Of a DNA stretch of 64,000 nucleotides, positions 1 to 64,000 are shown one piece after another. The translations under genes and the position numbers were made by a program. The notes under the pieces are model-generated. The model was not told where the DNA came from. It searched no databases and saw nothing but the letters and a program-made list of their open reading frames with translations. How positions within the stretch are numbered: position 1 is the first letter of the stretch; each line of letters begins with the position of its first letter. This stretch comes from an uncultured Clostridia bacterium. Its GTDB lineage: Bacteria; Acidobacteriota; Aminicenantia; UBA2199. The DNA is taken from NCBI GenBank assembly GCA_964628035.1, contig CAZVPI010000007.1, positions 10,322 through 74,321 on the forward strand, in the 5' to 3' direction.

Positions 1-660
1 CAATGAGCCGTGGACCTTGTAAAGGCGAATGTGCTTCCTATGCTTGTAGATCGTCTTCAAAAGTCCGCGTTGGGGTACTTGTTCACGTATAAGCAAGGAT
101 TGATTCGCGGCCTCCCAATCAGTTCGCCGTTCTATGCCTCCACAAAATCCGCTTGTATAGTAGATGCCGACGTAATCGCAGGCATGCTCAAACAGCGTGT
201 CATAGTTTGGCGTCAGAACATGAAGGATGCGGTCTCCTTCAGGAAGTGTTTCGACCAGACGCTTGAAGAAGTTTGTTGCGGGCCAAGTTACGTCACCGTT
301 AGCGATTCGTAGGGCATACTCACGATCAAAGGCTGAGACAAACCGCCCGGTGGCTACGGTGATCTTTTGCAGAAGCACAGGATCGGTGACATTATCAAGA
401 GCAGATTCCAAGCTGACGCCTTTCTGAAGTGACTTAAGAACCTTTGCCCATTGCTTCTTTTGGCCAGACGAATGGGAGTCGGCAATAACGCTCTGGGCAA
501 GCTCATCTTTCAAAGATTGCATGCCGAAGTGGGGATCAAGCGCACATGACATTCCCGTTCCAAAAAACACAAACGGTTTATTGCGGAAGAAATCGCGTAT
601 GGTATTGATCGCAACGTCTTCGGTCATTTCTGGACGTGTTGATGATTGGGAGCTACCCAT
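1..660 (-). CDS. SIR2_2-family (Sir2-like NADase-type) domain protein, N-terminal about 220 aa; gene continues beyond window start
   Basis: Minus-strand translation from ATG at 660..658 reads MGSSQSSTRPEMTEDVAINTIRDFFRNKPFVFFGTGMSCALDP...LTPNYDTLFEHA...RLYKVHGS. FFGTGMS matches the Rossmann GAGxS motif, TPNYDTLFEHA matches the SIR2_2 ITTNYDxLLExA motif, and HGS is the C-terminal motif. It is not in the ORF track because it runs off the window edge. The start is 1 nt after the rmuC stop. Confidence 0.6.
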   Translation of the reverse strand, partial: MGSSQSSTRPEMTEDVAINTIRDFFRNKPFVFFGTGMSCALDPHFGMQSLKDELAQSVIADSHSSGQKKQWAKVLKSLQKGVSLESALDNVTDPVLLQKITVATGRFVSAFDREYALRIANGDVTWPATNFFKRLVETLPEGDRILHVLTPNYDTLFEHACDYVGIYYTSGFCGGIERRTDWEAANQSLLIREQVPQRGLLKTIYKHRKHIRLYKVHGSL

Positions 661-661
661 C

Positions 662-2134
662 CTATCCTCCCTCATCCGTTAGTACAGGCACATCTGAGCC
701 AATCTGTTCTGTTCCGAGGGTATCGATTAAATCCGTCGACAGCTCCGGTGCCGACAGCACACGTGGCGTTGTCTCGACAGGTGATAGAGGCGGAATCTCG
801 TTTCCAATCGCGGCCCCCAAGTCCTTGAACCTTCGAGCCGCAGGCAGAATCCTGACTTCCATCGAGCCAACCGCGCTGTTATATGCGGCGTTGGCTTTCT
901 CCAATCCCTTACCGATTTCCCCGATGTGCTCGGCCATGGTCTTCATGCGCTCATAGAGCTGCTTCCCGAGGTCGCTGATGACCTGGGCGTTCTTTGCGAC
1001 CTGTTCCTGACGCCAGCCATAGGCAATAGCACGCAAAAGCGCAATTAGTGTTGTTGGAGTCGATAAAACCACGCGCTTTTCCAACCCGTCTTCGATGAGG
1101 CTGTGGTCGGCATCCAACGCTGCGCCAAAAAATGATTCGCCTGGAATAAACATAATAACAAACTCAGGTGCTTTAGAAAATTGGCTCCAATACGCCTTCG
1201 ACGCAAGGGTATTCATGTGAGTTCGCACCTGAGCCGCATGTCGAGCCATCGCCGTCTTTCGCGTATCTTCCGACTCGGAAGCTATGGCGTCGAGGTACGC
1301 ATCTAGAGATACCTTTGCATCCACGACAATTTCTCTTTCGGAAGGAAGCCGAATGACGAGGTCGGGACGCTGGCGGCCTTCTTCAGTGCTTGCGGTAACC
1401 TGTTCGGTAAAATCACAGTGCTCGGACATCCCCGCCAACTCCACCACACGGCGAAGAGTCATTTCGCCCCACCGGCCTCTTACCTGGGGCTTTCGTAGTG
1501 CCGTAACAAGATTCGCAGTTTCTTTCTGCAGTTGTTGTTGACCCGCGGACAGTATCTTTAGATGCTCTGTAAGCCCCGAATAGGCATCTTGTCTATCCTT
1601 CTCGATTGTGCGTACATGTGCCTCAAATTTACTGATGGACTCTGACAGAGGCTTGACTAAACCTTGAATGGCTTCTTGACGTTTTCCAAGATCCCCCCTG
1701 GCATCCGTCAAAGCATTCTCAAGAGTTACCTTGGCTAATTTCAGGAAAGCCGTTGTGCTGTTGTTTAGAGTATCCCCAGCGAGTGCTTTAAAAGTATCCG
1801 TTAGCTTGCTTTTGGCTTCATTAAGAAAATTTCTTTCTTCTTGGAGATGCTGGACAGTTTCCGTCAATTGAGTTTCTGCTTTTACTCGCGCACTGCTTTC
1901 TTTTGTTAGTTGGTCTCTAATCCTGGACAAATCCTCAAAATTCTTTTGATTCTGTGCACGCAATTCGTTATTGATCCCTTCCAAACTCGAAACCCGTGTT
2001 TCAAAAGCGCTTGCTCTATGCTCCACATCACTAATTTTTTCTGAAAATTTCCTTGATACTCGATTTGATGCGATTACCCAAGTAAGAACTGCCCCAATTA
2101 AAAAACCAATTATTGCATAAAGAATAAAAAGCAT
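662..2134 (-). CDS. rmuC: DNA recombination protein RmuC family (N-terminal TM, coiled coil, C-terminal RmuC nuclease-like domain)
   Basis: 490-aa ORF. N-terminal hydrophobic helix, then a long coiled coil rich in Q/E/K, then the conserved RmuC C-terminal block (...[52 protein letters not shown]...). An AAGGAAGG RBS lies upstream of ATG 2134. Confidence 0.85.
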
Positions 2135-2322
2135 CGTTGCCCTTCCTTACATACTTATAATATGTTCTATAAATACACCAAATAATGAAGCAAAGACCTT
2201 TACAACAAGCGTTTAAGTTATTCATTCATTTATTACCACATTAATGTGATATTCATTTCTCTTCTATTGGTTCTCTTTAACAACTCGCCCCCTTTAAATA
2301 CACTCAATGTGATGGAATCCAC

Positions 2323-3552
2323 TTAATCACCTCGGTGATCACCAGATGGCCCCTTTGTGGCCCTTTCCCTTCCGCCAGACACTTGCTTTGCTCCTATGCG
2401 CTTCTTCATTCTAACAGACTCCGGCGGTTTGAAAGCGATCCCTTTTCGTTTCTGCAGCAGGGCTTGGGTCCGCTCGATCTCGGCAGCCAGTTCCTTTTCA
2501 TCGGGGAGGGCTGTCCGATACTCAGAAGCCATCACTTTATTCGGAAGTCCTTCCAACGCGTAGCGGGCAACGGCCGCGTCTTTCTGGGCGCAAAGAATCA
2601 GCCCCACGGGCGGATTTTCATCCTTACGGACCCAGTGTTCCTGCGCGTAGTTAAGATAAAGATGCATCTGTCCGGCGTCGGCGTAGGTGAATTTGCCGAT
2701 CTTCAAGTCGATAATCACCAGACATCGCAGGCGACGGTGGAAAAAGACCAGGTCCACCCGATACCATTCGTCCCCGATGCGCAGACGTTTCTGCCTGCCG
2801 ATGAAACAGAAGTCGCCGCCTAGCTCCAGGAGAAAAGATTCAAGGTGCCGGATAAGCGCCTCTTCCATGTCGGTTTCGGAGTATTCATCCTTGAGCCCGA
2901 GAAATTCCAGAAAATAAGGGTCCTTGATCTCCTCTTCGGGACGGATCCGATCCTTGACGCCGGCCTTCTCGCCCTTGATCAACATAGCGGCCTTGTTTCG
3001 GGATAGTGCCGTGCGTTCGTAGAACTGGGAATTGATCTGGCGATCGAGTTGCCGCACCGACCAACCGCCGCGCCGGGCTTCGGTTTCATAAAAACGCCTG
3101 GCATTTTCGTTCTTTACCGAAAGCAGCCGGACATATGCCGACCAAGGAAGAGAGAAGCAGGATGCGATGCTGGAAAGGGAAGATTCTGCAGACACTGTCT
3201 GCGGAATTTCAAGGCCATCCGATTCTGCGGATGTCGTCTGCGGAATCTGCCATGCGAGGTAGAACGCCTTTATTTGCCAGATATTGCGAACCGAAAAGCC
3301 CTTGCCGTAACGGGCGGACAAATCACCGGACAATCTTTCGATTAGTTCTTCACCATACCCCGCTCGCTTTTCTCCCCTTTGCTCAGTCTCCACAATTCGT
3401 CTTCCAATCAACCAGTAAGCGGCTGTCATCAGGCAATTTACCGAACGAGCCGCCGATCTCCTGGCCGCATCGATAACAGCGGAGATTTCGCCGAGGACGG
3501 AATCGTAATGTTCATCCAGCCGGGCGTCCGGTTTTATCGGCATTTTTGTCAC
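2323..3552 (-). CDS. YhcG/DUF1016-family PD-(D/E)xK nuclease
   Basis: 409 aa. A strong DUF1016 signature is present: DMEEALIRHLESFLLELGGDFCFIGRQKRLRIGDEWYRVDLVFFHRRLRCLVIIDLKIGKFTYADAGQMHLYLNYA, which contains a D...(I/V)DLK nuclease motif. Confidence 0.8.
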   Translation of the reverse strand: MTKMPIKPDARLDEHYDSVLGEISAVIDAARRSAARSVNCLMTAAYWLIGRRIVETEQRGEKRAGYGEELIERLSGDLSARYGKGFSVRNIWQIKAFYLAWQIPQTTSAESDGLEIPQTVSAESSLSSIASCFSLPWSAYVRLLSVKNENARRFYETEARRGGWSVRQLDRQINSQFYERTALSRNKAAMLIKGEKAGVKDRIRPEEEIKDPYFLEFLGLKDEYSETDMEEALIRHLESFLLELGGDFCFIGRQKRLRIGDEWYRVDLVFFHRRLRCLVIIDLKIGKFTYADAGQMHLYLNYAQEHWVRKDENPPVGLILCAQKDAAVARYALEGLPNKVMASEYRTALPDEKELAAEIERTQALLQKRKGIAFKPPESVRMKKRIGAKQVSGGRERATKGPSGDHRGD

Positions 3553-3607
3553 AGATCCCCCTTCCCGTCGAGCCGTCGTGCGTTCCGTGCTTGTTGTCTG
3601 AAGGTCA

Positions 3608-6600
3608 TCATTTCAATTTGCCTCCGTCAGCCATTCCATCCTCGAGCGACTTGGTCATAACATTGGCATTCAGCCAATAATGTTGGATCTTGACGACTTC
3701 CTGCCATGGGAACCTGGCCGGGTCCTTGATAGGATCAAGTAAGGTCGGCTGTTGCGAGCAATTGGTGACCACATAAAGCCAATAACAGTCACGGCGGTCC
3801 TGGGCTACCCGCCTTTCATTCGGGCTCAACAGGATGGCTCCACTGGATGCGCCGATGCCCTTGACTTCAATGAGCCGCAGTTCGCCGGAATTGATGTCCA
3901 GGCTGGTGATATCGTAGCCCAGGTTCTTTTCGTGAACGTCAAACACCTGGCGGCCCTGAGCTTTTTCATAATCTATCACCACATTCATCGCTTTGATTTC
4001 GGTCTCCTTGTTCTGGCGCAAATTACTAATCTCAGGATTTTCTCGTTCGGGATGCGGCAGGACAAGGATGCTGGCTATTCTTTCCACTCCTTGAAGGGAA
4101 AGCGATTTCTGGCGTTCAAGCTCCTCGCGTCGTCTTTCGCGGCGCGCCATGAGTTCAGCGTGTCGATTTTCCGCTTGCGACAAGCGACCGTCCGCTCCGA
4201 CAACCCCTTCATCTTTCTCTTCATTGGCCCTGCCGATCTCTTCATCGGCCCGTTGCAGCAGCTCGGTGAGGGAGAGATCCACGTGCTTTTCGATGCGCTT
4301 CACCTCGGCCAACCGCTCCTCGCGCACTTCATTCAAAAAAGGCTGGAGCGCATTGGCTTGCAACCAAGAGTCGGACTCGGGTTCATTGGCCATCGCTGGA
4401 ATTTCGCTTGGACGATCAGCAGGAATGAGATCATTGAGCATATTGGGTTCACGCAAGCAGGGTTCGGAATCCTTGGCTATTTCAACGGCGAAAAGCCGTT
4501 CGTGGACGATCTGCCCGAGTCCGTCCACAACGCGGGCGCGATAAAAATCGATGCGGCTGGGAATCGCGTGTTGCAAGGAATAAAAACAAGCCCCTTTCCC
4601 AAATACATCACCGGCCTTTTCGCAAGTAAATCTGCGCAACGCCTCAAAGAAGGGATGCCCGGGGGTGATCCATTCCAGGGTATTCTTTTCCGCAGTTTCA
4701 CGGTCGGTCGAACAGCGCGGGTATTTCGAAGCCAAGGCCGGCAATTTCCAATCCGGCTGGCGGTCGAACCGCTGTAGAACAGTTGGCAGGCGGGCTGGTT
4801 CAAAGGTGTGTGCTAGAGTGTCAATGACCTTCAGCTTCAACGGCACATAAGGGGCAGCCTCGATGATGAAGCGGGAGATGGTCTCGGGCACAACCCTTTT
4901 CTCCTGGGCCTTGGCGCGCCGTTCGAGCAACATGGCCAGGTTCAGCTTCTTGGAAGCCAGGCCCTCCAGTGCATTCTGACAGATGGCGCGAAAATGGCTC
5001 TCATCGACATTTTCAAGCAATTGATCTTCCAGATCGGCATCGCCCAGCTTTCCGGAATAGTAGTCGCGAAGCACCCTTTCGACATGGGTGACCGGGAGAA
5101 TCTCGCCGACGACATTAAAAACCGCATCGTCATCCAGGGCGTTGCGGATCTCCTGGAGCTTTTCCAAGAGACGCTGCAGGACCTTCCCCTCGATCGTGTT
5201 GGTCGCGACGAAGTTAAAGATCAGGCAGTCTTCCGTCTGTCCGTAACGATGGATGCGCCCCATGCGTTGTTCCAGGCGGTTGGGATTCCAGGGGATATCA
5301 TAGTTGAACATGATATGGCAGCATTGCAGGTTGATGCCTTCGCCGGCAGCCTCGGTGGCCACCAGGATCTGGATATCCCCTTGCCAGAATTGTTGCTCCG
5401 TATAGATGCGCGTGCCTGGCTCGTCCCGGGAGCCGGGTTTCATGCCGCCATGGATAAAACCCACCTTGAAGTTCCAGGATCGCAGCTTTTCAACGATGTA
5501 GTCGAGCGTGTCCTTGAATTCAGTGAACAAAAGAAGGCGCTTGTCCGGCTGATCAAAGAAGCCCTCCTGCTTCATCAACGATTTGAGTTTTGCTAATTTT
5601 GCCTCGGTATCAGAGATCTCGATATCTTTGGCCTTTTGCGCAAATTGGCGGAGTTCGGCGATCTCTTCGCGAACTTGCTCGGCATTGCCGGAGAGGGTAA
5701 TGGCTTCGAGAATCTGCTCAAGCCGTTCACGGTCATCCTCTTCCATCTCTTCGAGCTCTTCCGGATCAGGGAGGTCAGCCGGGGCTATGCGGATTAACTC
5801 CTGGGCTCGTTTCAGCCCATCCTCTAAGCGCCGAGCCCGGTTCTCCAGGCTATGCCGCATGGCGTACATACTGGATGCCAACCGGCGCTGATACAGGGCC
5901 ATCAAGAAACCGACCGCGCGAGCGCGCGGATCATCGCCTTGGGCGGCCGCCTTGGCACTCTGCCGCTTGACCATGCGCGTGATTTCGCAATAAAGTTCAC
6001 ATTCGGCGCCATCGATTTGAAAATCGACGGTTTGGGGGATACGCTTTTTGAAGATCTTTTCCGCCGCCCACGTACCATCCGCTTGCTGTTCGGGGAAATA
6101 GACCATGGCCTCCTTGGTACGGCGTAGATAAAACGGCGCACGCTTGCGTTCCATGGCTTCGTGGATGGAACGAACATCGGCATAGGCATCGGGATCCAAT
6201 AACTGCAGAAAACGGGTGAAATTCTCCGGATCGCCCTTATGGGGCGTCGCGGTCATGAGCAGCAAATGGTCCGTCGTATCGCGGAGCAACTCCCCGAGAG
6301 CGTAGCGAGCGGTTTTGCGCGCCGGCGGGGTCCAGGACATGTGGTGCGCCTCATCGATAACGATCAGGTCCCAATGAACCTGCTTCAATCCCGGCAAGAT
6401 GTCGGTACGCTTGGCCAGATCGAGCGAAGTAATAATTTTTTTCTGCTCCAGCCACTGGTTGACCCCGTATTGATCGCGGATTTCACTGCCTTTAATGACC
6501 ATGAACTTTTCAGCGAATTTTTCTTTCAACTCCCGCTGCCATTGGAAGGCGAGGTTGGCCGGGCATACGACCAATATTCGTTCGGCCAATCCCCGGAGTT

Positions 6601-7051
6601 GGAGTTCGCGAATCAGCAGACCGGCCATGATGGTCTTTCCCGCTCCAGCATCATCGGCAAGCAGAAAGCGAACTTGGGGAAGCTTGAGAAGATAATCGTA
6701 AACCGCTTCCAGTTGGTGCGGGAGCGGATCCACCCGGGAGATCGAAAGCCCGAAATAGGGATCGAATTCCCAGGCAATGCCAAGCGAATAGGCCTGCAAG
6801 CCCAAGCGAAGCAGTTCTCCATCGCCATCATAGGTGAAACCTGTACTCTGGACAGCAAGAGTTTGTAGATCTTTTTCTGAAAGCGTGACCTTGCGAAATT
6901 TTTCCGAGTTTATTCCTACAAGCCCCAAGGTCATCCCGCCGGAGGGATCGGCCTGAACCGTCTCCACACGCATGGGCTCATTGAAGAGAGAACCTGAAAT
7001 GACACATCCAACTCGAATTGAATCGTGTGACTTACTCATCACTGTCACCAT
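3608..7051 (-). CDS. SNF2-family helicase (DExx box, HELICc) with C-terminal DUF3883-like PD-(D/E)xK nuclease domain
   Basis: 1147 aa. Walker A LLADDAGAGKTIMAG and DExH box LIVIDEAHH are present. A helicase C-terminal block (...QRMGRIHRYGQ) follows. The C-terminal about 120 aa read ...DVHEKNLGYDITSLDINSGELRLIEVKGIGASSGAILLSPNERRVAQDRRDCYWLYVVTNC, which contains D...ExK. The start overlaps the upstream DUF2075 gene by 1 nt. Confidence 0.8.
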   Translation of the reverse strand: MVTVMSKSHDSIRVGCVISGSLFNEPMRVETVQADPSGGMTLGLVGINSEKFRKVTLSEKDLQTLAVQSTGFTYDGDGELLRLGLQAYSLGIAWEFDPYFGLSISRVDPLPHQLEAVYDYLLKLPQVRFLLADDAGAGKTIMAGLLIRELQLRGLAERILVVCPANLAFQWQRELKEKFAEKFMVIKGSEIRDQYGVNQWLEQKKIITSLDLAKRTDILPGLKQVHWDLIVIDEAHHMSWTPPARKTARYALGELLRDTTDHLLLMTATPHKGDPENFTRFLQLLDPDAYADVRSIHEAMERKRAPFYLRRTKEAMVYFPEQQADGTWAAEKIFKKRIPQTVDFQIDGAECELYCEITRMVKRQSAKAAAQGDDPRARAVGFLMALYQRRLASSMYAMRHSLENRARRLEDGLKRAQELIRIAPADLPDPEELEEMEEDDRERLEQILEAITLSGNAEQVREEIAELRQFAQKAKDIEISDTEAKLAKLKSLMKQEGFFDQPDKRLLLFTEFKDTLDYIVEKLRSWNFKVGFIHGGMKPGSRDEPGTRIYTEQQFWQGDIQILVATEAAGEGINLQCCHIMFNYDIPWNPNRLEQRMGRIHRYGQTEDCLIFNFVATNTIEGKVLQRLLEKLQEIRNALDDDAVFNVVGEILPVTHVERVLRDYYSGKLGDADLEDQLLENVDESHFRAICQNALEGLASKKLNLAMLLERRAKAQEKRVVPETISRFIIEAAPYVPLKLKVIDTLAHTFEPARLPTVLQRFDRQPDWKLPALASKYPRCSTDRETAEKNTLEWITPGHPFFEALRRFTCEKAGDVFGKGACFYSLQHAIPSRIDFYRARVVDGLGQIVHERLFAVEIAKDSEPCLREPNMLNDLIPADRPSEIPAMANEPESDSWLQANALQPFLNEVREERLAEVKRIEKHVDLSLTELLQRADEEIGRANEEKDEGVVGADGRLSQAENRHAELMARRERRREELERQKSLSLQGVERIASILVLPHPERENPEISNLRQNKETEIKAMNVVIDYEKAQGRQVFDVHEKNLGYDITSLDINSGELRLIEVKGIGASSGAILLSPNERRVAQDRRDCYWLYVVTNCSQQPTLLDPIKDPARFPWQEVVKIQHYWLNANVMTKSLEDGMADGGKLK

Positions 7052-8913
7052 TACTCCATCCTACTCTTGAAAAATCGTTCGGTTTCCTTGTCTTGGAAAT
7101 AAACATAGCACCCTTTCAGGCCACGTGAAAGCAGAACTCGGTACGTATTTTTTACTAAACTTAGGAAATTGTCCTTGCTCTTTTTCACTACTGGGTCGGC
7201 GGAGCAGGCCTTGTCGCCGATCCATTTTTGGGCATCGAAAGAATAGCAGAGGTCCTTGCCAAAGATTATCCCGACGTAGTCGAACTCGAAGCCCTGGGCC
7301 GTGTAGATGCAGCCGACCTGATCTATGCCCCCGGGATCATTGGCCCAAAGAGTGGCTTTGGGAATACCCTTAGCAAGGCGGGTAGCCTCCGGCTTGGCAT
7401 TCCAGGGGCGATGAAAGTCATCGATCTTCACGTCGTCGACCAGGGTCCCATCGGGACGGGCATCGGACCAGGACCAGCAAAAACCGGCGGCCAAGCGGGC
7501 GCTGAAGCCCTCTACCGCCTTGGCCCGGATCGCCTTATCCAGTTCTTCAGGCGACGGTAATATCCTGAAATCGAACTCCTCCTCCCTGGTGTTCCAAAGC
7601 ACGTTGGCCGTGCGGTGGATCCCTAGAGTATTTTCTATCCAGGCGACGAAACCCTGTGAGCCGGCGCAGCGAAACTGGATGTCGAGAGTGAACTCTTCGA
7701 TATTGGTCATGAGCGCGTTCCCGGCCTTGACGATGTAGTCGGTCGACCCTATCTCACCGGGTCGCACAACTTGGTCGTTATCAATGAAGAAGACGCAGAC
7801 CCGCGCCGCTTTTAAAAGCTCCTCCACCTGGGGTTTGTTCGATTTCTTCTGGAAGCGTGTATTACTAGTTTCGCGGATGCGGTGCGACTCGTCGCAGATT
7901 AGAACATCGACCTCGTCGGGCTGGGCGCCGGCATAACTGTTGAAATACTTGAATTGAACACTGCCTCGCCTGCCGATTACATTGCGCAGAGTCTCGGTAA
8001 AGGCCCGAGATCCGGTGGCGTAATGGGCGTTGAATCCCTTGCGGAGCAATTCAGCCATCAGATTGATGGCAATCACCGACTTTCCTGTGCCCGGGCCACC
8101 CCGGACAATAATCACATATTTTTGCCGCATGTGAAAACCGCGGTCCACGATGCCCAGGATCTTGTCGAATACGACACGCTGCTCGTCGAGAAGAATATAC
8201 TCAGCCTTGCCCTCGATCACACCGGCCACATGGTCCATCAGTTTTTTGCTGGGGCGGTACTTGCTCTCCTCGACCCGGCGCAAGACTTCCATCCCATTCC
8301 CTTTCTTGAGGCGCCGATCCAGGTATGCGCAGATGGAGTCGAAATCGTCTGCAGTAAAGACGGGAGAAGATGCGATAAGAGAGTCAAACTTTGACGCGAA
8401 AAGGACATCCTTTGGTTCCGGCGCATAGTTATGCAGATAAGCGCAGGAATGCAGGTCAACTGGATTGTCGTCAGCATAAAAAGCCGTGTGCGTATCCTTA
8501 AGATATTGTTTGTAATAATCAACCTGGGCCGAAGGATGCAGCACATCTGTGTATCCTCCGGCAAGGATAGTGGACAGTTCGTTGTCGCCAATGGCTTCCC
8601 GGCATTTCCCCCACTGCTTGAGTTCAACGATGACCGCATTGTCCATATCGTCTTCATTCCTGCCGCAGACCATACAATCCAGCCTTTTCGAGCTCAAGGG
8701 AAGTTGGTATTCAAGCAGAATGCCATGATCGACCAATCCCGCGTGTTGGATAACGTCCTTCATCCTTATGAGCGAGTTGTTCCAGGAGCGGATCTCGGCC
8801 TCAGACGGGTTGTATCGGAAATGCTCGAAAAAGGAGCGCCGCAATTTTTCCGAGATCTGGTTGCGAACCGTGTCCTCGATGAAATTCTTAGAATTCCCGG
8901 CGTAAAGCCTCAT
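7051..8913 (-). CDS. DUF2075-family (Schlafen-like) P-loop ATPase/helicase with N-terminal PD-(D/E)xK-like nuclease domain
   Basis: 620 aa. The N-terminal region has D...ELK (RLDCMVCG...NAVIVELKQW). Walker A is IIVRGGPGTGKSVIAINL and Walker B/DExH is VLICDESHRI. The C-terminal DUF2075 region (FVAWIENTL..., CIYTAQGFEFDYVGIIFG) follows. It overlaps the MazG-like gene by 4 nt and the SNF2 gene by 1 nt. Confidence 0.8.
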   Translation of the reverse strand: MRLYAGNSKNFIEDTVRNQISEKLRRSFFEHFRYNPSEAEIRSWNNSLIRMKDVIQHAGLVDHGILLEYQLPLSSKRLDCMVCGRNEDDMDNAVIVELKQWGKCREAIGDNELSTILAGGYTDVLHPSAQVDYYKQYLKDTHTAFYADDNPVDLHSCAYLHNYAPEPKDVLFASKFDSLIASSPVFTADDFDSICAYLDRRLKKGNGMEVLRRVEESKYRPSKKLMDHVAGVIEGKAEYILLDEQRVVFDKILGIVDRGFHMRQKYVIIVRGGPGTGKSVIAINLMAELLRKGFNAHYATGSRAFTETLRNVIGRRGSVQFKYFNSYAGAQPDEVDVLICDESHRIRETSNTRFQKKSNKPQVEELLKAARVCVFFIDNDQVVRPGEIGSTDYIVKAGNALMTNIEEFTLDIQFRCAGSQGFVAWIENTLGIHRTANVLWNTREEEFDFRILPSPEELDKAIRAKAVEGFSARLAAGFCWSWSDARPDGTLVDDVKIDDFHRPWNAKPEATRLAKGIPKATLWANDPGGIDQVGCIYTAQGFEFDYVGIIFGKDLCYSFDAQKWIGDKACSADPVVKKSKDNFLSLVKNTYRVLLSRGLKGCYVYFQDKETERFFKSRME

Positions 8914-9278
8914 TTGAATTCAGTATATTTCTTGGCCGAACCCTTAGCCTTATCGACAGGGTATCGGACTTCATTATGACCGATTTTTTTCCGAATCGCC
9001 TTCTCGATATCTATCTTGGCCTCATGAGCAAAAAGCATGGAAAAGATTAGGATATCGGCAATTTCAGAGGCAAGCCTCTCCCTTTTCTCCTTTGTGATCT
9101 TCCTAGATTCCTGAGGGGTCTTCCAGAGGAAATGTTCCAAGAGCTCTCCTGCCTCTATTGAAATCGCTTCCGCCAGATTCTTCGGATCATGAAACTGCGC
9201 CCAATCACGACGGTCACGAAAAACCAGGATCGTCTCCATTAAATCCCCAGGCATCTTCATTTCATGCCCCCCATCCAT
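8910..9278 (-). CDS. MazG-like all-alpha NTP pyrophosphohydrolase (start may be the internal METILVF at about 9239)
   Basis: The EAGELLEHFLWK and ASEIADILIFSMLFA motifs (E-x-x-E...E-x-x-D metal-binding helices) are typical of MazG/YpjD-like NTP-PPases. The protein is 110-122 aa. It is the first gene of a three-gene overlapping operon. Confidence 0.7.
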   Translation of the reverse strand: MDGGHEMKMPGDLMETILVFRDRRDWAQFHDPKNLAEAISIEAGELLEHFLWKTPQESRKITKEKRERLASEIADILIFSMLFAHEAKIDIEKAIRKKIGHNEVRYPVDKAKGSAKKYTEFK

Positions 9279-9320
9279 CTATTTGAAATCCACTGTTTCA
9301 GGCTAGCTAATTTTAAAAAA

Positions 9321-9349
9321 CGCAGCATTCAATGTCAACCCCAATATTT
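9321..9349 (-). promoter_or_regulatory. sigma70-like promoter TTGACA-N17-TAAAAT upstream of the MazG/DUF2075/SNF2 operon
   Basis: The minus-strand sequence reads TTGACAttgaatgctgcgtttttTAAAAT, with the -35 at 9349..9344 and the -10 at 9326..9321. It sits about 40 nt upstream of the MazG-like start in an AT-rich intergenic region. Confidence 0.35.
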
Positions 9350-9566
9350 TCCTTTTTTTGCCCTGATATAGCCAAGTTCAGATATTTGAATGAGAGAAAA
9401 TAGGGAAAAATGTGATCCCTTCGAAATACGAAGCCAGAGGTTCGACGTCCAAGGGAATTGGGGTCAGGTCTTGAAATGACAGATCCTTCATCGTCCCTAT
9501 TCATGTTTCCGCAGGGCCAAGCTGATGCTCGAATAATGCATCCCCAGATAATCGCCGATTTCACGC

Positions 9567-9860
9567 ATGGTCTATCCTGCCCTCAACATAGGCCCGGTAA
9601 AGAAACATGAGGGGCGGGTCTTGAACACGTTCATCCATACCATCGCCCACCAGATCGGCGTCGGCATGCTGAAGCTCCTGGGAACGGTTTTCGCCTCCAC
9701 CCGCTTCCCGGCCGACCTGGCCGATCCCCTCGGCTACCTGGCCGTGCTGACCCTGTTCGCCGTGCTGCTGACCCTGGCCAAGAAGATCGCCTGGATCGTG
9801 CTGGCCGTGGGCTGGGGATTCATCGTCATCAGGCTGTTGATGATCATCTTCAAGATCTAG
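9567..9860 (+). CDS. small membrane protein, two TM helices (true start possibly MLKLLG at about 9669)
   Basis: The ORF track shows a 97-aa ORF. The C-terminal two-thirds are hydrophobic (LGYLAVLTLFAVLLTLA, IAWIVLAVGWGFIVIRLLMIIF). It lies at the low-GC/high-GC junction and I do not recognise the family. Confidence 0.35.
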   Translation: MVYPALNIGPVKKHEGRVLNTFIHTIAHQIGVGMLKLLGTVFASTRFPADLADPLGYLAVLTLFAVLLTLAKKIAWIVLAVGWGFIVIRLLMIIFKI

Positions 9861-9861
9861 A

Positions 9862-10011
9862 GACGTTAGACATTAGCCGTTAGACGGTAGACGAGAGAAC
9901 GAGCACGAGACATTAGACGTTAGACGTCAGCAAGAGAAAGCAAGTGAAAAAGGAGGGGAGTCGCTCTACTTAATGCGTTTCCTTGTCACTCGTCACTCTT
10001 CACTTGTCACC
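9862..10011. repeat. modular intergenic repeat: TAGACGT-type tandem units, a GAAAGCAAGTGAAAAAGGAGG box, then a GTCACTC-type array
   Basis: agacgttagacattagccgttagacggtagacgag...gacattagacgttagacgtcagc is followed by cttgtcactcgtcactcttcacttgtcacc. The same modules recur in at least 18 other intergenic regions. Confidence 0.7.
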
Positions 10012-10023
10012 AAAGTTCGCCTG

Positions 10024-10506
10024 TTAAATGAACAACGTGAACTTGGACTCCGAGGCGTCGGCGATGAACGAGGCGACGCCGCCGATCGCGACGCCGTCGA
10101 TCAGGTCCTCCTTCTTGATCTCCATGACGTTCATGCTCATCTCGCAGGCGGTGAGCTTGACGCCGAGGTCCTGCGCCTGCTTGAGCAGCTGGGGCAGGCT
10201 GGTGACGTTGTGGGCCTTCATCATCTTCTTGAACATCCAGCGGCCCAGGCCGCCGAAGTTGAACTGGGAGGGGCCCAGGCGGTCGATGCCGCCGCGGTTC
10301 AGCAACCCCAGCATGCGGCCCATCAGCCCCTTGCCGGTCAGGTTGCCCTTCTGGATGGCCTTCAGCCCCCAGAAGGTGAAGAACATGGAGACCTGCATGT
10401 CGAAGGCGGCGGCGCCGGTGGCGATGATGAAGGCGCCCATCACCTTGTCCATGTCGCCGCTCATGACCACCAGGCTCGCTTTCTCAGGCGTTTGCGCGTC
10501 GCTCAT
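10024..10506 (-). CDS. dsrE: DsrE/DsrF-like sulfur-relay family protein
   Basis: 160 aa, reading MSDAQTPEKASLVVMSGDMDKVMGAFIIATGAAA...TACEMSMNVMEI. This is a DsrE-fold protein with a conserved Cys, and it is the last gene of the tusA-hdr operon. Confidence 0.7.
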   Translation of the reverse strand: MSDAQTPEKASLVVMSGDMDKVMGAFIIATGAAAFDMQVSMFFTFWGLKAIQKGNLTGKGLMGRMLGLLNRGGIDRLGPSQFNFGGLGRWMFKKMMKAHNVTSLPQLLKQAQDLGVKLTACEMSMNVMEIKKEDLIDGVAIGGVASFIADASESKFTLFI

Positions 10507-10533
10507 TGATCTCCTCCTCGGGATTCGTTTCGG

Positions 10534-11622
10534 CTATTTCAGGCCGGCAAAAAACAGGGCCGCCGGCCGGTAGACGACGTGGGCGAACTTGCTGAAGGGG
10601 AAGGTGACCAGCAGGTCGAAGACGAAGACGATGTGCACGGCCACGGTCACGTAGGCCGCCGGCAGCAGGCCCAGGAAGCGGAAGCCGACGATGGCGAAGC
10701 CGCTGAGCACCGAGAGCGCCAGCAGCAGCAGGAAGGCCCAGTCGCTGGGGTGGGAGTACTTGCCCACCGCCGTCTTCCCCGTCAAACGCAGGGCAAGGTA
10801 GTACCCCAGCCCCAGCGCGCAGGCGGCGCCGGAGACGGATCCGATTGCCAGCGATACCCAGCGCGGCCAGGGCAGCCAGCCGAAGTCGACGGCGCCGATG
10901 ATGATCGTGGCCAGCAGCATGCCCATGAAGCCCCAGGAGACCCCCATGTGCGCCAGGCGCCGCAGGCGGTCGTCGGCGCACTCGCCGAAGCGGTCCTGCA
11001 GCACCGACTCCTTGAGCGTCTGGAACGCCGAGTGGCCGGCCTTTTCCGCCCGCAGCGCGGCGAGGACATTCGGCGTGCCGCTCAGGTTGCGGGCCAGGAT
11101 CCACACCTGGATGGCGGCGACCCCGGCGATGAAGGCGACCAGGACGATCCCCGCCCAATGGACGGGCCCCAGGGGGATGAAGGACTGGAAGTCGAAGCGC
11201 TCCATGTCGGGATGCGGCTGCCGCGCCAGCAGCACCAGGGCCAGGGCGACGGCGCTCAGCGCCAGCCAGGTGACCAGCGATCCCAGTGAGGAATACACGG
11301 CGTCGGCGGCGCGGCCGAGCGCGTAGCGCCGGGTGGCGAAGCGGCGTAGGGCCATCATCAGCGAGGCGGGCTCGGCCTGGCGCGGGCAGGTCTCGCTGCA
11401 CTCGCCGCAGTAATAGCACAGCCAGGGCTCGGGCGCGGAGAGCAGGCGCCTTTCCAGGCCGAGCAACGCGTAGCGGATCATGCGCCGCGGGAAGGATGCG
11501 GCCTCCTGCGAGAGCGGGCAGATGGCCGAACAGGTGCCGCAGCTGTAGCAGGCCTCGAGGTCGAAGGCGCCGAGCTTCTTGATCTCGGCCAGGACCCGGG
11601 GATTGACCTTTTCCATGCTCAT
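10534..11622 (-). CDS. QmoC/HdrE-like membrane subunit: N-terminal HdrC-like 2x[4Fe-4S] ferredoxin fused to a multi-TM cytochrome b-like domain
   Basis: Start MSMEKVNP at about 11622 forms an ATGA overlap with the upstream gene stop. Two CxxCxxCxxxCP motifs are present (CYSCGTCSAICP, CYYCGECSETCP). About 6 TM helices follow, with conserved His residues (HSAF, HMGVSWGF, HIVFVFD, FAHVVY) as in HdrE/DsrM/QmoC. Confidence 0.7.
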   Translation of the reverse strand: MSMEKVNPRVLAEIKKLGAFDLEACYSCGTCSAICPLSQEAASFPRRMIRYALLGLERRLLSAPEPWLCYYCGECSETCPRQAEPASLMMALRRFATRRYALGRAADAVYSSLGSLVTWLALSAVALALVLLARQPHPDMERFDFQSFIPLGPVHWAGIVLVAFIAGVAAIQVWILARNLSGTPNVLAALRAEKAGHSAFQTLKESVLQDRFGECADDRLRRLAHMGVSWGFMGMLLATIIIGAVDFGWLPWPRWVSLAIGSVSGAACALGLGYYLALRLTGKTAVGKYSHPSDWAFLLLLALSVLSGFAIVGFRFLGLLPAAYVTVAVHIVFVFDLLVTFPFSKFAHVVYRPAALFFAGLK

Positions 11623-11897
11623 TTCTCCCCGGCCAGCGAGTAGCGGTGGAAGCCCTCGCCGTCGGCCTTCTCCGAGGCCCTGACCCGGCCGTAGCGCACG
11701 AAGCCCATCACCCACCAGGTGACCTGGGGCTCGGGGGCGCCCAGCTCGCGCGCCAGCTCGGGCAGGGTCAACGGCCCGCGGGCCGCCAGCAGCTTCAGGA
11801 CCCGGCCGCGGACGGCGAATTCCTGGCGGGCGGTCTCGCGCCCGCGCCCGAGAATGGCGACGCTCTCGGGAAAGCGCTCGCGGCTGCTGTCATTCAT
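11619..11897 (-). CDS. small winged-helix-like protein (putative regulator), conserved hypothetical
   Basis: 92 aa. The central segment VLKLLAARGPLTLPELARELGAPEPQVTWWVMGFVRYGRV looks like a helix-turn-helix. It overlaps both the hdrA end and the qmoC-like start. Confidence 0.4.
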   Translation of the reverse strand: MNDSSRERFPESVAILGRGRETARQEFAVRGRVLKLLAARGPLTLPELARELGAPEPQVTWWVMGFVRYGRVRASEKADGEGFHRYSLAGEK

Positions 11898-13662
11898 TCT
11901 CGGCCTCCCGGGCCAGCACGTCGATCATGGCCTCGATTTGTTCGTCGCTGTAGCCCTTCATCTGGGTGGCGTCGAGCGGGCAGGGGGGCAGGCAGGCGCC
12001 GCAGCCCTTGCACAGGGCCTCGACCACCTGGGCCACCTCCTTGTCCCCATAGGCGGCCTTCTCGATGGCGCCGTAGGGGCAGGCGGGCTGGCACTTGCCG
12101 CACCAGGTGCATGCATCGGCGCGGACATAGGCCACGAAAGGCTGCAGGTCGACATAGCCCTTGATCAGCAGCGCCGCGGCCTTGGCCACCGCCGCCAGCG
12201 AGGAGACGACGCTCTCGCCGGCGTTCTTCGGACCCTGGCAGGCGCCGGCGATATAGACGCCGTCGATGACCGTCTCCACCGGCCGCAGCTTGGGGTGGAT
12301 CTCGTTGTAGAAGCGGTCGGCGCCCAGCGGCAGCTTCAGCACCTTCGTCAGCCCGTCGTTGTCCCGCGCCGTCATGCCGGTGACCAGCACCACCAGGTCG
12401 GCCGCCAGCGCCACTTCCTCGCCGCCGGTGAGCAGGTCCTGGACGACCACGCGCAGGGAATCGCCGTCGCGCTCGACGCGCGGCGGCCGCTCCTCGTGGA
12501 AGCGCAGGAAGACCGAGCCCGACTTGCCCGCCTCCTCGTAGATCGTCTCGAACTTGCCGTAGGTGCGCATGTCGCGGTAGAGGTGGTAGCTGCGCACGCC
12601 GGGGAATTTCCTGGAGGCCAGCAGCGCCAGGTGGCAGGCGGCGCTGCAGCAATAGCGCGAGCACCAGCGGTTGAGGTCTTCGCCCTCGCCGTTCTGGCGG
12701 CTGCCGACGCAGTAGATGAAGGCGACCGAGCGGACTTCCCGGCCCTCGTGGAACAGCCGGCCGTCCCCCTCTTGCAGGAGTTTCTCGAACTGCGAGAGGG
12801 TGACCACCCCGGGCTGCCCGAAGGCGTACTCGCCCGGCTTGGGCCCGTACTCGGCGAAGCCGGTGGCCACCAGGATGGCGCCGACCCGGATGCGCACCGT
12901 TTCCTCCGCCGCGCCCCCTCGCCGGGAGCCTTCAGGGCCGGCGGGCCGGATGCGGATCGCCAGGTCAAACTCGCCGATATGGCCGTTTTTTCCCGCCAGT
13001 TCGGCGTTGCGGAACAGGGTGATGCCCGGCCGCTTGCGAACCTCCTCCAGCAGGGAGGCGACCAGCTCGGAGCCGACCTTGCCGGCCGGGAACATCTCGC
13101 CCAGCGCCGCGACCTGGCCTCCGGCGCGCGCCTCACGCTCAACGACGAAGACCTCAACGCCCAGGTCGGCCAGCTCGACGGCGGCGCGCAGGCCGGCGAT
13201 GCCGGCGCCCACGACCAGCACCCGCTTCACCGAGGTGACGCGGATCGGTTTCAGGGCCTCCTGGCGCAGGGCCTTCTCGACGCCGGCGCCCACCAGGTTG
13301 GCCGCCTTGCAGGTGGCGCCCGGGTGGTCGTCGGAATGGGCCCAGGAGCACTGCTCGCGGATGTTGACCTGCACGTACTGGAACGGGTTGAGCCCGGCGC
13401 GTGCCGACAGGTTGCGGAAAGTGGTCAGGTGCAGCTTGGGCGAGCAGGAGGCGACCACCAGGCCGTCAAGCCCCTGCTCCTGGATGTCCTTCATCATCTC
13501 GTTCTGCGAGGCGTCGGAGCAGGTGAACATCGAGGTCCTGGCCACGGTGACGCCGTATTGCTCCTCGATGCGCCTGCGCACCTCCTCGACGTCGATGTGG
13601 TCGGAGATGTTGCCGCCGCAATGGCAGATGTAGACGCCGATCCTCCTCTTCTTCTCTTCCAT
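11890..13662 (-). CDS. hdrA: heterodisulfide reductase subunit A (HdrA) flavoprotein
   Basis: True start MEEKKRRIGVYICHCGGNISD is at about 13662; the track ORF carries a spurious N-terminal extension. The HdrA N-terminal 4-Cys motif is present (IGVYICHCG...VVASCSPKLH...NIREQCSWAH). The FAD fold shows VLVVGAGIAGLRAA, and C-terminal ferredoxin motifs are CTWCGKCQPACP and CKGCGACLPPCP. Confidence 0.85.
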   Translation of the reverse strand: MEEKKRRIGVYICHCGGNISDHIDVEEVRRRIEEQYGVTVARTSMFTCSDASQNEMMKDIQEQGLDGLVVASCSPKLHLTTFRNLSARAGLNPFQYVQVNIREQCSWAHSDDHPGATCKAANLVGAGVEKALRQEALKPIRVTSVKRVLVVGAGIAGLRAAVELADLGVEVFVVEREARAGGQVAALGEMFPAGKVGSELVASLLEEVRKRPGITLFRNAELAGKNGHIGEFDLAIRIRPAGPEGSRRGGAAEETVRIRVGAILVATGFAEYGPKPGEYAFGQPGVVTLSQFEKLLQEGDGRLFHEGREVRSVAFIYCVGSRQNGEGEDLNRWCSRYCCSAACHLALLASRKFPGVRSYHLYRDMRTYGKFETIYEEAGKSGSVFLRFHEERPPRVERDGDSLRVVVQDLLTGGEEVALAADLVVLVTGMTARDNDGLTKVLKLPLGADRFYNEIHPKLRPVETVIDGVYIAGACQGPKNAGESVVSSLAAVAKAAALLIKGYVDLQPFVAYVRADACTWCGKCQPACPYGAIEKAAYGDKEVAQVVEALCKGCGACLPPCPLDATQMKGYSDEQIEAMIDVLAREAENE

Positions 13663-16370
13663 CAGGACTTCCTCTTCATGCGCTCGATGTAGGCCGCCGC
13701 CTGGGCCGCCGCCGCCCCGGCGCTCAGGATGGAATCGGGGATGTCCAGCGGCCCGGTGGCGGTGCCGGCGCTGAACACCCCGGGGATGGAGGTGCGCGCC
13801 GGGTCGACCTGCTTCCCGGGCTGGGCTACGAACAGCGTCTCGTCGAAGTCCGGCCCGCCGCCGGCGAACAGCCCGCGGCAGCCGTCGCCGGCCACGATGC
13901 CCGTCGACAGCACCACCAGGTCGTGCTCGGCCTCGCGCACGGCGCCGTGGTCGTCGATGTCCTCGTAGCGCACCTTCAGGTTGCCGTTGCCGGCCTCGCT
14001 GACCTTGGCCACCTTGCCCTTGACAAAGCGCACGCCCATGGCCCGGGTTTGCTCGAAGAATTCGTCGTAGCCCTTGCCGAAGGCGCGGATGTCGATGTAG
14101 TAGATCGTGATGTCGGCCACCGGCAGCGCCCCCAGCAGCAGCTGCGCCTGCTTGAGCGAGTACATGCAGCAGACGCGCGAGCAGATGGGATTGTTCTGGG
14201 TGCGGTCGCGCGAGCCGACGCAGAAGACATAGGCGATGTTGGCCGGCGCCTTGCCGTCGCCGGGCCGCAGCACATGGTTGTAGGGGCGGGTGGGCGCCAC
14301 CAGGCGGTCCATCTGCATGGCGGTGACGACGTTGGCGTACTTGCCGTAGCCGAATGTCTCCATGAGTTCGGCCGGGAAAAGGCGGAAGCCAGTGGCCAGC
14401 ACCACGGCTCCGGCGCCGACCTCCTCGACCTGCTCGCGCTGGTCGAAGTCGATGGCGTCGGCCGGGCAGGCGCGCTTGCATTCCTGGCACTCGCTGCAGA
14501 TGCCGCAATTGAGGCAGTTGGCGGCACTGGCCAGGGCCTCCTCCTCGCTGAACGGCAGGTCGACCTCGGCGAAATCCTTGATGCGTTCGCGCGGGTGGCG
14601 CTCCGACTTCTCCACCCTGCGGGCCGGGAATTCGGCCTGCCGCGCCAGCACATCCTTTTTGTCGACGACCGGCAGCCGCGGGTCGAACTCGACATCCGCC
14701 AGCGTCTCGCCGCGCAGGAAGCGGTCGATGAAGAAGGCCGCCCGCTTGCCCAGCCCCATGGCCTGGACGATCATCGCCGGACCGGTCACGGCGTCGCCTG
14801 CGGCGAACAGCCAGGGCCGGTCGGACTGCAGCGTGCGCTCGTCGGCCCGTACCGTTCCGTCGCGGTTGAGCGGCAGCTCGCGCCGCAGGGCCGCCGCCTC
14901 GGCGCTCAAGCCGATGGCGACGATGGCCAGGTCGAAATCAGCGGTGAACTCCGAGCCGGGAACGGGCACCGTGCGGCGGCGGCCGCCGTTGCCTTCCGCG
15001 ACCGGCTTCATGCGCACGCTGCGCACCCGCCGCAGGCGGCCGTTCTCCTGCTCGAAGGCCACGGGATTGCCGAGAAACTCCAGGACCACCCCCTCGGCCT
15101 CGGCCGCCGCGACCTCCTCGCCGGAGGCCGGCATCTCGGTTCGCGTGCGGCGGTACTGCAGGACGACCCTGGCCGCCCCCAGCCGCAGCGCCGTGCGCGC
15201 GGCGTCCACGGCCACGTTGCCGCCGCCGACCACCAGCGCGCTCTTGCCGCGCAGGTCGAGCTTCTGGCCGCAGAGGACCTCGGCCAAAAACTCGATGCCG
15301 CTGAAGACCTCCGGCAGCTCCTCCCCGGGGACCATGAGCCTCCTGGGCTTGGGCGTGCCGACGGCGACGAGGACGGCGTCGTAACCGCTGTCCTTGAGCG
15401 CGCTGAGCGAATCCACGCGAGCGCTGGCGCGGATCTCCACGCCCAGGGCGGTCACGTTGCGGATGTCGCGGTCGACGACGTCCTTGGGCAGCCGGTAGTC
15501 GGGCAGGCTGGAGCGCAGCATGCCGCCCGGCTCTCGGTCGGCCTCGAAGACCGTGACCGGGTATCCCGAGCGTGCCAGGAAGTAGGCCGCGGTCAGGCCG
15601 GCCGGGCCCGAGCCGACGACCGCCACCTTCCTGTCCCGCGTATTTTCCATGGCGCCGTAGTCGGGCTCGGGATGGCGGGCGTAATACCAGTCGGCGACGA
15701 AGCGCTTCAGGTGGCGGATGTGCGGGGCGGCGCCGATCTCCTCCCGCGAGCACTCGCGCTGGCAGAAGGCATAGCAGGCGCGGCCTAGGGTGCCGACCAG
15801 CGGCGCGTCTTCCAGCACCAGCCGGAACGCTTTTTCAAACTCGCCCTGGCGGATGAGCGAGATGTAGCCGTTGGCCTTGATGCCCGCCGGGCAGGCGTAG
15901 GTGCAGGGCGAGGTGCCGGCGCGGTCGATCACGGCCTTCTTGGGCACCGCCTGGGGATAGGCGATGTGGGCCACGCGCCGCGAGACGAGGTTCTCGTTGT
16001 ATTCGTCGGGGACGGTGACGGTGCAGGCCTTCTCGCAGTCCTGGCAGCCGGTGCACTTGGCGAAGTCAACGAAGGCCGGCTTGCGCGCCACGCGGGCGCG
16101 GAAGCCGCCGGCCCCGTCGCGGCGCACCTCGCGCACCTCGCTGTAGACGCGCAGGTCGATGTTGGCGTGGCTGGCCGCCAGCGCCATCTTGGGGGTGGAG
16201 ATGCAGGAGGCGCAGTCGAGCGTGGGGAAGACCTTGCTGAGCAGGATCATCTTGCCGCCGATGCTCGGCTCCTTTTCCACCAGCAGCACCTTGTAGCCCA
16301 TGTCGCCCAGGCTGACCGCCGCCTCCATGCCGGCGATGCCGGCGCCGAGGACCATCACGTCGTAGTCCAT
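13662..16370 (-). CDS. HdrL-like large HdrA homologue with inserted GltD/NfnB-like NAD(P)H-binding domain
   Basis: 902 aa. The N-terminal HdrA FAD fold reads MDYDVMVLGAGIAGMEAA. A ferredoxin motif CTGCQDCEKAC is present. The inserted GltD/NfnB-type domain reads KVAVVGSGPAGLTAAYFLARSGYPVTVFEADREPGGMLRSSLPDYRLPKDVV...ALVVGGGNVAVDAAR. The later motif CLNCGICSECQECKRACP is followed by the HdrA C-terminal part. Both its start and its stop form ATGA-type overlaps with neighbours. Confidence 0.8.
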   Translation of the reverse strand: MDYDVMVLGAGIAGMEAAVSLGDMGYKVLLVEKEPSIGGKMILLSKVFPTLDCASCISTPKMALAASHANIDLRVYSEVREVRRDGAGGFRARVARKPAFVDFAKCTGCQDCEKACTVTVPDEYNENLVSRRVAHIAYPQAVPKKAVIDRAGTSPCTYACPAGIKANGYISLIRQGEFEKAFRLVLEDAPLVGTLGRACYAFCQRECSREEIGAAPHIRHLKRFVADWYYARHPEPDYGAMENTRDRKVAVVGSGPAGLTAAYFLARSGYPVTVFEADREPGGMLRSSLPDYRLPKDVVDRDIRNVTALGVEIRASARVDSLSALKDSGYDAVLVAVGTPKPRRLMVPGEELPEVFSGIEFLAEVLCGQKLDLRGKSALVVGGGNVAVDAARTALRLGAARVVLQYRRTRTEMPASGEEVAAAEAEGVVLEFLGNPVAFEQENGRLRRVRSVRMKPVAEGNGGRRRTVPVPGSEFTADFDLAIVAIGLSAEAAALRRELPLNRDGTVRADERTLQSDRPWLFAAGDAVTGPAMIVQAMGLGKRAAFFIDRFLRGETLADVEFDPRLPVVDKKDVLARQAEFPARRVEKSERHPRERIKDFAEVDLPFSEEEALASAANCLNCGICSECQECKRACPADAIDFDQREQVEEVGAGAVVLATGFRLFPAELMETFGYGKYANVVTAMQMDRLVAPTRPYNHVLRPGDGKAPANIAYVFCVGSRDRTQNNPICSRVCCMYSLKQAQLLLGALPVADITIYYIDIRAFGKGYDEFFEQTRAMGVRFVKGKVAKVSEAGNGNLKVRYEDIDDHGAVREAEHDLVVLSTGIVAGDGCRGLFAGGGPDFDETLFVAQPGKQVDPARTSIPGVFSAGTATGPLDIPDSILSAGAAAAQAAAYIERMKRKS

Positions 16371-16371
16371 T

Positions 16372-16782
16372 TCAGGCCCCCTGAGCCGGCCGGCCCAGCT
16401 TGCGCAGCGCCTCGCTGAAGGTCACCATGTACTTCTGGAACGACTCGGCGCACACCGAGCAGACCGCCGCCATCTTCACCCGCGCCGGCTCCAGCGCGCG
16501 CGCCTTCAGCAGCGCCTGCGCCGCGGCGACGGTGGCCGCCGTGCGCCGGGTGCAGTCGGGCACGAAGGAGCAGTCGCTGCCGTCGGCGGCGATGAAGACG
16601 CCGTCGAAGCCGCGCTCGAAGGCGCGGACGATCCAGCGCGGCTTGACGGCGCTGGAGCACGGCAGGGTGATCACAAACACGCTGGCCGGGTAGTGCATCT
16701 TGTTGCGTCCAGCCAGGTCGATCCCCGGGTCGGAGACGTTGTCGGTTGAGAACACAAGGATGCGGGGCTTGAAATCATTCAT
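16372..16782 (-). CDS. mvhD: MvhD-like (methyl-viologen-reducing hydrogenase delta subunit) [2Fe-2S] protein
   Basis: 136 aa with conserved Cys (LPCSSAVKPRW...DGSDCSFVPDC...CSVCAE), typical of MvhD partners of HdrA. Confidence 0.8.
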   Translation of the reverse strand: MNDFKPRILVFSTDNVSDPGIDLAGRNKMHYPASVFVITLPCSSAVKPRWIVRAFERGFDGVFIAADGSDCSFVPDCTRRTAATVAAAQALLKARALEPARVKMAAVCSVCAESFQKYMVTFSEALRKLGRPAQGA

Positions 16783-17113
16783 GGAACGTCTTCTCCATGG
16801 TTTGGATCAGGCCCGCCAGCCGCGGGTCGGCGATGCGGTAGTGGACGTGGTTGCCCTGGCGCCGCGCCAGCACCAGCCCCTCGCGGCGCATGCGCGTCAG
16901 ATGCTGCGAGATGAGCGGCTGCGAGGCGTCGCACGCGGCGCGCAGGTCGCTGACGGTCGCTTCGCCCTTGGCCAGCCGGCAGAGCAGGAAAAGACGCTGC
17001 GGATGGGCTAGGCTCTTGAGCAGCGCCGCCACCCGGGCGCAGCGCTTCTTGGAGGCGGCAAGGTCGGACATCTGGGTCGCAGGGGGCGGTGAGGGCGCCC
17101 AGCCCCGCATCAT
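16775..17113 (-). CDS. ArsR/SmtB-family transcriptional regulator (start possibly MSDLA at about 17071)
   Basis: The HTH reads LKSLAHPQRLFLLCRLAKGEATVSDLRAACDASQPLISQHLTRMRREGLV. It overlaps tusA by 4 nt and mvhD by 8 nt. Confidence 0.75.
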   Translation of the reverse strand: MMRGWAPSPPPATQMSDLAASKKRCARVAALLKSLAHPQRLFLLCRLAKGEATVSDLRAACDASQPLISQHLTRMRREGLVLARRQGNHVHYRIADPRLAGLIQTMEKTFHE

Positions 17114-17370
17114 TTCGTCTTCTTGACGAAGAGACGCCAGAAGCCGGCGTCCTCGACCACTCCCAGGAAATCATACCGCATCTTGCCCGCCCACATGGGG
17201 ATGTCGTTGTTGGTCCCCTCGTCGGACGAAAGAACTTCCATCACGGCGCCGACCGGGACGGAGGTGACCGCCTTCTTGGCTTCGAGCAGCGGCCCCGGGC
17301 AGGCCATGCCGCGGGCGTCGACCACCCTGTCGGCCTTGAGTCGCTTCAGTTCTTCCTGAGTCATGGGCAT
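17110..17370 (-). CDS. tusA: TusA-like sulfurtransferase
   Basis: 86 aa. The conserved CPxP motif is present (DARGMACPGPLLEAKK). An AAGGAG RBS lies 7 nt upstream of the ATG. Confidence 0.8.
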   Translation of the reverse strand: MPMTQEELKRLKADRVVDARGMACPGPLLEAKKAVTSVPVGAVMEVLSSDEGTNNDIPMWAGKMRYDFLGVVEDAGFWRLFVKKTK

Positions 17371-17393
17371 ACTCCTTGATCAAGGATTCGCGA

Positions 17394-17434
17394 GAATATT
17401 AGAATATTAAAATATTCTTATATTCACTGTCAAG
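17394..17434 (-). promoter_or_regulatory. AT-rich 15-2-15 inverted repeat (GAATATTAGAATATT-AA-AATATTCTTATATTC) overlapping a sigma70-like promoter upstream of tusA
   Basis: The arms match 14/15 when reverse-complemented. On the minus strand, TTGACA (17434..17429) is followed by an 18-nt spacer and TAATAT (17410..17405). This sits about 25-65 nt upstream of the tusA ATG and is a candidate operator for the operon-encoded ArsR-family regulator. Confidence 0.4.
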
Positions 17435-17738
17435 AGGCGAACGAAATTTCCGGGATGACACTGGCGCCCTTGGTTCGATCAGCTTCTGGCCAGCACAAAC
17501 ACCAACCTGCCCAAAATTCCTTTGCAGGAAACCTAATGAAACGGGCAGGACGAAAGCACCCATTTCCAAGCACCAAATCCACCTGGCGGGGACGATGCCC
17601 CCTGGCGGGGGCGATGGGACCCAAACCAGGGCCCTCGAAAGGAAAAGGCAAAAGTGAGGCGAACAGGCAATTTATTTTGGACGGCGCTGGTTTCTTGCTC
17701 GCACTAACACTAACGCTGCGAAATGGGTTTCCTTATCG

Positions 17739-18332
17739 TTACTTCCAGCGGAAATTTTCGTACGGGATCCTGACCGCCGTCCACGTCCCCTGGTTCGTGC
17801 CGTTGTCCCAGGTCCAGGTGCCGCTGATGGCCGGGATGGGAGTGATGAACTTGTGCCCCGCCAGGTCGCTGAACACGAGAGCCAGGCTGCCGGCGTTGGC
17901 CAGCCAGGTGCCGAAATGGCCGCGGTCGTCCCGGAACGTTCCCTGCAGCAGGCCGGCGCCCTCGAGCAGCACCGTGAACTTGGTCTCCGCGCTGTTGGCG
18001 TCCAGGGCGGTGATCTCCCAGGGGCCGCGGGGATCGAACAGCCGCGCGACCAGCGCCGTGTCGTGATAGATGATGACGCTGGCGGCCGCCGCCTCGGTCT
18101 CCTCGTCGACCAGCACCTCGACCGTGTTCCGGGAGTCCTCGGCGACGTAATTATAGGCGACCTCCTCGAGCTCCTTGTGCGTGTACACGCCGTTGGCCGG
18201 GCTGCCGCTCACGCCGGCCTCCACGGTGACGGCAAGCTGGTAGTCGGGATGGCCGATGAACTTGCAGCCGGCCAGGGGCAGGAGCGCCACGCCGGCGGCC
18301 AGGACGAATCCGAGTGTTCGCTTCATGAGCAA
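17739..18332 (-). CDS. lipoprotein, unknown function
   Basis: 197 aa. It has a signal peptide with a lipobox (LLPLAGC). The mature part is rich in T/G/W. I do not recognise the family. Confidence 0.5.
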   Translation of the reverse strand: MLMKRTLGFVLAAGVALLPLAGCKFIGHPDYQLAVTVEAGVSGSPANGVYTHKELEEVAYNYVAEDSRNTVEVLVDEETEAAAASVIIYHDTALVARLFDPRGPWEITALDANSAETKFTVLLEGAGLLQGTFRDDRGHFGTWLANAGSLALVFSDLAGHKFITPIPAISGTWTWDNGTNQGTWTAVRIPYENFRWK

Positions 18333-18605
18333 AGCTCCTTGGGGATCGAGCCCATATTATAATACAAATGCGCAAGATCGCCAAATGGAAATGGATGATC
18401 ACGTGTTAGCGTTGGTGTTAGCAGGAAATTCAACGAACAAGAGGGGATAGTGACGATGGCAGCAGCGGCATCGATAAGGGCGTATGGCTTTTGCCGTACG
18501 CCGTACGCCCTCTGTCGAACGCCAATCTCCATGAAGTTCCCTTGCAACCCGGTTCGACACCCCCTCGTCGAATATGATACAGTATACAAGGAAAACGACC
18601 ATCCC

Positions 18606-19538
18606 ATGTTTAAAATTATGCGCACAGGCGGGACGACCGAGAAAGACGACCGCGCCGGCGAAGGCAAGGCCCGGCGGCGGATCATCGTGCTTTCCCTTCT
18701 CCTGCACGTGCTGCTCCTTGTCGCCTGGAATTCGGCCCTGCTGGTCGACCTGGGCTCCCTGCTCCCCGTCGCCGCCGCCCCGGCCAAGGCCGCCCCCCTG
18801 GTCTTCGACCTGGAGACGCCCGAGGCCCCCCGCGAGGTGATCGCCACCCCTGACGACGCCCGCGCGGCCGAAGCGCCGCGCAGCGCCGAGTTCCTCTCCG
18901 ACAAGAACGCCATGGCCCGCGACCAGGAGGCGCCCCCATCCCTGCCCGTGACCGGCTCCCCCTATTCCCGGGGCGACCTGGCCTCGCACGAGATCCCCGC
19001 GCCGCCGCCGGGCCCGCAGCAGGCCCGCCCCGCTGAGGCCCGGCCGGGACCGGAAACAAACGCCGAAAGGCCGGCCGACGAAACCCCCGCCCCGACCGGG
19101 AGCGAGCCGTCCGCGGCCCCGGAAACGGGCCCCGCGACCGCCCCCCGCCGCCCCTTCCGCCTCGAGATGCCCTCCGTCCCGCACCGGCAGCTAGAGGGAC
19201 GCGCCGGCGAGGAGGGCGGGCTTTCGTTCAACACCTACGACTGGGACTTCGCTCCCTACATGCTGGCCCTGAAGCGGCGCATCGGCCGCAACATCTTTCC
19301 GCCCCTGGCCTACACCATGCTGGGGATGATCGACGGCGACACCCTGCTGCGCTTCAAGATCTATCCCGACGGCCGCCTGGCCGACCTGGAGCTCCTGGCC
19401 TACAACGGGCACCGCTCGCTGATGGAGACCAGCCGTTCGGCCGTCACCATCTCCGCGCCCTTCCCCGCCCTGCCGGCCGATTTTCCCAAGCCGTACCTGG
19501 AAGTGACCGCCAAGTTCACCTATTTCGTCAGGCGCTAA
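18606..19538 (+). CDS. tonB: energy transducer TonB (start uncertain; the track ORF begins at 18450)
   Basis: An N-terminal TM helix (RIIVLSLLLHVLLLVAW) is followed by a long Pro/Ala-rich linker and a C-terminal TonB domain (...YDWDFAPYMLALKRRIGRNIFPP...LRFKIYPDGRLADLELL...). exbB and exbD follow directly. Confidence 0.7.
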   Translation: MFKIMRTGGTTEKDDRAGEGKARRRIIVLSLLLHVLLLVAWNSALLVDLGSLLPVAAAPAKAAPLVFDLETPEAPREVIATPDDARAAEAPRSAEFLSDKNAMARDQEAPPSLPVTGSPYSRGDLASHEIPAPPPGPQQARPAEARPGPETNAERPADETPAPTGSEPSAAPETGPATAPRRPFRLEMPSVPHRQLEGRAGEEGGLSFNTYDWDFAPYMLALKRRIGRNIFPPLAYTMLGMIDGDTLLRFKIYPDGRLADLELLAYNGHRSLMETSRSAVTISAPFPALPADFPKPYLEVTAKFTYFVRR

Positions 19539-19550
19539 CAAAGGAGACCC

Positions 19551-20180
19551 ATGAAGAACGTCATCGAATTCCTGGCCAAGGGCGGCATCATCATGATCCC
19601 CCTGTTCCTGTGCTCGGTCGCCGCCCTGGCGGTGGCCATCGAAAAGTCGCTGGCCCTGCGGCGCCGCAAGATCATCGTCCCCGAGGTGGTCGGCGTGCTG
19701 GAGAACGTCACGGGGCCCGAAGACTTCGGCCTGGCCCTGTCCATCTGCGCAAAGCACCGCGGCCCCTTCGCCGGCCTCATACGCCTCGGCCTGGAGAACC
19801 GCCTGCTGCCCCGCGAGGAGCTCAAGGAAGCGATGCTGGACCAGGGCCGCCAGGAAGTGCACCGCCTGGGCCGCGGGCTGGGCGTGCTGGAGACCGTGGC
19901 CGGCATCGCCCCGCTGCTGGGGCTGCTGGGAACGGTGCTCGGCATCCTCAAGGTCTTCAAGGTCATCTCGCTGATGGGCGTCGGCCAGGCGGCGGCCCTG
20001 GCCGGCGGCATCTCCGAGGCCCTGATCACCACCATCGCCGGGCTGTTCATCGGCATCCCGGCCCTGGTGGCCTACAATTACTTCTCGGACAAGGCCGAGT
20101 CGCTGGTGCTGGAGATGGAGAAGCACTCCAACCTGCTGCTGGGCAAGATCGCCCGCTTCCCGGGCGGCGCGGGAGGGTGA
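19551..20180 (+). CDS. exbB: ExbB/TolQ/MotA-family proton channel
   Basis: 209 aa with three TM helices. The conserved C-terminal region reads GLLGTVLGI...AGGISEALITTIAGLFIGIPALVAYNYF. Confidence 0.85.
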   Translation: MKNVIEFLAKGGIIMIPLFLCSVAALAVAIEKSLALRRRKIIVPEVVGVLENVTGPEDFGLALSICAKHRGPFAGLIRLGLENRLLPREELKEAMLDQGRQEVHRLGRGLGVLETVAGIAPLLGLLGTVLGILKVFKVISLMGVGQAAALAGGISEALITTIAGLFIGIPALVAYNYFSDKAESLVLEMEKHSNLLLGKIARFPGGAGG

Positions 20181-20181
20181 C

Positions 20182-20583
20182 GTGCGCCTGCAGGAGCGGC
20201 CGCGGCGCCGGGCCGTCATCAACATCACCTCGCTCATCGACGTCATCTTCATGCTGCTGCTGTTCTTCATGATCACCTCGACCTTCCTGGAACAGCCGGG
20301 GATCAAACTCGAGCTGCCGGCGGCCAAGGCCGAGGCGGTCGGCGAGCCACAGGAGTACGTGCTGACGGTCGACCGCCGGGGGGCGTTGTTCCTGAACCGC
20401 CGGCCGCTGGACCTGGAGAGCCTCGAGGCGGCGATCCGCGAGGCCCTGCCGCGCATGAGGGACTCGGCCCTGGTGCTCAAGGCCGACCAGGGGGTCACCC
20501 ACGGGCTGGTGGTGCGCGTCATGGACCTGGCCAAGCGCGGCGGGGTCAAGAAGCTCATCATCGGCACCAAGCCCGAGAACTAG
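20182..20583 (+). CDS. exbD: ExbD/TolR-family protein
   Basis: 133 aa, with INITSLIDVIFMLLLFFMITSTF matching the ExbD TM helix consensus. Confidence 0.85.
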   Translation: MRLQERPRRRAVINITSLIDVIFMLLLFFMITSTFLEQPGIKLELPAAKAEAVGEPQEYVLTVDRRGALFLNRRPLDLESLEAAIREALPRMRDSALVLKADQGVTHGLVVRVMDLAKRGGVKKLIIGTKPEN

Positions 20584-20621
20584 CCGATACCCTTGACCAG
20601 GCGGCGGTAAGGGGATCGGCA

Positions 20622-20723
20622 GGCTTGGCATACGGCGCACGGCGGACGGCAAACCCCTGTACCGCTCGATTTCGTCAAGGGCCCGCTGCCGTATGCCGTA
20701 CGCCGTGAACCGTCCGCCAAGCC
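20622..20723. repeat. ACGGC-unit repeat block present in both orientations (imperfect about 100-nt palindrome) between exbD and lptB
   Basis: ggcttggcatacggcgcacggcggacggcaaacc...gctgccgtatgccgtacgccgtgaaccgtccgccaagcc. Both arms start and end with GGCTTGGC / GCCAAGCC. Confidence 0.6.
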
Positions 20724-20801
20724 CGTTCTGGGAAGCCCCTTTTTGACACCCTCGCTTTTGGATGCTATTATTACGTGGGGATTCCCGTTGTTGATCCAAC
20801 C

Positions 20802-21518
<717 letters not shown>

Positions 21519-21521
21519 CCC

Positions 21522-22922
21522 ATGACCATCAAGATGCAGCTCAAGGGCACCCAGCAGCTGACGATCACCCCGGTCATGCATTATTTCATCCAGCTGCTGG
21601 CCGACAACCACCTGGAGCTGGCCGCCAGCCTGCAGAACGAGGCCGAGTCCAACCCCATGCTGGAGATCGAGACCACCGAGAGGCCGCAGCGCCAGGAGGA
21701 GGAGTCCAACGACATGCGCGAGCGCATCGAGCGCGCCGACGCCTCCTTCCTCACCCCCTATGAGGACCAGGGGTTCTTCAAGCGCGACCCCGACCGCATC
21801 GACAAGAACCGCGCCCTGGAGGTGCTCACCGCCTCCAGCGTCAGCCTGGCCGACCACCTGTTGGAGCAGGCCCGGGCCACGTTCAGCCGCGAGGAGGAGA
21901 TCGAGAGCGCCCGCCAGATCATCTACAACCTCGACGGCGACGGCTACCTGAAGATCGAGATCGAGTCGATCGCCTCGCAGATCGGGGCCACTGCCGACGA
22001 GATCGAGCGCGTGCGCCGGCAGATCACGCAGTTCGATCCGCCGGGCTGCGCCAGCCGGTCGCTGACCGAGTGCCTGCTGGCCCAGGTCGGCGAGGAGCCG
22101 GAGAACGAGAGCCTGCGGCGGCTGATCCGCGACCACCTCGAGGACCTGTCGCGCGCCAACTACGAGCTCATCGCCAGGCGCCTGGAAACCGGCGCCGACG
22201 AGGTGCTGCGCCTGGCCGCCCGCCTGAAGCGCCTCTCCCCCCGCCCCGCCGAGTCCTTCGACCGCGGCGAGGTGGAATACGCCGAGGTCGACCTCATGCT
22301 GCTCCGCGAGAACGGCGACTACCGCGTCGTCTACCTGGAGGACGGGCTGCCGCGCCTGACCCTCTCCCGCTACTACCAGGAGATGCTGGAGAAGGCGCCC
22401 GACAAGCAGACCGTGTCCTACCTGAGGAACCGCTGGCGCGACGCCCAGTTCTTCCTCGAGAGCATCGAGCTGCGCAAGAAGACCATCCTGCGCATCGCCC
22501 AGTTCCTGGTCAAGGCGCAGAAGGATTTCCTCGATTTCGGCGAGAAGTGGAAGAAACCCCTCACCATGAAGGACGTGGCCCGCGAGATCGGCCTGAACGA
22601 ATCGACCATCTCACGCGCCGTGAGCAACAAGTTCATGACCTGGGAGAAGGGGGTCATCCCCCTCAAGGCCTTCTTCAGCTACGGGCTGAAGGGTGACTTC
22701 GGCTTCTCCCACGCCGTGGGCACGATCAAGGACAAGATCCGCGAACTGATCGCCGCCGAGCCGCCGCACAAGCCGCTGGCCGACGACGAGATCGCCAGCC
22801 GCCTGGCGGCGCTGGGCATCCGCATCGCCCGGCGCACCGTGCGCAACTACCGCGAGGAGATGAACCTGCCGAGCTCGTTCGTCCGCAAGAAAGAAAATAA
22901 AATCAAAGGAGTTTCGAAATGA
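21522..22922 (+). CDS. rpoN: RNA polymerase sigma-54 factor RpoN
   Basis: 466 aa with a C-terminal RpoN box (ARRTVRNYREEMNLPSS), an HTH upstream of it, and an N-terminal Gln/Leu-rich region. Confidence 0.9.
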   Translation: MTIKMQLKGTQQLTITPVMHYFIQLLADNHLELAASLQNEAESNPMLEIETTERPQRQEEESNDMRERIERADASFLTPYEDQGFFKRDPDRIDKNRALEVLTASSVSLADHLLEQARATFSREEEIESARQIIYNLDGDGYLKIEIESIASQIGATADEIERVRRQITQFDPPGCASRSLTECLLAQVGEEPENESLRRLIRDHLEDLSRANYELIARRLETGADEVLRLAARLKRLSPRPAESFDRGEVEYAEVDLMLLRENGDYRVVYLEDGLPRLTLSRYYQEMLEKAPDKQTVSYLRNRWRDAQFFLESIELRKKTILRIAQFLVKAQKDFLDFGEKWKKPLTMKDVAREIGLNESTISRAVSNKFMTWEKGVIPLKAFFSYGLKGDFGFSHAVGTIKDKIRELIAAEPPHKPLADDEIASRLAALGIRIARRTVRNYREEMNLPSSFVRKKENKIKGVSK

Positions 22923-23485
22923 GCATCAACTTCGTGCACCGGAACGTCAAGATGCCGGGCGCGCTGAAGGCCTTCGCCGAGCAGCACCTGGCCGACATCG
23001 AGAAGATCGCCGGCGAGATCATCGACGCCGAGGTGATCGTCAACGAGGAAAAACTCCAGTTCAAGGCCGAGCTTTCATTGAAGACGCGGATGGACTCGTT
23101 TCACGCCGTGGGACGCGACAAGATACTCAAGCAGGCGCTGCGCGACGCGCTGAACACCCTGCGCGGGCAGGCCAAGCGCAGCAAGGAGAAGATCAAGGAG
23201 AGCAAGAAGCGTGCCGGGGCCAAGGGCATCTCCATGGCCACGGTGGCGCTGGATGCGGGCCGGCGCCGCGAGCGGGGCCGGCGGCCGCCCGCCCCCGAGC
23301 GCGAGGACGGCATCGTGATCTCCGACAACTATGCCCGCCAGCCGATCACCGTCGACGAGGCCGTCTTCTTCCTCAACGAGAGCGGCGAGAACGGCTACAT
23401 GTTCCTCAACGCCGAGACCAACCGCCTGGCGGCCGTCTTCCGCAACCGCCAGGGCGGCGTCACCCTGATCGAGCCCAACCTGTAG
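22919..23485 (+). CDS. hpf: ribosome hibernation promoting factor (long HPF / RaiA family)
   Basis: 188 aa. The N-terminal sigma54-modulation-protein fold reads MSINFVHRNVKMPGALKAFAEQHLADIEKI. A C-terminal dimerisation extension is present. The position downstream of rpoN is conserved. Confidence 0.8.
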   Translation: MSINFVHRNVKMPGALKAFAEQHLADIEKIAGEIIDAEVIVNEEKLQFKAELSLKTRMDSFHAVGRDKILKQALRDALNTLRGQAKRSKEKIKESKKRAGAKGISMATVALDAGRRRERGRRPPAPEREDGIVISDNYARQPITVDEAVFFLNESGENGYMFLNAETNRLAAVFRNRQGGVTLIEPNL

Positions 23486-23501
23486 CCCGCGGGCGGCGCC
23501 G

Positions 23502-24458
23502 ATGGCCAAGGAAATCAAGGGCATCCAGCTGCACCAGGTCCGCGACCTGCCGCAACTGAAGATCATCCGCGTCTTCAACGAGAAGGGGCTGGAGAACCTG
23601 GTGCGCCACCCGCGGCCGCAGCGCCCCGGGCTGGGCCTGACCGGCTACCTCAAGCACATCCAGGACGGGCGCATCCAGGTCTTCGGCAAGACCGAGGCCG
23701 GCTACCTGAACAGCCTGAAGGAGGCGGAGAAAGCCCGCTGCCTGAAAAACTACTTCGCGCTCAAGCTGCCGGGCGTCATCGTCTCCGAGAGCATCGAGCC
23801 GCCGCCCGACTGGATCGCCGCCGCCCACCGCTACGCCACGCCCATCCTGGTGTCGGAACTGCACACGGCGCCGCTCATCTCACGGCTCAGCGCCCACCTC
23901 TACCAGTATTTCTCGCGCAAGATCAAGATGAACGGCGTGCTGATGGACATCATGGGCCAGGGGGTGCTGATCACCGGGGCCTCGGGCATCGGCAAGAGCG
24001 AGACGGCCCTGGAGCTGGTCAACAAGGGCTACCAGCTGATCGCCGACGACGTGGCCGAATTCTTCCTGGATTCCAATGACGACCTGGTCGGACGCTGCAA
24101 CGAGGCCATCAAGAACCTGATGGAGGTGCGCGGCCTGGGCATCCTCAACATCAAAGACATCTTCGGCGCCTCAGCCGTCCTCGAGGAGAAGAAGCTGAAC
24201 CTGGTGATCAACCTGGAAAAGTGGGACGCCAAGAAGAAGTACGACCGCCTGGGCGAGGACAACCTCTACTTCAAGATCCTCGGCCTGGAGGTGCCCCTGA
24301 TCAACCTGCCGGTGGGCCCGGGGCGCAACCTGTCGACCATCATCGAGGTGGCGCTGCGCAACTTCCTGGCCAAGAAGAGCGGCCGTCCCACCTACCTGCA
24401 ATCCCGCGCCCAGGCCCCGGCGGCGGCGCCGGAGGAAAACGGAGGGACGGCGCCATGA
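23502..24458 (+). CDS. hprK: HPr kinase/phosphorylase
   Basis: The P-loop is GASGIGKSETALELV. The HprK C-terminal signature reads LMEVRGLGILNI...LPVGPGRNL. Confidence 0.85.
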   Translation: MAKEIKGIQLHQVRDLPQLKIIRVFNEKGLENLVRHPRPQRPGLGLTGYLKHIQDGRIQVFGKTEAGYLNSLKEAEKARCLKNYFALKLPGVIVSESIEPPPDWIAAAHRYATPILVSELHTAPLISRLSAHLYQYFSRKIKMNGVLMDIMGQGVLITGASGIGKSETALELVNKGYQLIADDVAEFFLDSNDDLVGRCNEAIKNLMEVRGLGILNIKDIFGASAVLEEKKLNLVINLEKWDAKKKYDRLGEDNLYFKILGLEVPLINLPVGPGRNLSTIIEVALRNFLAKKSGRPTYLQSRAQAPAAAPEENGGTAP

Positions 24459-24856
24459 TCAAGAGCGTGATCGTCACCCACGGCAACCTGGGGCGCGAGC
24501 TGGTGCAGGTGGCCGAACGGATCCTGGAACAGAAGCTCGACATCGAGATCGTCGCTTTCGACTGGCAGGGCGACGGCAGAGGCATGATCGCCCAATTGGA
24601 GTCGTTCATCGCCCGCCACCCCGGCCGCAAGGTCGTCATCTTCACCGACATGTTCGGCGGCTCGCCCTCGAACGTCTCCACGCGCTTCGTGGGGCCACAC
24701 GTCGAGGTGATCTCGGGGATCAACCTGCCCGGGCTGCTCAAGTTCTTCTGCTGCGACGAGCCGGACGGGCGCTTCCGCCAGCTGGTCAAGAAGGTCGAGC
24801 AGGAGGCCAAGGACGGCATCAACATCCTCAGCGAATACCTAGGAGAGAAAAAATGA
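24455..24856 (+). CDS. PTS EIIA component, mannose/fructose class
   Basis: MIKSVIVTHGNLGRELVQVAERILEQ matches the EIIA-Man N-terminus with its active-site His. It is about 133 aa and lies between hprK and ptsH. Confidence 0.7.
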   Translation: MIKSVIVTHGNLGRELVQVAERILEQKLDIEIVAFDWQGDGRGMIAQLESFIARHPGRKVVIFTDMFGGSPSNVSTRFVGPHVEVISGINLPGLLKFFCCDEPDGRFRQLVKKVEQEAKDGINILSEYLGEKK

Positions 24857-25122
24857 TCGAGAAGAAGCAGCAGATACTGAACAAGCTGGGGCTTCACGCC
24901 CGGGCGGCCGCCAAGCTCTCGCACCTGGCCAACATGTTCAGCTCCGACATCTACCTCATCTACAACGAGGACAAGGTGAACGCCAAGAGCCTGTTGGGCA
25001 TCCTGACCCTGGCCGCCTCGGTGGGCAACGAGATCACGCTGCAGGCCGCCGGCACCGACGAGAAGGAGGCGCTCAAGGCCATCGGCGACCTCTTCGACCG
25101 CAAGTTCGACGAAGAGATGTGA
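24853..25122 (+). CDS. ptsH: phosphocarrier protein HPr
   Basis: 89 aa. GLHARAAAKL contains His15, and the Ser46 region is NAKSLLGIL. Confidence 0.85.
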   Translation: MIEKKQQILNKLGLHARAAAKLSHLANMFSSDIYLIYNEDKVNAKSLLGILTLAASVGNEITLQAAGTDEKEALKAIGDLFDRKFDEEM

Positions 25123-25126
25123 TGTG

Positions 25127-26887
25127 ATGGTCCGCTTCCAGGGCAAGGCCGTCTCCCCGGGCATCGCCATGGGCCGCGCCCAGCTGCACCGCTCCAGCCG
25201 CGAGGAGGTCGCGGCCGAGCCCATCGCCCCGCGGGCGCTGGAGCGCGAGATCTGGCGCCTGGAGAACGCCGTCAAGAAATCGCGCGCCCAGCTGAAGAAG
25301 ATCCACCGCGGGCTGCAGAAGATCATGGGCAAGGACGCCGCCTTCATCATCGAGACGCAGCACATGCTGCTGACCGACAGCCACCTGCTCGACGAGATCA
25401 AGGGCACCATCAGCGAGCGGCTGGTGAAGGCCGAGTGGGCCATCCGTCTGGTGGAGCGCAAGTACCAGGAGCTTTTCCGCACCATCCCCGACCTCTCCTT
25501 CAAGGCCAAGAGCAACGATGTGTCCGACGTGCTCAACCGCCTGATCGGCAACCTGCGCCGCACCCCGGCCCGCCCGGCCGCCGCCCCGGCCGCCGGCGAG
25601 CAGTTCGTGCTGGTGGCCGACGACATCAGCCCCTCGGAGGCGGCCACGCTGATGAGCAGCAAGCGCCTGCTGGGTCTGGTGCTGAACAAGGGCGGCGAGA
25701 CGTCGCACACGGCCATCCTGGCCCGCACCCTGGGCATCCCCGCCATCCTGGACACGGGCAACGCCACCGAGCTGATCGCCTCCGGCGACACCGTCGCCCT
25801 GGACTCGACCAGCGGATCGGTCATCGTCGCCCCCACCCCCGACGCCGCCCTGGAGATCGGCCGCAAGATCGAGCAGTTCGGGCAGTACAAGGAGCAGCTC
25901 AAGGCCTTGAGCCAGCTGCCGGAGCTGACCCGCGACCGCCACCAGTTCCACCTCCTCGCCAACATCGAGCTGCCCTTCGAAAGCGAGGTGGTGCAGTCGT
26001 TCGGCGCCAAGGGCATCGGCCTGTTCCGCACCGAGTTCCTCTACCTCGACTCCAGGATGAGCCTCTCGGAAGAGGATCAGTGCCTGATCTACAAGAAGAT
26101 CGCCCAGAACGTCTACCCCCACCCGCTGGTCATCCGCACCTATGACCTGGGCCGCGACAAATCCGATCCCGGCCGGCCCGCGCGCGAGGACAACCCCTCG
26201 CTGGGGCTGATGGCGGTGCGCCTGTTCCTCAAGGAACGCGAACCGCTGCACGTGCAGATCAGGGCCATCCTGCGCGCCAATGCCAGCGGCAACATCCGCA
26301 TCCTCTTCCCCATGGTCACCGAGATCGAGGAAGTGCGCATGCTGCGCGAGATGATGGCCGAGGCCAGGCGCGAGCTGCAGCGCGCCGGCGTCGGCGCCCG
26401 CAAGGACGTCAAGGTCGGCATCATGCTGGAGATCCCCGCCGCCGTGCGCCTGATCCGCCACCTGGGCAACGACGTCGACTTCTACTCGGTGGGCAGCAAC
26501 GACCTCATCCAGTACTTGCTGGCCGTCGACCGCAACAACGTCGAGGTCGCCCACCTCTACAGCCCCTTTCACCCGGCCCTGGTCCACATCCTGAAGGAGA
26601 TCCGCCGCGAGGCGGACCGCGCCGGCAAGGAAGTGACCGTCTGCGGCGAGATGGCCGGCCAACGGCTGCCGGCGCTGATGCTCCTCGGCCTGGGTTTCAC
26701 CCACTTCTCCATGAACGCCCTGGCCATCGCCGAGATGAAGCGCATATTCACCCGGGTCGATTACGCACGCCTGCGCCGCATCGTCGCCCAGCTTGACCGC
26801 TTCGGCTCGCGCGTGGAGATCGAGCGGCATTTGCGCAACGAGCTCGAGAAGGCGTATCCAGGATTGTTGAGCTCGAACAGCCAGTGA
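25127..26887 (+). CDS. ptsI: phosphoenolpyruvate-protein phosphotransferase (PTS Enzyme I)
   Basis: About 586 aa. The phospho-His region is GGETSHTAILARTLGIPA. The C-terminal PEP-utilising TIM barrel includes MLEIPAA and VGSNDLIQY. Confidence 0.85.
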   Translation: MVRFQGKAVSPGIAMGRAQLHRSSREEVAAEPIAPRALEREIWRLENAVKKSRAQLKKIHRGLQKIMGKDAAFIIETQHMLLTDSHLLDEIKGTISERLVKAEWAIRLVERKYQELFRTIPDLSFKAKSNDVSDVLNRLIGNLRRTPARPAAAPAAGEQFVLVADDISPSEAATLMSSKRLLGLVLNKGGETSHTAILARTLGIPAILDTGNATELIASGDTVALDSTSGSVIVAPTPDAALEIGRKIEQFGQYKEQLKALSQLPELTRDRHQFHLLANIELPFESEVVQSFGAKGIGLFRTEFLYLDSRMSLSEEDQCLIYKKIAQNVYPHPLVIRTYDLGRDKSDPGRPAREDNPSLGLMAVRLFLKEREPLHVQIRAILRANASGNIRILFPMVTEIEEVRMLREMMAEARRELQRAGVGARKDVKVGIMLEIPAAVRLIRHLGNDVDFYSVGSNDLIQYLLAVDRNNVEVAHLYSPFHPALVHILKEIRREADRAGKEVTVCGEMAGQRLPALMLLGLGFTHFSMNALAIAEMKRIFTRVDYARLRRIVAQLDRFGSRVEIERHLRNELEKAYPGLLSSNSQ

Positions 26888-27012
26888 CTTTCGTTATCCC
26901 GTGACGAGTAACGAGTGACGAGGGGAAACAACAGATCGACCTCTTCCCTCTTACCCCCAGCAAAGTTCAATTCATTGCCTTTTCTTGTCACTCGTCACTT
27001 GTTACTTGTCAC
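26884..27012. repeat. inverted pair of GTGACGA-unit arrays flanking an about 60-nt spacer between convergent ptsI and plsC
   Basis: gtgactttcgttatcccgtgacgagtaacgagtgacgagg at 26884-26923. cttgtcactcgtcacttgttacttgtcacgg at 26984-27012 is its reverse complement apart from a few substitutions. Confidence 0.7.
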
Positions 27013-27744
27013 GGAGAATGAGGCGGAATCCTCATGTTTTAAAAATACGCTCCGGACCTGGTCCATCAGCTCGCGCACGCTCTCGCGCGTGAAGCCCTGG
27101 GTGGGCACCGGCCTCTCGAAGGCCAGCTCGACGCGCCCCGGGCGGATGAGCAGGCTGCCGCGGCGGTTGACGGCGTAGGCTCCCTTCTGCACCAGGGGCA
27201 GGATCTCCAGGCCCGTCTCCAGCGCCAGCAGGAAGCCGCCCCTCTTGAACGGCCCGAGGCGGCCGTCGCGGGTGCGCGTGCCCTCGGGCAGGATCATGAA
27301 CGAGACGTCGCGCCGCGAGCGGATCAGGGCCGCGGCCCGGCGCAGCGATTCCAGGGCGCGGGCGCCGTGGCGGCGGTCGACGGGGATGTTGCCCATGCGC
27401 CGCACCACCCAGCCGTAGACCGGCCAGGAGAAGTGGCCCTGCTCCTCGATGCCGCGCGCCCGGCCGGGAAAGCGGCTGTAAAAGACCAGCCCGTCGAAAA
27501 AATTGACGTGGTTCATCATCAGCAGGTATTGGCGGCCCGGCGCGATGTTTTCCAGGCCGGAGACGGAGACGCGGATGCCGCAGAGCCAGACAGTCGAACG
27601 GCACAGCCATTTGAGCGCGGCCTCGAAGACGGCGCCGGCGCGGAACACGCCGATCAGCAGCACGACGAGCGCCCAGAAGACGAACCAGGGCAGGACCAGG
27701 GGCCAGGCCAGCAGCGAAAAGAGGACGGCCGCGGTCCGGCTCAT
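26995..27744 (-). CDS. plsC: 1-acyl-sn-glycerol-3-phosphate acyltransferase
   Basis: The HxxxxD motif is NHVNFFDG and the PEGTR motif is ILPEGTRTRDG. There is an N-terminal TM segment. Confidence 0.8.
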   Translation of the reverse strand: MSRTAAVLFSLLAWPLVLPWFVFWALVVLLIGVFRAGAVFEAALKWLCRSTVWLCGIRVSVSGLENIAPGRQYLLMMNHVNFFDGLVFYSRFPGRARGIEEQGHFSWPVYGWVVRRMGNIPVDRRHGARALESLRRAAALIRSRRDVSFMILPEGTRTRDGRLGPFKRGGFLLALETGLEILPLVQKGAYAVNRRGSLLIRPGRVELAFERPVPTQGFTRESVRELMDQVRSVFLKHEDSASFSVTSNK

Positions 27745-28655
27745 GCCAGGACGGTCAATGCGCCGGGCAGCACGCGCAGGCGCAGCGGCGTGCGCCCGAG
27801 CAGCTCGCCGTCGGCCATGAGCCGCAGCGGCGGATCGGCGTCGATGCCGACGGCGGCGGCGCGCAGGGTCTTGACCCTGCGGTGAGCGGTGTGCGCGCCG
27901 GCGAAGACGCGGGAGAAAATGGCCAGCATGTCGCGGCGGCTCACCCCCTGGAAGAGCACCAGGTCGGCCTGCCCGTCCGCGGTGTCGGCCATGGGGGCGA
28001 TCTTCATGGCGCCGCCGGTGAACTTGGAGTTGGAGACCACCAGGGCGCTGTCGGCGACCTCCAGCCTGACGCCGTCCACCTCGAGGCGCAGGCGGTTGCG
28101 CAGGCCCCGCGCCAGGCGCAGCAGCACGGCCAGGCTGTAGCTGAAGCGACCGAAGCCCTTGAGCTTCTCGTTGGTCAGCTGCAGGATGTCGGCGATCAGG
28201 CCGACGCCGAGGATGTTCAGGAGGTAGCGGCGGGCCCGTTCCCCGTTGTCCTCGTACTCGATCTCCAACAGGTCGACGCCACGGCGGCGTCCCTCCAGGA
28301 TGCCGTCCACGGCGTCGCGCCAGGAGCGGACGGCGAAGTCGCGCAGGAAGGAGTTGCCGGTACCGGCCGGTATCAGGCCCAGCTCCGGAGGCCGGCCGGG
28401 TCGCCCCTCGGCGTACAGGCCGTTGACGACCTCGAACGGCGTGCCGTCGCCGCCGAGGCAGAGGATGCGCTCCCAGCCCTCGCGCGCGGCCTGGCGCCCG
28501 ATCTCGCAGGCGTGGCCGGCGTATTCGGAAACGCGCGCCTCCAGCCCGGGGATGCCGCGCTGCAGGAGCTCGCGCACGGCGGGAAGGATGCGCCGCCCGC
28601 GCCCCTTGCCGGCATGGGGATTCACGACAAGCAGCGTCTTGAGGTCGGGCAGCAT
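27741..28655 (-). CDS. diacylglycerol kinase catalytic-domain lipid kinase (YegS/DgkA-like)
   Basis: LLVVNPHAGKGRG and the LCLGGDGTPFEVVNGL (GGDG) motif are present. It overlaps plsC by 4 nt. Confidence 0.75.
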   Translation of the reverse strand: MLPDLKTLLVVNPHAGKGRGRRILPAVRELLQRGIPGLEARVSEYAGHACEIGRQAAREGWERILCLGGDGTPFEVVNGLYAEGRPGRPPELGLIPAGTGNSFLRDFAVRSWRDAVDGILEGRRRGVDLLEIEYEDNGERARRYLLNILGVGLIADILQLTNEKLKGFGRFSYSLAVLLRLARGLRNRLRLEVDGVRLEVADSALVVSNSKFTGGAMKIAPMADTADGQADLVLFQGVSRRDMLAIFSRVFAGAHTAHRRVKTLRAAAVGIDADPPLRLMADGELLGRTPLRLRVLPGALTVLA

Positions 28656-28689
28656 AGGTCGCTTATATCACAGGCCGGGCGCGCTGGCA

Positions 28690-28860
28690 AATAAGGGACT
28701 AGGCGTACGGCACGGACAGAGTGATTAGTGATTTGTGATTAGTGATTAGCAAACACAATGAACCGGCCCATGCGGTTCCAATGACTGATTACTGATCACA
28801 ATTCGCGTTTGGCGTATGCTACTGCTGCTACTTTCGCCAGCATTTTCTGTCCGCTGAGCG
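28690..28860. repeat. modular intergenic repeat (ACGGC-, TGATTAG- and GCTACTGCTGCTAC-type modules)
   Basis: ctaggcgtacggcacggacagagtgattagtgatttgtgattagtgattagc...actgattactgatcac...gctactgctgctact. Confidence 0.55.
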
Positions 28861-29049
28861 GATTGCTGTTTCTGGCACGGAAAAAGAGGGACGCCGCGCC
28901 TTGGGGGCCGCGGCGTCCCAGGGGGGAGGAGAATCGATGATCCATACAAACGACTCAGGACATGAGGTGCAGCCCGGGAAGTATAAGGCTCGGGCAAGTC
29001 CGTTCGACGCCTTACCCTACGCCCTCCGCCCTGCGCCTTGTGCCTAGAG

Positions 29050-29763
29050 CTATTTCTTCTTTTTGATCGTGCTCAGCACCTTCTCCTTGTCGATCTTCCT
29101 GGTGCAGAAGAACCAGTCGTAGCAGGTGACGCCGGCCTGCTTGCCCTCCATGCGCTCCTTGGCCACGCCGCAGGAGCCGGCGGTGGGCACGATGACGTCG
29201 TCGCCCGGGCGCCAGTCGGCCGGGGTGGCCACGCCGAAGGCGTCGGCCGTCTGCAGCGCCTGCAGCACGCGCAGCAGCTCGTCGAAGTTGCGGCCCAGGC
29301 TCAGCGGGTAGTAGATGATGGTGCGGATGATCCCCTTGGGGTCGATGAAGAACACGGCGCGCACGGCCTTGGTCGAGCTCTCGCCGGGCTGGATCATGCC
29401 GTACTTCTTGGCCACTTCCATGGTGATGTCCTCGATCAGCGGGAACTTGACCTCGACGTTCTTCATCCCCTTGTAGTCGATCTTGTCCTTGATGGTGCGC
29501 AGCCAGGCGATGTGGCTGTACAGGCCGTCGACCGACAGGCCGACCAGCTGGCAATTCAGCTCGCTGAACTTGTCCTCCATGGTGGCAAAGGTCATGAACT
29601 CGGAGGTGCAGACCGGGGTGAAGTCGGCCGGGTGGCTGAAGAGGATGACCCACTTGCCCGCATACTGCTCGGGGAAGTTGATCTCGCCCTGGGTGGTGAC
29701 GGCCTTGAACGCCGGGGCCTTGTCGTTGATCCGGGGCATGCTGACGGTTTCGTTGTGTTCCAT
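29050..29763 (-). CDS. peroxiredoxin (Prx6/1-Cys-like AhpC/TSA family)
   Basis: True start is MEHNETVSMPRINDKAPAF at about 29763. The peroxidatic Cys motif is FTPVCTSE, within a thioredoxin fold. It lies directly downstream of a Fur-family gene. A GGAGATAAAAAAA RBS region is upstream. Confidence 0.85.
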   Translation of the reverse strand: MEHNETVSMPRINDKAPAFKAVTTQGEINFPEQYAGKWVILFSHPADFTPVCTSEFMTFATMEDKFSELNCQLVGLSVDGLYSHIAWLRTIKDKIDYKGMKNVEVKFPLIEDITMEVAKKYGMIQPGESSTKAVRAVFFIDPKGIIRTIIYYPLSLGRNFDELLRVLQALQTADAFGVATPADWRPGDDVIVPTAGSCGVAKERMEGKQAGVTCYDWFFCTRKIDKEKVLSTIKKKK

Positions 29764-29767
29764 TTTT

Positions 29768-30184
29768 TTATCTCCTTTTTTTTGATTTGCCCTGTTCCGC
29801 GGCCAGGCAGCCGGCGCAGGTGCCGTAGAAGCGGATGGTGTGGCCGCTGATGCGGTGGGGCGACAGCCGGCGCGCCGCAGCGGTGATGCCCGCGTCGGCG
29901 GGCATGGGGAAGTCGCTGACCGCGCCGCAGCGCTCGCAGACGAAATGGTAGTGCGGCTCGACCACGGCGTCGTAGCGCACGGTGCCGCTGCCGAACTCGC
30001 CGGCCTGCAGCCGCCCCTCCTCAAGCAGGATGGCGATGTTGCGGTAGACGTTGCCCAGGCTCAGGCTGGGCATCTCCGCCTTCAGGCGCTCGTAGACCGC
30101 CTGGGCGGTGGGATGCTGATGGCTGGATTGGATCTCTTCGAAAATCCGCTCGCGGCGCTTGCTTTTCCTTCTGCGTACTTTCAT
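29768..30184 (-). CDS. Fur-family metalloregulator, probably peroxide-responsive PerR
   Basis: 138 aa. The Fur DNA-binding helix region is IFEEIQSSHQHPTAQAVYERL. The HYHFVCERCG and GTCAGC structural Zn Cys pairs are present. It is adjacent to the peroxiredoxin gene. Confidence 0.7.
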   Translation of the reverse strand: MKVRRRKSKRRERIFEEIQSSHQHPTAQAVYERLKAEMPSLSLGNVYRNIAILLEEGRLQAGEFGSGTVRYDAVVEPHYHFVCERCGAVSDFPMPADAGITAAARRLSPHRISGHTIRFYGTCAGCLAAEQGKSKKRR

Positions 30185-30487
30185 ATTAGTAATAAATCAT
30201 ATTATTAATAATAAAACAGATTTTCATTCGTGTCCACTGGCTTGCCTCATTATGGGAAGCTCAGGGAAGACAGAGCCTGTTGGACTCAGGAGCAAACCGA
30301 TATGGAGAGGAGGGGGGGTGAAGCAAGAAAAGCAATCCAGAATCCGGCTGATAGGGCCTTTGCGGCTTTCTCCTATATAGTTCAATTCATTGCGGTTGCC
30401 AACACTGACACGAACACTGAAAAAGACTTTTCCCGCACTCTCTCCCCTCTTTCTTCCCTGGAGTGGATTCCATGCTATACTGCGCTC

Positions 30488-31198
30488 ATGCAACCGACGA
30501 GCTCATTCAGCGGCTTTCCCCAACTCACCGTCTCGTTCCTGCGCGAGCTGAAGAAGAACAACGACCGCGAATGGTTCGCCGCCCATCGCGGCGAATACGA
30601 GGAATCGGTCCTGGCGCCGGCCCGGGCCTTCGTGACGGCCATGGGCGAGCGCCTGCGCCGGCTGGCGCCCGGCATGAGCTTTTCTGCCGGGGCCAACGGC
30701 TCGATCTTCCGCATCCACCGCGACACGCGCTTCGGCCCCGACAAGTCCCCCTACAAGACCAACCTGGGCATCTATTTCTGGGAGGGGCGCGGAGCGAAGA
30801 TGGAAAGCTCGGGGTTCTATTTTCATGTCGAGCCGCCCGTCCTGCTGCTGGGCGGCGGCATGTACGTTTTTTCCAAAACCTTCCTCGCCCGCTACCGCCG
30901 GGCCGTGGCCGACCCAGAATTCGGGCCCGAGCTGGCCGCCATCGTGCGCCGCATCGCCCGCCGGCCCGGTTTCACCATCAACGGCAGCGCCTACAAGCGC
31001 ATCCCGCCCGGTTACGATCCGGCCCCCGAGGCCGCGCCGCTGCTGCTGCACGACGGCCTCTACGCCGGCTGGCAGGGGCGCATCCCCGCCGAGTTTCACT
31101 CCCCGGCCTTGGTTGATTTTTGCTTTGAAAAATTCAGGGTCATGCTGCCGCTGCACCGCTGGCTGTCGCAACTGATGCAAGGGGGCTTTGCGCTGTAG
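30488..31198 (+). CDS. DUF2461 (TIGR02453) family conserved hypothetical protein
   Basis: Start MQPTSSFSGF. The segments FLRELKKNNDREWF...FRIHRDTRFGPDKSPYKTNLGIYF...GFYFHVEP match the DUF2461 pattern as I recall it. Confidence 0.55.
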   Translation: MQPTSSFSGFPQLTVSFLRELKKNNDREWFAAHRGEYEESVLAPARAFVTAMGERLRRLAPGMSFSAGANGSIFRIHRDTRFGPDKSPYKTNLGIYFWEGRGAKMESSGFYFHVEPPVLLLGGGMYVFSKTFLARYRRAVADPEFGPELAAIVRRIARRPGFTINGSAYKRIPPGYDPAPEAAPLLLHDGLYAGWQGRIPAEFHSPALVDFCFEKFRVMLPLHRWLSQLMQGGFAL

Positions 31199-31285
31199 CG
31201 TCAACGCCGCGCCCGGGGCGAACTCGCCCCCTGCTGCCAGTCCGTGGGGACGATCATCCAACCGATAGGGCCGAGGCGGGCCGGC

Positions 31286-32671
31286 TCACCAGCTCTGCAT
31301 GCCTCGCTTGGAGCACACCTCGACCTCTCCCGGGAGGATCATGACCTCTTTGGGGCCGCTGGCAAGGTCATAGCGGATGTAGATCGATTTTTCGGCGATG
31401 GCCTCGCCGCTCTGCGTCGCCAGGTGCAAGGTCACCGTGAGTTTGGGGTAATAATCGGCGATGCAGAGCTTGCCGCCCTCGAACGCCCCCCCCTTCTGTT
31501 TCACCCCCACCCTCTGGCCGACCGCCAGGCCCTGGCAGTTCGGGTCGAATTCGGCATGGAACGTGACGTCGGCCCAGCCGAGCTGGGTCGGTTGCGCGCT
31601 CAAATGGAACGGCGGCCCCCCCTTCAGCGAGTAGACCGCGTCATGGACCTTGACGGCCGTGAACGAACCGTCCTTGGCCGTTCGCGGCACCTCGATGACG
31701 CAGCGGGCATACAGGGAGCCGTATTGCGGATGGCCGAAAAGCGGCGTCAGCGTGAAGCCCGATGGAGACGTGGCGCGCACGATCATGCCCACGCCCTGTA
31801 CGTCGCCATGGTCATACATTCCGTGCCCGAGGGAATCAACGGCGATCGTGGCCTTCTGGGCGAGCAAGTCCTTCACGTCCAGGGCGCGCACGGTCAGCAC
31901 GGGCACAGGGGAGAGCGGGCTGATCGTGAACTCGCCGCTGTCGCCATGGATCTTGCCATCAAGGGTCTGCACGCGCACAACGTGCTTGCCGGTGCGCTCG
32001 GTCGGCGCCAGCTTCCAGGTGAAGGAGCCCGAGTTGGGCGCGCTCTGGGCGATCCAGCGCCCCTGGCCGGCGGCGGCCAGCTGGGGCTGGCCCGCGGGAT
32101 AGAGCATGATCTTCACGTCGCCGTAGCCTCCGCCGGCGAGCGTCCAAGTGATCTTGGCCTCGTTGCCCTGCACCAGGACGGCTCCGGCGGACGGGTAGGT
32201 CACCCGCAGCGTCGGCGTGATCGCGTTCGCACCGGGTTGCGGGTTCTTGCGCAGGAGGATCATGTTGCCAGGCGGCGGTGCAGGAGGGACCGGCGCCGCA
32301 GGCGTGCCGGCGATTTCGAAAGGCCCTGCCTCCTTGTCCAGGATCGTGCTCGCGCCGTCGATCCTGACCAGCTGCAGCATGTATCCCTTGGCCGCCGGCA
32401 CGGCCTTGCCGTTCTCCAACATCCCCACCTGCCAGGCGAAGGAACCGCCGGCCAGGGGCAAGCCCGACTTGACCGGGCCGAGCTTGGTCCCCGCGGGGCC
32501 ATAAAGAAGAATCTTGACCGTGGCGCTCCCGGAATAGGTCCACTGGATCGTCTTCAGCTCGCCGAAGTTCCAAACCGTGTTCGCCTGCGGCACGGTGATC
32601 TCGGCAGTCTGGGCGGTGAGCAGCAGGGCAAGGGAAAACAAGGCGATGATCGCGATTGCTTTTTTGACCAT
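31286..32671 (-). CDS. secreted protein with repeated Kre9/KNH-like (Ser/Thr-rich GPI-anchored family-like) beta-sandwich modules
   Basis: 461 aa with a signal peptide. The modules TVWNFGELKTIQWTYSGSATVKILLY, AKITWTLAGGGYGDVKIMLY and SGSFTWKL repeat. Confidence 0.5.
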   Translation of the reverse strand: MVKKAIAIIALFSLALLLTAQTAEITVPQANTVWNFGELKTIQWTYSGSATVKILLYGPAGTKLGPVKSGLPLAGGSFAWQVGMLENGKAVPAAKGYMLQLVRIDGASTILDKEAGPFEIAGTPAAPVPPAPPPGNMILLRKNPQPGANAITPTLRVTYPSAGAVLVQGNEAKITWTLAGGGYGDVKIMLYPAGQPQLAAAGQGRWIAQSAPNSGSFTWKLAPTERTGKHVVRVQTLDGKIHGDSGEFTISPLSPVPVLTVRALDVKDLLAQKATIAVDSLGHGMYDHGDVQGVGMIVRATSPSGFTLTPLFGHPQYGSLYARCVIEVPRTAKDGSFTAVKVHDAVYSLKGGPPFHLSAQPTQLGWADVTFHAEFDPNCQGLAVGQRVGVKQKGGAFEGGKLCIADYYPKLTVTLHLATQSGEAIAEKSIYIRYDLASGPKEVMILPGEVEVCSKRGMQSW

Positions 32672-32716
32672 GATGTCTCCTCCTGCCCAGGAAATAGAAG
32701 ATTTGCGCGCCTTATC

Positions 32717-32908
32717 TCAGAAAAGATCGTCACGTTTCACTTGGACAAAGGAAAGGCGCGTGTCTTCCTCGGCAAGGCGCCGCGGCAGCGGGTTTGGCGG
32801 TTTCCTGAAGACCGGGACCAGGGCGATCAGGACCTCCTCCAGCTGCGGGTAGGCCTCGATGAGCTGCAGCACCTTCGTCTTGGGGGTGATGACCGGCTTG
32901 TCGTCCAC
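32717..32908 (-). CDS. DUF1858-family small protein
   Basis: 63 aa. ITPKTKVLQLIEAYPQLEEVLIALVPVF matches DUF1858. It is adjacent to a DUF438 protein, and this pairing is conserved. Confidence 0.55.
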   Translation of the reverse strand: MDDKPVITPKTKVLQLIEAYPQLEEVLIALVPVFRKPPNPLPRRLAEEDTRLSFVQVKRDDLF

Positions 32909-32911
32909 GGT

Positions 32912-34177
32912 TCACTCCCCGTACTGCAGGATGCGCCGCTGGCCCTCGAGCCGGCGGTAGCGCCCGACGTCGTGCGACACCTCGAGCGTGCCCAGGTACT
33001 CCCCCTTGCCGCTGCGCAGGGCGAAGTACTCGATGTGGATGAACTTGTCCCCCATCTGGATCCAGAAGGGGGCGCGGCTCTGCCTGCCGCTCTTGAAATC
33101 CTCGAGGATGCGCTCCACGATGTGGGCGCTGGCCGGCGGGTGGCAGTGGCGCACGTCGCGCTGCAGGATGGCGCGGTTGCGCTGGAAGACGCGCTCGGCG
33201 CCCTGGGTGAAATACTTGACCTTGTCGTCGCGGTCGACGAAGGTCATGTCGACCGGCACGGTGTTCAGGATGGCCAGAAGTTCTTCCGAAGTGAAGCTTC
33301 CTGAGGGGAGGACAATCTTATCGCCCCGCACTGCATGGCCTTCTGCCGAAGCGGCAGGGCTCGGCTTTTCCGCCACCTCCTCGGCGGCGGAGTCCCCCGG
33401 ATCGCGGGGCGGCCATTCGGCCGGGGGATCATAGAGGCAATAGCCAAACTGGCTGGACTCCCGGCCGATGGCACGCCAGTCGCCCTCGCTCAGCTTGTCC
33501 AGCGCCATGGGCAGCAGGATCTCCTCCTCCTTGGCGGTCATGTCGTCGATCGCCTGCAGCGCCGGCCGCAGCAGGATGTCGGCAACGGCCAGCAGCTCGT
33601 CGCGCCCCATCTCCCCGGCCTGCAGCGCCTCGATGCCCCCCTTGAGCTGGTCGCGGATCTCGTCGTGCTTGCCCCACATCACCTTGGGCGGGCCGGTGAT
33701 CCCCTGCTTCTCCAGGTAGGGGAAGACAAGGTACTCCTTGCGCTGGTAGTGCTTGTCGGCGTCGAACAGCAGGTTGAACAGCAGGCGCAGCTCCAGGACG
33801 GCGGCGGCGGCGTCACCGCCGCCGGCGGCCTCATGGAGCACCTGGCGCGCCCGCGCCGTCACCTTGCGCAGCTCGGCGTTCTCGCGGCGCAGGACGTCGA
33901 CCGGGTGGCCGGCCGGCACCGGCTTCTGGCCGCTCAGGTCGACGCGGCCGTGCAGCACCGCCGAGTGGGCGTCGCAGAGCTTGAGCACTTCTGACTCGGG
34001 CAGCCCCTCGCCCATCAGTTCCTGCTCGACCTCGACCACCTCGCCGTAGGGGACGGCGGCCAGGCTCTGCAGCAGCTCGCGGCGCACCGCCTCCTGGCCC
34101 TCGCCGGCATGCAGCTTCAGGATCAGCTCCTTCAATTTCTTCTTTCTATCCCGTGAGTTGTCGATGATCTCGCTCAT
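32912..34177 (-). CDS. DUF438 / hemerythrin-like / PAS-like domain protein
   Basis: 421 aa. The N-terminal DUF438 region is followed by hemerythrin-like HHE cation-binding segments (HYQRKEYLVFPYLEK, HDEIRDQ) and a C-terminal PAS-like region. Confidence 0.6.
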   Translation of the reverse strand: MSEIIDNSRDRKKKLKELILKLHAGEGQEAVRRELLQSLAAVPYGEVVEVEQELMGEGLPESEVLKLCDAHSAVLHGRVDLSGQKPVPAGHPVDVLRRENAELRKVTARARQVLHEAAGGGDAAAAVLELRLLFNLLFDADKHYQRKEYLVFPYLEKQGITGPPKVMWGKHDEIRDQLKGGIEALQAGEMGRDELLAVADILLRPALQAIDDMTAKEEEILLPMALDKLSEGDWRAIGRESSQFGYCLYDPPAEWPPRDPGDSAAEEVAEKPSPAASAEGHAVRGDKIVLPSGSFTSEELLAILNTVPVDMTFVDRDDKVKYFTQGAERVFQRNRAILQRDVRHCHPPASAHIVERILEDFKSGRQSRAPFWIQMGDKFIHIEYFALRSGKGEYLGTLEVSHDVGRYRRLEGQRRILQYGE

Positions 34178-34199
34178 GTTCCCTCCTCATCTCAATGCC

Positions 34200-34413
34200 T
34201 GCCCAATCATACCCCAAGAGAGGAGACTATCCAACATTCAGCTAACGCTTTCCCGGCGGACGGAACCGGTTTTTTCAACATTTTTTAGCTGTCTTTTTAA
34301 TTATTGATTTATTTTACTATTTTGTAAATTGATATTTATTTTTTTAATATTTTTTTTGACTTTATTAATTTTTTATGCTATTAATACTTCAGAAAATAAT
34401 GGAGGGCCTATCA
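34200..34413. promoter_or_regulatory. extremely AT-rich divergent promoter region with an extended -10 promoter for the DUF2089 operon
   Basis: About 190 nt of A/T tracts in a roughly 68% GC genome. TTGACT (34356-34361) is followed by 17 nt and TGcTATTAAT (34376-34385). A GGAGGG RBS lies at 34401, ahead of ATG 34414. Confidence 0.4.
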
Positions 34414-34782
34414 ATGGCAAATGACTGGCAGGAACTGACAAGGTTGACCCAGGGAGCCCCCCTGACCGTGGAAAAAGTGCGCCTGGCCGGAACCGGCATC
34501 GCCGTGGAGGGCAGCTTCGAGCTGCCGCCCCTGGCCCGCCTGACCCGGGAGGACCAGACCTTCGTCACCGCCTTCGTGCGCGGCCACGGCTCGATCAAGG
34601 GGATGGAGGAGCTGTTCGGCATCTCCTACCCCACGGTCAAGAACCGGCTGAACCGCATCGCCGCCCAGCTCGAATTCGTGGAGATCAACCCGCCGCCGTC
34701 GGCCATGGACCTGCTCAAGCGCCTGGAGAGCGGCGAGATCAACGTCGAGGAGACCCTGAAAAAACTGGAGGAACGCCCATGA
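34414..34782 (+). CDS. DUF2089-family protein
   Basis: Start MANDWQELTRL. The C-terminal segment MEELFGISYPTVKNRLNRIA reads as an HTH-like helix typical of DUF2089. Confidence 0.6.
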   Translation: MANDWQELTRLTQGAPLTVEKVRLAGTGIAVEGSFELPPLARLTREDQTFVTAFVRGHGSIKGMEELFGISYPTVKNRLNRIAAQLEFVEINPPPSAMDLLKRLESGEINVEETLKKLEERP

Positions 34783-35060
34783 TCCCCCTTTGGCTGTGGA
34801 TCCGCTTCGAGGAGCCGGGCCGGCGCCGCGTGTCCTTCCCGGTGCCCCTGTTCCTGGTATGGCTGCTGCTAACCGCCCTGCTCTTGCTGCTTCTGCCGCT
34901 CGTTCTGCTGGCGGCCATCCTGTCCTGGCCTTGGGGCTGGGGCGTGCCGCTGCTGAAAATGTATTTTCAGGTGTTTGTCCTGATCGGCTCGCTGTCCGGG
35001 CTGCGCGTCGACATCGACACCCGCGAGCAGGGCAAGGTCACGCGCCTGGTGATGAAATAA
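34779..35060 (+). CDS. small membrane protein, two TM helices
   Basis: 93 aa (FPVPLFLVWLLLTALLLLLLPLVLLAAILSWPWGW). It overlaps the DUF2089 gene stop by 4 nt, so it is likely co-transcribed. Confidence 0.4.
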   Translation: MIPLWLWIRFEEPGRRRVSFPVPLFLVWLLLTALLLLLLPLVLLAAILSWPWGWGVPLLKMYFQVFVLIGSLSGLRVDIDTREQGKVTRLVMK

Positions 35061-35076
35061 AAACAAGGAGAATACA

Positions 35077-35484
35077 ATGAGCGAAGAAAAAAGGAAGATC
35101 CTGGAAATGCTGGCCGACAAGAAGATCTCGGTCGATGACGCCGAAAAGCTGCTGGCCGCGGTGGGCGACGCCCCGGCCGCCGCCGGCGGCGCCACCAAGG
35201 GCCCAAAGTACCTGCGCGTGCTGGTCGAGCCGGCGCCGGGCAACAAGGAGGGTGACCGGGTCAACGTCCGCGTGCCACTCAACCTGGTGCGCGCCGGCCT
35301 GAAGTTCGCCAGTTTCATCCCGCCCAAGGTGCAGGAGCGGGTCAACGCCGAGCTGAAGGAGAAGGGCGTCCCCTTCGACCTGAGCCACTTCAACGCCCAG
35401 GACATCGAGGCGTTGCTGGTCCACTTGAACGACCTGACCGTCGAGGTCGAGGGCAAGGAGAACGTCAGGGTCTTTTGTGAATAA
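35077..35484 (+). CDS. SHOCT-like N-terminal domain protein (conserved hypothetical)
   Basis: 135 aa. KILEMLADKKISVDDAEKLLAAV resembles a SHOCT motif. It is the third gene of the DUF2089 mini-operon. Confidence 0.45.
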   Translation: MSEEKRKILEMLADKKISVDDAEKLLAAVGDAPAAAGGATKGPKYLRVLVEPAPGNKEGDRVNVRVPLNLVRAGLKFASFIPPKVQERVNAELKEKGVPFDLSHFNAQDIEALLVHLNDLTVEVEGKENVRVFCE

Positions 35485-35967
35485 TAGAACTTGACGTACG
35501 GCATACGGCCCTGAAGGTCCCCGCTGAGGGGGCATAAGGCTGACGGCAGAAGCGAAGCGCAGGGAAAACAAGGGGAAGGCTGAGGGAAGAGAGGCGTTGC
35601 CCCCATCCCCTCCCCTGCAACAAGCGATGCGAACGAGCATATTCCCAATAACCAGGATGAAACGACAAACGCAAACAAACAGCGAAAATGATGGCGGGGG
35701 CGAGCGTTCCCGGCGCCCTGCGCCCGCGGCGCGGCCTGGATGCATCCCCCTCTTCCCCTGTTGCGGCCTGATCCTCGCGCCCCTGCTGGGAATGCCGTGC
35801 CGGCCCCCCGCCGAACCCCGGCGCTGCAGGCGCCGCGTTCACGGCCGTCCCTGAACCATGGCGACCCCGGTCTCCCGCCAAAAAACTCCCTGGCTGAGAT
35901 AATCCTCCTTCGCAAGCAATTAATCTTGCAAGGAACGGCGCCCGGGCGGTGCACTGGGGAGGGAAAC

Positions 35968-37629
35968 ATGCGGTCCATGAAGAACACCTTGCTTGCGGTT
36001 GTTCTGATCGCGGTCCTGGCGGCAGCGGTGGCCTGCGACAACGGGGGCGGGGACGACGGAGACCGCGAGGCCCCCTCGGTGCCGGCCGGGCTGGTGTTCA
36101 GCCACGTGACCGCCTACAGCCTGGTCCTGACCTGGAACGCGTCGAGCGACAACGTGGGGGTCGAGGGCTACCGCGTGTACCGCAACAACGGCCTGGCCGC
36201 GACCGTGAACGCCACCCGCTTCCAGGACAGCGGGCTGGAGCCGGCCACCTCCTACGCCTATTCCGTCGCGGCCTTCGATGCCGTAGGCAACAGCAGCGCC
36301 CAGAGCGCGGCGGCGGCGGTCACCACGGCCGCGGGCGGGGACGACCCGCTCCTGCCGCGTGCTTCGCTGGACGATTTCATCTACCAGGGATCGTTCCGGG
36401 CGCCCTTCGGCCAGTACGGCCAGGGCAAGATCGCCTGCAATCCGCAGGGCGACAACGGCAAGGGCTCCCTGTTCCTGGTCGCCGGCGGGACCGACGCCTT
36501 CGCCGTGGGCGAGATCGCCATTCCGGCCCTGGCCAGCGTCAGCGGCCGCGACGGGCTCGGCGCGTTGCACACGGCGGGGATCCTGCAGCACCCGGCCGAT
36601 CTCTACGCCCGCATCCCGGTCAAGGGAGCCACCTGGCCCGCGGGCGCGGTCAACCGCTTCGACGAGGGCAATTTCGCCGCCTTCGGCGGCCTGCACTACG
36701 AGGGGGGGAGGCTCTATTTCAACGCCTACACATACTACGACGGCGAAGGCATCGAAACCGTGACCACCGGCTTCGTCCAGGACCCCGGCCGCCTGGCCTC
36801 CTCGCCCGTCTCGGGCATGTTCCGGGTCCAGGGAGCGGCCCACGCCTCGGGATGGCTGGCTGCCGTCCCGGCGGCCTGGCGGGCGCGCCTCCAGGGCTCG
36901 CACTTGATGGGCCACGACAACCAGATCACGATCGTCTCCCGGGCCAGCGCCGGCCCCAGCCTTTTCGCCTTCGACCTGGCTGACGTGGCGGCCGCAGCCA
37001 ACGGCGCCGCGGTCGCCGCCCGCGGCTGGCTCGACTATTCCCTGGAGCACTCGATCTGGGGCGACGACATGGCCAACGTCAGCGGCAACAACAAGACCTG
37101 GACGCTGAAGACCGAGACGGGCGTCGGCCTGATCGTCCCCGGCACCCGCACCTACGCCCTGCTGGGCTGCGCCGGCGGCTTCAACCGCAACCCGGCCAAC
37201 CCCTGGCACGGCACCCCCGAGCCGGCGTTCCAGCCGCCGGTCGCCGGCACCATCGTCTACAAGCGCGACGACTCGATGGGCCACAACAACGGCGGCGTGG
37301 CGGTCTGGGACGCCCAGGACCGCCATTATATGTTCGCCTTCTACGACCTGGAGGAGATCCTCGCCGCCTCCAAGCCCTATGCCCCCAGGCCCTACGCCCA
37401 CGGCATCTTTCCCGCCCCCTTCCCTCGCTACGGCCATTACACCGTGCCGGGCCAGATGGCCGACGCCGTCTGCGGCGGCGCCTATGACCCGCAGCGCAAC
37501 CTGCTCTACCTGACCCTGCCGGCGGCGGCCAACGAAAGCGACCCTCTGTATCCCGGCGACCCGGTCATCGCCGTCTACCGCTTCAAGCGCAGCAACCAGC
37601 AGGCAGACGGCCCTGACGGTTCCCGCTGA
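35968..37629 (+). CDS. lipoprotein with a fibronectin type III-like domain
   Basis: Start MRSMKNTLLAVVLIAVLAAAVAC carries a lipobox. The FN3-like segment is PSVPAGLVFSHVTAYSLVLTWNASSDNVGVEGYRVYRN. The large C-terminal domain is unassigned. Confidence 0.5.
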   Translation: MRSMKNTLLAVVLIAVLAAAVACDNGGGDDGDREAPSVPAGLVFSHVTAYSLVLTWNASSDNVGVEGYRVYRNNGLAATVNATRFQDSGLEPATSYAYSVAAFDAVGNSSAQSAAAAVTTAAGGDDPLLPRASLDDFIYQGSFRAPFGQYGQGKIACNPQGDNGKGSLFLVAGGTDAFAVGEIAIPALASVSGRDGLGALHTAGILQHPADLYARIPVKGATWPAGAVNRFDEGNFAAFGGLHYEGGRLYFNAYTYYDGEGIETVTTGFVQDPGRLASSPVSGMFRVQGAAHASGWLAAVPAAWRARLQGSHLMGHDNQITIVSRASAGPSLFAFDLADVAAAANGAAVAARGWLDYSLEHSIWGDDMANVSGNNKTWTLKTETGVGLIVPGTRTYALLGCAGGFNRNPANPWHGTPEPAFQPPVAGTIVYKRDDSMGHNNGGVAVWDAQDRHYMFAFYDLEEILAASKPYAPRPYAHGIFPAPFPRYGHYTVPGQMADAVCGGAYDPQRNLLYLTLPAAANESDPLYPGDPVIAVYRFKRSNQQADGPDGSR

Positions 37630-37639
37630 GGGAGCTTAC

Positions 37640-37985
37640 GGCCGAGGGCCGCCGTACTGGGGATCTTATGTGATGAGTGGTAAATGATGAGGAACCGCAA
37701 TGGATCGAACTTTGTGGCTGCGAATCCCCGATCGAAAGCATTAGGCTGCAGGGGAAGAAAAAACCAGGGCTTTTTCGAATCTAGAAGTCCCAAATCACAG
37801 GCAAGCTCGGGCTTTGCTGTTTCTCATCACTCATTACTCATCACGCATCACTCATCACGATGGTTCATCTCAAGGCAGCTGCTACCACTATCACTACCAC
37901 TCTTAGCTCATTGATCTCGTCAGTTCGCTGGGTTTCCTGCTAACACCAACACGAACACTAAACACTAAGAGATCGTTCTGTTGCT
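37640..37985. repeat. composite intergenic repeat with conserved module order (ACGGC-like, ATCACGA array, GCTGCTACCACTATCACTACCACT, TCGTCAG, CTAACAC array)
   Basis: ...tcatcactcattactcatcacgcatcactcatcacgatgg...gctgctaccactatcactaccact...tcgtcagttcgctgggtttcctgctaacaccaacacgaacactaaacactaagagatcgttct. The same order recurs at 49044-49300 and 44462-44692. Confidence 0.65.
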
Positions 37986-38044
37986 CTCAAAAAGTTGCTC
38001 CTCCTCTCCGCTTCTGCCATAATCCATCCTGTCATGGGGGGAAG

Positions 38045-40597
38045 ATGAACGCTGCAAAAGTTGCCGCCCTGCTGCTGCTGGCCTTGTGGCCGGTCCTGCC
38101 GCTGCCGGCCCAGGTCTGGGCCAACAACGGCGAGGACAAGGTCACCCGCGACGAGCTGCGCGCCGCCGCCGACCCGGGCGCGGTGGTCAACTCGGTCTGG
38201 ACCGGCTCGCGCGTCACCCTCTTCGGCGCCCGCAACGAGGTGGTCAACTTCAACCTGGTGATCGAGGCCGCCGTTGCGCCGCTGGCCGGCGTGCGCGTGG
38301 AGTTCGACCGCCTGACCGGCCCCGGCGGCGCGCTGATCTCCTCGTCGCCGGCCTCGGGCGACGCCCTGTTCGACTGGACGGGACGCAACATCGAGTTGTT
38401 TTACGTGCGCTACCTGCGCATCAAGGGGCTCAGCCGGCTGGGATATGAGAACTATTATGACGAGCGGCACGTGCCGGCGAGGCTGCGCCGGCCCCACGAC
38501 GGCCGTTTCGCCGACCCGGGGACCGGCTGGAACGACCGCCCCGACCACGACAAGGAATACCCCGACATCGCCGTCCCCCTGGAAATGCACACGCCCTTCG
38601 CGGTGGCCGCGGGGAGCAACCAATCGGTCTGGTGCGACATCTACATCCCCAAAACGGCCGCCGCCGGCGCCTATTCCGGCACGCTCACGGTCAGCGTCAA
38701 CGGCACGCCGGCCTGGCAGGTCCCGGTCGACCTGCTCGTGCGCGACTTCACCCTGCCCGACCTGCCCGCCTGCAAGACCATGCTGGTCATGGGCGAAGGC
38801 GACGTCAACGAGCGCTACCTGGACCAGGCCTGGATCGACCCGGGCGACCCGCTGTTCGCCCAGTCCATGCGCATCATCGACCGCCACGTGCAGATGGCCC
38901 ACCGCCACAAGATCTCCATCATCGGCGCCGACGGCGGCGCCATCGAACGCATGGACGACGGCTGGACCGCCCGGCTCGACGGCAGCCTGTTCACCGCGGC
39001 CAACGGCTACGACGGCCCGGGCGCGGGCGTGGGCAACAACGTCTATTCCATCGGCACCTTCGGCTCCTGGACCGCCATGTGGGACCCGGACAGCGAGGCC
39101 GAGATGCGCAGCAACACCGACGCCTGGGTGAACTGGTTCGACGCCAGGGCGTTCGCCACGCCCACCGACACGTTCCTCTACCTGATCGACGAGTCGGACG
39201 ATTACCCGCAGCAGGAGCAGTGGGCGCAGTGGATGGACAACAACCCGGGCCCGGGAAGCCGCCTCCTTTCGTTCGCCACCATCTCCCTCCCCGAGGCCCA
39301 GGCCCACGTGCCTTCGCTGGACATCCCCTGCTCCCCGGCCGGGCTGGGGATCACCGCCGCCTGGCAGCAGGCCGCCGACGAAGTGCTGGCCGACCCCGGC
39401 AAGCGGCTGTTCGCCTACAACGGCTTCCGCCCGGCCACGGCCTGCTTCATGACCGAGGACGACGGCGTCGCCCTGCGATCGCTCGCCTGGGGGCAGTACA
39501 AGAAGGGGATCCAGCGCTGGTTCTACTGGGAGTCGACCTATTACGTGAACTTCCAGGCCTACGGCTACTCCGATCCCCGGGCGCGGGCCAACCTGTTCCA
39601 ACAGGCGCAGACCTTCGGCATGTTTTCCTCGACCGACGCCGTCCAGGGGGAGACCGGCTGGAACTACTCCAACGGCGACGGCGTTCTGTTCTATCCCGGC
39701 ACCGACCATCTCTTCCCGGCGGACAGCTACGGCCTGGCCGGCCCGATCGCCTCCCTGCGCCTCAAGCACTGGCGGCGGGGCATCCAGGACGTCGACTATC
39801 TTGCGCTGGCCGCGGCCATCGACCCGGAGCGCACGGCCGCGATCGTGGCCCGGATGATGCCCGCGTTCTACTGGGAGGTCGGGGTGGAAAGCGAGGACGA
39901 TCCCACCTACGTCTACGCCGACATCAGCTGGCCGACCGACCCCGACGCCTGGGAGGCGGCCCGCAAAGAGCTGGCCGACATCATCGACGGCGGACGCCTG
40001 ACCCTCACCGCACCCAACGGCTGGGAGCGCTGGAACCTGGGCGAGACCCGCAGCATCGCCTGGAGCGCCTCCGGCTACGACGGCCCGCTGCGCCTGGTGC
40101 TGTTCAAGGGCGGCAGCCGCTTCGGCAACATCGCCGCCGACGTCCCGGCCGCCGCCGGTTCCTATTCCTGGACCGTGGGCCAGACCTATGACGGCGGCAT
40201 GGCGCCCGCGGGAGGCGACTTCCGCCTCTACCTGCGCAGCGCCGACAACACCCTCGTCGACCCCAGCGACTACCGCTTCGCCCTGGCCGTTCCGGCGCCG
40301 CAGCTGCAACTGACCTCGCCCAACGGCGGCGAAAGCTGGCCCCTGGGCGCAACGCGCGCCGTCTCCTGGAACGCCAACGGTTACGCGGGGACCGTGCGCC
40401 TGGTGCTGTTCCACAAGGGGACCAAGATCGGCCAGATCGCCACCGGCATCCCCGCGTCCCAGGGGAGCTTTTCCTGGACCGTCGGCAGCCACGCCAACGG
40501 CATGGCGCCGGCGGGAGCGCTCTATTCCATCCGCCTGCTGGCCGGCGACGGCTCGCAGGAGGACTACAGCGACGCGCCGTTCGAACTGACAGACTGA
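38045..40597 (+). CDS. secreted DUF4091-like (putative glycoside hydrolase-like) protein with three C-terminal Kre9/KNH-like repeat modules
   Basis: 850 aa with a signal peptide. The central block [18 protein letters not shown]...[24 protein letters not shown] matches DUF4091 as I recall it. Three tandem modules of about 95 aa follow ([33 protein letters not shown]..., [33 protein letters not shown]...). Confidence 0.55.
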
Positions 40598-40840
40598 AAA
40601 GAAGCGAACTACAGACGTCAGACGCTAGGCGTTAGACGTCAGCAAGGCTAAGAATGTGAACAGAAAAAAGTGAAGGGGACACAACCGCTCCAGGCGTACG
40701 GCATAAGGCCCTGAAGGTCCCCGCTCAGGTGGCGCAAGACATACGGCAACGGCAGGGAACGAGCCGCAGGAATGAACAAACCTAGGCGTAAGGCATACAG
40801 CAAAAGCACTTCGTCTACAGAGAAGGTAGGCTTTCAACTT
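40598..40840. repeat. modular intergenic repeat (CAGACGT array, GAACAGAAAAAAGTGAAGG box, ACGGCATA...CCTGAAGGTCCCCGCTCAGG block, GGCTTTCAACTTGG box)
   Basis: The 40694-40760 block is about 85% identical to 35495-35550. The GGCTTTCAACTTGGCCTGTGG box recurs at 53046 as GGCTTTAAACTTGGTGCGTGG. Confidence 0.65.
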
Positions 40841-40880
40841 GGCCTGTGGTACGGGGCACTTGGAACCTCTCCTCAAGTGC

Positions 40881-41078
40881 CTATCCTGCCCTGGGCAGCT
40901 GGCGCTCGAGCTTCTTGCCCAGCAGCTGCCTGACGAACGTCGGCGTATCGGGGTCCTTCAGGCACCCCTCGCCGTACAGGCTGACATACTGGACCGCCAT
41001 GCGCCGCAGGTCATCCTCGCCGTTCAGGGATTCATCGGCATGGGTGGGCGCCGCGAAAAAGAAAACTTTCTGCTTCAT
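40881..41078 (-). CDS. small hypothetical protein (65 aa)
   Basis: MKQKVFFFAAPTHADESLNGEDDLRRMAVQYVSLYGEGCLKDPDTPTFVRQLL. A strong AGGAGG RBS lies 6 nt upstream of the ATG. I do not recognise the family. Confidence 0.35.
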   Translation of the reverse strand: MKQKVFFFAAPTHADESLNGEDDLRRMAVQYVSLYGEGCLKDPDTPTFVRQLLGKKLERQLPRAG

Positions 41079-41273
41079 GGTTCCTCCTGGCAACAAGATA
41101 AACGGGGGGGTGGGACAAATGATGTCCTAGCTGGAGAAACCGTTTCAATCCAAAGGAAAAAGGCAAAAGTGAAAGCCCCTATGCCCGCATCCCTTGGTGT
41201 CCGTATCCCCTGGTTGCATAGAAATCCAGGGCCTGCTACACTGCAGTCAGCAAGGATGACAAGGAGGCCCATC

Positions 41274-41480
41274 ATGTCCGTCGCCCGCATCACCGAGATC
41301 AAATCGTCCTCGAGCAAAAGCTTCGACGACGCCATCCGCAACGGCGTGGCCCGCGCCAACAAGACGCTGAAGAACGTCAAGTCGGCCTGGATCCAGAACC
41401 AGGAAGTGCTGCTCGACAACCAGGGAAAGATCGCCGAATACCGGGTGCAGATGAAGGTCACCTTCATCCTCAGCAAGTAG
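41274..41480 (+). CDS. dodecin-family flavin-binding protein
   Basis: 68 aa, reading MSVARITEIKSSSSKSFDDAIRNGVARANKTLKNVKSAWIQNQEVLLDNQGKIAEYRVQMKVTFIL. This matches the dodecin length and the beta-alpha-beta-beta pattern (VIEI.G.S...DA...A...A......W.EV...G.V...........Y.V.MKV.F). An AAGGAGG RBS is present. Confidence 0.6.
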   Translation: MSVARITEIKSSSSKSFDDAIRNGVARANKTLKNVKSAWIQNQEVLLDNQGKIAEYRVQMKVTFILSK

Positions 41481-41494
41481 GGCCGCGTCGCCAC

Positions 41495-42385
41495 GTGGCA
41501 GGAGACGGCTGGCTCCCCCGCGCCGCCCTCGCCGCGGCCCTGCTGCTGGCCCTGACGACTGCGTCCGCCGTCGCCCAGGAGGGGCCGCACATCGACCCGC
41601 AGGGCGGGACGGTGGCGGCGCGCTTCCTGCCCCCAGCCGGGTTTCGGCGCCCCGCGGCCGCGCCGGACAGCTTCGCCGCCTTCCTCCGCTCCCTGCCGCT
41701 GAAGGCGCAGGGCGCCGAAGTCCGGCTCTTCGACGGACGGATCAAGGCCAACCGCGGCGTCTATGCCGCAGTCGTCGACCTGCCCATCGGCCCCGTCCCG
41801 GCGGGACGGGGCGGCCCCCGCGACCTGCACCAGTGCGCCGACGCGATCATCCGCCTGCGCGCCGAGTACCTGTTCTCCCAGCGCCGCTTCGACGAGATCC
41901 GCTTCCGCTTCGGCAGCGGCTTTCCGGCCGAGTACGCCCGCTGGCGGCGGGGGGGACGCATCGCCGTGCGCGGCAACGACGCACGCTGGGTGGCGGGCGG
42001 TGCGCCCGGGGACGGCCGCCGCTCCTTCTGGCGCTACTTGGAGACGGTTTTTGCCTACGCCGGCACGGCGTCGCTGGCGCGGGAGCTGGCCCCGGCGCCG
42101 GGAAACGACCCCCGGATCGGCGACATCTTCATCCAGCCCGGCCATCCGGGCCATGCCGTCATCGTCGTCGACCGCGCCGTCGACTCCAGGGGCGGCGCCG
42201 TGTTCCTCCTGGCCCAGAGTTACATGCCGGCCCAGGAGATCCACATCCTGGCCAATCCGGCCGATGCCGACCTGAGCCCCTGGTACGCCTCCGGCTTCGG
42301 CGAAACCCTGGAAACGCCGGAGTGGACGTTTCGAGCTCAAGACCTGATGCGCTTCCCGGAGGAGCGGCAATCTCAAGTGAACTAA
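41495..42385 (+). CDS. secreted conserved hypothetical protein (possibly DUF4846-like)
   Basis: 296 aa. It has a signal peptide (ALLLALTTASAVAQE) and conserved blocks HQCADAIIRLRAEYLF and GDIFIQPGHPGHAVIVVD. The family assignment is from memory only. Confidence 0.4.
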   Translation: MAGDGWLPRAALAAALLLALTTASAVAQEGPHIDPQGGTVAARFLPPAGFRRPAAAPDSFAAFLRSLPLKAQGAEVRLFDGRIKANRGVYAAVVDLPIGPVPAGRGGPRDLHQCADAIIRLRAEYLFSQRRFDEIRFRFGSGFPAEYARWRRGGRIAVRGNDARWVAGGAPGDGRRSFWRYLETVFAYAGTASLARELAPAPGNDPRIGDIFIQPGHPGHAVIVVDRAVDSRGGAVFLLAQSYMPAQEIHILANPADADLSPWYASGFGETLETPEWTFRAQDLMRFPEERQSQVN

Positions 42386-42589
42386 GTGACAAGTGACGAG
42401 TGACGAGTGACGAGGAGCCGCAAGGAACGATCTTTGCCTGTTCCTCACCTCGACAACTCAGCCTCCCGCCTTCGCTCATTACGCCTCACGAAACGTGATC
42501 GCCCGCCCGACCGGGTGATTGCCTCAAAATTTATGATCGATCGACCAATGACTTTCCTTGTTACTTGTCACTCGTCACTTGTCACTGAG
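42377..42589. repeat. inverted pair of GTGACGA-unit arrays flanking an about 140-nt spacer between convergent genes
   Basis: gtgaactaagtgacaagtgacgagtgacgagtgacgagg at 42377-42415, and cttgttacttgtcactcgtcacttgtcactgag at 42557-42589, which is reverse-complementary to it. The structure is the same as at 26884-27012. Confidence 0.7.
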
Positions 42590-42600
42590 TCCGCGGTTCG

Positions 42601-44388
42601 CTAAGAATCCAGCACCTGCCTGACCTTGGCCGCGAGCTCCTCGGTGGTGAAGGGCTTGGCGATGAAGGCGACGCCGCCCTCCGGCGCCACTTCGCTCTCG
42701 GGGTGGGCCGACATGAAGAGCACCTTCATGCCCGGGCGCAGGCGGCGGACCTCACCGGCCAGCGTCATTCCCGTCGTGTCGGGCAGGATGACATCGGTCA
42801 GCAGGAGATCGCAGCAGGCTCCCGCCCGGTTGAGGATGGCGCGCGCGGCGGCGCCGTCGCCGGCGGAACTCACGCCGTAGCCCAGGCTGGCCAGGACCAG
42901 CTCGGTGAACTCCAGGACCATGGCGTCGTCCTCCACCAGCAGGATCGTCTCGTCGCCGCCGGGAAGCTCGCCGCGGGTCTCCTGGGGCTCGGCAGGCCGC
43001 ATCGGGAGCCTGGTCGCCGGAAAATAAACCGTCATGCGCGTGCCGCGGCCGGGATCGGAGCGGACCGCGATGGAACCGTTGTTCTGCTGCACCGCGCCGT
43101 ACACCAGCGAAAGCCCGAGCCCGGTCCCCTGTCCCACCGGCTTGGTGGTGAAGAAGGGATCGAAGATGCGGTGCAGGTCGGCCTCGGGAATGCCGATGCC
43201 GGTGTCGGCGACGGAAAGCAGCGCGTAGTCGCCCGGCTTCAGGACCGGGCTGGCCGCTGGCGGCGAACCGGCGATCCGCCTCTGCCCGGTCTCGATGGTG
43301 ATGACACCGCCGCCGGGCATGGAATCACGGCTGTTGAGCGCCAGGTTGATCACGATCTGCTCCACCTGGCCCGGGTCGGCCATGATGGGCGCCACCCCGG
43401 CGCCGAGCTTCAGCTCCAGGCGGAAGCCCTCGCCGAGAAGCCGCTCCAGCAGGCGGCAGGCGCTCTCCACGTGGCGGTTCAGGTCCATGGGCCGGGGCTC
43501 GATTTCCTGGCGGCGGGAGAAGGTGAGCAGGTGGCGGGTCAGGGCGGCGGCGCTGTCGGCGGCGCGCATGATGTCCTTGAGCCGGGCCACGGCGGGGCTG
43601 GCGGGATCGGCCTTGGCCAGGGCCATGCCGGCGTTGCCCAGGATCGTGGTCAGCAGGTTGTTGAAGTCATGGGCCACGCCGCCGGCCAGGCGGCCCACCG
43701 ACTCCATCTTCTGGGAGTGGAGCAGTTGCGCCTGCAGGCGCTCCTTTTCCTCCTCCTGGCGCCGGCGCTCGGCCAGTTCGCGCTCCATCTGCTCCAGGGC
43801 CCGCTGGTTGATCAGGTAGGCGGCGAATCCGGTGAGGGTGATGAACACGATGGCTATTGCGTTGTCGGCGAAATATTCCATGTAGCGATGGAAGGGCAGG
43901 GGCAACTGCCTGCGGACCAGGAGCAGGAAAAGGGCCAGGAAAACGAGGTTGGCGGCCCCGTAGACGAGGATGACGCGCTTGCGCCGCGCCACGGCCAGGG
44001 GCGTCAGCGTCAGCAACCCCAGCACGAAGGCGATGGTGTCCAGCTTGGACACCTCCCCGGTGCGGTCGAGGATCATGACCGTCCAGATCACCAGGAAGAC
44101 GAAGACCAGCAGCAGGTGGGCCGACAGGGAGAAGCGGCCGCGCAGCAGGAGGACCAGGACCCCCGCCAGCAGCACCAGGGCCAGGCCCTCGGGGACCAGG
44201 ACCAGCGGATTGAGGCGATAGCCCATGTCGGGGTTGTGCAGCTGGGAGCAGGCGCTGTAGGCCATGGCGATGGGGATGAGGACCATGATGAACAGGTGAA
44301 GCAGGAAGAAGAACTTGGCCTTCATGCGGATCACCGGATCGGCCCCTTCGTAGCGCTTCATGGCCCTGTCCAGCACTCCCTTGAGCAT
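42601..44388 (-). CDS. hybrid sensor histidine kinase (multi-TM sensor, HisKA, HATPase_c, C-terminal receiver domain)
   Basis: 595 aa with about 6 N-terminal TM helices. The H-box is AGGVAHDFNNLLTTILG. G-boxes GTGLGLS are present in the HATPase domain. The C-terminal receiver reads ILLVEDDAMV...DLLLTDVILPDTTG...KVLFMSAHP. Confidence 0.8.
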   Translation of the reverse strand: MLKGVLDRAMKRYEGADPVIRMKAKFFFLLHLFIMVLIPIAMAYSACSQLHNPDMGYRLNPLVLVPEGLALVLLAGVLVLLLRGRFSLSAHLLLVFVFLVIWTVMILDRTGEVSKLDTIAFVLGLLTLTPLAVARRKRVILVYGAANLVFLALFLLLVRRQLPLPFHRYMEYFADNAIAIVFITLTGFAAYLINQRALEQMERELAERRRQEEEKERLQAQLLHSQKMESVGRLAGGVAHDFNNLLTTILGNAGMALAKADPASPAVARLKDIMRAADSAAALTRHLLTFSRRQEIEPRPMDLNRHVESACRLLERLLGEGFRLELKLGAGVAPIMADPGQVEQIVINLALNSRDSMPGGGVITIETGQRRIAGSPPAASPVLKPGDYALLSVADTGIGIPEADLHRIFDPFFTTKPVGQGTGLGLSLVYGAVQQNNGSIAVRSDPGRGTRMTVYFPATRLPMRPAEPQETRGELPGGDETILLVEDDAMVLEFTELVLASLGYGVSSAGDGAAARAILNRAGACCDLLLTDVILPDTTGMTLAGEVRRLRPGMKVLFMSAHPESEVAPEGGVAFIAKPFTTEELAAKVRQVLDS

Positions 44389-44461
44389 CTCCCGCTCCCG
44401 CCGGCAACGCCGGCCAGCTCCAATTCGCGCGAATTATAGCGCAGGGGATTGTCCATAGCAA

Positions 44462-44692
44462 TCTTTTACAAGCAACAGACGTTAGACGCCAGACGGAAGA
44501 CGATAGCCAGGCAAAGAGAGTGAAAATGGAGAGAGTCGGTACAGCACGGGTTCACGGTATACGGTAGACGGTTTATGGCAACGGCGCTCAATGATCTGCA
44601 GTGATGAGCGATACGTGACAAGTGATGAGAAACCGCGCTCGTCGAGTTTCTTGCTAACACTAACACAGAGAGATGGTTCAGAGCTGGATTGA
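44462..44692. repeat. composite intergenic repeat (CAGACGT array, GAGAGTGAAAATGGAGAG box, ACGGT array, GTGATGAG/GTGACAAG, CTAACAC array)
   Basis: caacagacgttagacgccagacggaagacg...acgggttcacggtatacggtagacggtttatggcaacgg...gtgatgagcgatacgtgacaagtgatgag...tcgtcgagtttcttgctaacactaacacagagagatggttc. Confidence 0.65.
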
Positions 44693-44751
44693 CTTTGGCG
44701 GGAAAATGGTATAAAAAGTCGCTTCAAGAGCCACGCGGCCGGGAGACGAAC

Positions 44752-45579
44752 ATGAAAAAGATTACCCTTCTTCTCATCGCGATCATGCTGGCGGCAGCAG
44801 GCCTTGCCGCGCAGCAGAAGGACAGCGCGGCATGCAAGGACCACCCCTCCTTCACCCGCATGCCCGACTATTGGATCTATTCCTGCCAGCAGAAGCAGTT
44901 CGAGTCCTACGCCTTCGCGGTGGGCAAGGGCAAGACCGAGCCGGTGGAGGGCCAGTACTGGATGATCGCCTACCGCCCGCAGAACACGCTGGCCGCCAAG
45001 CCCAGCGAGCTGCAGATCCAGCGCAACTTCGAGAACGCCGTCCAGAAGCAGGGCGGCGCGGTGCTGTGGAGCGAAAAGGGCAAGAGCACCTTCCGGCTGT
45101 CCGGCGCCGGCGTCGAGATCTGGGCCGAGCTGCGCACCGATTTCACCAGCGGCTACCGGCTGTTCATCGTGCAAAAGCAGGACATGTCCCAGGACATCGT
45201 CGCCGACGCCGCGGCCATGGCCGGGGACATCAACGCCACCGGCCACGTCGCCGTCTATGGAATTTACTTCGACTCGGGCAAGGCGCTCATCAAGCCCGAG
45301 TCGGCCCAGGCCATCGCCGAGATCGCCAAGCTGCTCAAGGGCCAGCCCGCCCTCAAGCTCTTCGTGGTCGGCCACACCGACAACGAGGGAACGGTGGAGG
45401 GCAACCTTGCCCTGTCGCAGCAGCGCGCCGACGCCGTGCTCAAGGCGCTCGCCGGCGAGCACGGCATCGCCACCGCGCGGCTGCGGGCCCACGGCTGCGG
45501 CCAGTTCGCCCCGGTCGCCAGCAACGACACGCCGCAGGGCCGGGCCAAAAACCGCCGCGTCGAGCTGGTCAAGCAGTAG
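44752..45579 (+). CDS. OmpA-family protein (C-terminal OmpA/MotB peptidoglycan-binding domain)
   Basis: Start MKKITLLLIAIMLAAAGLAAQ is a signal peptide. The C-terminal region LFVVGHTDNEGTVEGNLALSQQRADAVLKAL...AHGCGQFAPVASNDTPQGRAKNRRVELV matches OmpA_C. Confidence 0.75.
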   Translation: MKKITLLLIAIMLAAAGLAAQQKDSAACKDHPSFTRMPDYWIYSCQQKQFESYAFAVGKGKTEPVEGQYWMIAYRPQNTLAAKPSELQIQRNFENAVQKQGGAVLWSEKGKSTFRLSGAGVEIWAELRTDFTSGYRLFIVQKQDMSQDIVADAAAMAGDINATGHVAVYGIYFDSGKALIKPESAQAIAEIAKLLKGQPALKLFVVGHTDNEGTVEGNLALSQQRADAVLKALAGEHGIATARLRAHGCGQFAPVASNDTPQGRAKNRRVELVKQ

Positions 45580-45593
45580 ATCGCAGAAACCTA

Positions 45594-46147
45594 TGGAGGT
45601 AACCCTGCCGCAGGAGCACGGCAAAAGGAAGATCGTCGCGGAAAGGATCAGCCATTTCCTCATGGGATCGGCGGTGCTCCTGAAGGGGGTCGCCAAGGCC
45701 GAGCATTTCCGCGACCATCCCTGGCTGGTGGTCTTTCTCTTTGCCGCCGGTCTGTTCATCCTCATCGGCGCCGCGCTGCACCGCCCGATCGAGAGGAGGA
45801 TCCCCCATTTCACGAAGCTGTTTTATGTGGCGGAGGGACTGGCCCTGATCGCCGTCGGCCTGGCGCTGCTGGAGAAGAGCGCCCGCATCCCCTACTTTTT
45901 CATGTTCGCGGGTTTCGCCTATCTGGCGTTCGGGATCTTCGAATTCAAAGCCGATGCCGGGGAGAAAGAAAGGCTGGCGCCCCTTTTCGCCGCTGCCATG
46001 GGCGGCGCCTTCATCGTCTTTGCCGCAACGGCGGCCTTTCTGAACACCCTCGGCGCCCGCAACGGCTGGGCCTATTTCACCTCCGGCCTGATCGCCGTTG
46101 TGGGCATTTTTCTGCTGATCGCCCGCCAAAGGCTTTTTCGCAAATAG
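45594..46147 (+). CDS. integral membrane protein, 4-5 TM helices, unknown function
   Basis: Start MEVTLPQEH. Hydrophobic segments are WLVVFLFAAGLFILIGAAL, LFYVAEGLALIAVGLALL, YFFMFAGFAYLAFGIF and GLIAVVGIFLLIA. Confidence 0.45.
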
Positions 46148-46269
46148 GTCGACTTCGGCAAACCACTCCGACACTGAAGGCCGTATTGGGACAAGCAGCA
46201 AGCTCTGTAAAGGGTTTGGGGGATAGCCAAAACGGTTTTTAGGCAAGGCCAGATACTGGTAAGACTAAA

Positions 46270-46428
46270 ATTCCAAGCACCAAGCACCAAATCCCAAACA
46301 AATTCCAAGTTCCAAATTCCAATCTCCCGAACAAAAACCCATTCAAGCGTCTTTTCTTGTTTTGTTCATTGGGTAATTGGTGCTTGGTGCTTGTTTGGAA
46401 TTTGGTGCTTGGAACTTGGTGCTTCGGT
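46270..46428. repeat. inverted arrays of CACCAAG/CCAAATT units forming an about 160-nt imperfect palindrome
   Basis: ttccaagcaccaagcaccaaatcccaaacaaattccaagttccaaattccaatctcc...ggtaattggtgcttggtgcttgtttggaatttggtgcttggaacttggtgcttcgg. The right half is the reverse complement of the left, with substitutions. Confidence 0.7.
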
Positions 46429-46637
46429 CATACCCGTTTTTAATTTATTTTGGACAGATTTGATAAGCAATGAGAAGCTGCACAAGATCGATCTGTGCTG
46501 ATTCAAATGCAAATCACGAATCACGACAGGAAGGGATCATTTGCTTCATTCTTGAATGAATGCAAAATGTCCTGCTTCCCGGTCGCATTTTCACTTTGCT
46601 TCTGGCACAATTTTGTTTGCGAGATCGAGAGGAGCCG

Positions 46638-49043
46638 TCCATGCGCATCGACAATTTTTCTATCCTGAAGCGATGCATCATGGCGATCCTGCTTGCCGGC
46701 CTGACGTCGCTTCCGCTTTTCCTGCCGGGCCAGGAGCAGGTCCACGAGAAGATCGAGGTGATCTACCAGGAGATCCTGGTGCGGGTGTTCGACAACGGCC
46801 GACCCGTTCCCGGGCTCCAGGCCGAGGATTTCGCCGTGGTTGAGGACGGCGAGCCGGTGAAAGTCGCCTACTGCCGCCAGCTGCGGCGCTCGCTGGCCCG
46901 CCCCGAGGCCGAGCCCGGCGGCGCCGCGGAGGCCCCGGCCCCGACCAGGCCGCGCCTGTTCTTGTTCATGTTCTGGCTCAACGAGGAGAGCCGCGAGTGG
47001 CCCAAGGCCTGGGAATATTTCGCCAGCCAGATCCACTGCCCCGGCGACCGGGTCGTGCTCAGCGACGACAGCCGGGACGTGGAAATCCGCTCCCTGGCCG
47101 AGGAGAAGGAGAAGATCGACGCCTTTTTCGCCCGCCTGGGCGAAGACCTGAAGAAGAAGCAACTCGAAAAGAAGAGGCTGGTGAACGAGCTGGAGCTGAG
47201 CGCCGGCGATTTCTACGACAGCCTTGTCGCCTTCCAGGGATCTCCGCATCCCCCGCCGGAAAACATGATGCTGGAGCGGTTCAAGATGAGCTATCTCGGC
47301 GCCCTCAATGAATACCGCCTGGAGCGGCTGGCCACGGCGCTGAAGGCGGTGGAGGCCGAGAAATGGGCGCTGCTGTTCCTGCAGAACGAGCGGCTGCCGC
47401 TGCTGCATCGCGACGCGCGGCTGCTGCGCGACGCGCCGATGAAGCAGGAGACCCTGGCCGCTCTCAAGGAGTTCATGGACCGCAGCGAGAGGCAGCTCAA
47501 GCTGGCCGGCGACGTGACGAGCTATCTGCGCGACCTGCGGCCGCTGTTCGTCGGCGCCAACGCCACTTACCACGTCTTCCTGTGCGATGCCGCCGGCGAG
47601 ACGCTGCCCGGCGAGCACCTGCAGTGGCAGCCGGTGTTTTCCTCGTGGGAGGGAGCCATCCGCCAGATCAGCGCCGACACCGGCGGCCGGGTCAGCGACA
47701 CCACCCGTTTGGGCGAGGCGCTGCGGCAGGCTGCGGAAAAGGAAGATGTTTATTATGTCCTGACTTATAAGCCTCCCGCCGGCCGGCAGCGCCGGCGCCA
47801 GCTGCAGGTCGAGGTGGGAGGACCGGGGCTGAAGGCGGTCTACTCGCGCAAGCTGGAGCTGGGCGAGCTGTTCCCCCTGAAGATCCAGGCCCTGGAGTGG
47901 GGTCAGGGGAAGCTGACCGTGTCGCTGGCCGACTACCAGAGGACCTACGGCGAAAAGGGACTGGCCGGCCGCCTGCAGGTCAGCCTCCGCGCCCATCTGC
48001 GCGGCAACGAGCCCCTGGCCTTTGCCAGGGAGATCCTGCCGGACGAACCCGCCGTCGATGTCGAGATGGCCCTCCATTTCCCCGAGCCGGGGAGTTACCA
48101 GGTCCACGTCGAGGCGCAGGACCTGCTGACCGGCAACCGGGCCACCGCTGAAAAGGAAATCGCCGTGCTGCCGCCTCCGGCTTCTGCTCCCGTTTTAGAG
48201 CCTGAGGTCGATACGCCGTTCCTGCCCGAGGAGTTGGAGCCGGTCATGGCCAGGGCCGCGGAGTATTGCCGGCGCCTGAAGGAGGCGGCGTTCCGCTTCT
48301 ACTGTCTGGAGAAGGTAGAGGAGCGGATGCTGGAACGCAATCCGCTTGCGAAACGGACGGAGCCGGTAGAGCGGCGCTGGGAGTACGACTACCAGATCAC
48401 CGGCGCCGGCGGCACGATCAGCGAACAGCGGCGATTGGTCCGCGAGGGGACGCGGAAAATGGACAAGGCGAACGCTGCCCTGGAGACCCGCTTCTCTTCC
48501 CACTACTCGGTGTTCCAGCCCGTCATCCTGCTGGCGTTGGAGAACCGGGCGGCTTATTCCTGCCGCCTCGTTGGCCGCGATCGCATCGGCAGCCGCCGCT
48601 GCGCCGTCGTCGAAATGACGCCGAGGCAGGCGGGGGACAGCGGCATCGCCCAGGGCAAAGCGTGGATCGACGAGGCCGACGGCTCGGTGCTCAAGATCGA
48701 GATGAGCCCGCACGGGGTGGTTGGCGCCGAGGAGCTGGAGAAGGCGGCCGCGAGCTTCCAGGCGCGGCTGCTGCTCGAGGTGACCCACCAGTACTCTGTC
48801 GAGCGGGACGGCCTGTGCTTTCCCTCCATGACCCTGTTCCGCGAGGCCTACGTCCTGGAAAAGGTGGTGACGGAGAGGAGCCGTGAAATGGCCGGCGGGA
48901 ATCTCAATGGGAGCGGGATGATGATCACCTTGCCCCAACTGGAGGGGAGAAGGCGCGAGATCGAATTCTACCGCCTGCGCCAAGACTACGGGAAGTACCG
49001 CTTCTTCGACGTGGACAGCCAGGTCGAGGTCCAGGAGCCCTGA
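46638..49043 (+). CDS. von Willebrand factor A domain protein of the VWFA-related Acidobacterial-domain type (TIGR03436-like)
   Basis: About 800 aa with a signal peptide. The N-terminal block EKIEVIYQEILVRVFDNGRPVPGLQAEDFAVVEDGEPVKV matches the TIGR03436 family signature as I recall it. A GAGGAG RBS lies 7 nt upstream. Confidence 0.65.
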   Translation, partial: SMRIDNFSILKRCIMAILLAGLTSLPLFLPGQEQVHEKIEVIYQEILVRVFDNGRPVPGLQAEDFAVVEDGEPVKVAYCRQLRRSLARPEAEPGGAAEAPAPTRPRLFLFMFWLNEESREWPKAWEYFASQIHCPGDRVVLSDDSRDVEIRSLAEEKEKIDAFFARLGEDLKKKQLEKKRLVNELELSAGDFYDSLVAFQGSPHPPPENMMLERFKMSYLGALNEYRLERLATALKAVEAEKWALLFLQNERLPLLHRDARLLRDAPMKQETLAALKEFMDRSERQLKLAGDVTSYLRDLRPLFVGANATYHVFLCDAAGETLPGEHLQWQPVFSSWEGAIRQISADTGGRVSDTTRLGEALRQAAEKEDVYYVLTYKPPAGRQRRRQLQVEVGGPGLKAVYSRKLELGELFPLKIQALEWGQGKLTVSLADYQRTYGEKGLAGRLQVSLRAHLRGNEPLAFAREILPDEPAVDVEMALHFPEPGSYQVHVEAQDLLTGNRATAEKEIAVLPPPASAPVLEPEVDTPFLPEELEPVMARAAEYCRRLKEAAFRFYCLEKVEERMLERNPLAKRTEPVERRWEYDYQITGAGGTISEQRRLVREGTRKMDKANAALETRFSSHYSVFQPVILLALENRAAYSCRLVGRDRIGSRRCAVVEMTPRQAGDSGIAQGKAWIDEADGSVLKIEMSPHGVVGAEELEKAAASFQARLLLEVTHQYSVERDGLCFPSMTLFREAYVLEKVVTERSREMAGGNLNGSGMMITLPQLEGRRREIEFYRLRQDYGKYRFFDVDSQVEVQEP

Positions 49044-49300
49044 AAGCGGCGTACGGTTCACGGTGGACGGTTTACGGCAAGAAAAAACAGCAAATTTCAA
49101 ACAAGCACCAATGACCCAAACCTAGTCGCTTGAAAAGTAAAAGGAAAAAGGCAAGAGTTAAGTGACCTTGGTCTTTCGAATCACGAATTACGAATTACGA
49201 TAGCTCTTTTATTGCTGCTACTATCACTACCACTATCACTTCTAGTTCGTCGAGGTTCTTGCTGACACTGACACTGACACTGGCACGGAGGGATCGTTCT
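49044..49300. repeat. composite intergenic repeat with the same module order as 37640-37985
   Basis: gcgtacggttcacggtggacggtttacggc...aagcaccaatgacc...gaaaagtaaaaggaaaaaggcaagagttaagtgacc...gaatcacgaattacgaattacgatagc...gctgctactatcactaccactatcac...tcgtcgaggttcttgctgacactgacactgacactggcacggagggatcgttct. Confidence 0.7.
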
Positions 49301-49301
49301 T

Positions 49302-50366
49302 CTACTTCCCCTGCGGCAAGAGCCCTGATTTCAGGAACGCCTGCACGGCGACGACGATGGCCGGCCCCAGGATCAGGCCCGCCACGCCCAGCAGCTGCAA
49401 GCCGGCGAACATGGCCATCAGCGAGACCAGCGGGTGCAGCCCCAGCTGGCCGCCGACGATGCGCGGCTCCAGCGCGTAACGGATCACGGTCATCACCAGG
49501 TAGAGGACCAGCAGGCCGACGCCGGTCGCCGTCTTGCCCAGCACGATGGCGGCCAGGGCCCAGGGAAGGAGGACCGTGCCCGTACCCAGCACCGGCAGGA
49601 TGTCGACCAGGGCGGTGAGCAGGGAGATGACCAGGGCGTAGCGGATGCCGAGCAGGCTCAGGCCGATGAAGCACTCGCTGAAGGTGAGGGTCATCAGGAT
49701 GAGCTGCGCCTTGAGAAAGCCGGCCAGCGAGCGCCCCAGGCTGTTCTTCAGCGCCAGCAGCTTGGCATAGGTCGCCGCCGGCACCAGCCGCGAGAACTTC
49801 TCGCCGAAGCGTTGCCGGTCGCGAGAGATGAAGAACGTGGCGATCAGGGTGAACATGGCGAACAGCAGCAGGTTGGGCAGCGAGGTCAGCAGGTCCAGGA
49901 TCGAGCCGGCCAGCGAGGTCAGCACCCCGGCGGCGCGGGAGGCCAGGTTCACGAGCGACTCCTGCAGCGGGCCCACGATCTCCTTGGGCAGCCGCAGGTA
50001 CATCGACCGGCCCCATTGCGCCACGTCATCGAACACCTTGGCCAGGAAGCGTCCGGCGTCGGGGATCTCCTTGGCGAGGGCGCTCACTTCGGCCACGAGC
50101 CGGCTGGCGATCAGGATCCCCGCGGCCAGCAGGATCCCGAAATAGACGAACATGACAAGGGACACCGCCAGGCTGCGGGGGACCCGGCGCCGCGTCAGGA
50201 GCCTGACCGGGGGCTCCATGGCCAGGGCGATGGGCAGGGCGATGACGAAGGGCAGCAGGTAGCGGAAGGCGACATGGAGCGCCAGTAGGACCAGGCCCAG
50301 GGCGGCCAGGATGACGAGGCCGCGCATCAGCAGGGGATAACGCCCGTTCAGTTCCTTCATGGTCAT
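49302..50366 (-). CDS. AI-2E family transporter (UPF0118/PerM-like)
   Basis: 354 aa with 7-8 TM helices. The AI-2E conserved C-terminal region reads LALVDILPVLGTGTVLLPWALAAIVLG...RYALEPRIVGGQLGLHPLVSLMAMFAG. Confidence 0.8.
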   Translation of the reverse strand: MTMKELNGRYPLLMRGLVILAALGLVLLALHVAFRYLLPFVIALPIALAMEPPVRLLTRRRVPRSLAVSLVMFVYFGILLAAGILIASRLVAEVSALAKEIPDAGRFLAKVFDDVAQWGRSMYLRLPKEIVGPLQESLVNLASRAAGVLTSLAGSILDLLTSLPNLLLFAMFTLIATFFISRDRQRFGEKFSRLVPAATYAKLLALKNSLGRSLAGFLKAQLILMTLTFSECFIGLSLLGIRYALVISLLTALVDILPVLGTGTVLLPWALAAIVLGKTATGVGLLVLYLVMTVIRYALEPRIVGGQLGLHPLVSLMAMFAGLQLLGVAGLILGPAIVVAVQAFLKSGLLPQGK

Positions 50367-50497
50367 GAGCCACCTCGCCGGGAGATTGCGACACGTAGTG
50401 TATCACAAAGGGCTGGGATTGTATGTCAGGGCACTCAAAAGGCCAAAAGAAGATGCCCGCGGTTTTTCGGATTCCGGATCACGACAGCTCGTGTCAT

Positions 50498-50582
50498 CAT
50501 GGCTGCTCCCATCACGGATCGCCGATCACCCATCACCTGGACTTGTTCATTGTAGGGCTTGTTGTTGCCACCACCATGACCC
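50498..50582. repeat. about 85-nt intergenic element with a second copy at 53120-53210 (about 75-80% identity)
   Basis: catggctgctcccatcacggatcgccgatcacccatcacctggacttgttcattgtagggcttgttgttgccaccaccatgacc compared with catggctgccgcgaatcactaattccccatcaccaggacttgttcattccagggctcgctgctaccaagaccactatgacc. Confidence 0.65.
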
Positions 50583-50636
50583 CAAGCACTTCAGGGTTCG
50601 CCGAGTTTCTTCGCCGACACGGCTGGTTCGTTGCGT

Positions 50637-50666
50637 TTGACTTGCCTGCGGCGAATCCCCTATAAT
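50637..50666 (+). promoter_or_regulatory. sigma70-like promoter TTGACT-N18-TATAAT upstream of pyrF
   Basis: ttgacttgcctgcggcgaatcccctataat. The predicted TSS is about 30 nt upstream of ATG 50706. Confidence 0.4.
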
Positions 50667-50705
50667 GCCTCTGCCGCGCGAAAATCTCGGCGGAGCGAAG
50701 AGCGC

Positions 50706-51536
50706 ATGGAAAGCTTCTTCACCTTCCTGGAAAAGCGGGTGAGCGACTGCTCCTCGCTGCTGTGCGTGGGGCTCGATCCCCACCTGGCCGACCTGCCCTT
50801 TCCCAACGCCGAGGCCGCCGCCGCCTTCTGCGCCGAGCTGGTCGAGCGCACCGCCCCCTATGCCGCGGCCTTCAAGCCCAACGCCGCCTTTTTCGAGCAG
50901 TTCGGGGCGCCGGGCTGGGCGGCGCTGGAACGGGTCATCGCCGTTGTTCGCGAGCGCTCGCAGCGCCAGGGCTCCCTGATCCCGGTCATCCTCGACGCCA
51001 AGCGCGGCGACATCGCCTCGACCGCCGAGGCCTACGCCCGCTCGGCTTTCCGCGTCCTGGGCGCCCATGCCGTCACCCTTTCGCCGTACCTGGGCCGCGA
51101 CTCGATCGAGCCTTTCCTGGCCGATCCGGAGAAGGGGGCGTTCCTGCTTTGCAAGACATCCAATCCCGGAGCCGCCGACCTGCAGGACCTGGCCCTCGCC
51201 GCGAACAACGAACCGCTGTATCTTGCCGTCGCCCGCCTGGCCCGGGACTGGAATACGAGCAACAACGTGGGCCTGGTCGTGGGAGCCACCCAGCCCGAGG
51301 CCCTGGCCCGCGTCCGCCAGGCGGCGCCCGAACTGTGGATCCTGGCCCCGGGGATCGGCGCCCAGGGCGGCGAGCTGGAGACGGCGCTTCTGGCCGGCTT
51401 GAGGACCGATGGCCGCGGCCTGTTGCTGCCCGTGTCGCGCGCCATTTCGCGCGCCTCCGATCCGGGCAAGGCGGCGGCCGAGCTGCGCGACCGCATCATC
51501 GACATTCAATACCGGCACGGCAGCACGCGGAAATAG
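50706..51536 (+). CDS. pyrF: orotidine 5'-phosphate decarboxylase (type 2)
   Basis: Start MESFFTFLEKRV. The motifs LLCVGLDPH, ILDAKRGDIASTA (catalytic Lys/Asp) and the C-terminal GIGAQGG phosphate-binding loop are present. Confidence 0.85.
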   Translation: MESFFTFLEKRVSDCSSLLCVGLDPHLADLPFPNAEAAAAFCAELVERTAPYAAAFKPNAAFFEQFGAPGWAALERVIAVVRERSQRQGSLIPVILDAKRGDIASTAEAYARSAFRVLGAHAVTLSPYLGRDSIEPFLADPEKGAFLLCKTSNPGAADLQDLALAANNEPLYLAVARLARDWNTSNNVGLVVGATQPEALARVRQAAPELWILAPGIGAQGGELETALLAGLRTDGRGLLLPVSRAISRASDPGKAAAELRDRIIDIQYRHGSTRK

Positions 51537-51716
51537 CTCGGCGAACGATCATAGCTGTATATTTTTTACCCGCATTCAATTTCCATTTTCCCACTTGAAC
51601 GAGCACCCATTCAATAGAAATGAAGGGATGTCGATTTTCCCCGCAGCCCGCCCCCGCAAACCCTTTAGCATTATAAGTTGTCAGGATATGACTTAATTAT
51701 AGGCGATCTTCAATAA

Positions 51717-51917
51717 TCAATAATGTGCATTCTCAGGGAAATCAGAGCGTACCGTCATCTCGGAAGTCGGTGAATTGGTTTTCCACATCCCATGTTGATA
51801 TACCCCTTGCATGATCAGCAAGCGACCCTGCTCAGGCACGGGCAATTTTTCCACATTTGCACTGACAAACAACGTCCCCGGCAAGTCCATCCTTTTGTTC
51901 CCTTCAAGGAGTGTCAT
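51717..51917 (-). CDS. small hypothetical ORF (66 aa) translationally coupled (ATGA overlap) to the VOC-like ORF, in a low-GC patch
   Basis: MTLLEGNKRMDLPGTLFVSANVEKLPVPEQGRLLIMQGVYQHGMWKTNSPTSEMTVRSDFPENAHY. There is no recognisable domain, and local GC is lower than the surroundings. Confidence 0.25.
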   Translation of the reverse strand: MTLLEGNKRMDLPGTLFVSANVEKLPVPEQGRLLIMQGVYQHGMWKTNSPTSEMTVRSDFPENAHY

Positions 51918-52237
51918 GAATCGAGAGGGATCGCGCGCCCCGGCCCCCAGATCTTCCGCCGCGGGCTCTTCCTCTTCCGGAACTCGATCAGCTCGATCGG
52001 CGACCCGTCGTGGAGCATCACGGCCACGCGCACTCCCGGCGAGGGGGAGTTGGGCGGAGCGAGCACCTCGGCACCGCACTCGCGCAGCGCCCGTTCCAGG
52101 TCGTCGACCTCGAAGGCCACATGGGGAACGGAGCGGATGACCGCGGACTGCGTCTCGTTCTCAAAGCGCATCCACTGGATGCCGAAAGGGCTGCTATCGA
52201 AGCCGGAAACGCGCATGTCCAACCCGGGGAGGTGCAC
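51914..52237 (-). CDS. glyoxalase/VOC-family protein, possibly truncated or degraded (GTG start, in-frame stop immediately upstream)
   Basis: PHVAFEVDDLERALRECGAEVLAPP...GVRVAVMLHDGSPIELIEF is one beta-alpha-beta-beta-beta VOC module. The first 37 aa do not look like a second module. Only about 107 aa are present, so this may be a gene fragment. Confidence 0.4.
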   Translation of the reverse strand: MHLPGLDMRVSGFDSSPFGIQWMRFENETQSAVIRSVPHVAFEVDDLERALRECGAEVLAPPNSPSPGVRVAVMLHDGSPIELIEFRKRKSPRRKIWGPGRAIPLDS

Positions 52238-52478
52238 CTCGCCCGGATGCGCCGTTGTTGCCGGGATGCCCAGATGATGGCAGCGTCAGCCCAGTTCGCC
52301 GGTCACCCGGGACGGCTCATGGCCCTTTCGCCTGCGGCGATTCATCCCGTACGGGAAACACGCCATGCCTGTTGTAGGGGGCGGAGGGGGAGGAGGTCAA
52401 TCGCCGGCCGCAGGCCGTCCCAGGCTGAGATTTCACCCCGATAGTCGTATTCAGTTCGCGATGAAGAAAGGAGGCCCC

Positions 52479-52940
52479 ATGAAAAGGAGTTCCCAATTCA
52501 CGGTTCTATTGCTGGCTTTCGCGTTTCTGGCGACGATGGCCGCCGCCGCCCTGCCCGCCCAGGCGCTGAAGCTGTGCTGCGTGGCCGGCAAGTACGAGGG
52601 CACCCAGATCAGCACCGCCAAGCCCAACTGCCCGCCGCCGGAAAAGGAAAAGTTCACCATGATCATCGAGCAGGACCGCAGCTGCGGGCCCAAGCTCAAG
52701 GGGGCGATCCTCGATGCGGCGGGCACGCTCAGCAACTGGACGGGCACCCTGGCCCGCGGCCTGCGCGGCTGCTGCAAGCTGGAAGGAAGCTTTCTTACTC
52801 CAGGCGGCAACACCGTCAAGTTTCAGGGCACGATCTGCCGCAACGCCCTGGGCAAATGGCAGGCCAAGGGGACCTGGGAGGAGATCGGCGCCCCGGACCC
52901 GTGTCGCGGAAGCGGCAGCTGGCAGATGACCCAGATCTAG
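52479..52940 (+). CDS. small secreted cysteine-rich protein, unknown function
   Basis: Start MKRSSQFTVLLLAFAFLATMAAAALPAQA is a signal peptide. There are 8 Cys in about 125 mature residues, including two CC pairs. An AAGGAGG RBS is present. Confidence 0.5.
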   Translation: MKRSSQFTVLLLAFAFLATMAAAALPAQALKLCCVAGKYEGTQISTAKPNCPPPEKEKFTMIIEQDRSCGPKLKGAILDAAGTLSNWTGTLARGLRGCCKLEGSFLTPGGNTVKFQGTICRNALGKWQAKGTWEEIGAPDPCRGSGSWQMTQI

Positions 52941-53119
52941 GAGATTGAAAAGAGCAATCCAGGTTAGTCAGCGACGGACAGACCGACGGTCCAACGCGGT
53001 TCCACGTACCATGTACCACGTTAAACAGCAAAAGCACATCGCCGATAGAGGACGCCGGCTTTAAACTTGGTGCGTGGGGGGTGGCCATGGAATCTCATCT
53101 TTATCTCCCAGGTGCCACT

Positions 53120-53210
53120 CATGGCTGCCGCGAATCACTAATTCCCCATCACCAGGACTTGTTCATTCCAGGGCTCGCTGCTACCAAGACCACTATGACC
53201 ATCACTGGCA
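53120..53210. repeat. second copy of the about 85-nt element found at 50498-50582, preceded by GGCTTTAAACTTGG and ACGG-type modules
   Basis: See 50498-50582. The upstream flank 52962-53010 reads cagcgacggacagaccgacggtccaacgcggttccacgtaccatgtaccacg. Confidence 0.6.
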
Positions 53211-53249
53211 TGGTTTTGCCGTAAGCCCTGTTCTTTCTTTACAGACGCT

Positions 53250-53870
53250 CTACTCCCACTCGAACACGCAGCGGCGCAGGTGCGACGTGTCGTTGAGCCC
53301 GGCCAGCACGAAGCCGCGCGTGCCGTCATGGAGCAGGGTGGAGACGGAGGCGTTGTCGAGGTGGAATTTCCAGAACCACTTCTCGCCGAGGCCGAGGGCC
53401 TCGGCCAGCAGCGCCTTGAGCACCGAGCGGTGGGAGACCACGGCGATGCGTTCGCAGCCGGCCTCGGCCAGCAGGCGGTTGAAGGCGCGGGCGCGCGCCT
53501 TGACCGCGGCCAGCGACTCGCCGCCCGGGAAAGCCAGGCGCTCCGGCTCCTCGAGCCAGCGCCGCCACATCTCGGGCTCCTCGGCGGAGATCTCCTGCTT
53601 GCGCCTCCCCGACCAGCGCCCCAGGTCGAGGTTGTTGACCAGCTCCTGGGGCTCGATCTCCAGGCCGGGGAAACAGGCCGCCGCCGTTTCCGCGGCCCGG
53701 CGCAGCGGCGAGGAGTAGACGCGCTGCACGCCGGCGCCGGCGAAGCGGGCGCGCAGTTCCGCGGCCTGCTCCAGGCCGGCGGGGCTCAGCGGCACCTCGC
53801 CGCGGCCGCGGAAGATCCCCTCGCGGTTGGCCTGCGTCTCGCCGTGGCGGATCAGGTAGATCGACTTCAT
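53250..53870 (-). CDS. histidine phosphatase family protein (phosphoglycerate mutase-like / CobC-like)
   Basis: Start MKSIYLIRHGETQANREGIFRGR contains the RHG catalytic motif. A second His lies in RIAVVSHRSVLKAL. Confidence 0.75.
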   Translation of the reverse strand: MKSIYLIRHGETQANREGIFRGRGEVPLSPAGLEQAAELRARFAGAGVQRVYSSPLRRAAETAAACFPGLEIEPQELVNNLDLGRWSGRRKQEISAEEPEMWRRWLEEPERLAFPGGESLAAVKARARAFNRLLAEAGCERIAVVSHRSVLKALLAEALGLGEKWFWKFHLDNASVSTLLHDGTRGFVLAGLNDTSHLRRCVFEWE

Positions 53871-54313
53871 GACAGGTCCAGGTGCCGCAGGCGGCTGCGG
53901 ACGGTGATGCGCCGCCTGCCGTCGCCCTCCTCGTTCAGGGTCACGGCGACGGCCTGGGGCAGCGAAAAGTAGCCCGCGTCGAGATATTGGGCCCACTCGA
54001 CGGCGAGCACCCCGGCGCCGAGGAACTCGTCGACAGGGTTCTCCAGAGCCTCGGGCATCACTCCCAGGCGGTAAAGGTCGAAGTGATAGAGGTCGTGCCG
54101 GCCGGCATAAAGGTTCATCAGCACGTACGAAGGGCTGACCACCTCGGCGGCCGGGATGTCCAGCCCCGCGGCCAGCCCCTTGATGAAGACGGTCTTGCCG
54201 GCCCCGAGTTCGCCGCTGACCAGGACGAGCTCATCGCCGCGCAGCAGCCGGCCCAGGCGCTCGCCCAGGGCCTGGGTCTCCTCAGGAAGCGAGGTAAGGA
54301 GAGAGAAATCCAT
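53867..54313 (-). CDS. tsaE: tRNA threonylcarbamoyladenosine biosynthesis protein TsaE
   Basis: 148 aa. The P-loop is VLVSGELGAGKTVFIKGL. The YjeE family C-terminal region includes HFDLYRL. Confidence 0.85.
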   Translation of the reverse strand: MDFSLLTSLPEETQALGERLGRLLRGDELVLVSGELGAGKTVFIKGLAAGLDIPAAEVVSPSYVLMNLYAGRHDLYHFDLYRLGVMPEALENPVDEFLGAGVLAVEWAQYLDAGYFSLPQAVAVTLNEEGDGRRRITVRSRLRHLDLS

Positions 54314-55844
54314 GGGCCTTCAGGAAGCTCCGGGGCAGGAAGCGGAGGAGGTCGCCGGCGGTCAGCCCGGCTTCGCCGACCTCGGCCACGGCCAGGTCTC
54401 CCGCGTAGCCGTGCAGGAAGACGGCGGCGGCCAGGATGAGGTCCAGGTCATGGCACCGGCCGTGCTGGGCGATGAGCCCGGCGATCAGGCCGCCCAGCAC
54501 GTCGCCGCTGCCGGCCGTGGCCATCCCCGGGTTTCCCGTCTGGTTGACCCAGACGCGGCCCTGCGGCGAGACGGTCAGCGTGCGATGCCCTTTCAGCACC
54601 AGGAAACAGCCGCAGCCCTGGGCGAACTCGCGGGCCAGGTTGAGGCGGTCGCGCTGCACCGCGGAGGCGTCCCGGCCGCAGAGGCGGGCGAACTCGCCGG
54701 GATGGGGCGTCAGCACCAGCGGCCGCTCCCCGCGGCTGCGCAGCAGATCGGGGCGGCCGGCCAGCACATTGAGGGCGTCGGCATCGAGCACCAGCGGGAC
54801 CTCCGCCTCGGCGAGCAGCATGGCCACCGTGGCCAGCGTTTCGGGGCCCTCGCCCAGCCCGGGACCCACGAGCACCGAGGTGAAGCCCTTGATCCGGGAC
54901 AGGATCTGCGCGGGCTCCTCGAAGGGCAGGGTCATCACCTCGGGATGGGCCAGGACCGAGAGAGCGCGGTTTTCCGGCGGCACGGCCGCGGTGCAGAGCC
55001 CGGCTCCGCTGCGCAGGGCGGCGTAGGCGGCGAGGACGCCGGCTCCCGGCTTTTCCCGCGAGCCGGCTACGACCAGGACGTGCCCGAAATCCCCCTTGTG
55101 GGCCGAGCGCGGCCGGGGCGCCAGCAGGGGGGAAAAATCGGCCGGCTCGGTGAGGCGGATGAAGTACTCGTCACTCTCCTCCAGCTCGCGGGGGATGCCG
55201 ATGTCCAGGACGCGGATGCGGCCGCAGTCGGGATTGCCGTCGGGGTTGAGGTGGGCCCATTTGAGGGCATGCAGGGCGGCGGTGACCTCGGCGCGGACGT
55301 GAACCCCCTGTGCGGGAGGGAAGCCCTCGCCCAGCCCGGAGGGGATGTCGATCGCCGCCAGGGGCAGCCGCGCATCGTTGAGGGCAACGATGGCCTCGGC
55401 GAACAGGCCGGAGGTGACCGGCTTGTCCAGCCCGGTGCCGAACAGGGCGTCGACCACGAAGGTCCGCCCGGGATCGCAGCCGGCCAGGGCCCGGCGCAGC
55501 TCGGCGGCCGAGGCCGCCAGGCCGGGGGCGGCTCCCGCCTCGAGCAGGCGGTCGTAGTTCGTCCGCGCTTCGGGCCCCAGGTCGTCGGGACGGGCCAGGA
55601 GCAGGGCGCGGACTTCATAGCCCCGTTCGCGCAGCAGCCGGGCGAGGGCCAGGCCGTCGCCGCCGTTGTTGCCCTTGCCGGCGACCACCAGGCAGCCGGG
55701 AAAACGGTCGCGGGGAAAGGAGGAGGAGAAGTATTCGCAGCAGGCGGCGGCGGCGTTTTCCATCAGCGCCAGGGCCGGGATGCCCCGGCGGACGGCGGCG
55801 CGATCGATCTCGCGCATCCAGGAATTGAGCAGGACCTTCATCAC
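54282..55844 (-). CDS. nnr: bifunctional NAD(P)H-hydrate repair enzyme Nnr (YjeF_N epimerase + YjeF_C dehydratase)
   Basis: 520 aa. The N-terminal YjeF_N region has GKGNNGGDGLALARLL. The C-terminal carbohydrate-kinase-like region has GPGLG and GSGDVLGGLIAGLIAQ. Confidence 0.85.
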   Translation of the reverse strand: MMKVLLNSWMREIDRAAVRRGIPALALMENAAAACCEYFSSSFPRDRFPGCLVVAGKGNNGGDGLALARLLRERGYEVRALLLARPDDLGPEARTNYDRLLEAGAAPGLAASAAELRRALAGCDPGRTFVVDALFGTGLDKPVTSGLFAEAIVALNDARLPLAAIDIPSGLGEGFPPAQGVHVRAEVTAALHALKWAHLNPDGNPDCGRIRVLDIGIPRELEESDEYFIRLTEPADFSPLLAPRPRSAHKGDFGHVLVVAGSREKPGAGVLAAYAALRSGAGLCTAAVPPENRALSVLAHPEVMTLPFEEPAQILSRIKGFTSVLVGPGLGEGPETLATVAMLLAEAEVPLVLDADALNVLAGRPDLLRSRGERPLVLTPHPGEFARLCGRDASAVQRDRLNLAREFAQGCGCFLVLKGHRTLTVSPQGRVWVNQTGNPGMATAGSGDVLGGLIAGLIAQHGRCHDLDLILAAAVFLHGYAGDLAVAEVGEAGLTAGDLLRFLPRSFLKAHGFLSPYLAS

Positions 55845-58075
55845 GCCCCGTTCTTCTTCCCGGCCTTCCTCTCCTTCTTGGCGCCCTTTTCCTCCGCCTC
55901 GTCGCCTTCCTTCTTGACGATCTGGTCCAGGACGCTGGCCAGCGCGCCGCCGAAGGCCCCCTCGTCCTTGTAGGCGACCTTGACCTCCTTGACCGGTTCC
56001 TTCTTGGCCTCGGACTCGCGGGCGGCGGCCTCCTCGATCAGGTCCTCGGTCAGGATCTGCTTCTTGATCTCGTCCAGCTCGATCTTCTCCTCCAGGATCT
56101 TCTTCTGCCCCTTTTTGGCCGTCTTGACAGGCTTCTCCGGCTCAAGCTTCTTCTTGCCCTTCTTGGCTGCCGCCTCGGGCCTGGCCGGCGGCGTGGCAAA
56201 GGGGGCGGGCTGGGCATAGGGCTCTTGGGCAGGCTTGCGGCCGGCGCGCGGCGCCGCGGCGGCTTCCTGGGCGGCGAATGCCGCCTCGGCGCGGCGCTGC
56301 TGCTCCCGTTCCTGGCGCTGCTTCTCCCTCTGCCACATCTCCTCCTCTCGCTTCTTGCGCCGTTCCTCGCGCAGCAGGCGGATCTCCTCCTTGGCCTTGA
56401 GTTCCTCGTCCTGCTGCTGGCGGCGGAGTTCCTCGCGGCGCCGCTTCTGGTCCTCGATCAGCCCCTGGCGGCGGACCTTCTCCTCCTCCTCGATCTCCAT
56501 CACGGCGTCCGAGTCGAGGTAGAAGACGCCGGCCAGCTTCTCGGCCGGGATGAACTCGGGGTTGCTCAGGATGATGTCCTCGACGGTGCGCAGGTCGACC
56601 GGAGCGATGAGGTCCAGGATGTGGTACAGGCGCAGGATGTGGATTTCGTAGTTTTTCTCGCGCTGGCCGAACTCCAGGAATACCTTGTGGAACAGCTTGT
56701 TGTAGCTCTCGCATTTGCGGAACTCGTCCAGTCGCTCGGCCAGGGTCTGGAAGACCTCGTTCTCCAGGAAGATCGTCTTGTTGGGGGCGACCGTCGAGGC
56801 GACCTTCTCGCCGCTGGGCAGGAAGACCCGGCGCTCCTCGTCGTAGACGATGCGGTCGGTGATGGCCCCCTTCTTGGTGGTCTTGATCGAGAACTGGAAT
56901 TCGCCGGCGGCCGTCTGCTCGAAGACCAGCGTCGTTCCCTGCAGCGCCTTGTAGGCCTCGAAGACCTTGTCGAAGCCCAGCAGCAGGTTCTCGTCGGGAT
57001 AATAATAGAGGGTGTGCTTCTTGTGACCGGCGGCGTCGCTGGCCTCGAGCTCCATGGTCTCGCCGAAGCGGTAGAGGCCGGGCTTCAGGCGCACGGCGCC
57101 GGAGGCGACCTCGCGCTGGGTCAGGAAATAGCGGGTCTCGCCCTCGGTGAAGATCTGCTCCTCGAACTTCTTGCGCTTCTGCGGCAGGTTCTTGCGGTCG
57201 GCGTAGCTGGCCTTGGCCAGGAAGGGATTGGGCTCGCTGACCAGCGAGTTGCGGCGGATGCGGTAGAGGGCCGAGATCAGGTGCCACTTGCCCCAGCCCT
57301 CGCCGCTGGTCTGCTGCAGGTCGATCTTGTACTCGGTGGTCATGATGAAGTTCAGGGCGAAGCAGGTGGCGGCGAAGTCCGGGTGGTCCGGCGCGACCTT
57401 GGCGAAGTTCTCGGCGAAAAACTCGGTGCTTTCCGAGGAGGGGCGGCCCTTGAGGAATTCGCGGATGGCGTCGAACACCGCCGCCGGGATGGCCCTGAGG
57501 TTCTCCTTGAGCATCACCTTGTCGCTGAGGAAGGCGATGACCGCCTCCTTGTTCAGCGCCGTGGCCAGCTTGCGGCGCAGCTGGTTGAAATCGCGCTCGA
57601 TCAGCGGCGACTCGGTCCGGCGCGGGTCGATGTCGGCGGTGATGAACTCGGCCGGCCGGCAGGGGGCCGCCTCCTTGTGCGGCAGCAGCAGATCGATCTT
57701 CTGGCGCAGCAGGTACTCGGTGTAGCGGCGGAACTCGGAGGTCCCCTCGTAGCTGAGGCGGATCTCCTCGCGGCCGCCGCGGCTGCGCGCCTCCTCGACC
57801 TTGAGGATGACGCCGCCCTCGACGGAGATGTACTTCTTGTTGCCCACCGGCAGCTGGCCCGGGTATTCCTTGTAGATCAGGTCCCCGGCCTGGTACTCGC
57901 AGTGGGGGTGATAGACCTTGACCCGGCTCTTGCGGTCCTCGCGGGTCTTGAACAGCGCCACCTGGGTGACCAGCTCCTCGAACTCCAGCGGCTGCTTCTT
58001 GTCCTTGAGGAAACCGCGGATGAACTCCAAATCGGCGGGGCCGATATCCAGATTCGTCTCACTCTTGCGTTCCAT
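55841..58075 (-). CDS. large conserved hypothetical protein with an about 250-aa Lys/Glu/Arg-rich low-complexity C-terminal tail
   Basis: 744 aa. The N-terminal about 480 aa are globular and I do not recognise them. The C-terminal part reads EEEEKVRRQGLIEDQKRRREELRRQQQDEELKAKEEIRLLREERRKKREEE...AAKKGKKKLEPEKPVKTAKKGQKKILEEK. The 4-nt overlap with nnr suggests co-transcription. Confidence 0.5.
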   Translation of the reverse strand: MERKSETNLDIGPADLEFIRGFLKDKKQPLEFEELVTQVALFKTREDRKSRVKVYHPHCEYQAGDLIYKEYPGQLPVGNKKYISVEGGVILKVEEARSRGGREEIRLSYEGTSEFRRYTEYLLRQKIDLLLPHKEAAPCRPAEFITADIDPRRTESPLIERDFNQLRRKLATALNKEAVIAFLSDKVMLKENLRAIPAAVFDAIREFLKGRPSSESTEFFAENFAKVAPDHPDFAATCFALNFIMTTEYKIDLQQTSGEGWGKWHLISALYRIRRNSLVSEPNPFLAKASYADRKNLPQKRKKFEEQIFTEGETRYFLTQREVASGAVRLKPGLYRFGETMELEASDAAGHKKHTLYYYPDENLLLGFDKVFEAYKALQGTTLVFEQTAAGEFQFSIKTTKKGAITDRIVYDEERRVFLPSGEKVASTVAPNKTIFLENEVFQTLAERLDEFRKCESYNKLFHKVFLEFGQREKNYEIHILRLYHILDLIAPVDLRTVEDIILSNPEFIPAEKLAGVFYLDSDAVMEIEEEEKVRRQGLIEDQKRRREELRRQQQDEELKAKEEIRLLREERRKKREEEMWQREKQRQEREQQRRAEAAFAAQEAAAAPRAGRKPAQEPYAQPAPFATPPARPEAAAKKGKKKLEPEKPVKTAKKGQKKILEEKIELDEIKKQILTEDLIEEAAARESEAKKEPVKEVKVAYKDEGAFGGALASVLDQIVKKEGDEAEEKGAKKERKAGKKNGA

Positions 58076-58078
58076 GTG

Positions 58079-59053
58079 CTATTCTCCCTGGGGGGATCTC
58101 CCCGCGCGGCCGCGGTGGATGAGGGTCCCCGAACGGCCGGCCAGCGCCGCCTTGAGCTTCTCGGCCGAGGTGATCAGCACCTGGCGGCCGCCGCCCTGGA
58201 TGTAGTCGATGGCGGCGACGATCTTGGGCCCCATCGAGCCGGGCGGGAATTGTCCCTGCTCCAGCATGCGCCGGGCCTGCTGGACGTCCATGGCGGCGAC
58301 GGGCCGGGCGTTCTCCTTGCCGAAGTTCTCCCAGACGCGGTCGACGCCGGTCAGGATGATGAACAGGTCGGCCTTCGCCTCGCGGGCGATGAGCGCCGAG
58401 GCGTGGTCCTTGTCGATGACCGCCTCCACCCCCTCCACCAGCCCCGAGGAGTTGATGAAGACCGGGATGCCGCCGCCGCCGGCGGCGATGACCACGATGC
58501 CCCGCTCCACCAGCGAGCGGATCGCCCGCTTGGGGATGATGTCGATGGGCAGCGGCGAGGGGACGACGCGGCGGAAGCCGCGGCCGGCGTCCTCCACCAT
58601 CTGCCATTTGTTCTCTTTGCGCAACTGGGCGGCGCGGAAGGCGTTGTAGAAAGGGCCGATGGGCTTGGTGGGGTTCTGGAAGGCCTTGTCCTCGCGGTCG
58701 ACCACCACCTGGGTCAGAACCGTCGAGACCTCCTTGTCGATGGAGCGCTTGCGCATCTCGTTCAGCAGGGCCCGCTCCAGCATGTAGCCCATGCTGCCCT
58801 CGGTCATGGCGTCGCAGACGTCGAGCGGGAAAGCGGGGAGGGTGTTGGCCGCCGCTTCCATTTGCAGCAGCAGGTTGCCCACCTGCGGGCCGTTGCCATG
58901 GACGATGATCAGCTCGTAGCCCTTGCGCACGATCTCGACCATCAGCTGGGCCGCTTTCTGGGCGTTGCGGTATTGTTCCCTGGCCGTGCCCTTGGACCCG
59001 GCTTCCAGCATGGCATTGCCCCCGAAAGCGATCAAGGCCAGTTTGTTTCTCAT
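58079..59053 (-). CDS. arcC: carbamate kinase
   Basis: Start MRNKLALIAFGGNAM. The conserved regions IVHGNGPQVG and VIAAGGGGIPV are present. A GGAGAA RBS is upstream. Confidence 0.8.
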   Translation of the reverse strand: MRNKLALIAFGGNAMLEAGSKGTAREQYRNAQKAAQLMVEIVRKGYELIIVHGNGPQVGNLLLQMEAAANTLPAFPLDVCDAMTEGSMGYMLERALLNEMRKRSIDKEVSTVLTQVVVDREDKAFQNPTKPIGPFYNAFRAAQLRKENKWQMVEDAGRGFRRVVPSPLPIDIIPKRAIRSLVERGIVVIAAGGGGIPVFINSSGLVEGVEAVIDKDHASALIAREAKADLFIILTGVDRVWENFGKENARPVAAMDVQQARRMLEQGQFPPGSMGPKIVAAIDYIQGGGRQVLITSAEKLKAALAGRSGTLIHRGRAGRSPQGE

Positions 59054-59125
59054 CGTTCTCCAGCCCCGCAAAAAAAGCCGTCCGCCCCCTGCCGGGAGCG
59101 GACGGCGGCTGCGCCGCTGCGGCGC

Positions 59126-60440
59126 CTATTTCTTGAATTTCTTGCCCAGGATCTCCTCCAGGTTCGGGGTGCCGATCTCCTGGAGCTCGTAGCCGACGCG
59201 GACCGTGGGCCTCTTGAACGTGACGATGCGGCCCAGGTCGATGGGCGTGGCGATGACGATCAGGTCGCAGTCCACCTTGTTGATGGTGGCCTCCAGGTCC
59301 TTCATCTGCTTGGCGCCGTAGCCCATGGCCGGCAGCAGCACGCCGATGTCGGGGTACTTGCGGAAGGTCTCGGCGATGGTGCCCACGGCCCAGGGGCGCG
59401 GATCGACCAGCTCGGCGGCGCCGTACTTCTGGGCGGCCATGACGCCGGCGCCGTACTGCATCTCGCCGTGGGTCAGGGTCGGGCCGTCCTCGATGACCAG
59501 CACGCGCTTGCCGCGGATCCTCTCGCCGTTCTTGACCAGCAGCGGCGAGGCGGCGTCGACCACGACGGCCTTGGGGTTCAGCTCGCGGATGCTCTCGCGC
59601 ACCTCCAGGACGTTCTCCAGGTCGGCGGTGTCGATCTTGTTGATGACGATGACGTCGGCGCGGCGGAAGTTGACCTCCCCCGGGTAATACTCGCGTTCGT
59701 GGCCAGCGCGGTGCGGGTCGGCGACCACGATCTCCAGGTCCGACTTGTAGAAGGGGAAGTCGTTGTTGCCGCCGTCCCAGAGGATGACGTCGGCCACCTT
59801 CTCGGCCTCGCGCAGGATGGCGCCGTAGTCGACGCCGGCGAACACGATGACGCCGTTCTCGATGTGCGGCTCGTACTCCTCCATCTCCTCGATGGTGCAC
59901 TTGTGCCTGGCCAGGTCGGCCTTGGTGACGAATTTCTGCACCTTCTGGGCCACCAGGTCGCCGTAGGGCATGGGATGGCGGATGGCGGCCACCTTCTTGC
60001 CCATGGCGATCAGGATCTGGCTGACGCGGCGGGTGGTCTGGCTCTTGCCGCAGCCGGTGCGCACGGCGCAGACCGAGACGACGGGCTTGCTGCTCTTGAT
60101 CATCGTTTCGCGGGGCCCGAGCAGGATGAAGTTGGCGCCGGCGGCCTGGACCTCGGCGGCCTTGTCCATGACGTACGTATGGCGCACGTCGCTGTAGGCG
60201 AAATAGACGTCGTCGATCTCCAGCTTCTTGATCAGATCGACCAGTTCGGTCTCGGGATAGATGGGGATGCCCTGGGGATAATATTCGCCGGCCAGCTGGC
60301 GGGGGTACTTGCGCCCGGCGATGTCGGGAATCTGGGTGGCGGTGAAGGCCTTTACCCGGATCTCGGGGTTGTTGCGGAAAAACACGTTGAAATTATGGAA
60401 ATCCCGGCCGGCGGCACCCATGATCAAGGCGTTACGCATG
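59126..60440 (-). CDS. cyclic 2,3-diphosphoglycerate synthetase-like / COG2403-type predicted P-loop GTPase
   Basis: 438 aa from MRNALIMGAAGRDFHNF. The P-loop is VCAVRTGCGKSQTT. The family assignment is from memory (cpgS-like). It lies upstream of arcC on the same strand. An AGGAGG RBS is present. Confidence 0.5.
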
Positions 60441-60526
60441 AAATTCCTCCTGTATTTTTGTTGTTTTTCGCAGTGGCAATGAACGGTAATTATAAACAAT
60501 ATGGGGCGGGGTGTCAATGATAAAAA

Positions 60527-60770
60527 AGACGTCAGACGCCAGACGTCAGACGCGGGCAAGACAAGGAAAAAGACCTTCTTCGGCATTCTGAAGCTGAATG
60601 CGCCATGTTCACCGTCAGGGCCGTTTTTCCTGCTAACGTCTGTCGTCTAACGTCTATGAAGAAGACGTCAGATGTTAGACGTTAGCGGTTAGCAAGAAAA
60701 AAGCCCTGTAATCACAAATCTTCTCTTCTCTTGCTAACGTCTAACGTCTAGCGTCCAACGTCGAATGTCT
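60527..60770. repeat. four alternating-orientation CAGACGT/GTTAGACG arrays in the divergent intergenic region between the cpgS-like gene and galE
   Basis: aagacgtcagacgccagacgtcagacgc (+), tgctaacgtctgtcgtctaacgtcta (-), aagacgtcagatgttagacgttagcggttagc (+), ttgctaacgtctaacgtctagcgtccaacgtc (-). Confidence 0.7.
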
Positions 60771-60783
60771 CGCGCTCGCTCTA

Positions 60784-60813
60784 TTGACTGCCTCCGATCC
60801 CTCCCCTATACTC
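60784..60813 (+). promoter_or_regulatory. sigma70-like promoter TTGACT-N18-TATACT placed so that galE mRNA would be leaderless or nearly so
   Basis: ttgactgcctccgatcccctcccctatactcaagccATG. No Shine-Dalgarno is visible upstream of ATG 60818, and the -10 ends 4 nt before the ATG. Confidence 0.3.
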
Positions 60814-60817
60814 AAGC

Positions 60818-61832
60818 CATGAACAGCCCCAAAACGGCTTCCAACGAGCCGATCCTGGTCACCGGCGGCGCCGGCTACATCGGCTCGCACGTGGTCCGCG
60901 ACCTGGGAGCGAGCGGTTATCGCCCGATCGTTCTCGACGACCTGTCCTCCGGGCACGAGGAGGCCGTTCTGTCGGGCGAGCTGGTGCGCGGCGACGCCGG
61001 CGACGCCGGCCGGGTCGCATCGCTCCTGCGCAGCCGCAAAATCCGCAGCGTCCTCCATTTCGCCGCCTTCATCCAGGTGGAGGAATCGGTGGCCGAGCCG
61101 CTGAAATACTACCGGAACAATTCGTTCAACTGCCTGCGCCTGCTGCAGGCCTGCCTGGAGACCGGAGTGGAACACTTCATCTTCTCCTCCACCGCCGCCG
61201 TCTACGGCATGCCGGATAAGGTTCCGGTCGCCGAAACGGCGCCGCTGCTGCCCATCAACCCCTACGGCGCCTCCAAACTGGTCGCCGAGATGATGCTGCG
61301 CGATGCCGCCGCCGCCCATCCCGGCTTCCGCTATGTCGCCCTGCGCTATTTCAACGCCGCCGGCGCCGACCGCCAGGCCCGGCTGGGGCAGAATTACCGC
61401 CGACCGACCCACCTGCTCACCCGGGCGCTCAAGACCGCCCTCGGCGGGTACCCCGGGCTGGAGATCTTCGGCAGCGATTACCCGACCGCCGACGGCACGG
61501 CGGTGCGCGACTACATCCATGTCGACGACCTTTCCTGCGCCCACCTCCTGGCCCTGGACTACCTGAAGCGGGGGGGGCGCAGCCGGGCGTTCAACTGCGG
61601 CTACGGCATCGGCCACTCGGTCCTCGATGTCGTCGCCGCCGTCAAGCGGGTCACGGGGGTCGATTTCCCCGTGTCGCGCACCGGCCGCAGGCCCGGCGAC
61701 CCGGCGTCCCTGGTCGCCGACGCCTCCCTGATCCGCCAGGAACTGGGCTGGTCGCCCGTCGTCCCGCCGCTGGACGAGATCGTGGCCAGCGCCTGGGCAT
61801 GGGAGCGCAAGCTGGCCGCGCGGCAGCCGTGA
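60818..61832 (+). CDS. galE: UDP-glucose 4-epimerase
   Basis: Start MNSPKTASNEPILVTGGAGYIGSH is the NAD Rossmann GxxGxxG. The SSTAAVYG and YGASK catalytic triad region (Y/K) are present. It is about 338 aa. Confidence 0.85.
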
Positions 61833-61842
61833 ACAAACGGTC

Positions 61843-64000
61843 ATGAAAAAAGTGTTCGTTCTTCTGGGGCTGGCCTGCGCCCTGGCAACGGCTGCCCTGC
61901 CGGCCGCAAAGTTCCCCCCGGGAGTCCGCTGGCGCGAGATCGGCCATGACTCCATCACCGTCATCTTTCCGGCCGAACGGAGCGCCGAGGCCGCGGCGGC
62001 GCTGGCTTCGGCCCGCGCCCTGAACCTGGGGCTGGCCTCCTACTGGGGCTTCCGCCTGCGGGGGCGGACACGCATCGTGCTCGGCGACTTCAGCGACCAG
62101 GCCAACGGTTTCGCCACCTTCTTCCCCTATAACCTGGTCGGGGTCGACCTGGCCGAGCCCCCGCCCGATTCGGAGATCGCCAGCAGCCGGGAATGGCTCG
62201 ACCTGGCCCTGGCCCACGAGCTGACCCACATCCAGACCCTGAACGCCGGCTCGGCGGCGATCCGGCTGGGCCGCCGCCTGTTCGGTTCCCATCCGGTTCT
62301 CTTTCCCGCAACGCAGCTCCCGCCCTGGGTTGTCGAGGGTCTGGCCATCGAGGGCGAGTCGCGGCTTTCGGGCGAGGGGCGCCTGAACCACGCTCCCTAC
62401 CGGCTGATGCTCGCCGCAGCCCGCCGCGACGGCGCTTTCCCGAGCTGGCGTTCGCTTGCCGGAATGCCGGCCGCCTGGCCCGGCGGATCGGCCAAGTACC
62501 TTTTCGGCGCCGGCTTCATGGACTTCCTGGCCGAAACGCAAGGCCCGACGGCCTCCACGCGCTACGTGCGGCGCTTTTCCAGCCGTCTGCTCACCCTGGG
62601 AGCCAGCCGCGATTTCCGGAAGCTCTTCGGCAGGACCCTGGGCGAGCTATGGGGCGAATACGCCGAGGCGAAGGAACGGCCACGGCGGGCGACGGTCGAG
62701 CCGCTGACGAAGGACGGCTTCGCCAACCGATTCCCCTGCGCTCTGGCCGGGGGCCGCTTCGCCTACTACCACCGCGATGACCGCGGCCGGGGGGAAATAC
62801 GGCTGGTCGATCGTCACGGGAAGGAGCGGACCCTGTTCAAAATGGACGCGGTCAATGCCCTGGGAGCGGGCAGGCCGGGGAAGCTGCTCCTCTCGGCCTG
62901 CGAGCTGCACCGCTCGTTCCGCGACTTCTCCGACCTGTACGAGGTTGACCTGGAAAAAGGCCGGTTGAAGCGCCTTTCGCGCGGGAAGCGCCTCTCTCAT
63001 CCCGCCTGGCATGCCCCCCGGCCGGGCGAGGCCGGCCGGGTCTACTGCGTCGAGCGCCGCAACAACCGCAGCCGCCTGGCCCTGTTCGACCCGAAAAAGG
63101 CCGAGGCGCGCTCCATCTCCATGGCCTTCGCCGGCATGGCCCAGGTGGACGTCTCGCCGGACGGGACGCGGATCGCGGCGGCGGCCAAACCGGCGGGCGG
63201 CCCCTGGGGGATCGCGGTCTTCCAAGCCAGCGGCGCCTTGGAGCGCTTCCTCTCGCTGGCCGCAAGCGACCTGAGCCAGCCGCGCTGGGCAAGGGACGAC
63301 CGGCTGTTCTTCATCGCCTCGGGGAAGGAAACCTCGTTCGTCGCCTTCTGGTCACCCGACATGGATGGCGCCTGGCGCCTCGACGAGCCGCGTCTGGCCG
63401 GCGTCCGCCAATTCGACCTCAGCCGCGACTTCAAGGAGATCCTGTTCGCGACCTTCAGCGGCCGCGGCGAGGAGATCGCCAGAGCGGCGTTCGAGTGGAT
63501 CCCGCAAGCGCCGGCCGATATTTCCGTGGCTGCGGATATTCCCGAGGGCCATGCCGCGCCTGCGGCTCCCCCTTCATCGCGCCCCTATCGGCCGCTGCGC
63601 GACCTGCCGCCCCGCTGGTGGTCGCCGGTGCTGAGATCAGGCGACGGCGACATCCTGGCCGGCCTGGCCAGCGGAGGCCAGGACGCCCCGGGCATCCATG
63701 CCTACTCCCTGGAAGCGGGTTATGGCACAGGCAGCCGCAGGGCGAACTTGTTCTTTCAATACGCCTATGACGGGCTGTTCCCCACCCTGCGGCTCATCCT
63801 GGGCGACCGCAGCGAGTATTTCCGCGGTTCGGACACGGCCATCCGCACCCGGGAGCTGACCCTGGCCTCGCTCTGGCCCCTGCGCCTGCGCCGGCGCTCG
63901 CAAACCCACGCCTACGCTGACCTGCACCTGGAGAAGCGATCCTTCATCGACGGGCCGAGGCGATTCCCCCTCCCCGACCTGGGCAATGGCTTTCATGCCG
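61843..64000 (+). CDS. secreted putative zinc metallopeptidase (HExxH) with C-terminal TolB-like beta-propeller repeats; partial, continues past window end
   Basis: Start MKKVFVLLGLACALATAALPAAK is a signal peptide. The HELTHIQ motif lies in the N-terminal domain. The later segments VDVSPDGTRIAAAA and ...SPDMDGAW... resemble TolB/WD40-like propeller blades. It is not in the ORF track because no stop codon falls within the window. Confidence 0.45.
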   Translation, partial: MKKVFVLLGLACALATAALPAAKFPPGVRWREIGHDSITVIFPAERSAEAAAALASARALNLGLASYWGFRLRGRTRIVLGDFSDQANGFATFFPYNLVGVDLAEPPPDSEIASSREWLDLALAHELTHIQTLNAGSAAIRLGRRLFGSHPVLFPATQLPPWVVEGLAIEGESRLSGEGRLNHAPYRLMLAAARRDGAFPSWRSLAGMPAAWPGGSAKYLFGAGFMDFLAETQGPTASTRYVRRFSSRLLTLGASRDFRKLFGRTLGELWGEYAEAKERPRRATVEPLTKDGFANRFPCALAGGRFAYYHRDDRGRGEIRLVDRHGKERTLFKMDAVNALGAGRPGKLLLSACELHRSFRDFSDLYEVDLEKGRLKRLSRGKRLSHPAWHAPRPGEAGRVYCVERRNNRSRLALFDPKKAEARSISMAFAGMAQVDVSPDGTRIAAAAKPAGGPWGIAVFQASGALERFLSLAASDLSQPRWARDDRLFFIASGKETSFVAFWSPDMDGAWRLDEPRLAGVRQFDLSRDFKEILFATFSGRGEEIARAAFEWIPQAPADISVAADIPEGHAAPAAPPSSRPYRPLRDLPPRWWSPVLRSGDGDILAGLASGGQDAPGIHAYSLEAGYGTGSRRANLFFQYAYDGLFPTLRLILGDRSEYFRGSDTAIRTRELTLASLWPLRLRRRSQTHAYADLHLEKRSFIDGPRRFPLPDLGNGFHA

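Follow-up and report, generated by a model that had tools for sequence, protein, structure and literature searches.

QmoABC, among the closest described systems, comprises two HdrA-like flavoproteins, an MvhD-type module that forms a domain of QmoB, and QmoC, in which an HdrC-like 2x[4Fe-4S] part is joined to a dihaem cytochrome b; the qmo genes neighbour aprBA, and in different lineages soluble HdrC and HdrB replace QmoC (the QmoAB-HdrCB form; Neukirchen et al. 2023, PMC10504309). The HdrABC/HdrL clusters of sulfate reducers (D. autotrophicum locus VIII, S. fumaroxidans Sfum_0819-0824 and D. reducens Dred_1325-1330) contain tandem hdrL and hdrA genes with mvhD, together with hdrC-hdrB and an FdhB-like iron-sulfur protein. 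HdrL is defined as an HdrA to which an NAD(P)H-binding part of the GltD/NfnB type is fused, with mvhD in the same gene neighbourhood (Strittmatter et al. 2009, PMC2702500); the complexes are produced specifically under sulfidogenic conditions (PMC5947623, PMC4759654) and are proposed to link NAD(P)H to a sulfur-related acceptor by flavin-based bifurcation or confurcation. HdrA heterodimers and HdrA-NfnB fusions are described from ANME-1 archaea (HdrA5/6, 12/13 and HdrA9-11; Chadwick et al. 2022, PMC9012536): the N-terminal domain and Cys197 are complementary between tandem HdrA paralogues, a rule that served to infer the heterodimers, and an NfnB-like insertion of ~500 aa lies inside the inserted ferredoxin domain. 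These clusters belong to archaeal methane metabolism, with HdrBC or FdhAB, and the same paper mentions no TusA or DsrE and reports no QmoC-type anchor for them. Finally, the sHdr system (hdrC1B1A-hyp-C2B2 plus LbpA) has two copies each of HdrB and HdrC, one HdrA that does not bifurcate, and lipoate-binding proteins; its genes occur together with tusA and with genes for DsrE-family sulfur transferases and regulators of the ArsR type.

The locus described here consists of eight tightly coupled minus-strand ORFs between 10024 and 17370 of the window, i.e., the whole 64-kb stretch of DNA that was analysed (Table 1). An ORF check returned the same coordinates as the first-pass annotation, including its two ATGA overlaps, and independent gene calls for the same contig in a JGI metagenome gave the identical eight genes. 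Every domain assignment made from the sequence was upheld by Pfam and NCBIfam profile searches, as was the placement of tusA at one end and DsrE2 at the other. The end coordinate originally given, 17434, coincides with a promoter-like site (TTGACA-18-TAATAT, 17433-17404). The eight genes are one operon behind a single sigma-70-like promoter, because they overlap or adjoin one another, there is a single promoter, and the operator octamer described below occurs nowhere else in the window. Upstream of the operon lie housekeeping genes, and downstream a low-GC defence island. Neither hdrB nor a separate hdrC gene was found within the window, and it held no CCG-domain protein, in agreement with the original claim that HdrB was missing; apr, sat and dsr genes were absent from its annotated (Pfam) parts.

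Table 1. Coordinates of genes and regulatory features of the operon within the window
Feature	Position	Strand	Properties
tusA	17110-17370	-	86 aa sulfur-carrier protein; PF01206, 77 bits; CPxP active-site Cys24
arsR	16775-17113	-	ATGA overlap with tusA; HTH_5/ArsR; ArsR/SmtB family repressor
mvhD-like	16372-16782	-	8-nt overlap with arsR; PF02662 (FlpD), 102 bits
hdrL	13662-16370	-	902 aa; 1-nt spacer after mvhD-like gene
hdrA	11890-13662	-	590 aa; 1-nt TGATG overlap with hdrL
Small winged-helix gene	11619-11897	-	92 aa; 8-nt overlap with hdrA
qmoC-like	10534-11622	-	ATGA overlap with winged-helix gene
dsrE2	10024-10506	-	160 aa; 27-nt spacer after qmoC-like; GAGGAGGAG Shine-Dalgarno in spacer
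Promoter and operator	17393-17433	-	Promoter scan and sequence
-35 TTGACA	17433-17428	-	Promoter scan
-10 TAATAT	17409-17404	-	Promoter scan; 18-nt gap from -35
Inverted repeat, 15+2+15 nt	17394-17408 / 17411-17425		93% complementary

Two HdrA paralogues lie at the centre of the operon, and both flavoproteins scored best against archaeal HdrA/HdrA2 models in NCBIfam. The product of hdrL, a flavoprotein of the HdrA thioredoxin-reductase type, combines HdrA halves with a GltD/NfnB core (Pfam, NCBIfam); comparison with PDB chains matched residues 153-555 to NfnB (251-271 bits against solved chains) and residues 624-893 to HdrA 289-559. A 2x[4Fe-4S]+FAD+NAD(P)H module of the NfnB/GltD type, at approximately residues 145-641, interrupts its inserted ferredoxin domain, and the protein lacks both the N-terminal and the C-terminal domain of HdrA. 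The inserted NAD(P)H domain proposed in the first-pass annotation is therefore real, and the residues expected to bind FAD and NAD are conserved, since the motifs GSGPAG and GGGNVAxD were invariant in 14 diverse HdrL sequences; its sets of cysteines are conserved as well. With mvhD immediately upstream, the protein has the composition and setting by which HdrL was defined. The product of hdrA (483 bits to the HdrA2 model) has a C-terminal 2x[4Fe-4S] domain and the N-terminal cluster domain, with a CHCGG motif, that had been recognised from the sequence; it aligns with residues 3-234 and 314-650 of M. wolfeii HdrA, while the inserted ferredoxin domain is absent. None of 77 HdrA orthologues had a cysteine at the Cys194/197 position and all 77 had CxCGGN; HdrL C53 and C56, the latter equivalent to Cys197, were kept in ~96% of aligned orthologue sequences. 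The features of the M. wolfeii enzyme, a dimer in which Cys197 of one HdrA completes the N-terminal cluster of the other, are thus split between HdrA and HdrL. This strict complementarity implies that HdrL and HdrA form an obligate heterodimer, which would be the core of the complex.

The remaining redox subunits were more divergent. The protein first annotated as MvhD does belong to PF02662, but to an atypical subfamily without the canonical N-terminal cysteine motif: where M. wolfeii MvhD has FCCNWC, this protein has FSTDNV in the alignment, the CCxxC-containing [2Fe-2S] pattern is lacking, and none of 77 orthologues had a cysteine in positions 6-25. Instead, C42, C71, C77, C108 and C111 were invariant in the orthologue alignment, the last two forming C108xxC111. 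The QmoC-like protein consists of an HdrC-like 2x[4Fe-4S] domain, whose sequence (the N-terminal third) matches HdrC chains in the PDB, followed by six predicted transmembrane helices. Matches to Fer4_8 and Nitrate_red_gam, and alignment with NCBIfam qmoC (NF038018) over model positions 7-360 of 360, confirmed the proposed ferredoxin-cytochrome b membrane anchor; its domain architecture is that of QmoC, while the score of 213 bits is under the equivalog cut-off of 300. Eight Fe-S cysteines (C25-C35 and C69-C79), C215 and four histidines (H155, H225, H330 and H348) were invariant, so that ligands for haem b appear conserved and the anchor may bind two b haems. The AlphaFold model of the anchor was of moderate quality (pLDDT 70), with a weak match to the NarI fold. 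Full-length similarity to QmoC, the six predicted helices and the four invariant histidines together suggest that the complex is probably linked to quinone.

Between hdrA and the qmoC-like gene is a small gene that had been designated 'wHTH'. A minimal winged helix was borne out by a weak HTH_20 match in Pfam, by an AlphaFold model (pLDDT 75) with a helix-helix-helix-strand-strand core, and by Foldseek matches to SmtB, Z-alpha and MarR wings. It is translationally coupled, kept in most relatives and not obviously a second regulator. Its family contained 170 representatives after clustering at 50% identity, with E26, W62 and Y86 nearly invariant and no cysteine among orthologues. The protein could be a small subunit of conserved sequence or a factor specific to the cluster, or else a DNA-binding regulator.

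The architecture was first described as unusual, and this does not hold. Relatives of HdrL were found in at least 587 GTDB species, and 80 related loci were inspected, of which 68 were complete downstream; these came from Actinomycetota, Chloroflexota, Bacteroidota, Bacillota, Acidobacteriota, Gemmatimonadota, Proteobacteria and Thermoplasmata, among others. As far as the contigs extend, the order tusA-mvhD-hdrL-hdrA was kept in all 80, and 59 of the 68 complete loci had the winged-helix gene between hdrA and hdrC/qmoC. The arrangement is therefore far beyond chance, and the locus is one member of a conserved cluster present in hundreds of species rather than a rarity. The end module was QmoC in 40 complete loci and HdrC plus HdrB in 28, where hdrC-hdrB sits exactly at the position of qmoC in this locus; at least nine swaps between the two were placed on the HdrL tree. 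The absence of HdrB and HdrC is accordingly true of the window but merely one of two interchangeable states among relatives. In relatives of the HdrCB type, HdrB kept only the C-terminal set of CCG cysteines. No published description of the function of this cluster was found in the literature, nor any enzyme activity, expression or interaction data for its members.

Both end-module variants retained tusA, usually with a DsrE-family gene, across more than ten phyla. There were 79 TusA matches in the 80 loci, with tusA adjoining the redox genes wherever the contig reached upstream of mvhD; it directly preceded mvhD in most loci, with arsR (as here) or dsrE2 sometimes intervening. Cys24 of TusA was invariant in 76 orthologues. 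The dsrE2 product (PF13686, DrsE_2, 165 bits) is predicted to be soluble, without a transmembrane segment, and DsrE2B-like; it scored 77 bits against NCBIfam DsrE2 (cut-off 210), and its active-site Cys121 was kept in 94% of orthologues. Its closest structures were PDB 3PNX and 2QS7, the latter being of the DsrE2B type (PMC11094781). A DsrE2-type gene scoring > 90 bits occurred in 44 of the 80 loci, and genes flanking the related clusters were enriched in rhodaneses (16 loci), SQR-like flavoproteins (6), TauE (4) and DsrC-like proteins (4), besides further DsrE proteins and cysteine desulfurase-like proteins. The adjacency of tusA, the frequency of DsrE2 and the enrichment of sulfur genes in the flanks argue that a sulfur relay is part of the system.

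A palindromic operator covers the -35/-10 region, and its inverted repeat contains three copies of the octamer AATATTCT; these are the only three in 64 kb, against 0.26 expected. Three related loci also have TTGACA and an AT-rich, ATATTnnAATATT-like stretch ahead of tusA. The operator would most likely be bound by the product of the second gene, which, as first annotated, is an ArsR/SmtB-type protein (NCBIfam HTH_metalloreg, 84 bits) and resembles SqrR/BigR. SqrR (73 bits), BigR, HlyU and YgaV were its best solved relatives; Cys45 aligns with the alpha-2 sensing cysteine of SqrR/BigR, which in those sensors forms a polysulfide bridge with a C-terminal alpha-5 cysteine, and the AT-rich palindrome of the operator lies across the promoter of an operon for sulfur handling, as it does for those regulators. 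Unlike them, it has His111 at the position of the C-terminal alpha-5 sensing cysteine and carries an N-terminal Cys25 (kept in 3/3 closest orthologues), and its score against the BigR model (76 bits) is under the cut-off of 155. The missing second cysteine counts against reading it as a persulfide sensor. Nevertheless, persulfide-responsive control is suggested by its closest solved relatives, by two-cysteine SqrR/BigR-type regulators near the cluster in two related loci, and by a CsoR-family regulator adjoining the Desulfolucanica cluster, as that family includes the persulfide sensor CstR.

Comparison with the known systems confirmed that the operon has a Qmo/Hdr-type inventory, with two HdrA paralogues, an MvhD module and an HdrC-plus-cytochrome-b anchor, and that, as the first-pass annotation had argued, it is neither QmoABC, sHdr nor Flx-Hdr. 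In contrast to QmoABC, MvhD is a separate and atypical protein, one HdrA paralogue contains the NfnB/GltD module, there is an extra winged-helix protein, and tusA and dsrE2, rather than aprBA, bracket the genes; linkage to apr or sat is absent from the annotated parts of the window, and most carriers are not sulfate reducers. The HdrABC/HdrL clusters share the tandem HdrL and HdrA, but the window has QmoC where they have hdrC-hdrB, they contain the FdhB-like protein, and tusA, dsrE2, the winged-helix gene and a membrane anchor are not described there. The likeness to sHdr extends to the position of a small hypothetical gene after hdrA; yet the window has HdrL, MvhD and QmoC, with no HdrB, second HdrC or LbpA in the operon or its flanks. 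An HdrB like that of M. wolfeii, with two CCG domains and two non-cubane clusters, is absent from the window. FlxABCD-HdrABC systems have flxABCD beside hdrABC; no Flx-type genes occur in the operon, where the NAD(P)H site lies inside HdrL instead.

The preferred reading, given a probability of about 0.5, is that the operon encodes a Qmo/Hdr-type, membrane-anchored, NAD(P)H- and menaquinone-linked complex that reduces carrier-bound sulfane sulfur under the control of ArsR. The sulfidogenic production of the related HdrABC/HdrL complexes is a precedent for it. Several observations count against it, among them the regulator's lack of a second SqrR/BigR-type sensing cysteine and the moderate model and weak NarI match of the anchor. 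To our knowledge, the CCG domain of HdrB/HdrD is the only Hdr site for sulfur-sulfur chemistry, and the QmoC-type version retains TusA and DsrE2 without it. Also, NADPH, at about -320 mV, needs no intermediary to reduce either sulfane sulfur or menaquinone, so a simple reductive model leaves the three-port HdrA machine unexplained.

An unlikely alternative is an NADPH:menaquinone (or NADPH:disulfide) oxidoreductase that bifurcates to ferredoxin in the manner of FixABCX or Mvh-Hdr, with TusA and DsrE2 merely accessory, whether in regulation, in cluster protection or repair, or in supplying a high-potential disulfide to the HdrCB-type versions. HdrA modules are classic bifurcating units, the repeated swaps make QmoC and HdrCB interchangeable as a high-potential exit, TcuB, which has the same architecture as the QmoC-like protein, is annotated as an electron shuttle, and electron transfer from NADPH to menaquinone plus ferredoxin is thermodynamically favourable by textbook potentials. 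However, the inserted domain that would face ferredoxin is occupied by the NfnB module, which leaves only the MvhD side, and this alternative explains neither the retention of the sulfur carriers in both variants nor the likeness of the regulators to persulfide sensors.

Quite unlikely is an oxidative, flavin-based bifurcating enzyme, in which the donor at the remodelled MvhD/HdrA side would be either sulfide or a thiol/persulfide couple on a carrier (about -270 mV). QmoC would hand one electron to menaquinone, and the second would reach NADP+ by way of the N-domain cluster, the inserted ferredoxin domain and the NfnB module; TusA and DsrE2 would accept the sulfane-sulfur product. Textbook redox potentials permit this, and it would suit a three-port architecture with an NADP(H) module where ferredoxin usually has its port, as well as the invariant CxxC of an MvhD-like subunit without its canonical motif and usually encoded just after tusA; SQR-like genes and TauE near some clusters, and the many carriers from facultative or non-sulfidogenic taxa, agree with it. 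Yet neither MvhD nor HdrA sites are known to take electrons from a thiol or from sulfide, a catalytic site for sulfide oxidation is absent, the soluble HdrCB-type relatives have no quinone acceptor, and the scheme is wholly inferential.

It is very unlikely that the operon encodes a 'type II' Qmo working for APS reductase, or an Hdr complex that reduces DsrC during dissimilatory sulfate or sulfite reduction, the role suggested for HdrABC/HdrL: the Qmo-like inventory with its QmoC/HdrCB alternation, the HdrA-like subunits of type II Qmo, which also occur in organisms without Dsr or Apr (PMC10504309), the sulfate-specific production of HdrABC/HdrL, the DsrC-like genes near four loci and a dsrC-dsrM-dsrK set directly upstream in one locus are outweighed by the lack of apr, sat and dsr in the annotated parts of the window, by carriers that mostly (Bacteroidales, Actinomycetes, Gemmatimonadota, Chloroflexia) are not known for dissimilatory sulfur metabolism, by the sub-threshold qmoC score, and by the FdhB-like gene of the HdrABC/HdrL clusters, for which TusA and DsrE are not mentioned.

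Under the preferred reading of a sulfane sulfur-reducing complex, the subunits would assemble into a single complex with NADPH and menaquinone as putative partners, working presumably in the reductive direction, and electron bifurcation may accompany the proposed sulfur chemistry. HdrL would supply the cysteine that completes the N-terminal cluster of HdrA, and its inserted ferredoxin domain would be wired into the NfnB-like FAD/NAD(P)H module rather than open to free ferredoxin. Electrons from the cluster of the thioredoxin-reductase domain would enter the HdrC-like head of the QmoC-like subunit and pass through two b haems to or from menaquinone. TusA and DsrE2B would be dedicated carriers that deliver or remove protein-bound sulfane sulfur (persulfide or polysulfide), having been loaded by rhodaneses or cysteine desulfurases encoded elsewhere. 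The likeliest role of the system would then be to use NADPH for turning sulfane sulfur on the carriers into sulfide, with coupling to the quinone pool, and the operon would be switched on when sulfane sulfur builds up (persulfide stress).

The minus strand between 10024 and 17370 was packed with eight ORFs, separated by spacers that were nearly nil. The gene assignments of the first-pass annotation were all confirmed with Pfam and NCBIfam, and independent gene calls on an identical JGI metagenome contig agreed on the operon genes.

Genes of the operon and the junctions between them
Gene	Position	Strand	Remark
tusA	17370-17110	-	first gene
arsR	17113-16775	-	ATGA overlap with tusA
mvhD-like	16782-16372	-	8-nt overlap
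hdrL	16370-13662	-	1-nt spacer
hdrA	13662-11890	-	TGATG overlap
92-aa gene	11897-11619	-	8-nt overlap
qmoC-like	11622-10534	-	ATGA overlap
dsrE2	10506-10024	-	27-nt spacer, strong Shine-Dalgarno sequence

G-C content was 0.68-0.70 across the operon, matching the remainder of the window, and dropped to 0.50 directly downstream, in a separate island. Rfam detected no RNA family across 9000-19000, a span that takes in the operon and its flanks. A scan for intrinsic terminators returned fewer sites than shuffled sequence and no convincing one within the operon. The annotated remainder of the window (~17-54 kb) consisted of housekeeping genes (rpoN, hpf, HPr kinase, PTS, peroxiredoxin, Fur and others); apr, sat, dsr and hdrB genes were absent from it.

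The low-GC island (662-9278, minus strand; 0.50 against ~0.67) contained an RmuC-like gene (PADLOC RTasRmuC, 209 bits), a DUF1016/YhcG nuclease (PDC-S02, 455 bits), an SNF2/NOV_C helicase (HmaA, 585 bits), an SLFN-g3/DUF2075 helicase and a MazG-like gene; on the matching JGI contig a SIR2_2 gene came next. The island had a promoter-like site of its own at 9338-9310 and was probably a horizontally acquired defence island. Between it and the operon lay a GC-rich, hydrophobic-looking ORF of 97 aa (9567-9860, plus strand), convergent to dsrE2, which had a gene call on the JGI contig but no family assignment, followed by a short degenerate tandem repeat downstream of dsrE2 (9861-9936, three copies of a AGACGTTAGAC-type unit). 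Another degenerate tandem repeat lay upstream of the promoter (17579-17616, two copies of the 19-nt unit CCxCCTGGCGGGGxCGATG); related loci also held short tandem units in the spacer that precedes tusA, differing from those of the window.

A promoter scan identified a TTGACA-18-TAATAT site at 17433-17404, with the tusA start 34 nt downstream. The site was embedded in an inverted repeat of 15+2+15 nt (17394-17408 / 17411-17425, 93% complementary), the building unit of which was the octamer AATATTCT; there were three copies of this octamer in the 64-kb window, all of them here, where 0.26 were expected by chance. At the three nearest loci of other organisms (L011, L012 and L065), TTGACA and then an AT-rich "ATATTnnAATATT"-like stretch again preceded tusA. 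The operon's regulator was an ArsR/SmtB protein, and its best solved relatives were SqrR (73 bits) and BigR (59 bits), which are persulfide sensors, and then HlyU and YgaV. Cys45 aligned with the alpha-2 sensing cysteine of SqrR, His111 stood at the place of the C-terminal sensing cysteine, and Cys25 was kept in the three closest orthologues. Given the operator and a SqrR/BigR-like regulator with this cysteine pattern, the operon is likely to be autoregulated by a thiol-based sensor.

The two HdrA paralogues were complementary in what they had lost. HdrA (590 aa) aligned to residues 3-234 and 314-650 of M. wolfeii HdrA, a span from which its domain set could be read: the N-terminal cluster domain (C13-H-C15-G-G, C48, C73), an FAD domain with its own [4Fe-4S] cysteine set (C318, C334, C338, C339) and the C-terminal 2x[4Fe-4S] domain. 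The inserted ferredoxin domain was missing, and FPAGKVGS occupied the position of Cys194/Cys197. HdrL (902 aa) began at the FAD GxGxxG motif, and so had no N-terminal domain, and stopped where the FAD domain of HdrA stops, and so had no C-terminal ferredoxin domain. It retained FPTLDC53ASC56, and its inserted ferredoxin domain was present in two halves (C106-C116 and C625-C635, with additional invariant C619 and C622). The GltD/NfnB-type NAD(P)H domain already suspected within one HdrA homologue separated these halves and proved to be a complete unit, scoring 251-271 bits against solved NfnB chains, with Fer4_20 cysteines (C156, C160, C199, C203, C207), the FAD motif GSGPAG and the NAD(P)H motif GGGNVAxD, consensus YRR. 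Among 77 HdrA orthologues, none had cysteine at the Cys194/197 site or the inserted domain and all had CxCGGN, while HdrL orthologues kept C53/C56.

In the HdrA of M. wolfeii, the N-terminal cluster of one protomer is completed by Cys197 of its partner, and tandem paralogues with complementary loss of the N-terminal domain and Cys197 have been interpreted as obligate heterodimers, for which this loss would be the signature (PMC9012536). ANME-1 HdrA9-11 carry an NfnB insertion at the same place, and it is in this insertion site within the inserted ferredoxin domain that they resemble HdrL (PMC9012536). We infer from these motifs an HdrL:HdrA heterodimer; its branch otherwise leading to free ferredoxin would be wired to an NADP(H)-binding flavin. 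In one related locus HdrL was broken by an in-frame TAG (L067 10028-12730), and hdrA was split by frameshifts in two others (L046 and L021); these are probably assembly errors or pseudogenes. Selenocysteine was ruled out, since the interruptions were an in-frame TAG and frameshifts, with no TGA at cysteine positions.

The operon had been described as unusual, which did not stand: the cluster was found in at least 587 GTDB species, and the window holds an ordinary member of the family. Close full-length HdrL homologues numbered in the thousands; the figure of 587 for confirmed relatives is a lower bound, from an HdrL-alignment scan that took one genome per GTDB species. Among the best 80 of these loci, the core order tusA, mvhD, hdrL, hdrA was kept wherever the contig reached, with arsR or dsrE2 at times between tusA, mvhD and hdrL. 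At the 68 of these loci that were complete downstream, the end module was a QmoC-like gene in 40 and hdrC plus hdrB, at the same position, in 28. The small winged-helix protein was encoded in 59 of the same 68, and went undetected in Bacteroidota, in the single Spirochaetota locus and in a deltaproteobacterial locus with a frameshift. A DsrE2-type gene (>90 bits) occurred in 44 of the best 80 loci, where it stood ahead of tusA, between mvhD and hdrL, or last in the cluster, with weaker DsrE-family matches in others; 38/80 had a same-strand upstream ArsR gene. The closest among the matches listed, L011 (an Aminicenantes MAG, ~71% HdrL identity) and L065, had the exact eight-gene order of the window; the contig of L012 (~70% HdrL identity) ended after hdrL.

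Carriers included Actinomycetota (Propionicimonas, Phycicoccus, Gaiellales, Thermoleophilia), Bacteroidota (MAGs assigned to Marinifilum and Proteiniphilum), Bacillota (Desulfofundulus, Desulfolucanica), Alpha-, Beta- and Gammaproteobacteria, Chloroflexota, Acidobacteriota, Gemmatimonadota, Kiritimatiellota, Spirochaetota and Thermoplasmata archaea. On a neighbour-joining HdrL tree the end module changed between QmoC and HdrCB at least nine times, and both states occurred within each of Actinomycetota, Chloroflexota, Gemmatimonadota and Bacillota.

The MvhD-like subunit matched FlpD (102 bits), yet was atypical. FSTDNV stood at the position of the canonical MvhD FCCNWC, and this region was free of cysteine in 77/77 orthologues (L011-L090), while C42, C71, C77 and a C108-x-x-C111 pair near the C-terminus were invariant; by its residues it is a distinct subfamily. 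The QmoC-like protein aligned to the full NCBIfam qmoC model at 213 bits (equivalog cut-off 300). It combined an HdrC-like head with eight invariant cysteines (55-65 bits to solved HdrC chains) and six predicted transmembrane helices with four invariant histidines (H155, H225, H330, H348); the invariant Cys215 fell in a predicted cytoplasmic loop. Foldseek matches of its AlphaFold model (pLDDT 70) to HdrC and NarI were weak. PF27541 was listed in precomputed annotations on nearly all QmoC-like homologues (P0162-P0279). In HdrCB-type relatives, HdrB kept the C-terminal CCG cysteine set alone (C219, C254, C255, C289 and C292; L007 15000-15962 and 28 HdrB orthologues) and would thus hold one non-cubane cluster, against two in methanogen HdrB; a PDB search with one such HdrB gave a single weak match.

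The 92-aa protein was modelled as a minimal winged helix (pLDDT 75), its top Foldseek matches being SmtB, Z-alpha and MarR wings; a PDB sequence search produced nothing informative. It had no cysteine, E26, W62 and Y86 were near-invariant, and its family comprised ~170 representatives after clustering at 50% identity, chiefly stand-alone proteins of 75-115 aa, publicly annotated as MarR or ArsR regulators. Both sulfur carriers had their conserved cysteine (TusA Cys24, DsrE2 Cys121). DsrE2 was soluble, with 3PNX and 2QS7 as its nearest structures, the latter of DsrE2B type (PMC11094781). TsoR was dropped as a candidate, having an NCBIfam match under the cut-off and no literature that could be found.

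That tusA and dsrE2 were merely unrelated neighbours was ruled out, because in all related loci reaching that far tusA adjoined the redox genes and DsrE-family genes recurred beside it; the genetic linkage between these carriers and the redox operon is thus conserved. Outside the core, further DsrE-family proteins recurred, along with rhodaneses (16 loci), SQR-like flavoproteins (6), TauE (4) and DsrC-like proteins (4). ArsR regulators were also recurrent, having both SqrR/BigR cysteine positions in L087 and L042, and the Desulfolucanica cluster adjoined a CsoR-family gene. Cysteine desulfurase-like genes lay near the cluster in Bacteroidota. One of these loci, L068 from a Bacteroidetes MAG, had the order dsrE2-tusA-mvhD-hdrL-hdrA-qmoC; directly upstream of dsrE2 (L068 2208-9983) were a crp-family regulator, a NifX-like gene, a 506-aa cysteine-desulfurase-like gene, DsrC with both C-terminal cysteines, a DsrM-like membrane protein, a DsrK/HdrD-like CCG protein and an IscS-like desulfurase. 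Dissimilatory sulfite reduction is not known from this lineage.

The expectation that the operon was neither QmoABC, sHdr nor Flx-Hdr agreed with all three comparisons: the qmoC score was under the cut-off and apr linkage was lacking, there was no HdrB or LbpA as in sHdr, and there were no Flx genes. A true Qmo serving APS reductase was ruled out, apr and sat being absent from the annotated parts of the window and the taxa wrong. In its working Qmo was the closest system, through shared subunit logic and the QmoC/HdrCB alternation (PMC10504309). The 902-aa protein satisfied the published definition of HdrL, and the HdrABC/HdrL complexes of sulfate reducers resemble the system of the window (PMC2702500, PMC5947623, PMC4759654); however, their clusters have their own FdhB-like protein and HdrCB, and TusA, DsrE2, the winged-helix protein and a membrane anchor are not described there. 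A full-text literature search, with some relevant reviews outside it, found no description of an HdrL/HdrA cluster bracketed by tusA and dsrE2; papers naming TusA and HdrA, by their titles and the parts consulted, concerned sHdr, Dsr or unrelated systems, and those naming TusA, MvhD and HdrA did not concern this cluster. The parts are all of known kinds; their combination, its wide distribution and the modular swap of QmoC and HdrCB seem not to have been described before. The cluster is a real, conserved and functionally uncharacterised variant of Hdr/Qmo-type complexes.

The analysis showed the cofactor-binding motifs, HdrL/HdrA complementarity, TusA/DsrE-family linkage and operator. Homology to the M. 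wolfeii structure, in the summary given by PMC9012536, suggests a complex with three ports around HdrA-type flavin(s). The first would be the MvhD and C-terminal-ferredoxin side. The second, of high potential, would run in the window type from the FAD-domain cluster through HdrC and two b haems to menaquinone, and in HdrCB-type relatives would end at the single non-cubane cluster of HdrB. The third, formerly the ferredoxin port, would now end in the NfnB-type FAD that binds NAD(P)H. In other systems the Dsr and sHdr enzymes receive sulfane sulfur from TusA and DsrE2 (PMC11094781). Since these carriers are inherited together with the redox genes and have persulfide-sensor-like regulators, rhodaneses and desulfurases as neighbours, we propose carrier-bound sulfane sulfur as the physiological substrate or product. 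We put the probability of this general picture, a Hdr/Qmo-type complex that processes carrier-bound sulfane sulfur, at about 0.5.

The favoured direction, NADPH-driven reduction of sulfane sulfur to sulfide coupled to the quinone pool, seems the more likely one and is held more tentatively than the general picture. One less likely rival is an oxidative bifurcating enzyme that passes electrons from sulfide or thiol to menaquinone and NADP+. Another is a Fix-like NADPH:quinone/ferredoxin enzyme, to which the carriers would be accessory. A CCG domain is missing from the QmoC-type version, although TusA and DsrE2 are both kept, so a sulfur-reactive site must be sought elsewhere: the remodelled MvhD-like subunit with its CxxC is a candidate, tusA usually lying just upstream of mvhD, and QmoC Cys215, the NfnB-type flavin and HdrL C619/C622 are others. 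A type II Qmo or a DsrC reductase was also considered; for the former, the supplementary files of Neukirchen et al. 2023 held no locus-level detail. It is improbable that the cluster represents a previously unrecognised, very widespread class of flavin-based bifurcating enzymes, with the protein-carried sulfide/persulfide couple (TusA/DsrE2) as one of three redox partners; such an enzyme could, for example, split electrons from sulfide or thiol between menaquinone (QmoC) and NADP+ (NfnB module). If true, many soil and sediment heterotrophs could use sulfide to make NADPH and would not need reverse electron transport for it.

The principal machines known to carry out flavin-based electron bifurcation, and to link sulfur chemistry in the cytoplasm with the membrane, are Hdr/Qmo-type modules; to our knowledge, the substrate is known for only a few of them. 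The present cluster unites such a module with a dedicated TusA/DsrE2 relay and a likely persulfide-responsive switch. It occurs in hundreds of species, whose soil, sediment, gut-type and subsurface lineages do not count as sulfur specialists. The repeated exchange of QmoC and HdrCB is a natural experiment on end-module function, a question that stands equally for Qmo, and the proposals can be tested in cultured carriers such as Desulfofundulus, Desulfolucanica and Propionicimonas. If the proposed role in sulfane sulfur processing is right, the cluster would provide a common anaerobic route for reactive sulfane sulfur, tied to the NADPH and quinone pools, with a bearing on sulfide tolerance, cryptic sulfur cycling and redox balancing.

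What the first reader, a model, noticed from the sequence alone, without database searches (positions are those of the whole stretch)
37640..49300. Three intergenic elements share the same module order, implying descent from one composite element
At 37640-37985 and 49044-49300 the order is ACGGC-type block, ATCACGA array, GCTGCTAC(C/T)A(C)TATCACTACCACT box, TCGTCAG/TCGTCGAG, then (C/G)TAACAC/TGACACTG array, then AGAGATCGTTCT / GGGATCGTTCT. The boxes are about 80% identical. 44462-44692 shows a variant order (CAGACGT array, GTGAAAATGGAGAG box, ACGGT array, GTGATGAG, TCGTCGAG, CTAACAC array, AGAGATGGTTC). A conserved order plus a conserved terminal box, AGAGATCGTTCT, argues for a transposed or duplicated composite element rather than independent microsatellite expansion.
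Basis: seen in the sequence. Interest (0 to 1): 0.55.

Follow-up and report, generated by a model that had tools for sequence, protein, structure and literature searches.

The report
Modular intergenic repeat system in Aminicenantes

Summary
E1 (37880-37979) and E3 (49213-49300) share a ~100-column block at 80% identity, far above shuffles. E2 shares only the linker, leader and R array. A fourth Y->R copy lies at 18403-18466 on the minus strand.

The trio is not special: E1-E3 ranks only joint 6th of 190 spacer pairs. 23 of 24 strict period-7 arrays lie in spacers that make up about 12% of the window. The same Y->R block, with a 22-23-nt gap, recurs in at least 10 Candidatus Aminicenantes genomes (Y->R 17, R->Y 2). 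Its internal signature is conserved (TGACAC-TGACAC-TGTCAC-TGACAC, 25 copies), so these are copied sequences, not independent microsatellites.

I found no terminal inverted repeats, target-site duplications, neighbouring transposase or Rfam family. Related genomes show one-unit slippage, a clean 96-nt indel of exactly one linker-Y-linker-R module bounded by R arrays, and wholesale replacement at greater divergence.

Best reading: a mosaic, BIME- or STRR-like repeat system reshuffled by recombination and slippage. Function is unknown.

The parts
37668..37694 (+). E1: GTGATGAG-type heptamer array, G-rich orientation. It is the left arm of an inverted pair.
   Evidence: I7/I1: arms 37670-37700 and 37814-37844, 81% complementary, 113 nt apart.
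37820..37860 (+). E1: pyrimidine leader TTTCTCA followed by a TCATCAC/TCATTAC heptamer array of 5-6 units. It is the right arm of the inverted pair.
37878..37901 (+). E1: Y module, GCTGC + TACCAC TATCAC TACCAC T (hexamer array).
37902..37940 (+). E1: doubled linker (TTAGCTCATTGATCTCG + TCAGTTCGCTGGG) followed by the leader TTTCCTGC.
   Evidence: an insertion of about 23 nt relative to the other 18 copies.
37941..37965 (+). E1: R module, TAACAC CAACAC GAACAC TAAACAC (a degenerate hexamer array).
37968..37979 (+). It is the start of the next generic linker.
   Evidence: The same CTAAGAG(A/C)TCG follows R arrays in L093, L044 and L073. GATCG-TTCTTGC is the junction in front of R arrays in L035, L058 and L078.
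44477..44502 (+). E2: AGACGNN heptamer array of 4 units, G-rich orientation.
   Evidence: all 5 mismatches fall in positions 6-7.
44549..44575 (+). E2: ACGGTNN heptamer array.
44600..44632 (+). E2: degenerate GTGATGAG-type units.
   Evidence: read directly from the sequence.
44639..44666 (+). E2: linker end TCGTCGAG, leader TTTCTTGC, and an R module of only 2 units (TAACAC TAACAC).
   Evidence: The orthologous spacer in a relative whose OmpA is 93% identical (L132/L133) has 3 units and the same promoter.
44433..44461 (-). Promoter-like site for the histidine-kinase gene (TTGCTA-17-TATAAT). It marks the left limit of E2.
44689..44715 (+). Promoter-like site for the OmpA-like gene (TTGACT ... 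TGGTATAAA). It marks the right limit of E2.
   Evidence: Read. It is identical in L132/L133. The scan tool did not flag it because the spacer is 15 nt.
49052..49087 (+). E3: ACGGTNN heptamer array in G-rich orientation, followed by the reverse-complement leader GCAAGAAAAAA.
49131..49157 (+). E3: purine-rich AAAAG(G/T)A module. It also precedes Y->R blocks in L073 and L078.
49170..49200 (+). E3: leader TCTTTCG followed by an AATCACG/AATTACG heptamer array.
49214..49240 (+). E3: Y module, GCTGC + TAC TATCAC TACCAC TATCAC T.
49241..49262 (+). E3: linker TCTAGTTCGTCGAGG followed by the leader TTCTTGC.
49263..49286 (+). E3: R module, TGACAC x3 then TGGCAC.
49287..49301 (+). E3: remnant of the next linker and leader (GGAGGGATCGTTCTT). 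It abuts the stop codon of the convergent AI-2E transporter gene.
18403..18466 (-).
17689..17720 (+). R-only module: TTTCTTGC + TCGCAC TAACAC TAACGC.
30395..30420 (+). R-like array with a degenerate leader: CAACAC TGACAC GAACAC.

Best explanation
E1, E2 and E3 are local assemblies of a modular intergenic repeat system shared by several Candidatus Aminicenantes genomes.

The basic module is a pyrimidine-rich leader (TTTCYTGC or similar) followed by 3-6 imperfect units of 6 or 7 bases. Each unit has a conserved core and 2-3 variable positions. Modules are joined by linkers of about 22 nt (consensus nAG(C/T)TCGTTGAG(C/T)). They occur head-to-tail or as inverted pairs.

E1, E3 and a fourth site at 18.4 kb carry the same two-module block: a TAYCAC array followed by a TRACAC array. 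E2 carries only the TRACAC module.

Shown:
- The block is a copied sequence dispersed over many non-orthologous spacers and genomes.
- Unit number changes by one unit between close relatives.
- A whole linker-Y-linker-R module is gained or lost between direct R arrays.
- Orthologous spacers are rebuilt from the same or other families at about 15% protein divergence.

Inferred:
- Modules spread and are reshuffled by homology-driven copying (unequal recombination, gene conversion or template switching seeded by the arrays), together with replication slippage. Classical transposition seems unlikely.
- They persist because they sit where they do little harm, mostly downstream of genes or upstream of -35 boxes.
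- A sequence-specific trans factor probably keeps the cores conserved, but none was identified.
For: Period and location
- Period 7 is strongly enriched: 24 arrays against 1.4 expected.
- 23 of 24 strict period-7 arrays lie in spacers that make up about 12% of the window. None lies in the lower-GC island at 1-9860.

The E1-E3 block
- 80% identity, about 12 sd above shuffles.
- A fourth copy lies at 18.4 kb.

Distribution across genomes
- A genome-collection scan with the leader + R pattern gave more than 116 hits. Multi-hit genomes with true arrays are all Aminicenantes or their likely mislabelled relatives.
- Hits in viral contigs are chance matches in coding sequence.

Syntax
- Module pairs: Y->R 17, R->R 15, R->Y 2, Y->Y 0. 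The gap is nearly always 22-23 nt.
- In the 19-copy alignment the core is about 85 nt and the flanks are unrelated.

Copied, not independently expanded
- The unit order TGACAC-TGACAC-TGTCAC-TGACAC occurs 25 times in 7 genomes. Other orders occur 0-5 times.
- Only 9 of 83 adjacent units are identical.

Dynamics between relatives
- 2 versus 3 TAACAC units in E2 against L132/L133.
- A 96-nt module indel, L045 against L071, within flanks judged about 93-95% identical by eye.
- Orthologous spacers have different content or orientation: E3 against L007, window against L035, window against L129/L135.
- Relatives at 58% amino-acid identity have no arrays downstream of the orthologous gene.
Against: - No direct evidence identifies the copying mechanism. 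The single clean indel could equally be a deletion by slippage.
- Near-identity of 24-27-nt arrays across genomes whose coding DNA is about 78-88% identical suggests purifying selection or a recognising protein. A purely neutral or selfish model does not explain that.
- Arrays often end 10-40 nt upstream of promoter-like sites (E2, 20.7 kb, 60.8 kb, L026, L067, L071, L073, L082). That would also fit a regulatory role.
- The loci from other genomes were ascertained with a pattern containing the leader and two R units, which biases some counts.
- The window's own R arrays are degenerate, with 0 canonical copies.
Confidence: 0.6

Rival explanations
1. DNA-level protein-binding platforms. Each contiguous run of at least 4 hexa- or heptamers is coated by a small oligomerising DNA-binding protein, as ribbon-helix-helix proteins coat heptads. 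The arrays would insulate or tune neighbouring promoters, or organise the nucleoid. The modular order would then reflect functional syntax.
For: - Units appear to have a conserved core of about 5 bases and 2-3 variable positions. Arrays typically have 4 units.
- Arrays occur in direct and in inverted orientation.
- Many end just upstream of promoter-like sites, and E2 exactly fills the gap between two divergent promoters.
- There is a precedent. The omega/ParB protein of pSM19035 binds 7-10 contiguous 7-bp repeats 5'-WATCACW-3', direct or inverted, and needs at least 4 (PMC9499535).
- Window 28720-28747 is AGTGATT AGTGATT TGTGATT AGTGATT, built from the same two heptads.
- Array sequences are conserved across genomes.
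Against: - At least 10 unrelated unit families would each need a binder.
- Arrays are densest in convergent spacers without promoters (5.3 per kb against 2.5 in divergent spacers). Pattern hits fall in 14 convergent against 5 divergent spacers.
- Orthologous spacers swap families freely.
- The concentration of mismatches in two positions is only weakly above null (0.86 against 0.77).
- No candidate protein was identified.
Confidence: 0.2
2. RNA-level elements in untranslated regions. Inverted array pairs would form long hairpins that stabilise or process mRNA 3' ends, as REP hairpins do. Head-to-tail C/A-rich arrays would form unstructured platforms for RNA-binding proteins such as Rho, S1 or Hfq-like factors.
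For: - The longest inverted repeats in the window are array pairs. They extend into unique flanks.
- They sit mostly downstream of genes.
- Orthologous spacers keep a hairpin architecture while changing the heptamer family: window 20622-20723 against L035 375-535, and window 42381-42590 against L129 6381-6601.
- E3 folds worse than shuffles (z +1.4 and +2.0), so it is an unstructured stretch.
- Several arm mismatches are G-T (read).
Against: - Sense and antisense strands fold equally well in 18 co-directional spacers (11 against 7, p = 0.23).
- E1 folding is not better than shuffles (z -1.2 and -1.4).
- No U-tract follows the hairpins, and terminator-like sites are not enriched.
- The C-rich strand is antisense to the incoming transcript in several spacers.
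- No Rfam family matches.
- The linker mini-hairpin varies only by subfamily, with no true compensatory changes.
Confidence: 0.12
3. Non-autonomous transposable elements (REP/REPIN- or MITE-like) mobilised in trans by a transposase encoded elsewhere in the genome.
For: - High copy number, extragenic location, bias towards gene 3' ends, inverted doublets and a mosaic organisation like BIMEs.
- Related genomes carry classic 'GTAG + GC-rich hairpin' REP-like elements with co-varying stems next to the arrays.
- Short-read assemblies break at the arrays.
Against: - The Y->R block has no terminal inverted repeat. I saw no target-site duplication by eye, and the block ends vary.
- The modules themselves are not palindromes and lack GTAG.
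- No recurrent neighbouring gene family was found next to the hits.
- The one observed indel is bounded by direct repeats.
Confidence: 0.15
4. Independent microsatellite expansions or chance resemblance between low-complexity spacers.
For: - Heptameric simple repeats are known to be over-represented in bacterial intergenic DNA, and polymerase slippage has been proposed as the cause (PMC4692102).
- A one-unit change is seen between relatives.
Against: - The similarity includes non-periodic linkers, a fixed 22-23-nt spacing and a conserved order of unit variants across 7 or more genomes.
- The E1-E3 score lies far outside the shuffle distribution.
Confidence: 0.02

Closest known systems
Heptameric intergenic repeats of Xanthomonas, (GGGAATC)n / (GGGANTN)n, and of Nostoc (PMC4692102)
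   Same: Intergenic tandem heptamers with a conserved core and variable positions. Most arrays have about four units. Many occur as convergent inverted pairs able to form stem-loops. The same spacers are occupied in related species but with extensive variation in length and sequence. Function is unknown.
   Different: Xanthomonas has one G-rich, G-quadruplex-prone family. Here there are at least 10 unrelated 6- and 7-mer families without G-runs, a common pyrimidine leader, conserved linkers of about 22 nt, and a preferred order of modules.
Cyanobacterial STRR heptamers and TAACTGA direct repeats of Beggiatoaceae, Cyanobacteria and Bacteroidetes (PMC4679880)
   Same: Lineage-restricted, abundant intergenic heptamer arrays of 2-6 copies, proposed to be protein-binding sites.
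   Different: TAACTGA repeats are nearly perfect, belong to a single family, and lie a few nucleotides upstream of start codons. The arrays here are imperfect, belong to many families, lie mostly downstream of genes or upstream of -35 boxes, and are joined into composite blocks.
REP/BIME mosaic elements of enterobacteria and REPINs of Pseudomonas (from my own knowledge)
   Same: Extragenic, high-copy and biased towards gene 3' ends. Short units are combined with specific linkers in a constrained order and in alternating orientation. Sequence is conserved across species while occupancy of orthologous sites turns over.
   Different: REP units are imperfect palindromes headed by GTAG and are tied to RAYT transposases. 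The modules here are periodic arrays, not palindromes, and lack GTAG. GTAG-hairpin elements do exist in related genomes beside the arrays, but not in E1-E3.
BOX elements of Streptococcus pneumoniae, boxA-(boxB)n-boxC (from my own knowledge)
   Same: A modular dispersed intergenic element with a fixed module order and a variable number of copies of an internal module.
   Different: BOX modules are 45-59 nt of unique sequence. The modules here are arrays of 6-7-nt units.
Omega/ParB (ribbon-helix-helix) heptad arrays of plasmid pSM19035 (PMC9499535)
   Same: Contiguous 7-bp units in direct and inverted orientation near promoters, with at least 4 units needed for function. Window 28720-28747 is built from the same heptads (AGTGATT / TGTGATT).
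   Different: Those are a few sites on a Firmicute plasmid with one cognate protein. Here there are probably dozens or more arrays per chromosome, of many families, and no binder is known. The match is a resemblance in architecture, not a tested membership.

Membership tests
Intergenic heptameric simple-sequence arrays (STRR / Xanthomonas type) | Tandem units of 7 bases, over-represented relative to other periods. | tested here: met
   24 period-7 arrays against 1.4 expected. Periods 5, 8 and 10 are at background.
Intergenic heptameric simple-sequence arrays (STRR / Xanthomonas type) | Confined to intergenic DNA. | tested here: met
   23 of 24 arrays lie in spacers that make up about 12% of the window.
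Intergenic heptameric simple-sequence arrays (STRR / Xanthomonas type) | Heterogeneous units with a conserved core, about 4 units per array, and frequent inverted pairs. | tested here: met
   The statistical support for position-specific variation is weak (0.86 against 0.77).
Intergenic heptameric simple-sequence arrays (STRR / Xanthomonas type) | A single dominant unit family per genome. | tested here: not met
   At least 10 families occur in 64 kb, and some arrays are hexameric.
REP / BIME / REPIN | The unit is an imperfect palindrome of 20-40 nt headed by GTAG. | tested here: not met
   Y and R modules are direct arrays with no dyad. There are no convincing GTAG-hairpins in the window spacers.
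REP / BIME / REPIN | Mosaic of units and specific linkers in a constrained order; extragenic; high copy. | tested here: met
REP / BIME / REPIN | A cognate RAYT (Y1 transposase) gene flanked by the repeats. | not testable with these tools
   No whole genome is available. No recurrent gene family was found next to pattern hits.
MITE | Terminal inverted repeats. | tested here: not met
   No inverted repeats at the ends of E2 or E3, or of the Y->R block.
MITE | Target-site duplications. | tested here: not met
   Flanks in alignment A2 are unrelated, and I saw no duplicated flanks by eye. The 96-nt indel is bounded by R arrays, not by a short duplication.
Structured non-coding RNA family (Rfam) | Match to a curated covariance model, or covariation-supported structure. 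| tested here: not met
   No Rfam hit at gathering score, or at E <= 1 apart from one spurious lncRNA match. Fold z-scores range from -1.4 to +2.0.
Omega-type ribbon-helix-helix operator / parS arrays | At least 4 contiguous 7-bp WATCACW units, direct or inverted. | tested here: inconclusive
   Met literally by window 28720-28747 and partly by the AATCACG/AATTACG units of E3. Not met by the Y and R hexamers or by most other families.
Omega-type ribbon-helix-helix operator / parS arrays | A cognate ribbon-helix-helix protein that binds the array. | not testable with these tools
   No binding data exist and no candidate gene was identified.
Phase-variable contingency microsatellite | Perfect repeats within a promoter spacer or reading frame, whose copy number switches expression. 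| tested here: not met
   Only 9 of 83 adjacent units are identical. Arrays lie outside the -35/-10 spacers and outside genes.

The most novel reading that the evidence does not exclude
The arrays could be a lineage-specific, genome-wide 'code'. About ten families of 6-7-base units would each be read by an oligomerising nucleic-acid-binding protein, assembled behind a common leader. Many gaps between genes would then carry a defined string of protein-coated modules that insulate transcription units or organise the chromosome. The modules would be propagated by a transposase-free copy mechanism (template switching or gene conversion between arrays). This would be a new kind of bacterial intergenic architecture and a new mode of repeat spread.
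Probability: 0.15. Interest if true: 0.8.

Novelty: new variant of a known kind. Interest (0 to 1): 0.55.

Why it matters
Intergenic heptamer arrays have been noted in cyanobacteria, Xanthomonas, Beggiatoaceae and Geobacter for decades without any explanation.

This uncultured lineage (candidate phylum OP8, Aminicenantes) shows the phenomenon in an extreme and unusually structured form:
- many unit families;
- a shared leader;
- fixed-length linkers;
- a directional module order;
- datable events between relatives (slippage, a module indel, family replacement).

That grammar gives concrete handles for testing whether such arrays are selfish DNA, protein-binding platforms or RNA elements.

There is also a practical consequence. 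These repeats break short-read assemblies of Aminicenantes genomes at many spacers, which affects the quality of metagenome-assembled genomes.

Tried and rejected
- Rfam: nothing at gathering score on the window or on five related loci, and nothing meaningful at E <= 1 on 37.5-49.5 kb. No tRNA or tmRNA genes were found.
- RNA folding of E1 and E3 on both strands: no excess structure, and E3 is less structured than shuffles.
- Sense against antisense folding energy in 18 co-directional spacers, as a test for strand-specific RNA selection: not significant.
- Orientation of CAC-type arrays against local GC skew, as a test for replication-strand bias: not significant (rho -0.26, p = 0.10).
- Search for a recurrent neighbouring gene such as a transposase in 116 loci: none found.
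- Terminal inverted repeats at the ends of E1, E2, E3 and of the 19 aligned blocks: none. I saw no target-site duplications by eye.
- Viral contigs: 12 pattern hits, all chance matches in coding sequence.
- JGI metagenome relatives of the 800-aa protein: only 57-58% identical homologues, with ordinary spacers downstream of the orthologous gene. Useful as an outgroup only.
- Rho-utilisation-site idea for the C-rich arrays: orientation is inconsistent with incoming transcripts in several spacers.
- Covariation in the linker mini-hairpin AG(C/T)TC-NTT-GAG(C/T)T: the two variable positions track the subfamily and are not compensatory.
- Position-specific variability within arrays: the arrays are too short and the pooled effect is weak.
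- A covariance model of a structured element that precedes R arrays in relatives: no copy in the window.
- Literature: no paper on Aminicenantes repeats was found.

Full report
**1. What is at the coordinates**

- E1 (37630-38044) lies between two plus-strand genes: an fn3 protein and a GH123-like protein.
- E2 (44389-44751) lies between a minus-strand hybrid histidine kinase and a plus-strand OmpA-like gene.
- E3 (49044-49301) lies between a plus-strand 800-aa gene and the stop codon of a minus-strand AI-2E transporter gene.

The window is identical to part of an ENA metagenome contig (ERZ926432, 115.6 kb).

**2. Check of the observation**

- E1 and E3 share a local alignment of about 100 columns (37880-37979 against 49213-49300). 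It has 70 matches, 18 mismatches and 12 gap columns, which is 80% identity over aligned pairs.
- Its score of 47 compares with 18.4 +/- 2.3 (maximum 29) for dinucleotide shuffles.
- The block has four parts:
  - a hexamer array GCTGC-(TAYCAC)n, here called "Y";
  - a linker ending in the leader TTCYTGC;
  - a hexamer array (TRACAC)n, here called "R";
  - the box GAGATCGTTCT.
- E2 shares only the linker end, the leader and a two-unit R array. That is 31 nt at 87% identity with E3. A 28-nt degenerate pattern derived from E2 and E3 finds only those two sites in the window at up to 3 mismatches; it finds none in 100 shuffles.
- The upstream "ACGGC block" and "ATCACGA array" are alike only in being heptamer arrays with related cores.
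- The E2 version of the terminal box has 2 mismatches, which is not above background.
R-only modules lie at 17689-17720 and about 30395.

**3. The trio is part of something much larger**

- Period-7 self-similarity is strongly enriched in the window. There are 24 strict arrays against 1.4 expected, while periods 5, 8 and 10 are at background.
- 23 of the 24 arrays lie in spacers that make up about 12% of the window. None lies in the first 9.8 kb, a lower-GC island with defence-like genes that looks foreign.
- Reading the spacers shows at least 10 unit families: AGACGNN, ACGGNNN, GTGATGA/TCATCAC, AGTGACG/CTYGTCA, AATCACG, CCAAGCA/TTGGTGC, AAAGGNA, and the hexamers TAYCAC and TRACAC.
- A pyrimidine leader (TTTCYTGC or similar) very often precedes the array. 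On the other strand the array is followed by GCAAGAAA.
- The longest inverted repeats in the window are almost all pairs of arrays of one family. Their arms extend into unique flanks, so they are true inverted repeats.
- Among 190 pairs of spacers, E1-E3 ranks only joint 6th by alignment score.

**4. Relatives**

- A scan of one genome per species with the leader + R pattern returned more than 116 hits. Every genome with several hits and true arrays is labelled Candidatus Aminicenantes or "Acidobacteria bacterium". Two "uncultured Clostridia" bins have loci that match Aminicenantes loci almost base for base, so they are probably mislabelled.
- Hits elsewhere, and all 12 hits in viral contigs, are single chance matches in coding sequence.
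- In these genomes the same block recurs. Module pairs on one strand within 45 nt are Y->R 17, R->R 15, R->Y 2 and Y->Y 0. The gap is almost always 22-23 nt.
- An alignment of 19 blocks shows a conserved core of about 85 nt with unrelated flanks.
- The linker consensus is nAG(C/T)TCGTTGAG(C/T)-TTCYTGC. A second class, GGGCTGTAAGCCC-TCYTGC, occupies the same place.
CTAAGAG(A/C)TCG follows R arrays in L093, L044 and L073, and GATCG-TTCTTGC is the junction in front of R arrays in six other loci.
- R arrays are copies of a defined sequence. After the two units fixed by the search pattern, the order TGTCAC-TGACAC follows in 25 cases in 7 genomes, against 0-5 for each other order.
- Longer syntax recurs as well:
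  - AAAGGNA array -> hairpin -> Y -> R in E3, L073 and L078;
  - GTGATGNG array -> Y -> R (-> R) in L052, L080 and L114, with L052 repeating the roughly 143-nt super-unit in tandem.

**5. Dynamics**

- At 93% OmpA identity (L132/L133) the E2 promoter region is conserved and the R array has three TAACAC units instead of two. This is a one-unit slippage-type change.
- Two closely related genomes (L045 and L071; flanks judged about 93-95% identical by eye) differ by a clean 96-nt indel. It is exactly one linker-Y-linker-R module, bounded on both sides by R arrays.
- At about 85% OmpA identity or below, orthologous spacers hold other families (L135, L129).
- The spacer downstream of the orthologue of the 800-aa gene in L007 contains the same Y->R block as E3, but in the opposite orientation and among other modules.
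- Two spacers compared with L035 (88% identical coding DNA) keep an inverted-pair architecture or one arm, while the unit family or the module number differs.
- Homologues at 57-58% identity, in genomes of 52-57% GC, have short ordinary spacers downstream of the orthologous gene.
- Short-read assemblies of this organism and its relatives end at the arrays.

**6. Location**

- Leader + R modules fall in 14 convergent, 14 co-directional (9 sense, 5 antisense) and 5 divergent spacers.
- In the window, array density is 5.3 per kb in convergent spacers against 2.3-2.5 per kb elsewhere.
- Many arrays end 10-40 nt upstream of promoter-like sites. E2 fills the gap between two divergent promoter-like sites. 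E3 has no promoter beside it.

**7. Mechanism**

- The data exclude chance and independent microsatellite growth.
- They give no support to classical transposition. There are no terminal inverted repeats and no recurrent neighbouring gene family, and I saw no target-site duplications.
- The events actually seen are a unit-number change and a module indel between direct arrays. The fixed linker length and the directional order add to this picture.
- The best fit is homology-driven copying and loss of modules (unequal recombination, gene conversion or template switching), together with slippage. This step is inferred, not shown.
- Near-identity of arrays across species suggests a trans factor or other constraint, but none was found.
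- RNA-level tests were negative or inconclusive:
  - no Rfam match;
  - no excess folding;
  - no sense/antisense asymmetry;
  - no compensatory changes in the linker mini-hairpin.
- A DNA-binding reading has a clear precedent in ribbon-helix-helix proteins that coat at least 4 contiguous heptads in either orientation (PMC9499535). It would need many binders, and it does not explain the excess in promoter-less convergent spacers.

**8. Comparison with what is known**

- Over-representation of heptameric repeats in bacterial intergenic DNA is known. So are single-family cases: Xanthomonas (GGGANTN)n, mostly four units and often in inverted pairs; Nostoc; STRR; Beggiatoaceae TAACTGA; Geobacter (PMC4692102, PMC4679880, PMC2700814).
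- The mosaic organisation resembles BIMEs and BOX elements (from my own knowledge).
- I found no description of the following: many families in one genome, a shared leader, fixed-length linkers, a directional module order, and a distribution restricted to a subgroup of Aminicenantes. No paper on repeats in this lineage was found.
- I file it as a new variant of a known kind.

**9. Verdict**

It is strong for E1 and E3, and limited to one module for E2.
The blocks are copied composites, but they are not a private trio and not a demonstrable transposon.
- Interest is moderate (0.55).

Noticed in passing
window 1-9300: A lower-GC (~52%) island encodes RmuC, a YhcG-type PDDEXK nuclease, an SNF2 helicase with a NOV_C domain, a Schlafen-like helicase and a MazG-like protein. 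It looks like an acquired defence island. It contains no period-7 arrays, unlike many spacers in the rest of the window.
   Followed up: partly
window 28720-28747: Four contiguous heptads, AGTGATT AGTGATT TGTGATT AGTGATT. These are the same two heptads that make up the parS/operator arrays (5'-WATCACW-3') bound by the ribbon-helix-helix omega/ParB protein of plasmid pSM19035.
   Followed up: partly
L035 6760-6892; L058 2479-2611; L078 1346-1477; L092 719-849 and 2525-2657; L099 396-528; L053 7643-7775; L129 15608-15745 (-): A multi-copy element of about 133 nt with two conserved hairpins and compensatory changes (9 of 35 predicted pairs). It ends in GGCTGATCG-TTCTTGC and runs straight into an R array. 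It is not in Rfam, and my covariance model finds no copy in the window.
   Followed up: yes
L016, L042, L051, L063, L030, L076, L097, L082: Classic REP-like units, GTAG followed by a GC-rich hairpin with co-varying stems and often a closing CTAC. They lie beside the arrays in related genomes. No convincing copy occurs in the window's spacers.
   Followed up: partly
window 35495-35548 and 40694-40748: A 54-nt shared intergenic element: ACGGC-type units around CCCTGAAGGTCCCCGCTSAGG. This is the best-scoring spacer pair in the window (score 68).
   Followed up: no
window 50491-50581 and 53111-53200: A shared element of about 90 nt that includes a degenerate Y-like array (GCTGCTACCAAGACCACTATGACC). 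It is the second-best spacer pair (score 61).
   Followed up: no
window 46255-46437: The longest inverted repeat in the window (66-nt arms), built from CCAAGCA/CCAAATT units and their complement TTGGTGC/TTGGAAT. An 84% identical copy exists in another genome (L067 6096-6272).
   Followed up: partly
window 17393-17416, 30181-30211, 34294-34357: AT-rich direct repeats (AGAATATT x3; TCATATTAGTAATAAA x2; a ~15-mer TTTTTAATATTTATT x4) in promoter-containing spacers. They are of a different kind from the 6-7-mer arrays and may be operators.
   Followed up: no
L052 47-399 (-): A tandem super-repeat of about 143 nt: GTGATGNG array, small hairpin, Y array, small hairpin, R array. Whole strings of modules can therefore be duplicated in tandem.
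   Followed up: no
L129 4960-5310, 6381-6601, 16712-16850: Three copies of a palindromic element of about 130 nt built from GGGAAGA-type purine units and their complement. This family is not seen in the window.
   Followed up: no
L002-L006 and L132-L135 contig ends (window 40539, 46309, about 44625): Independent short-read assemblies of this organism and close relatives end at the arrays. The repeats therefore limit contig length for this lineage.
   Followed up: partly
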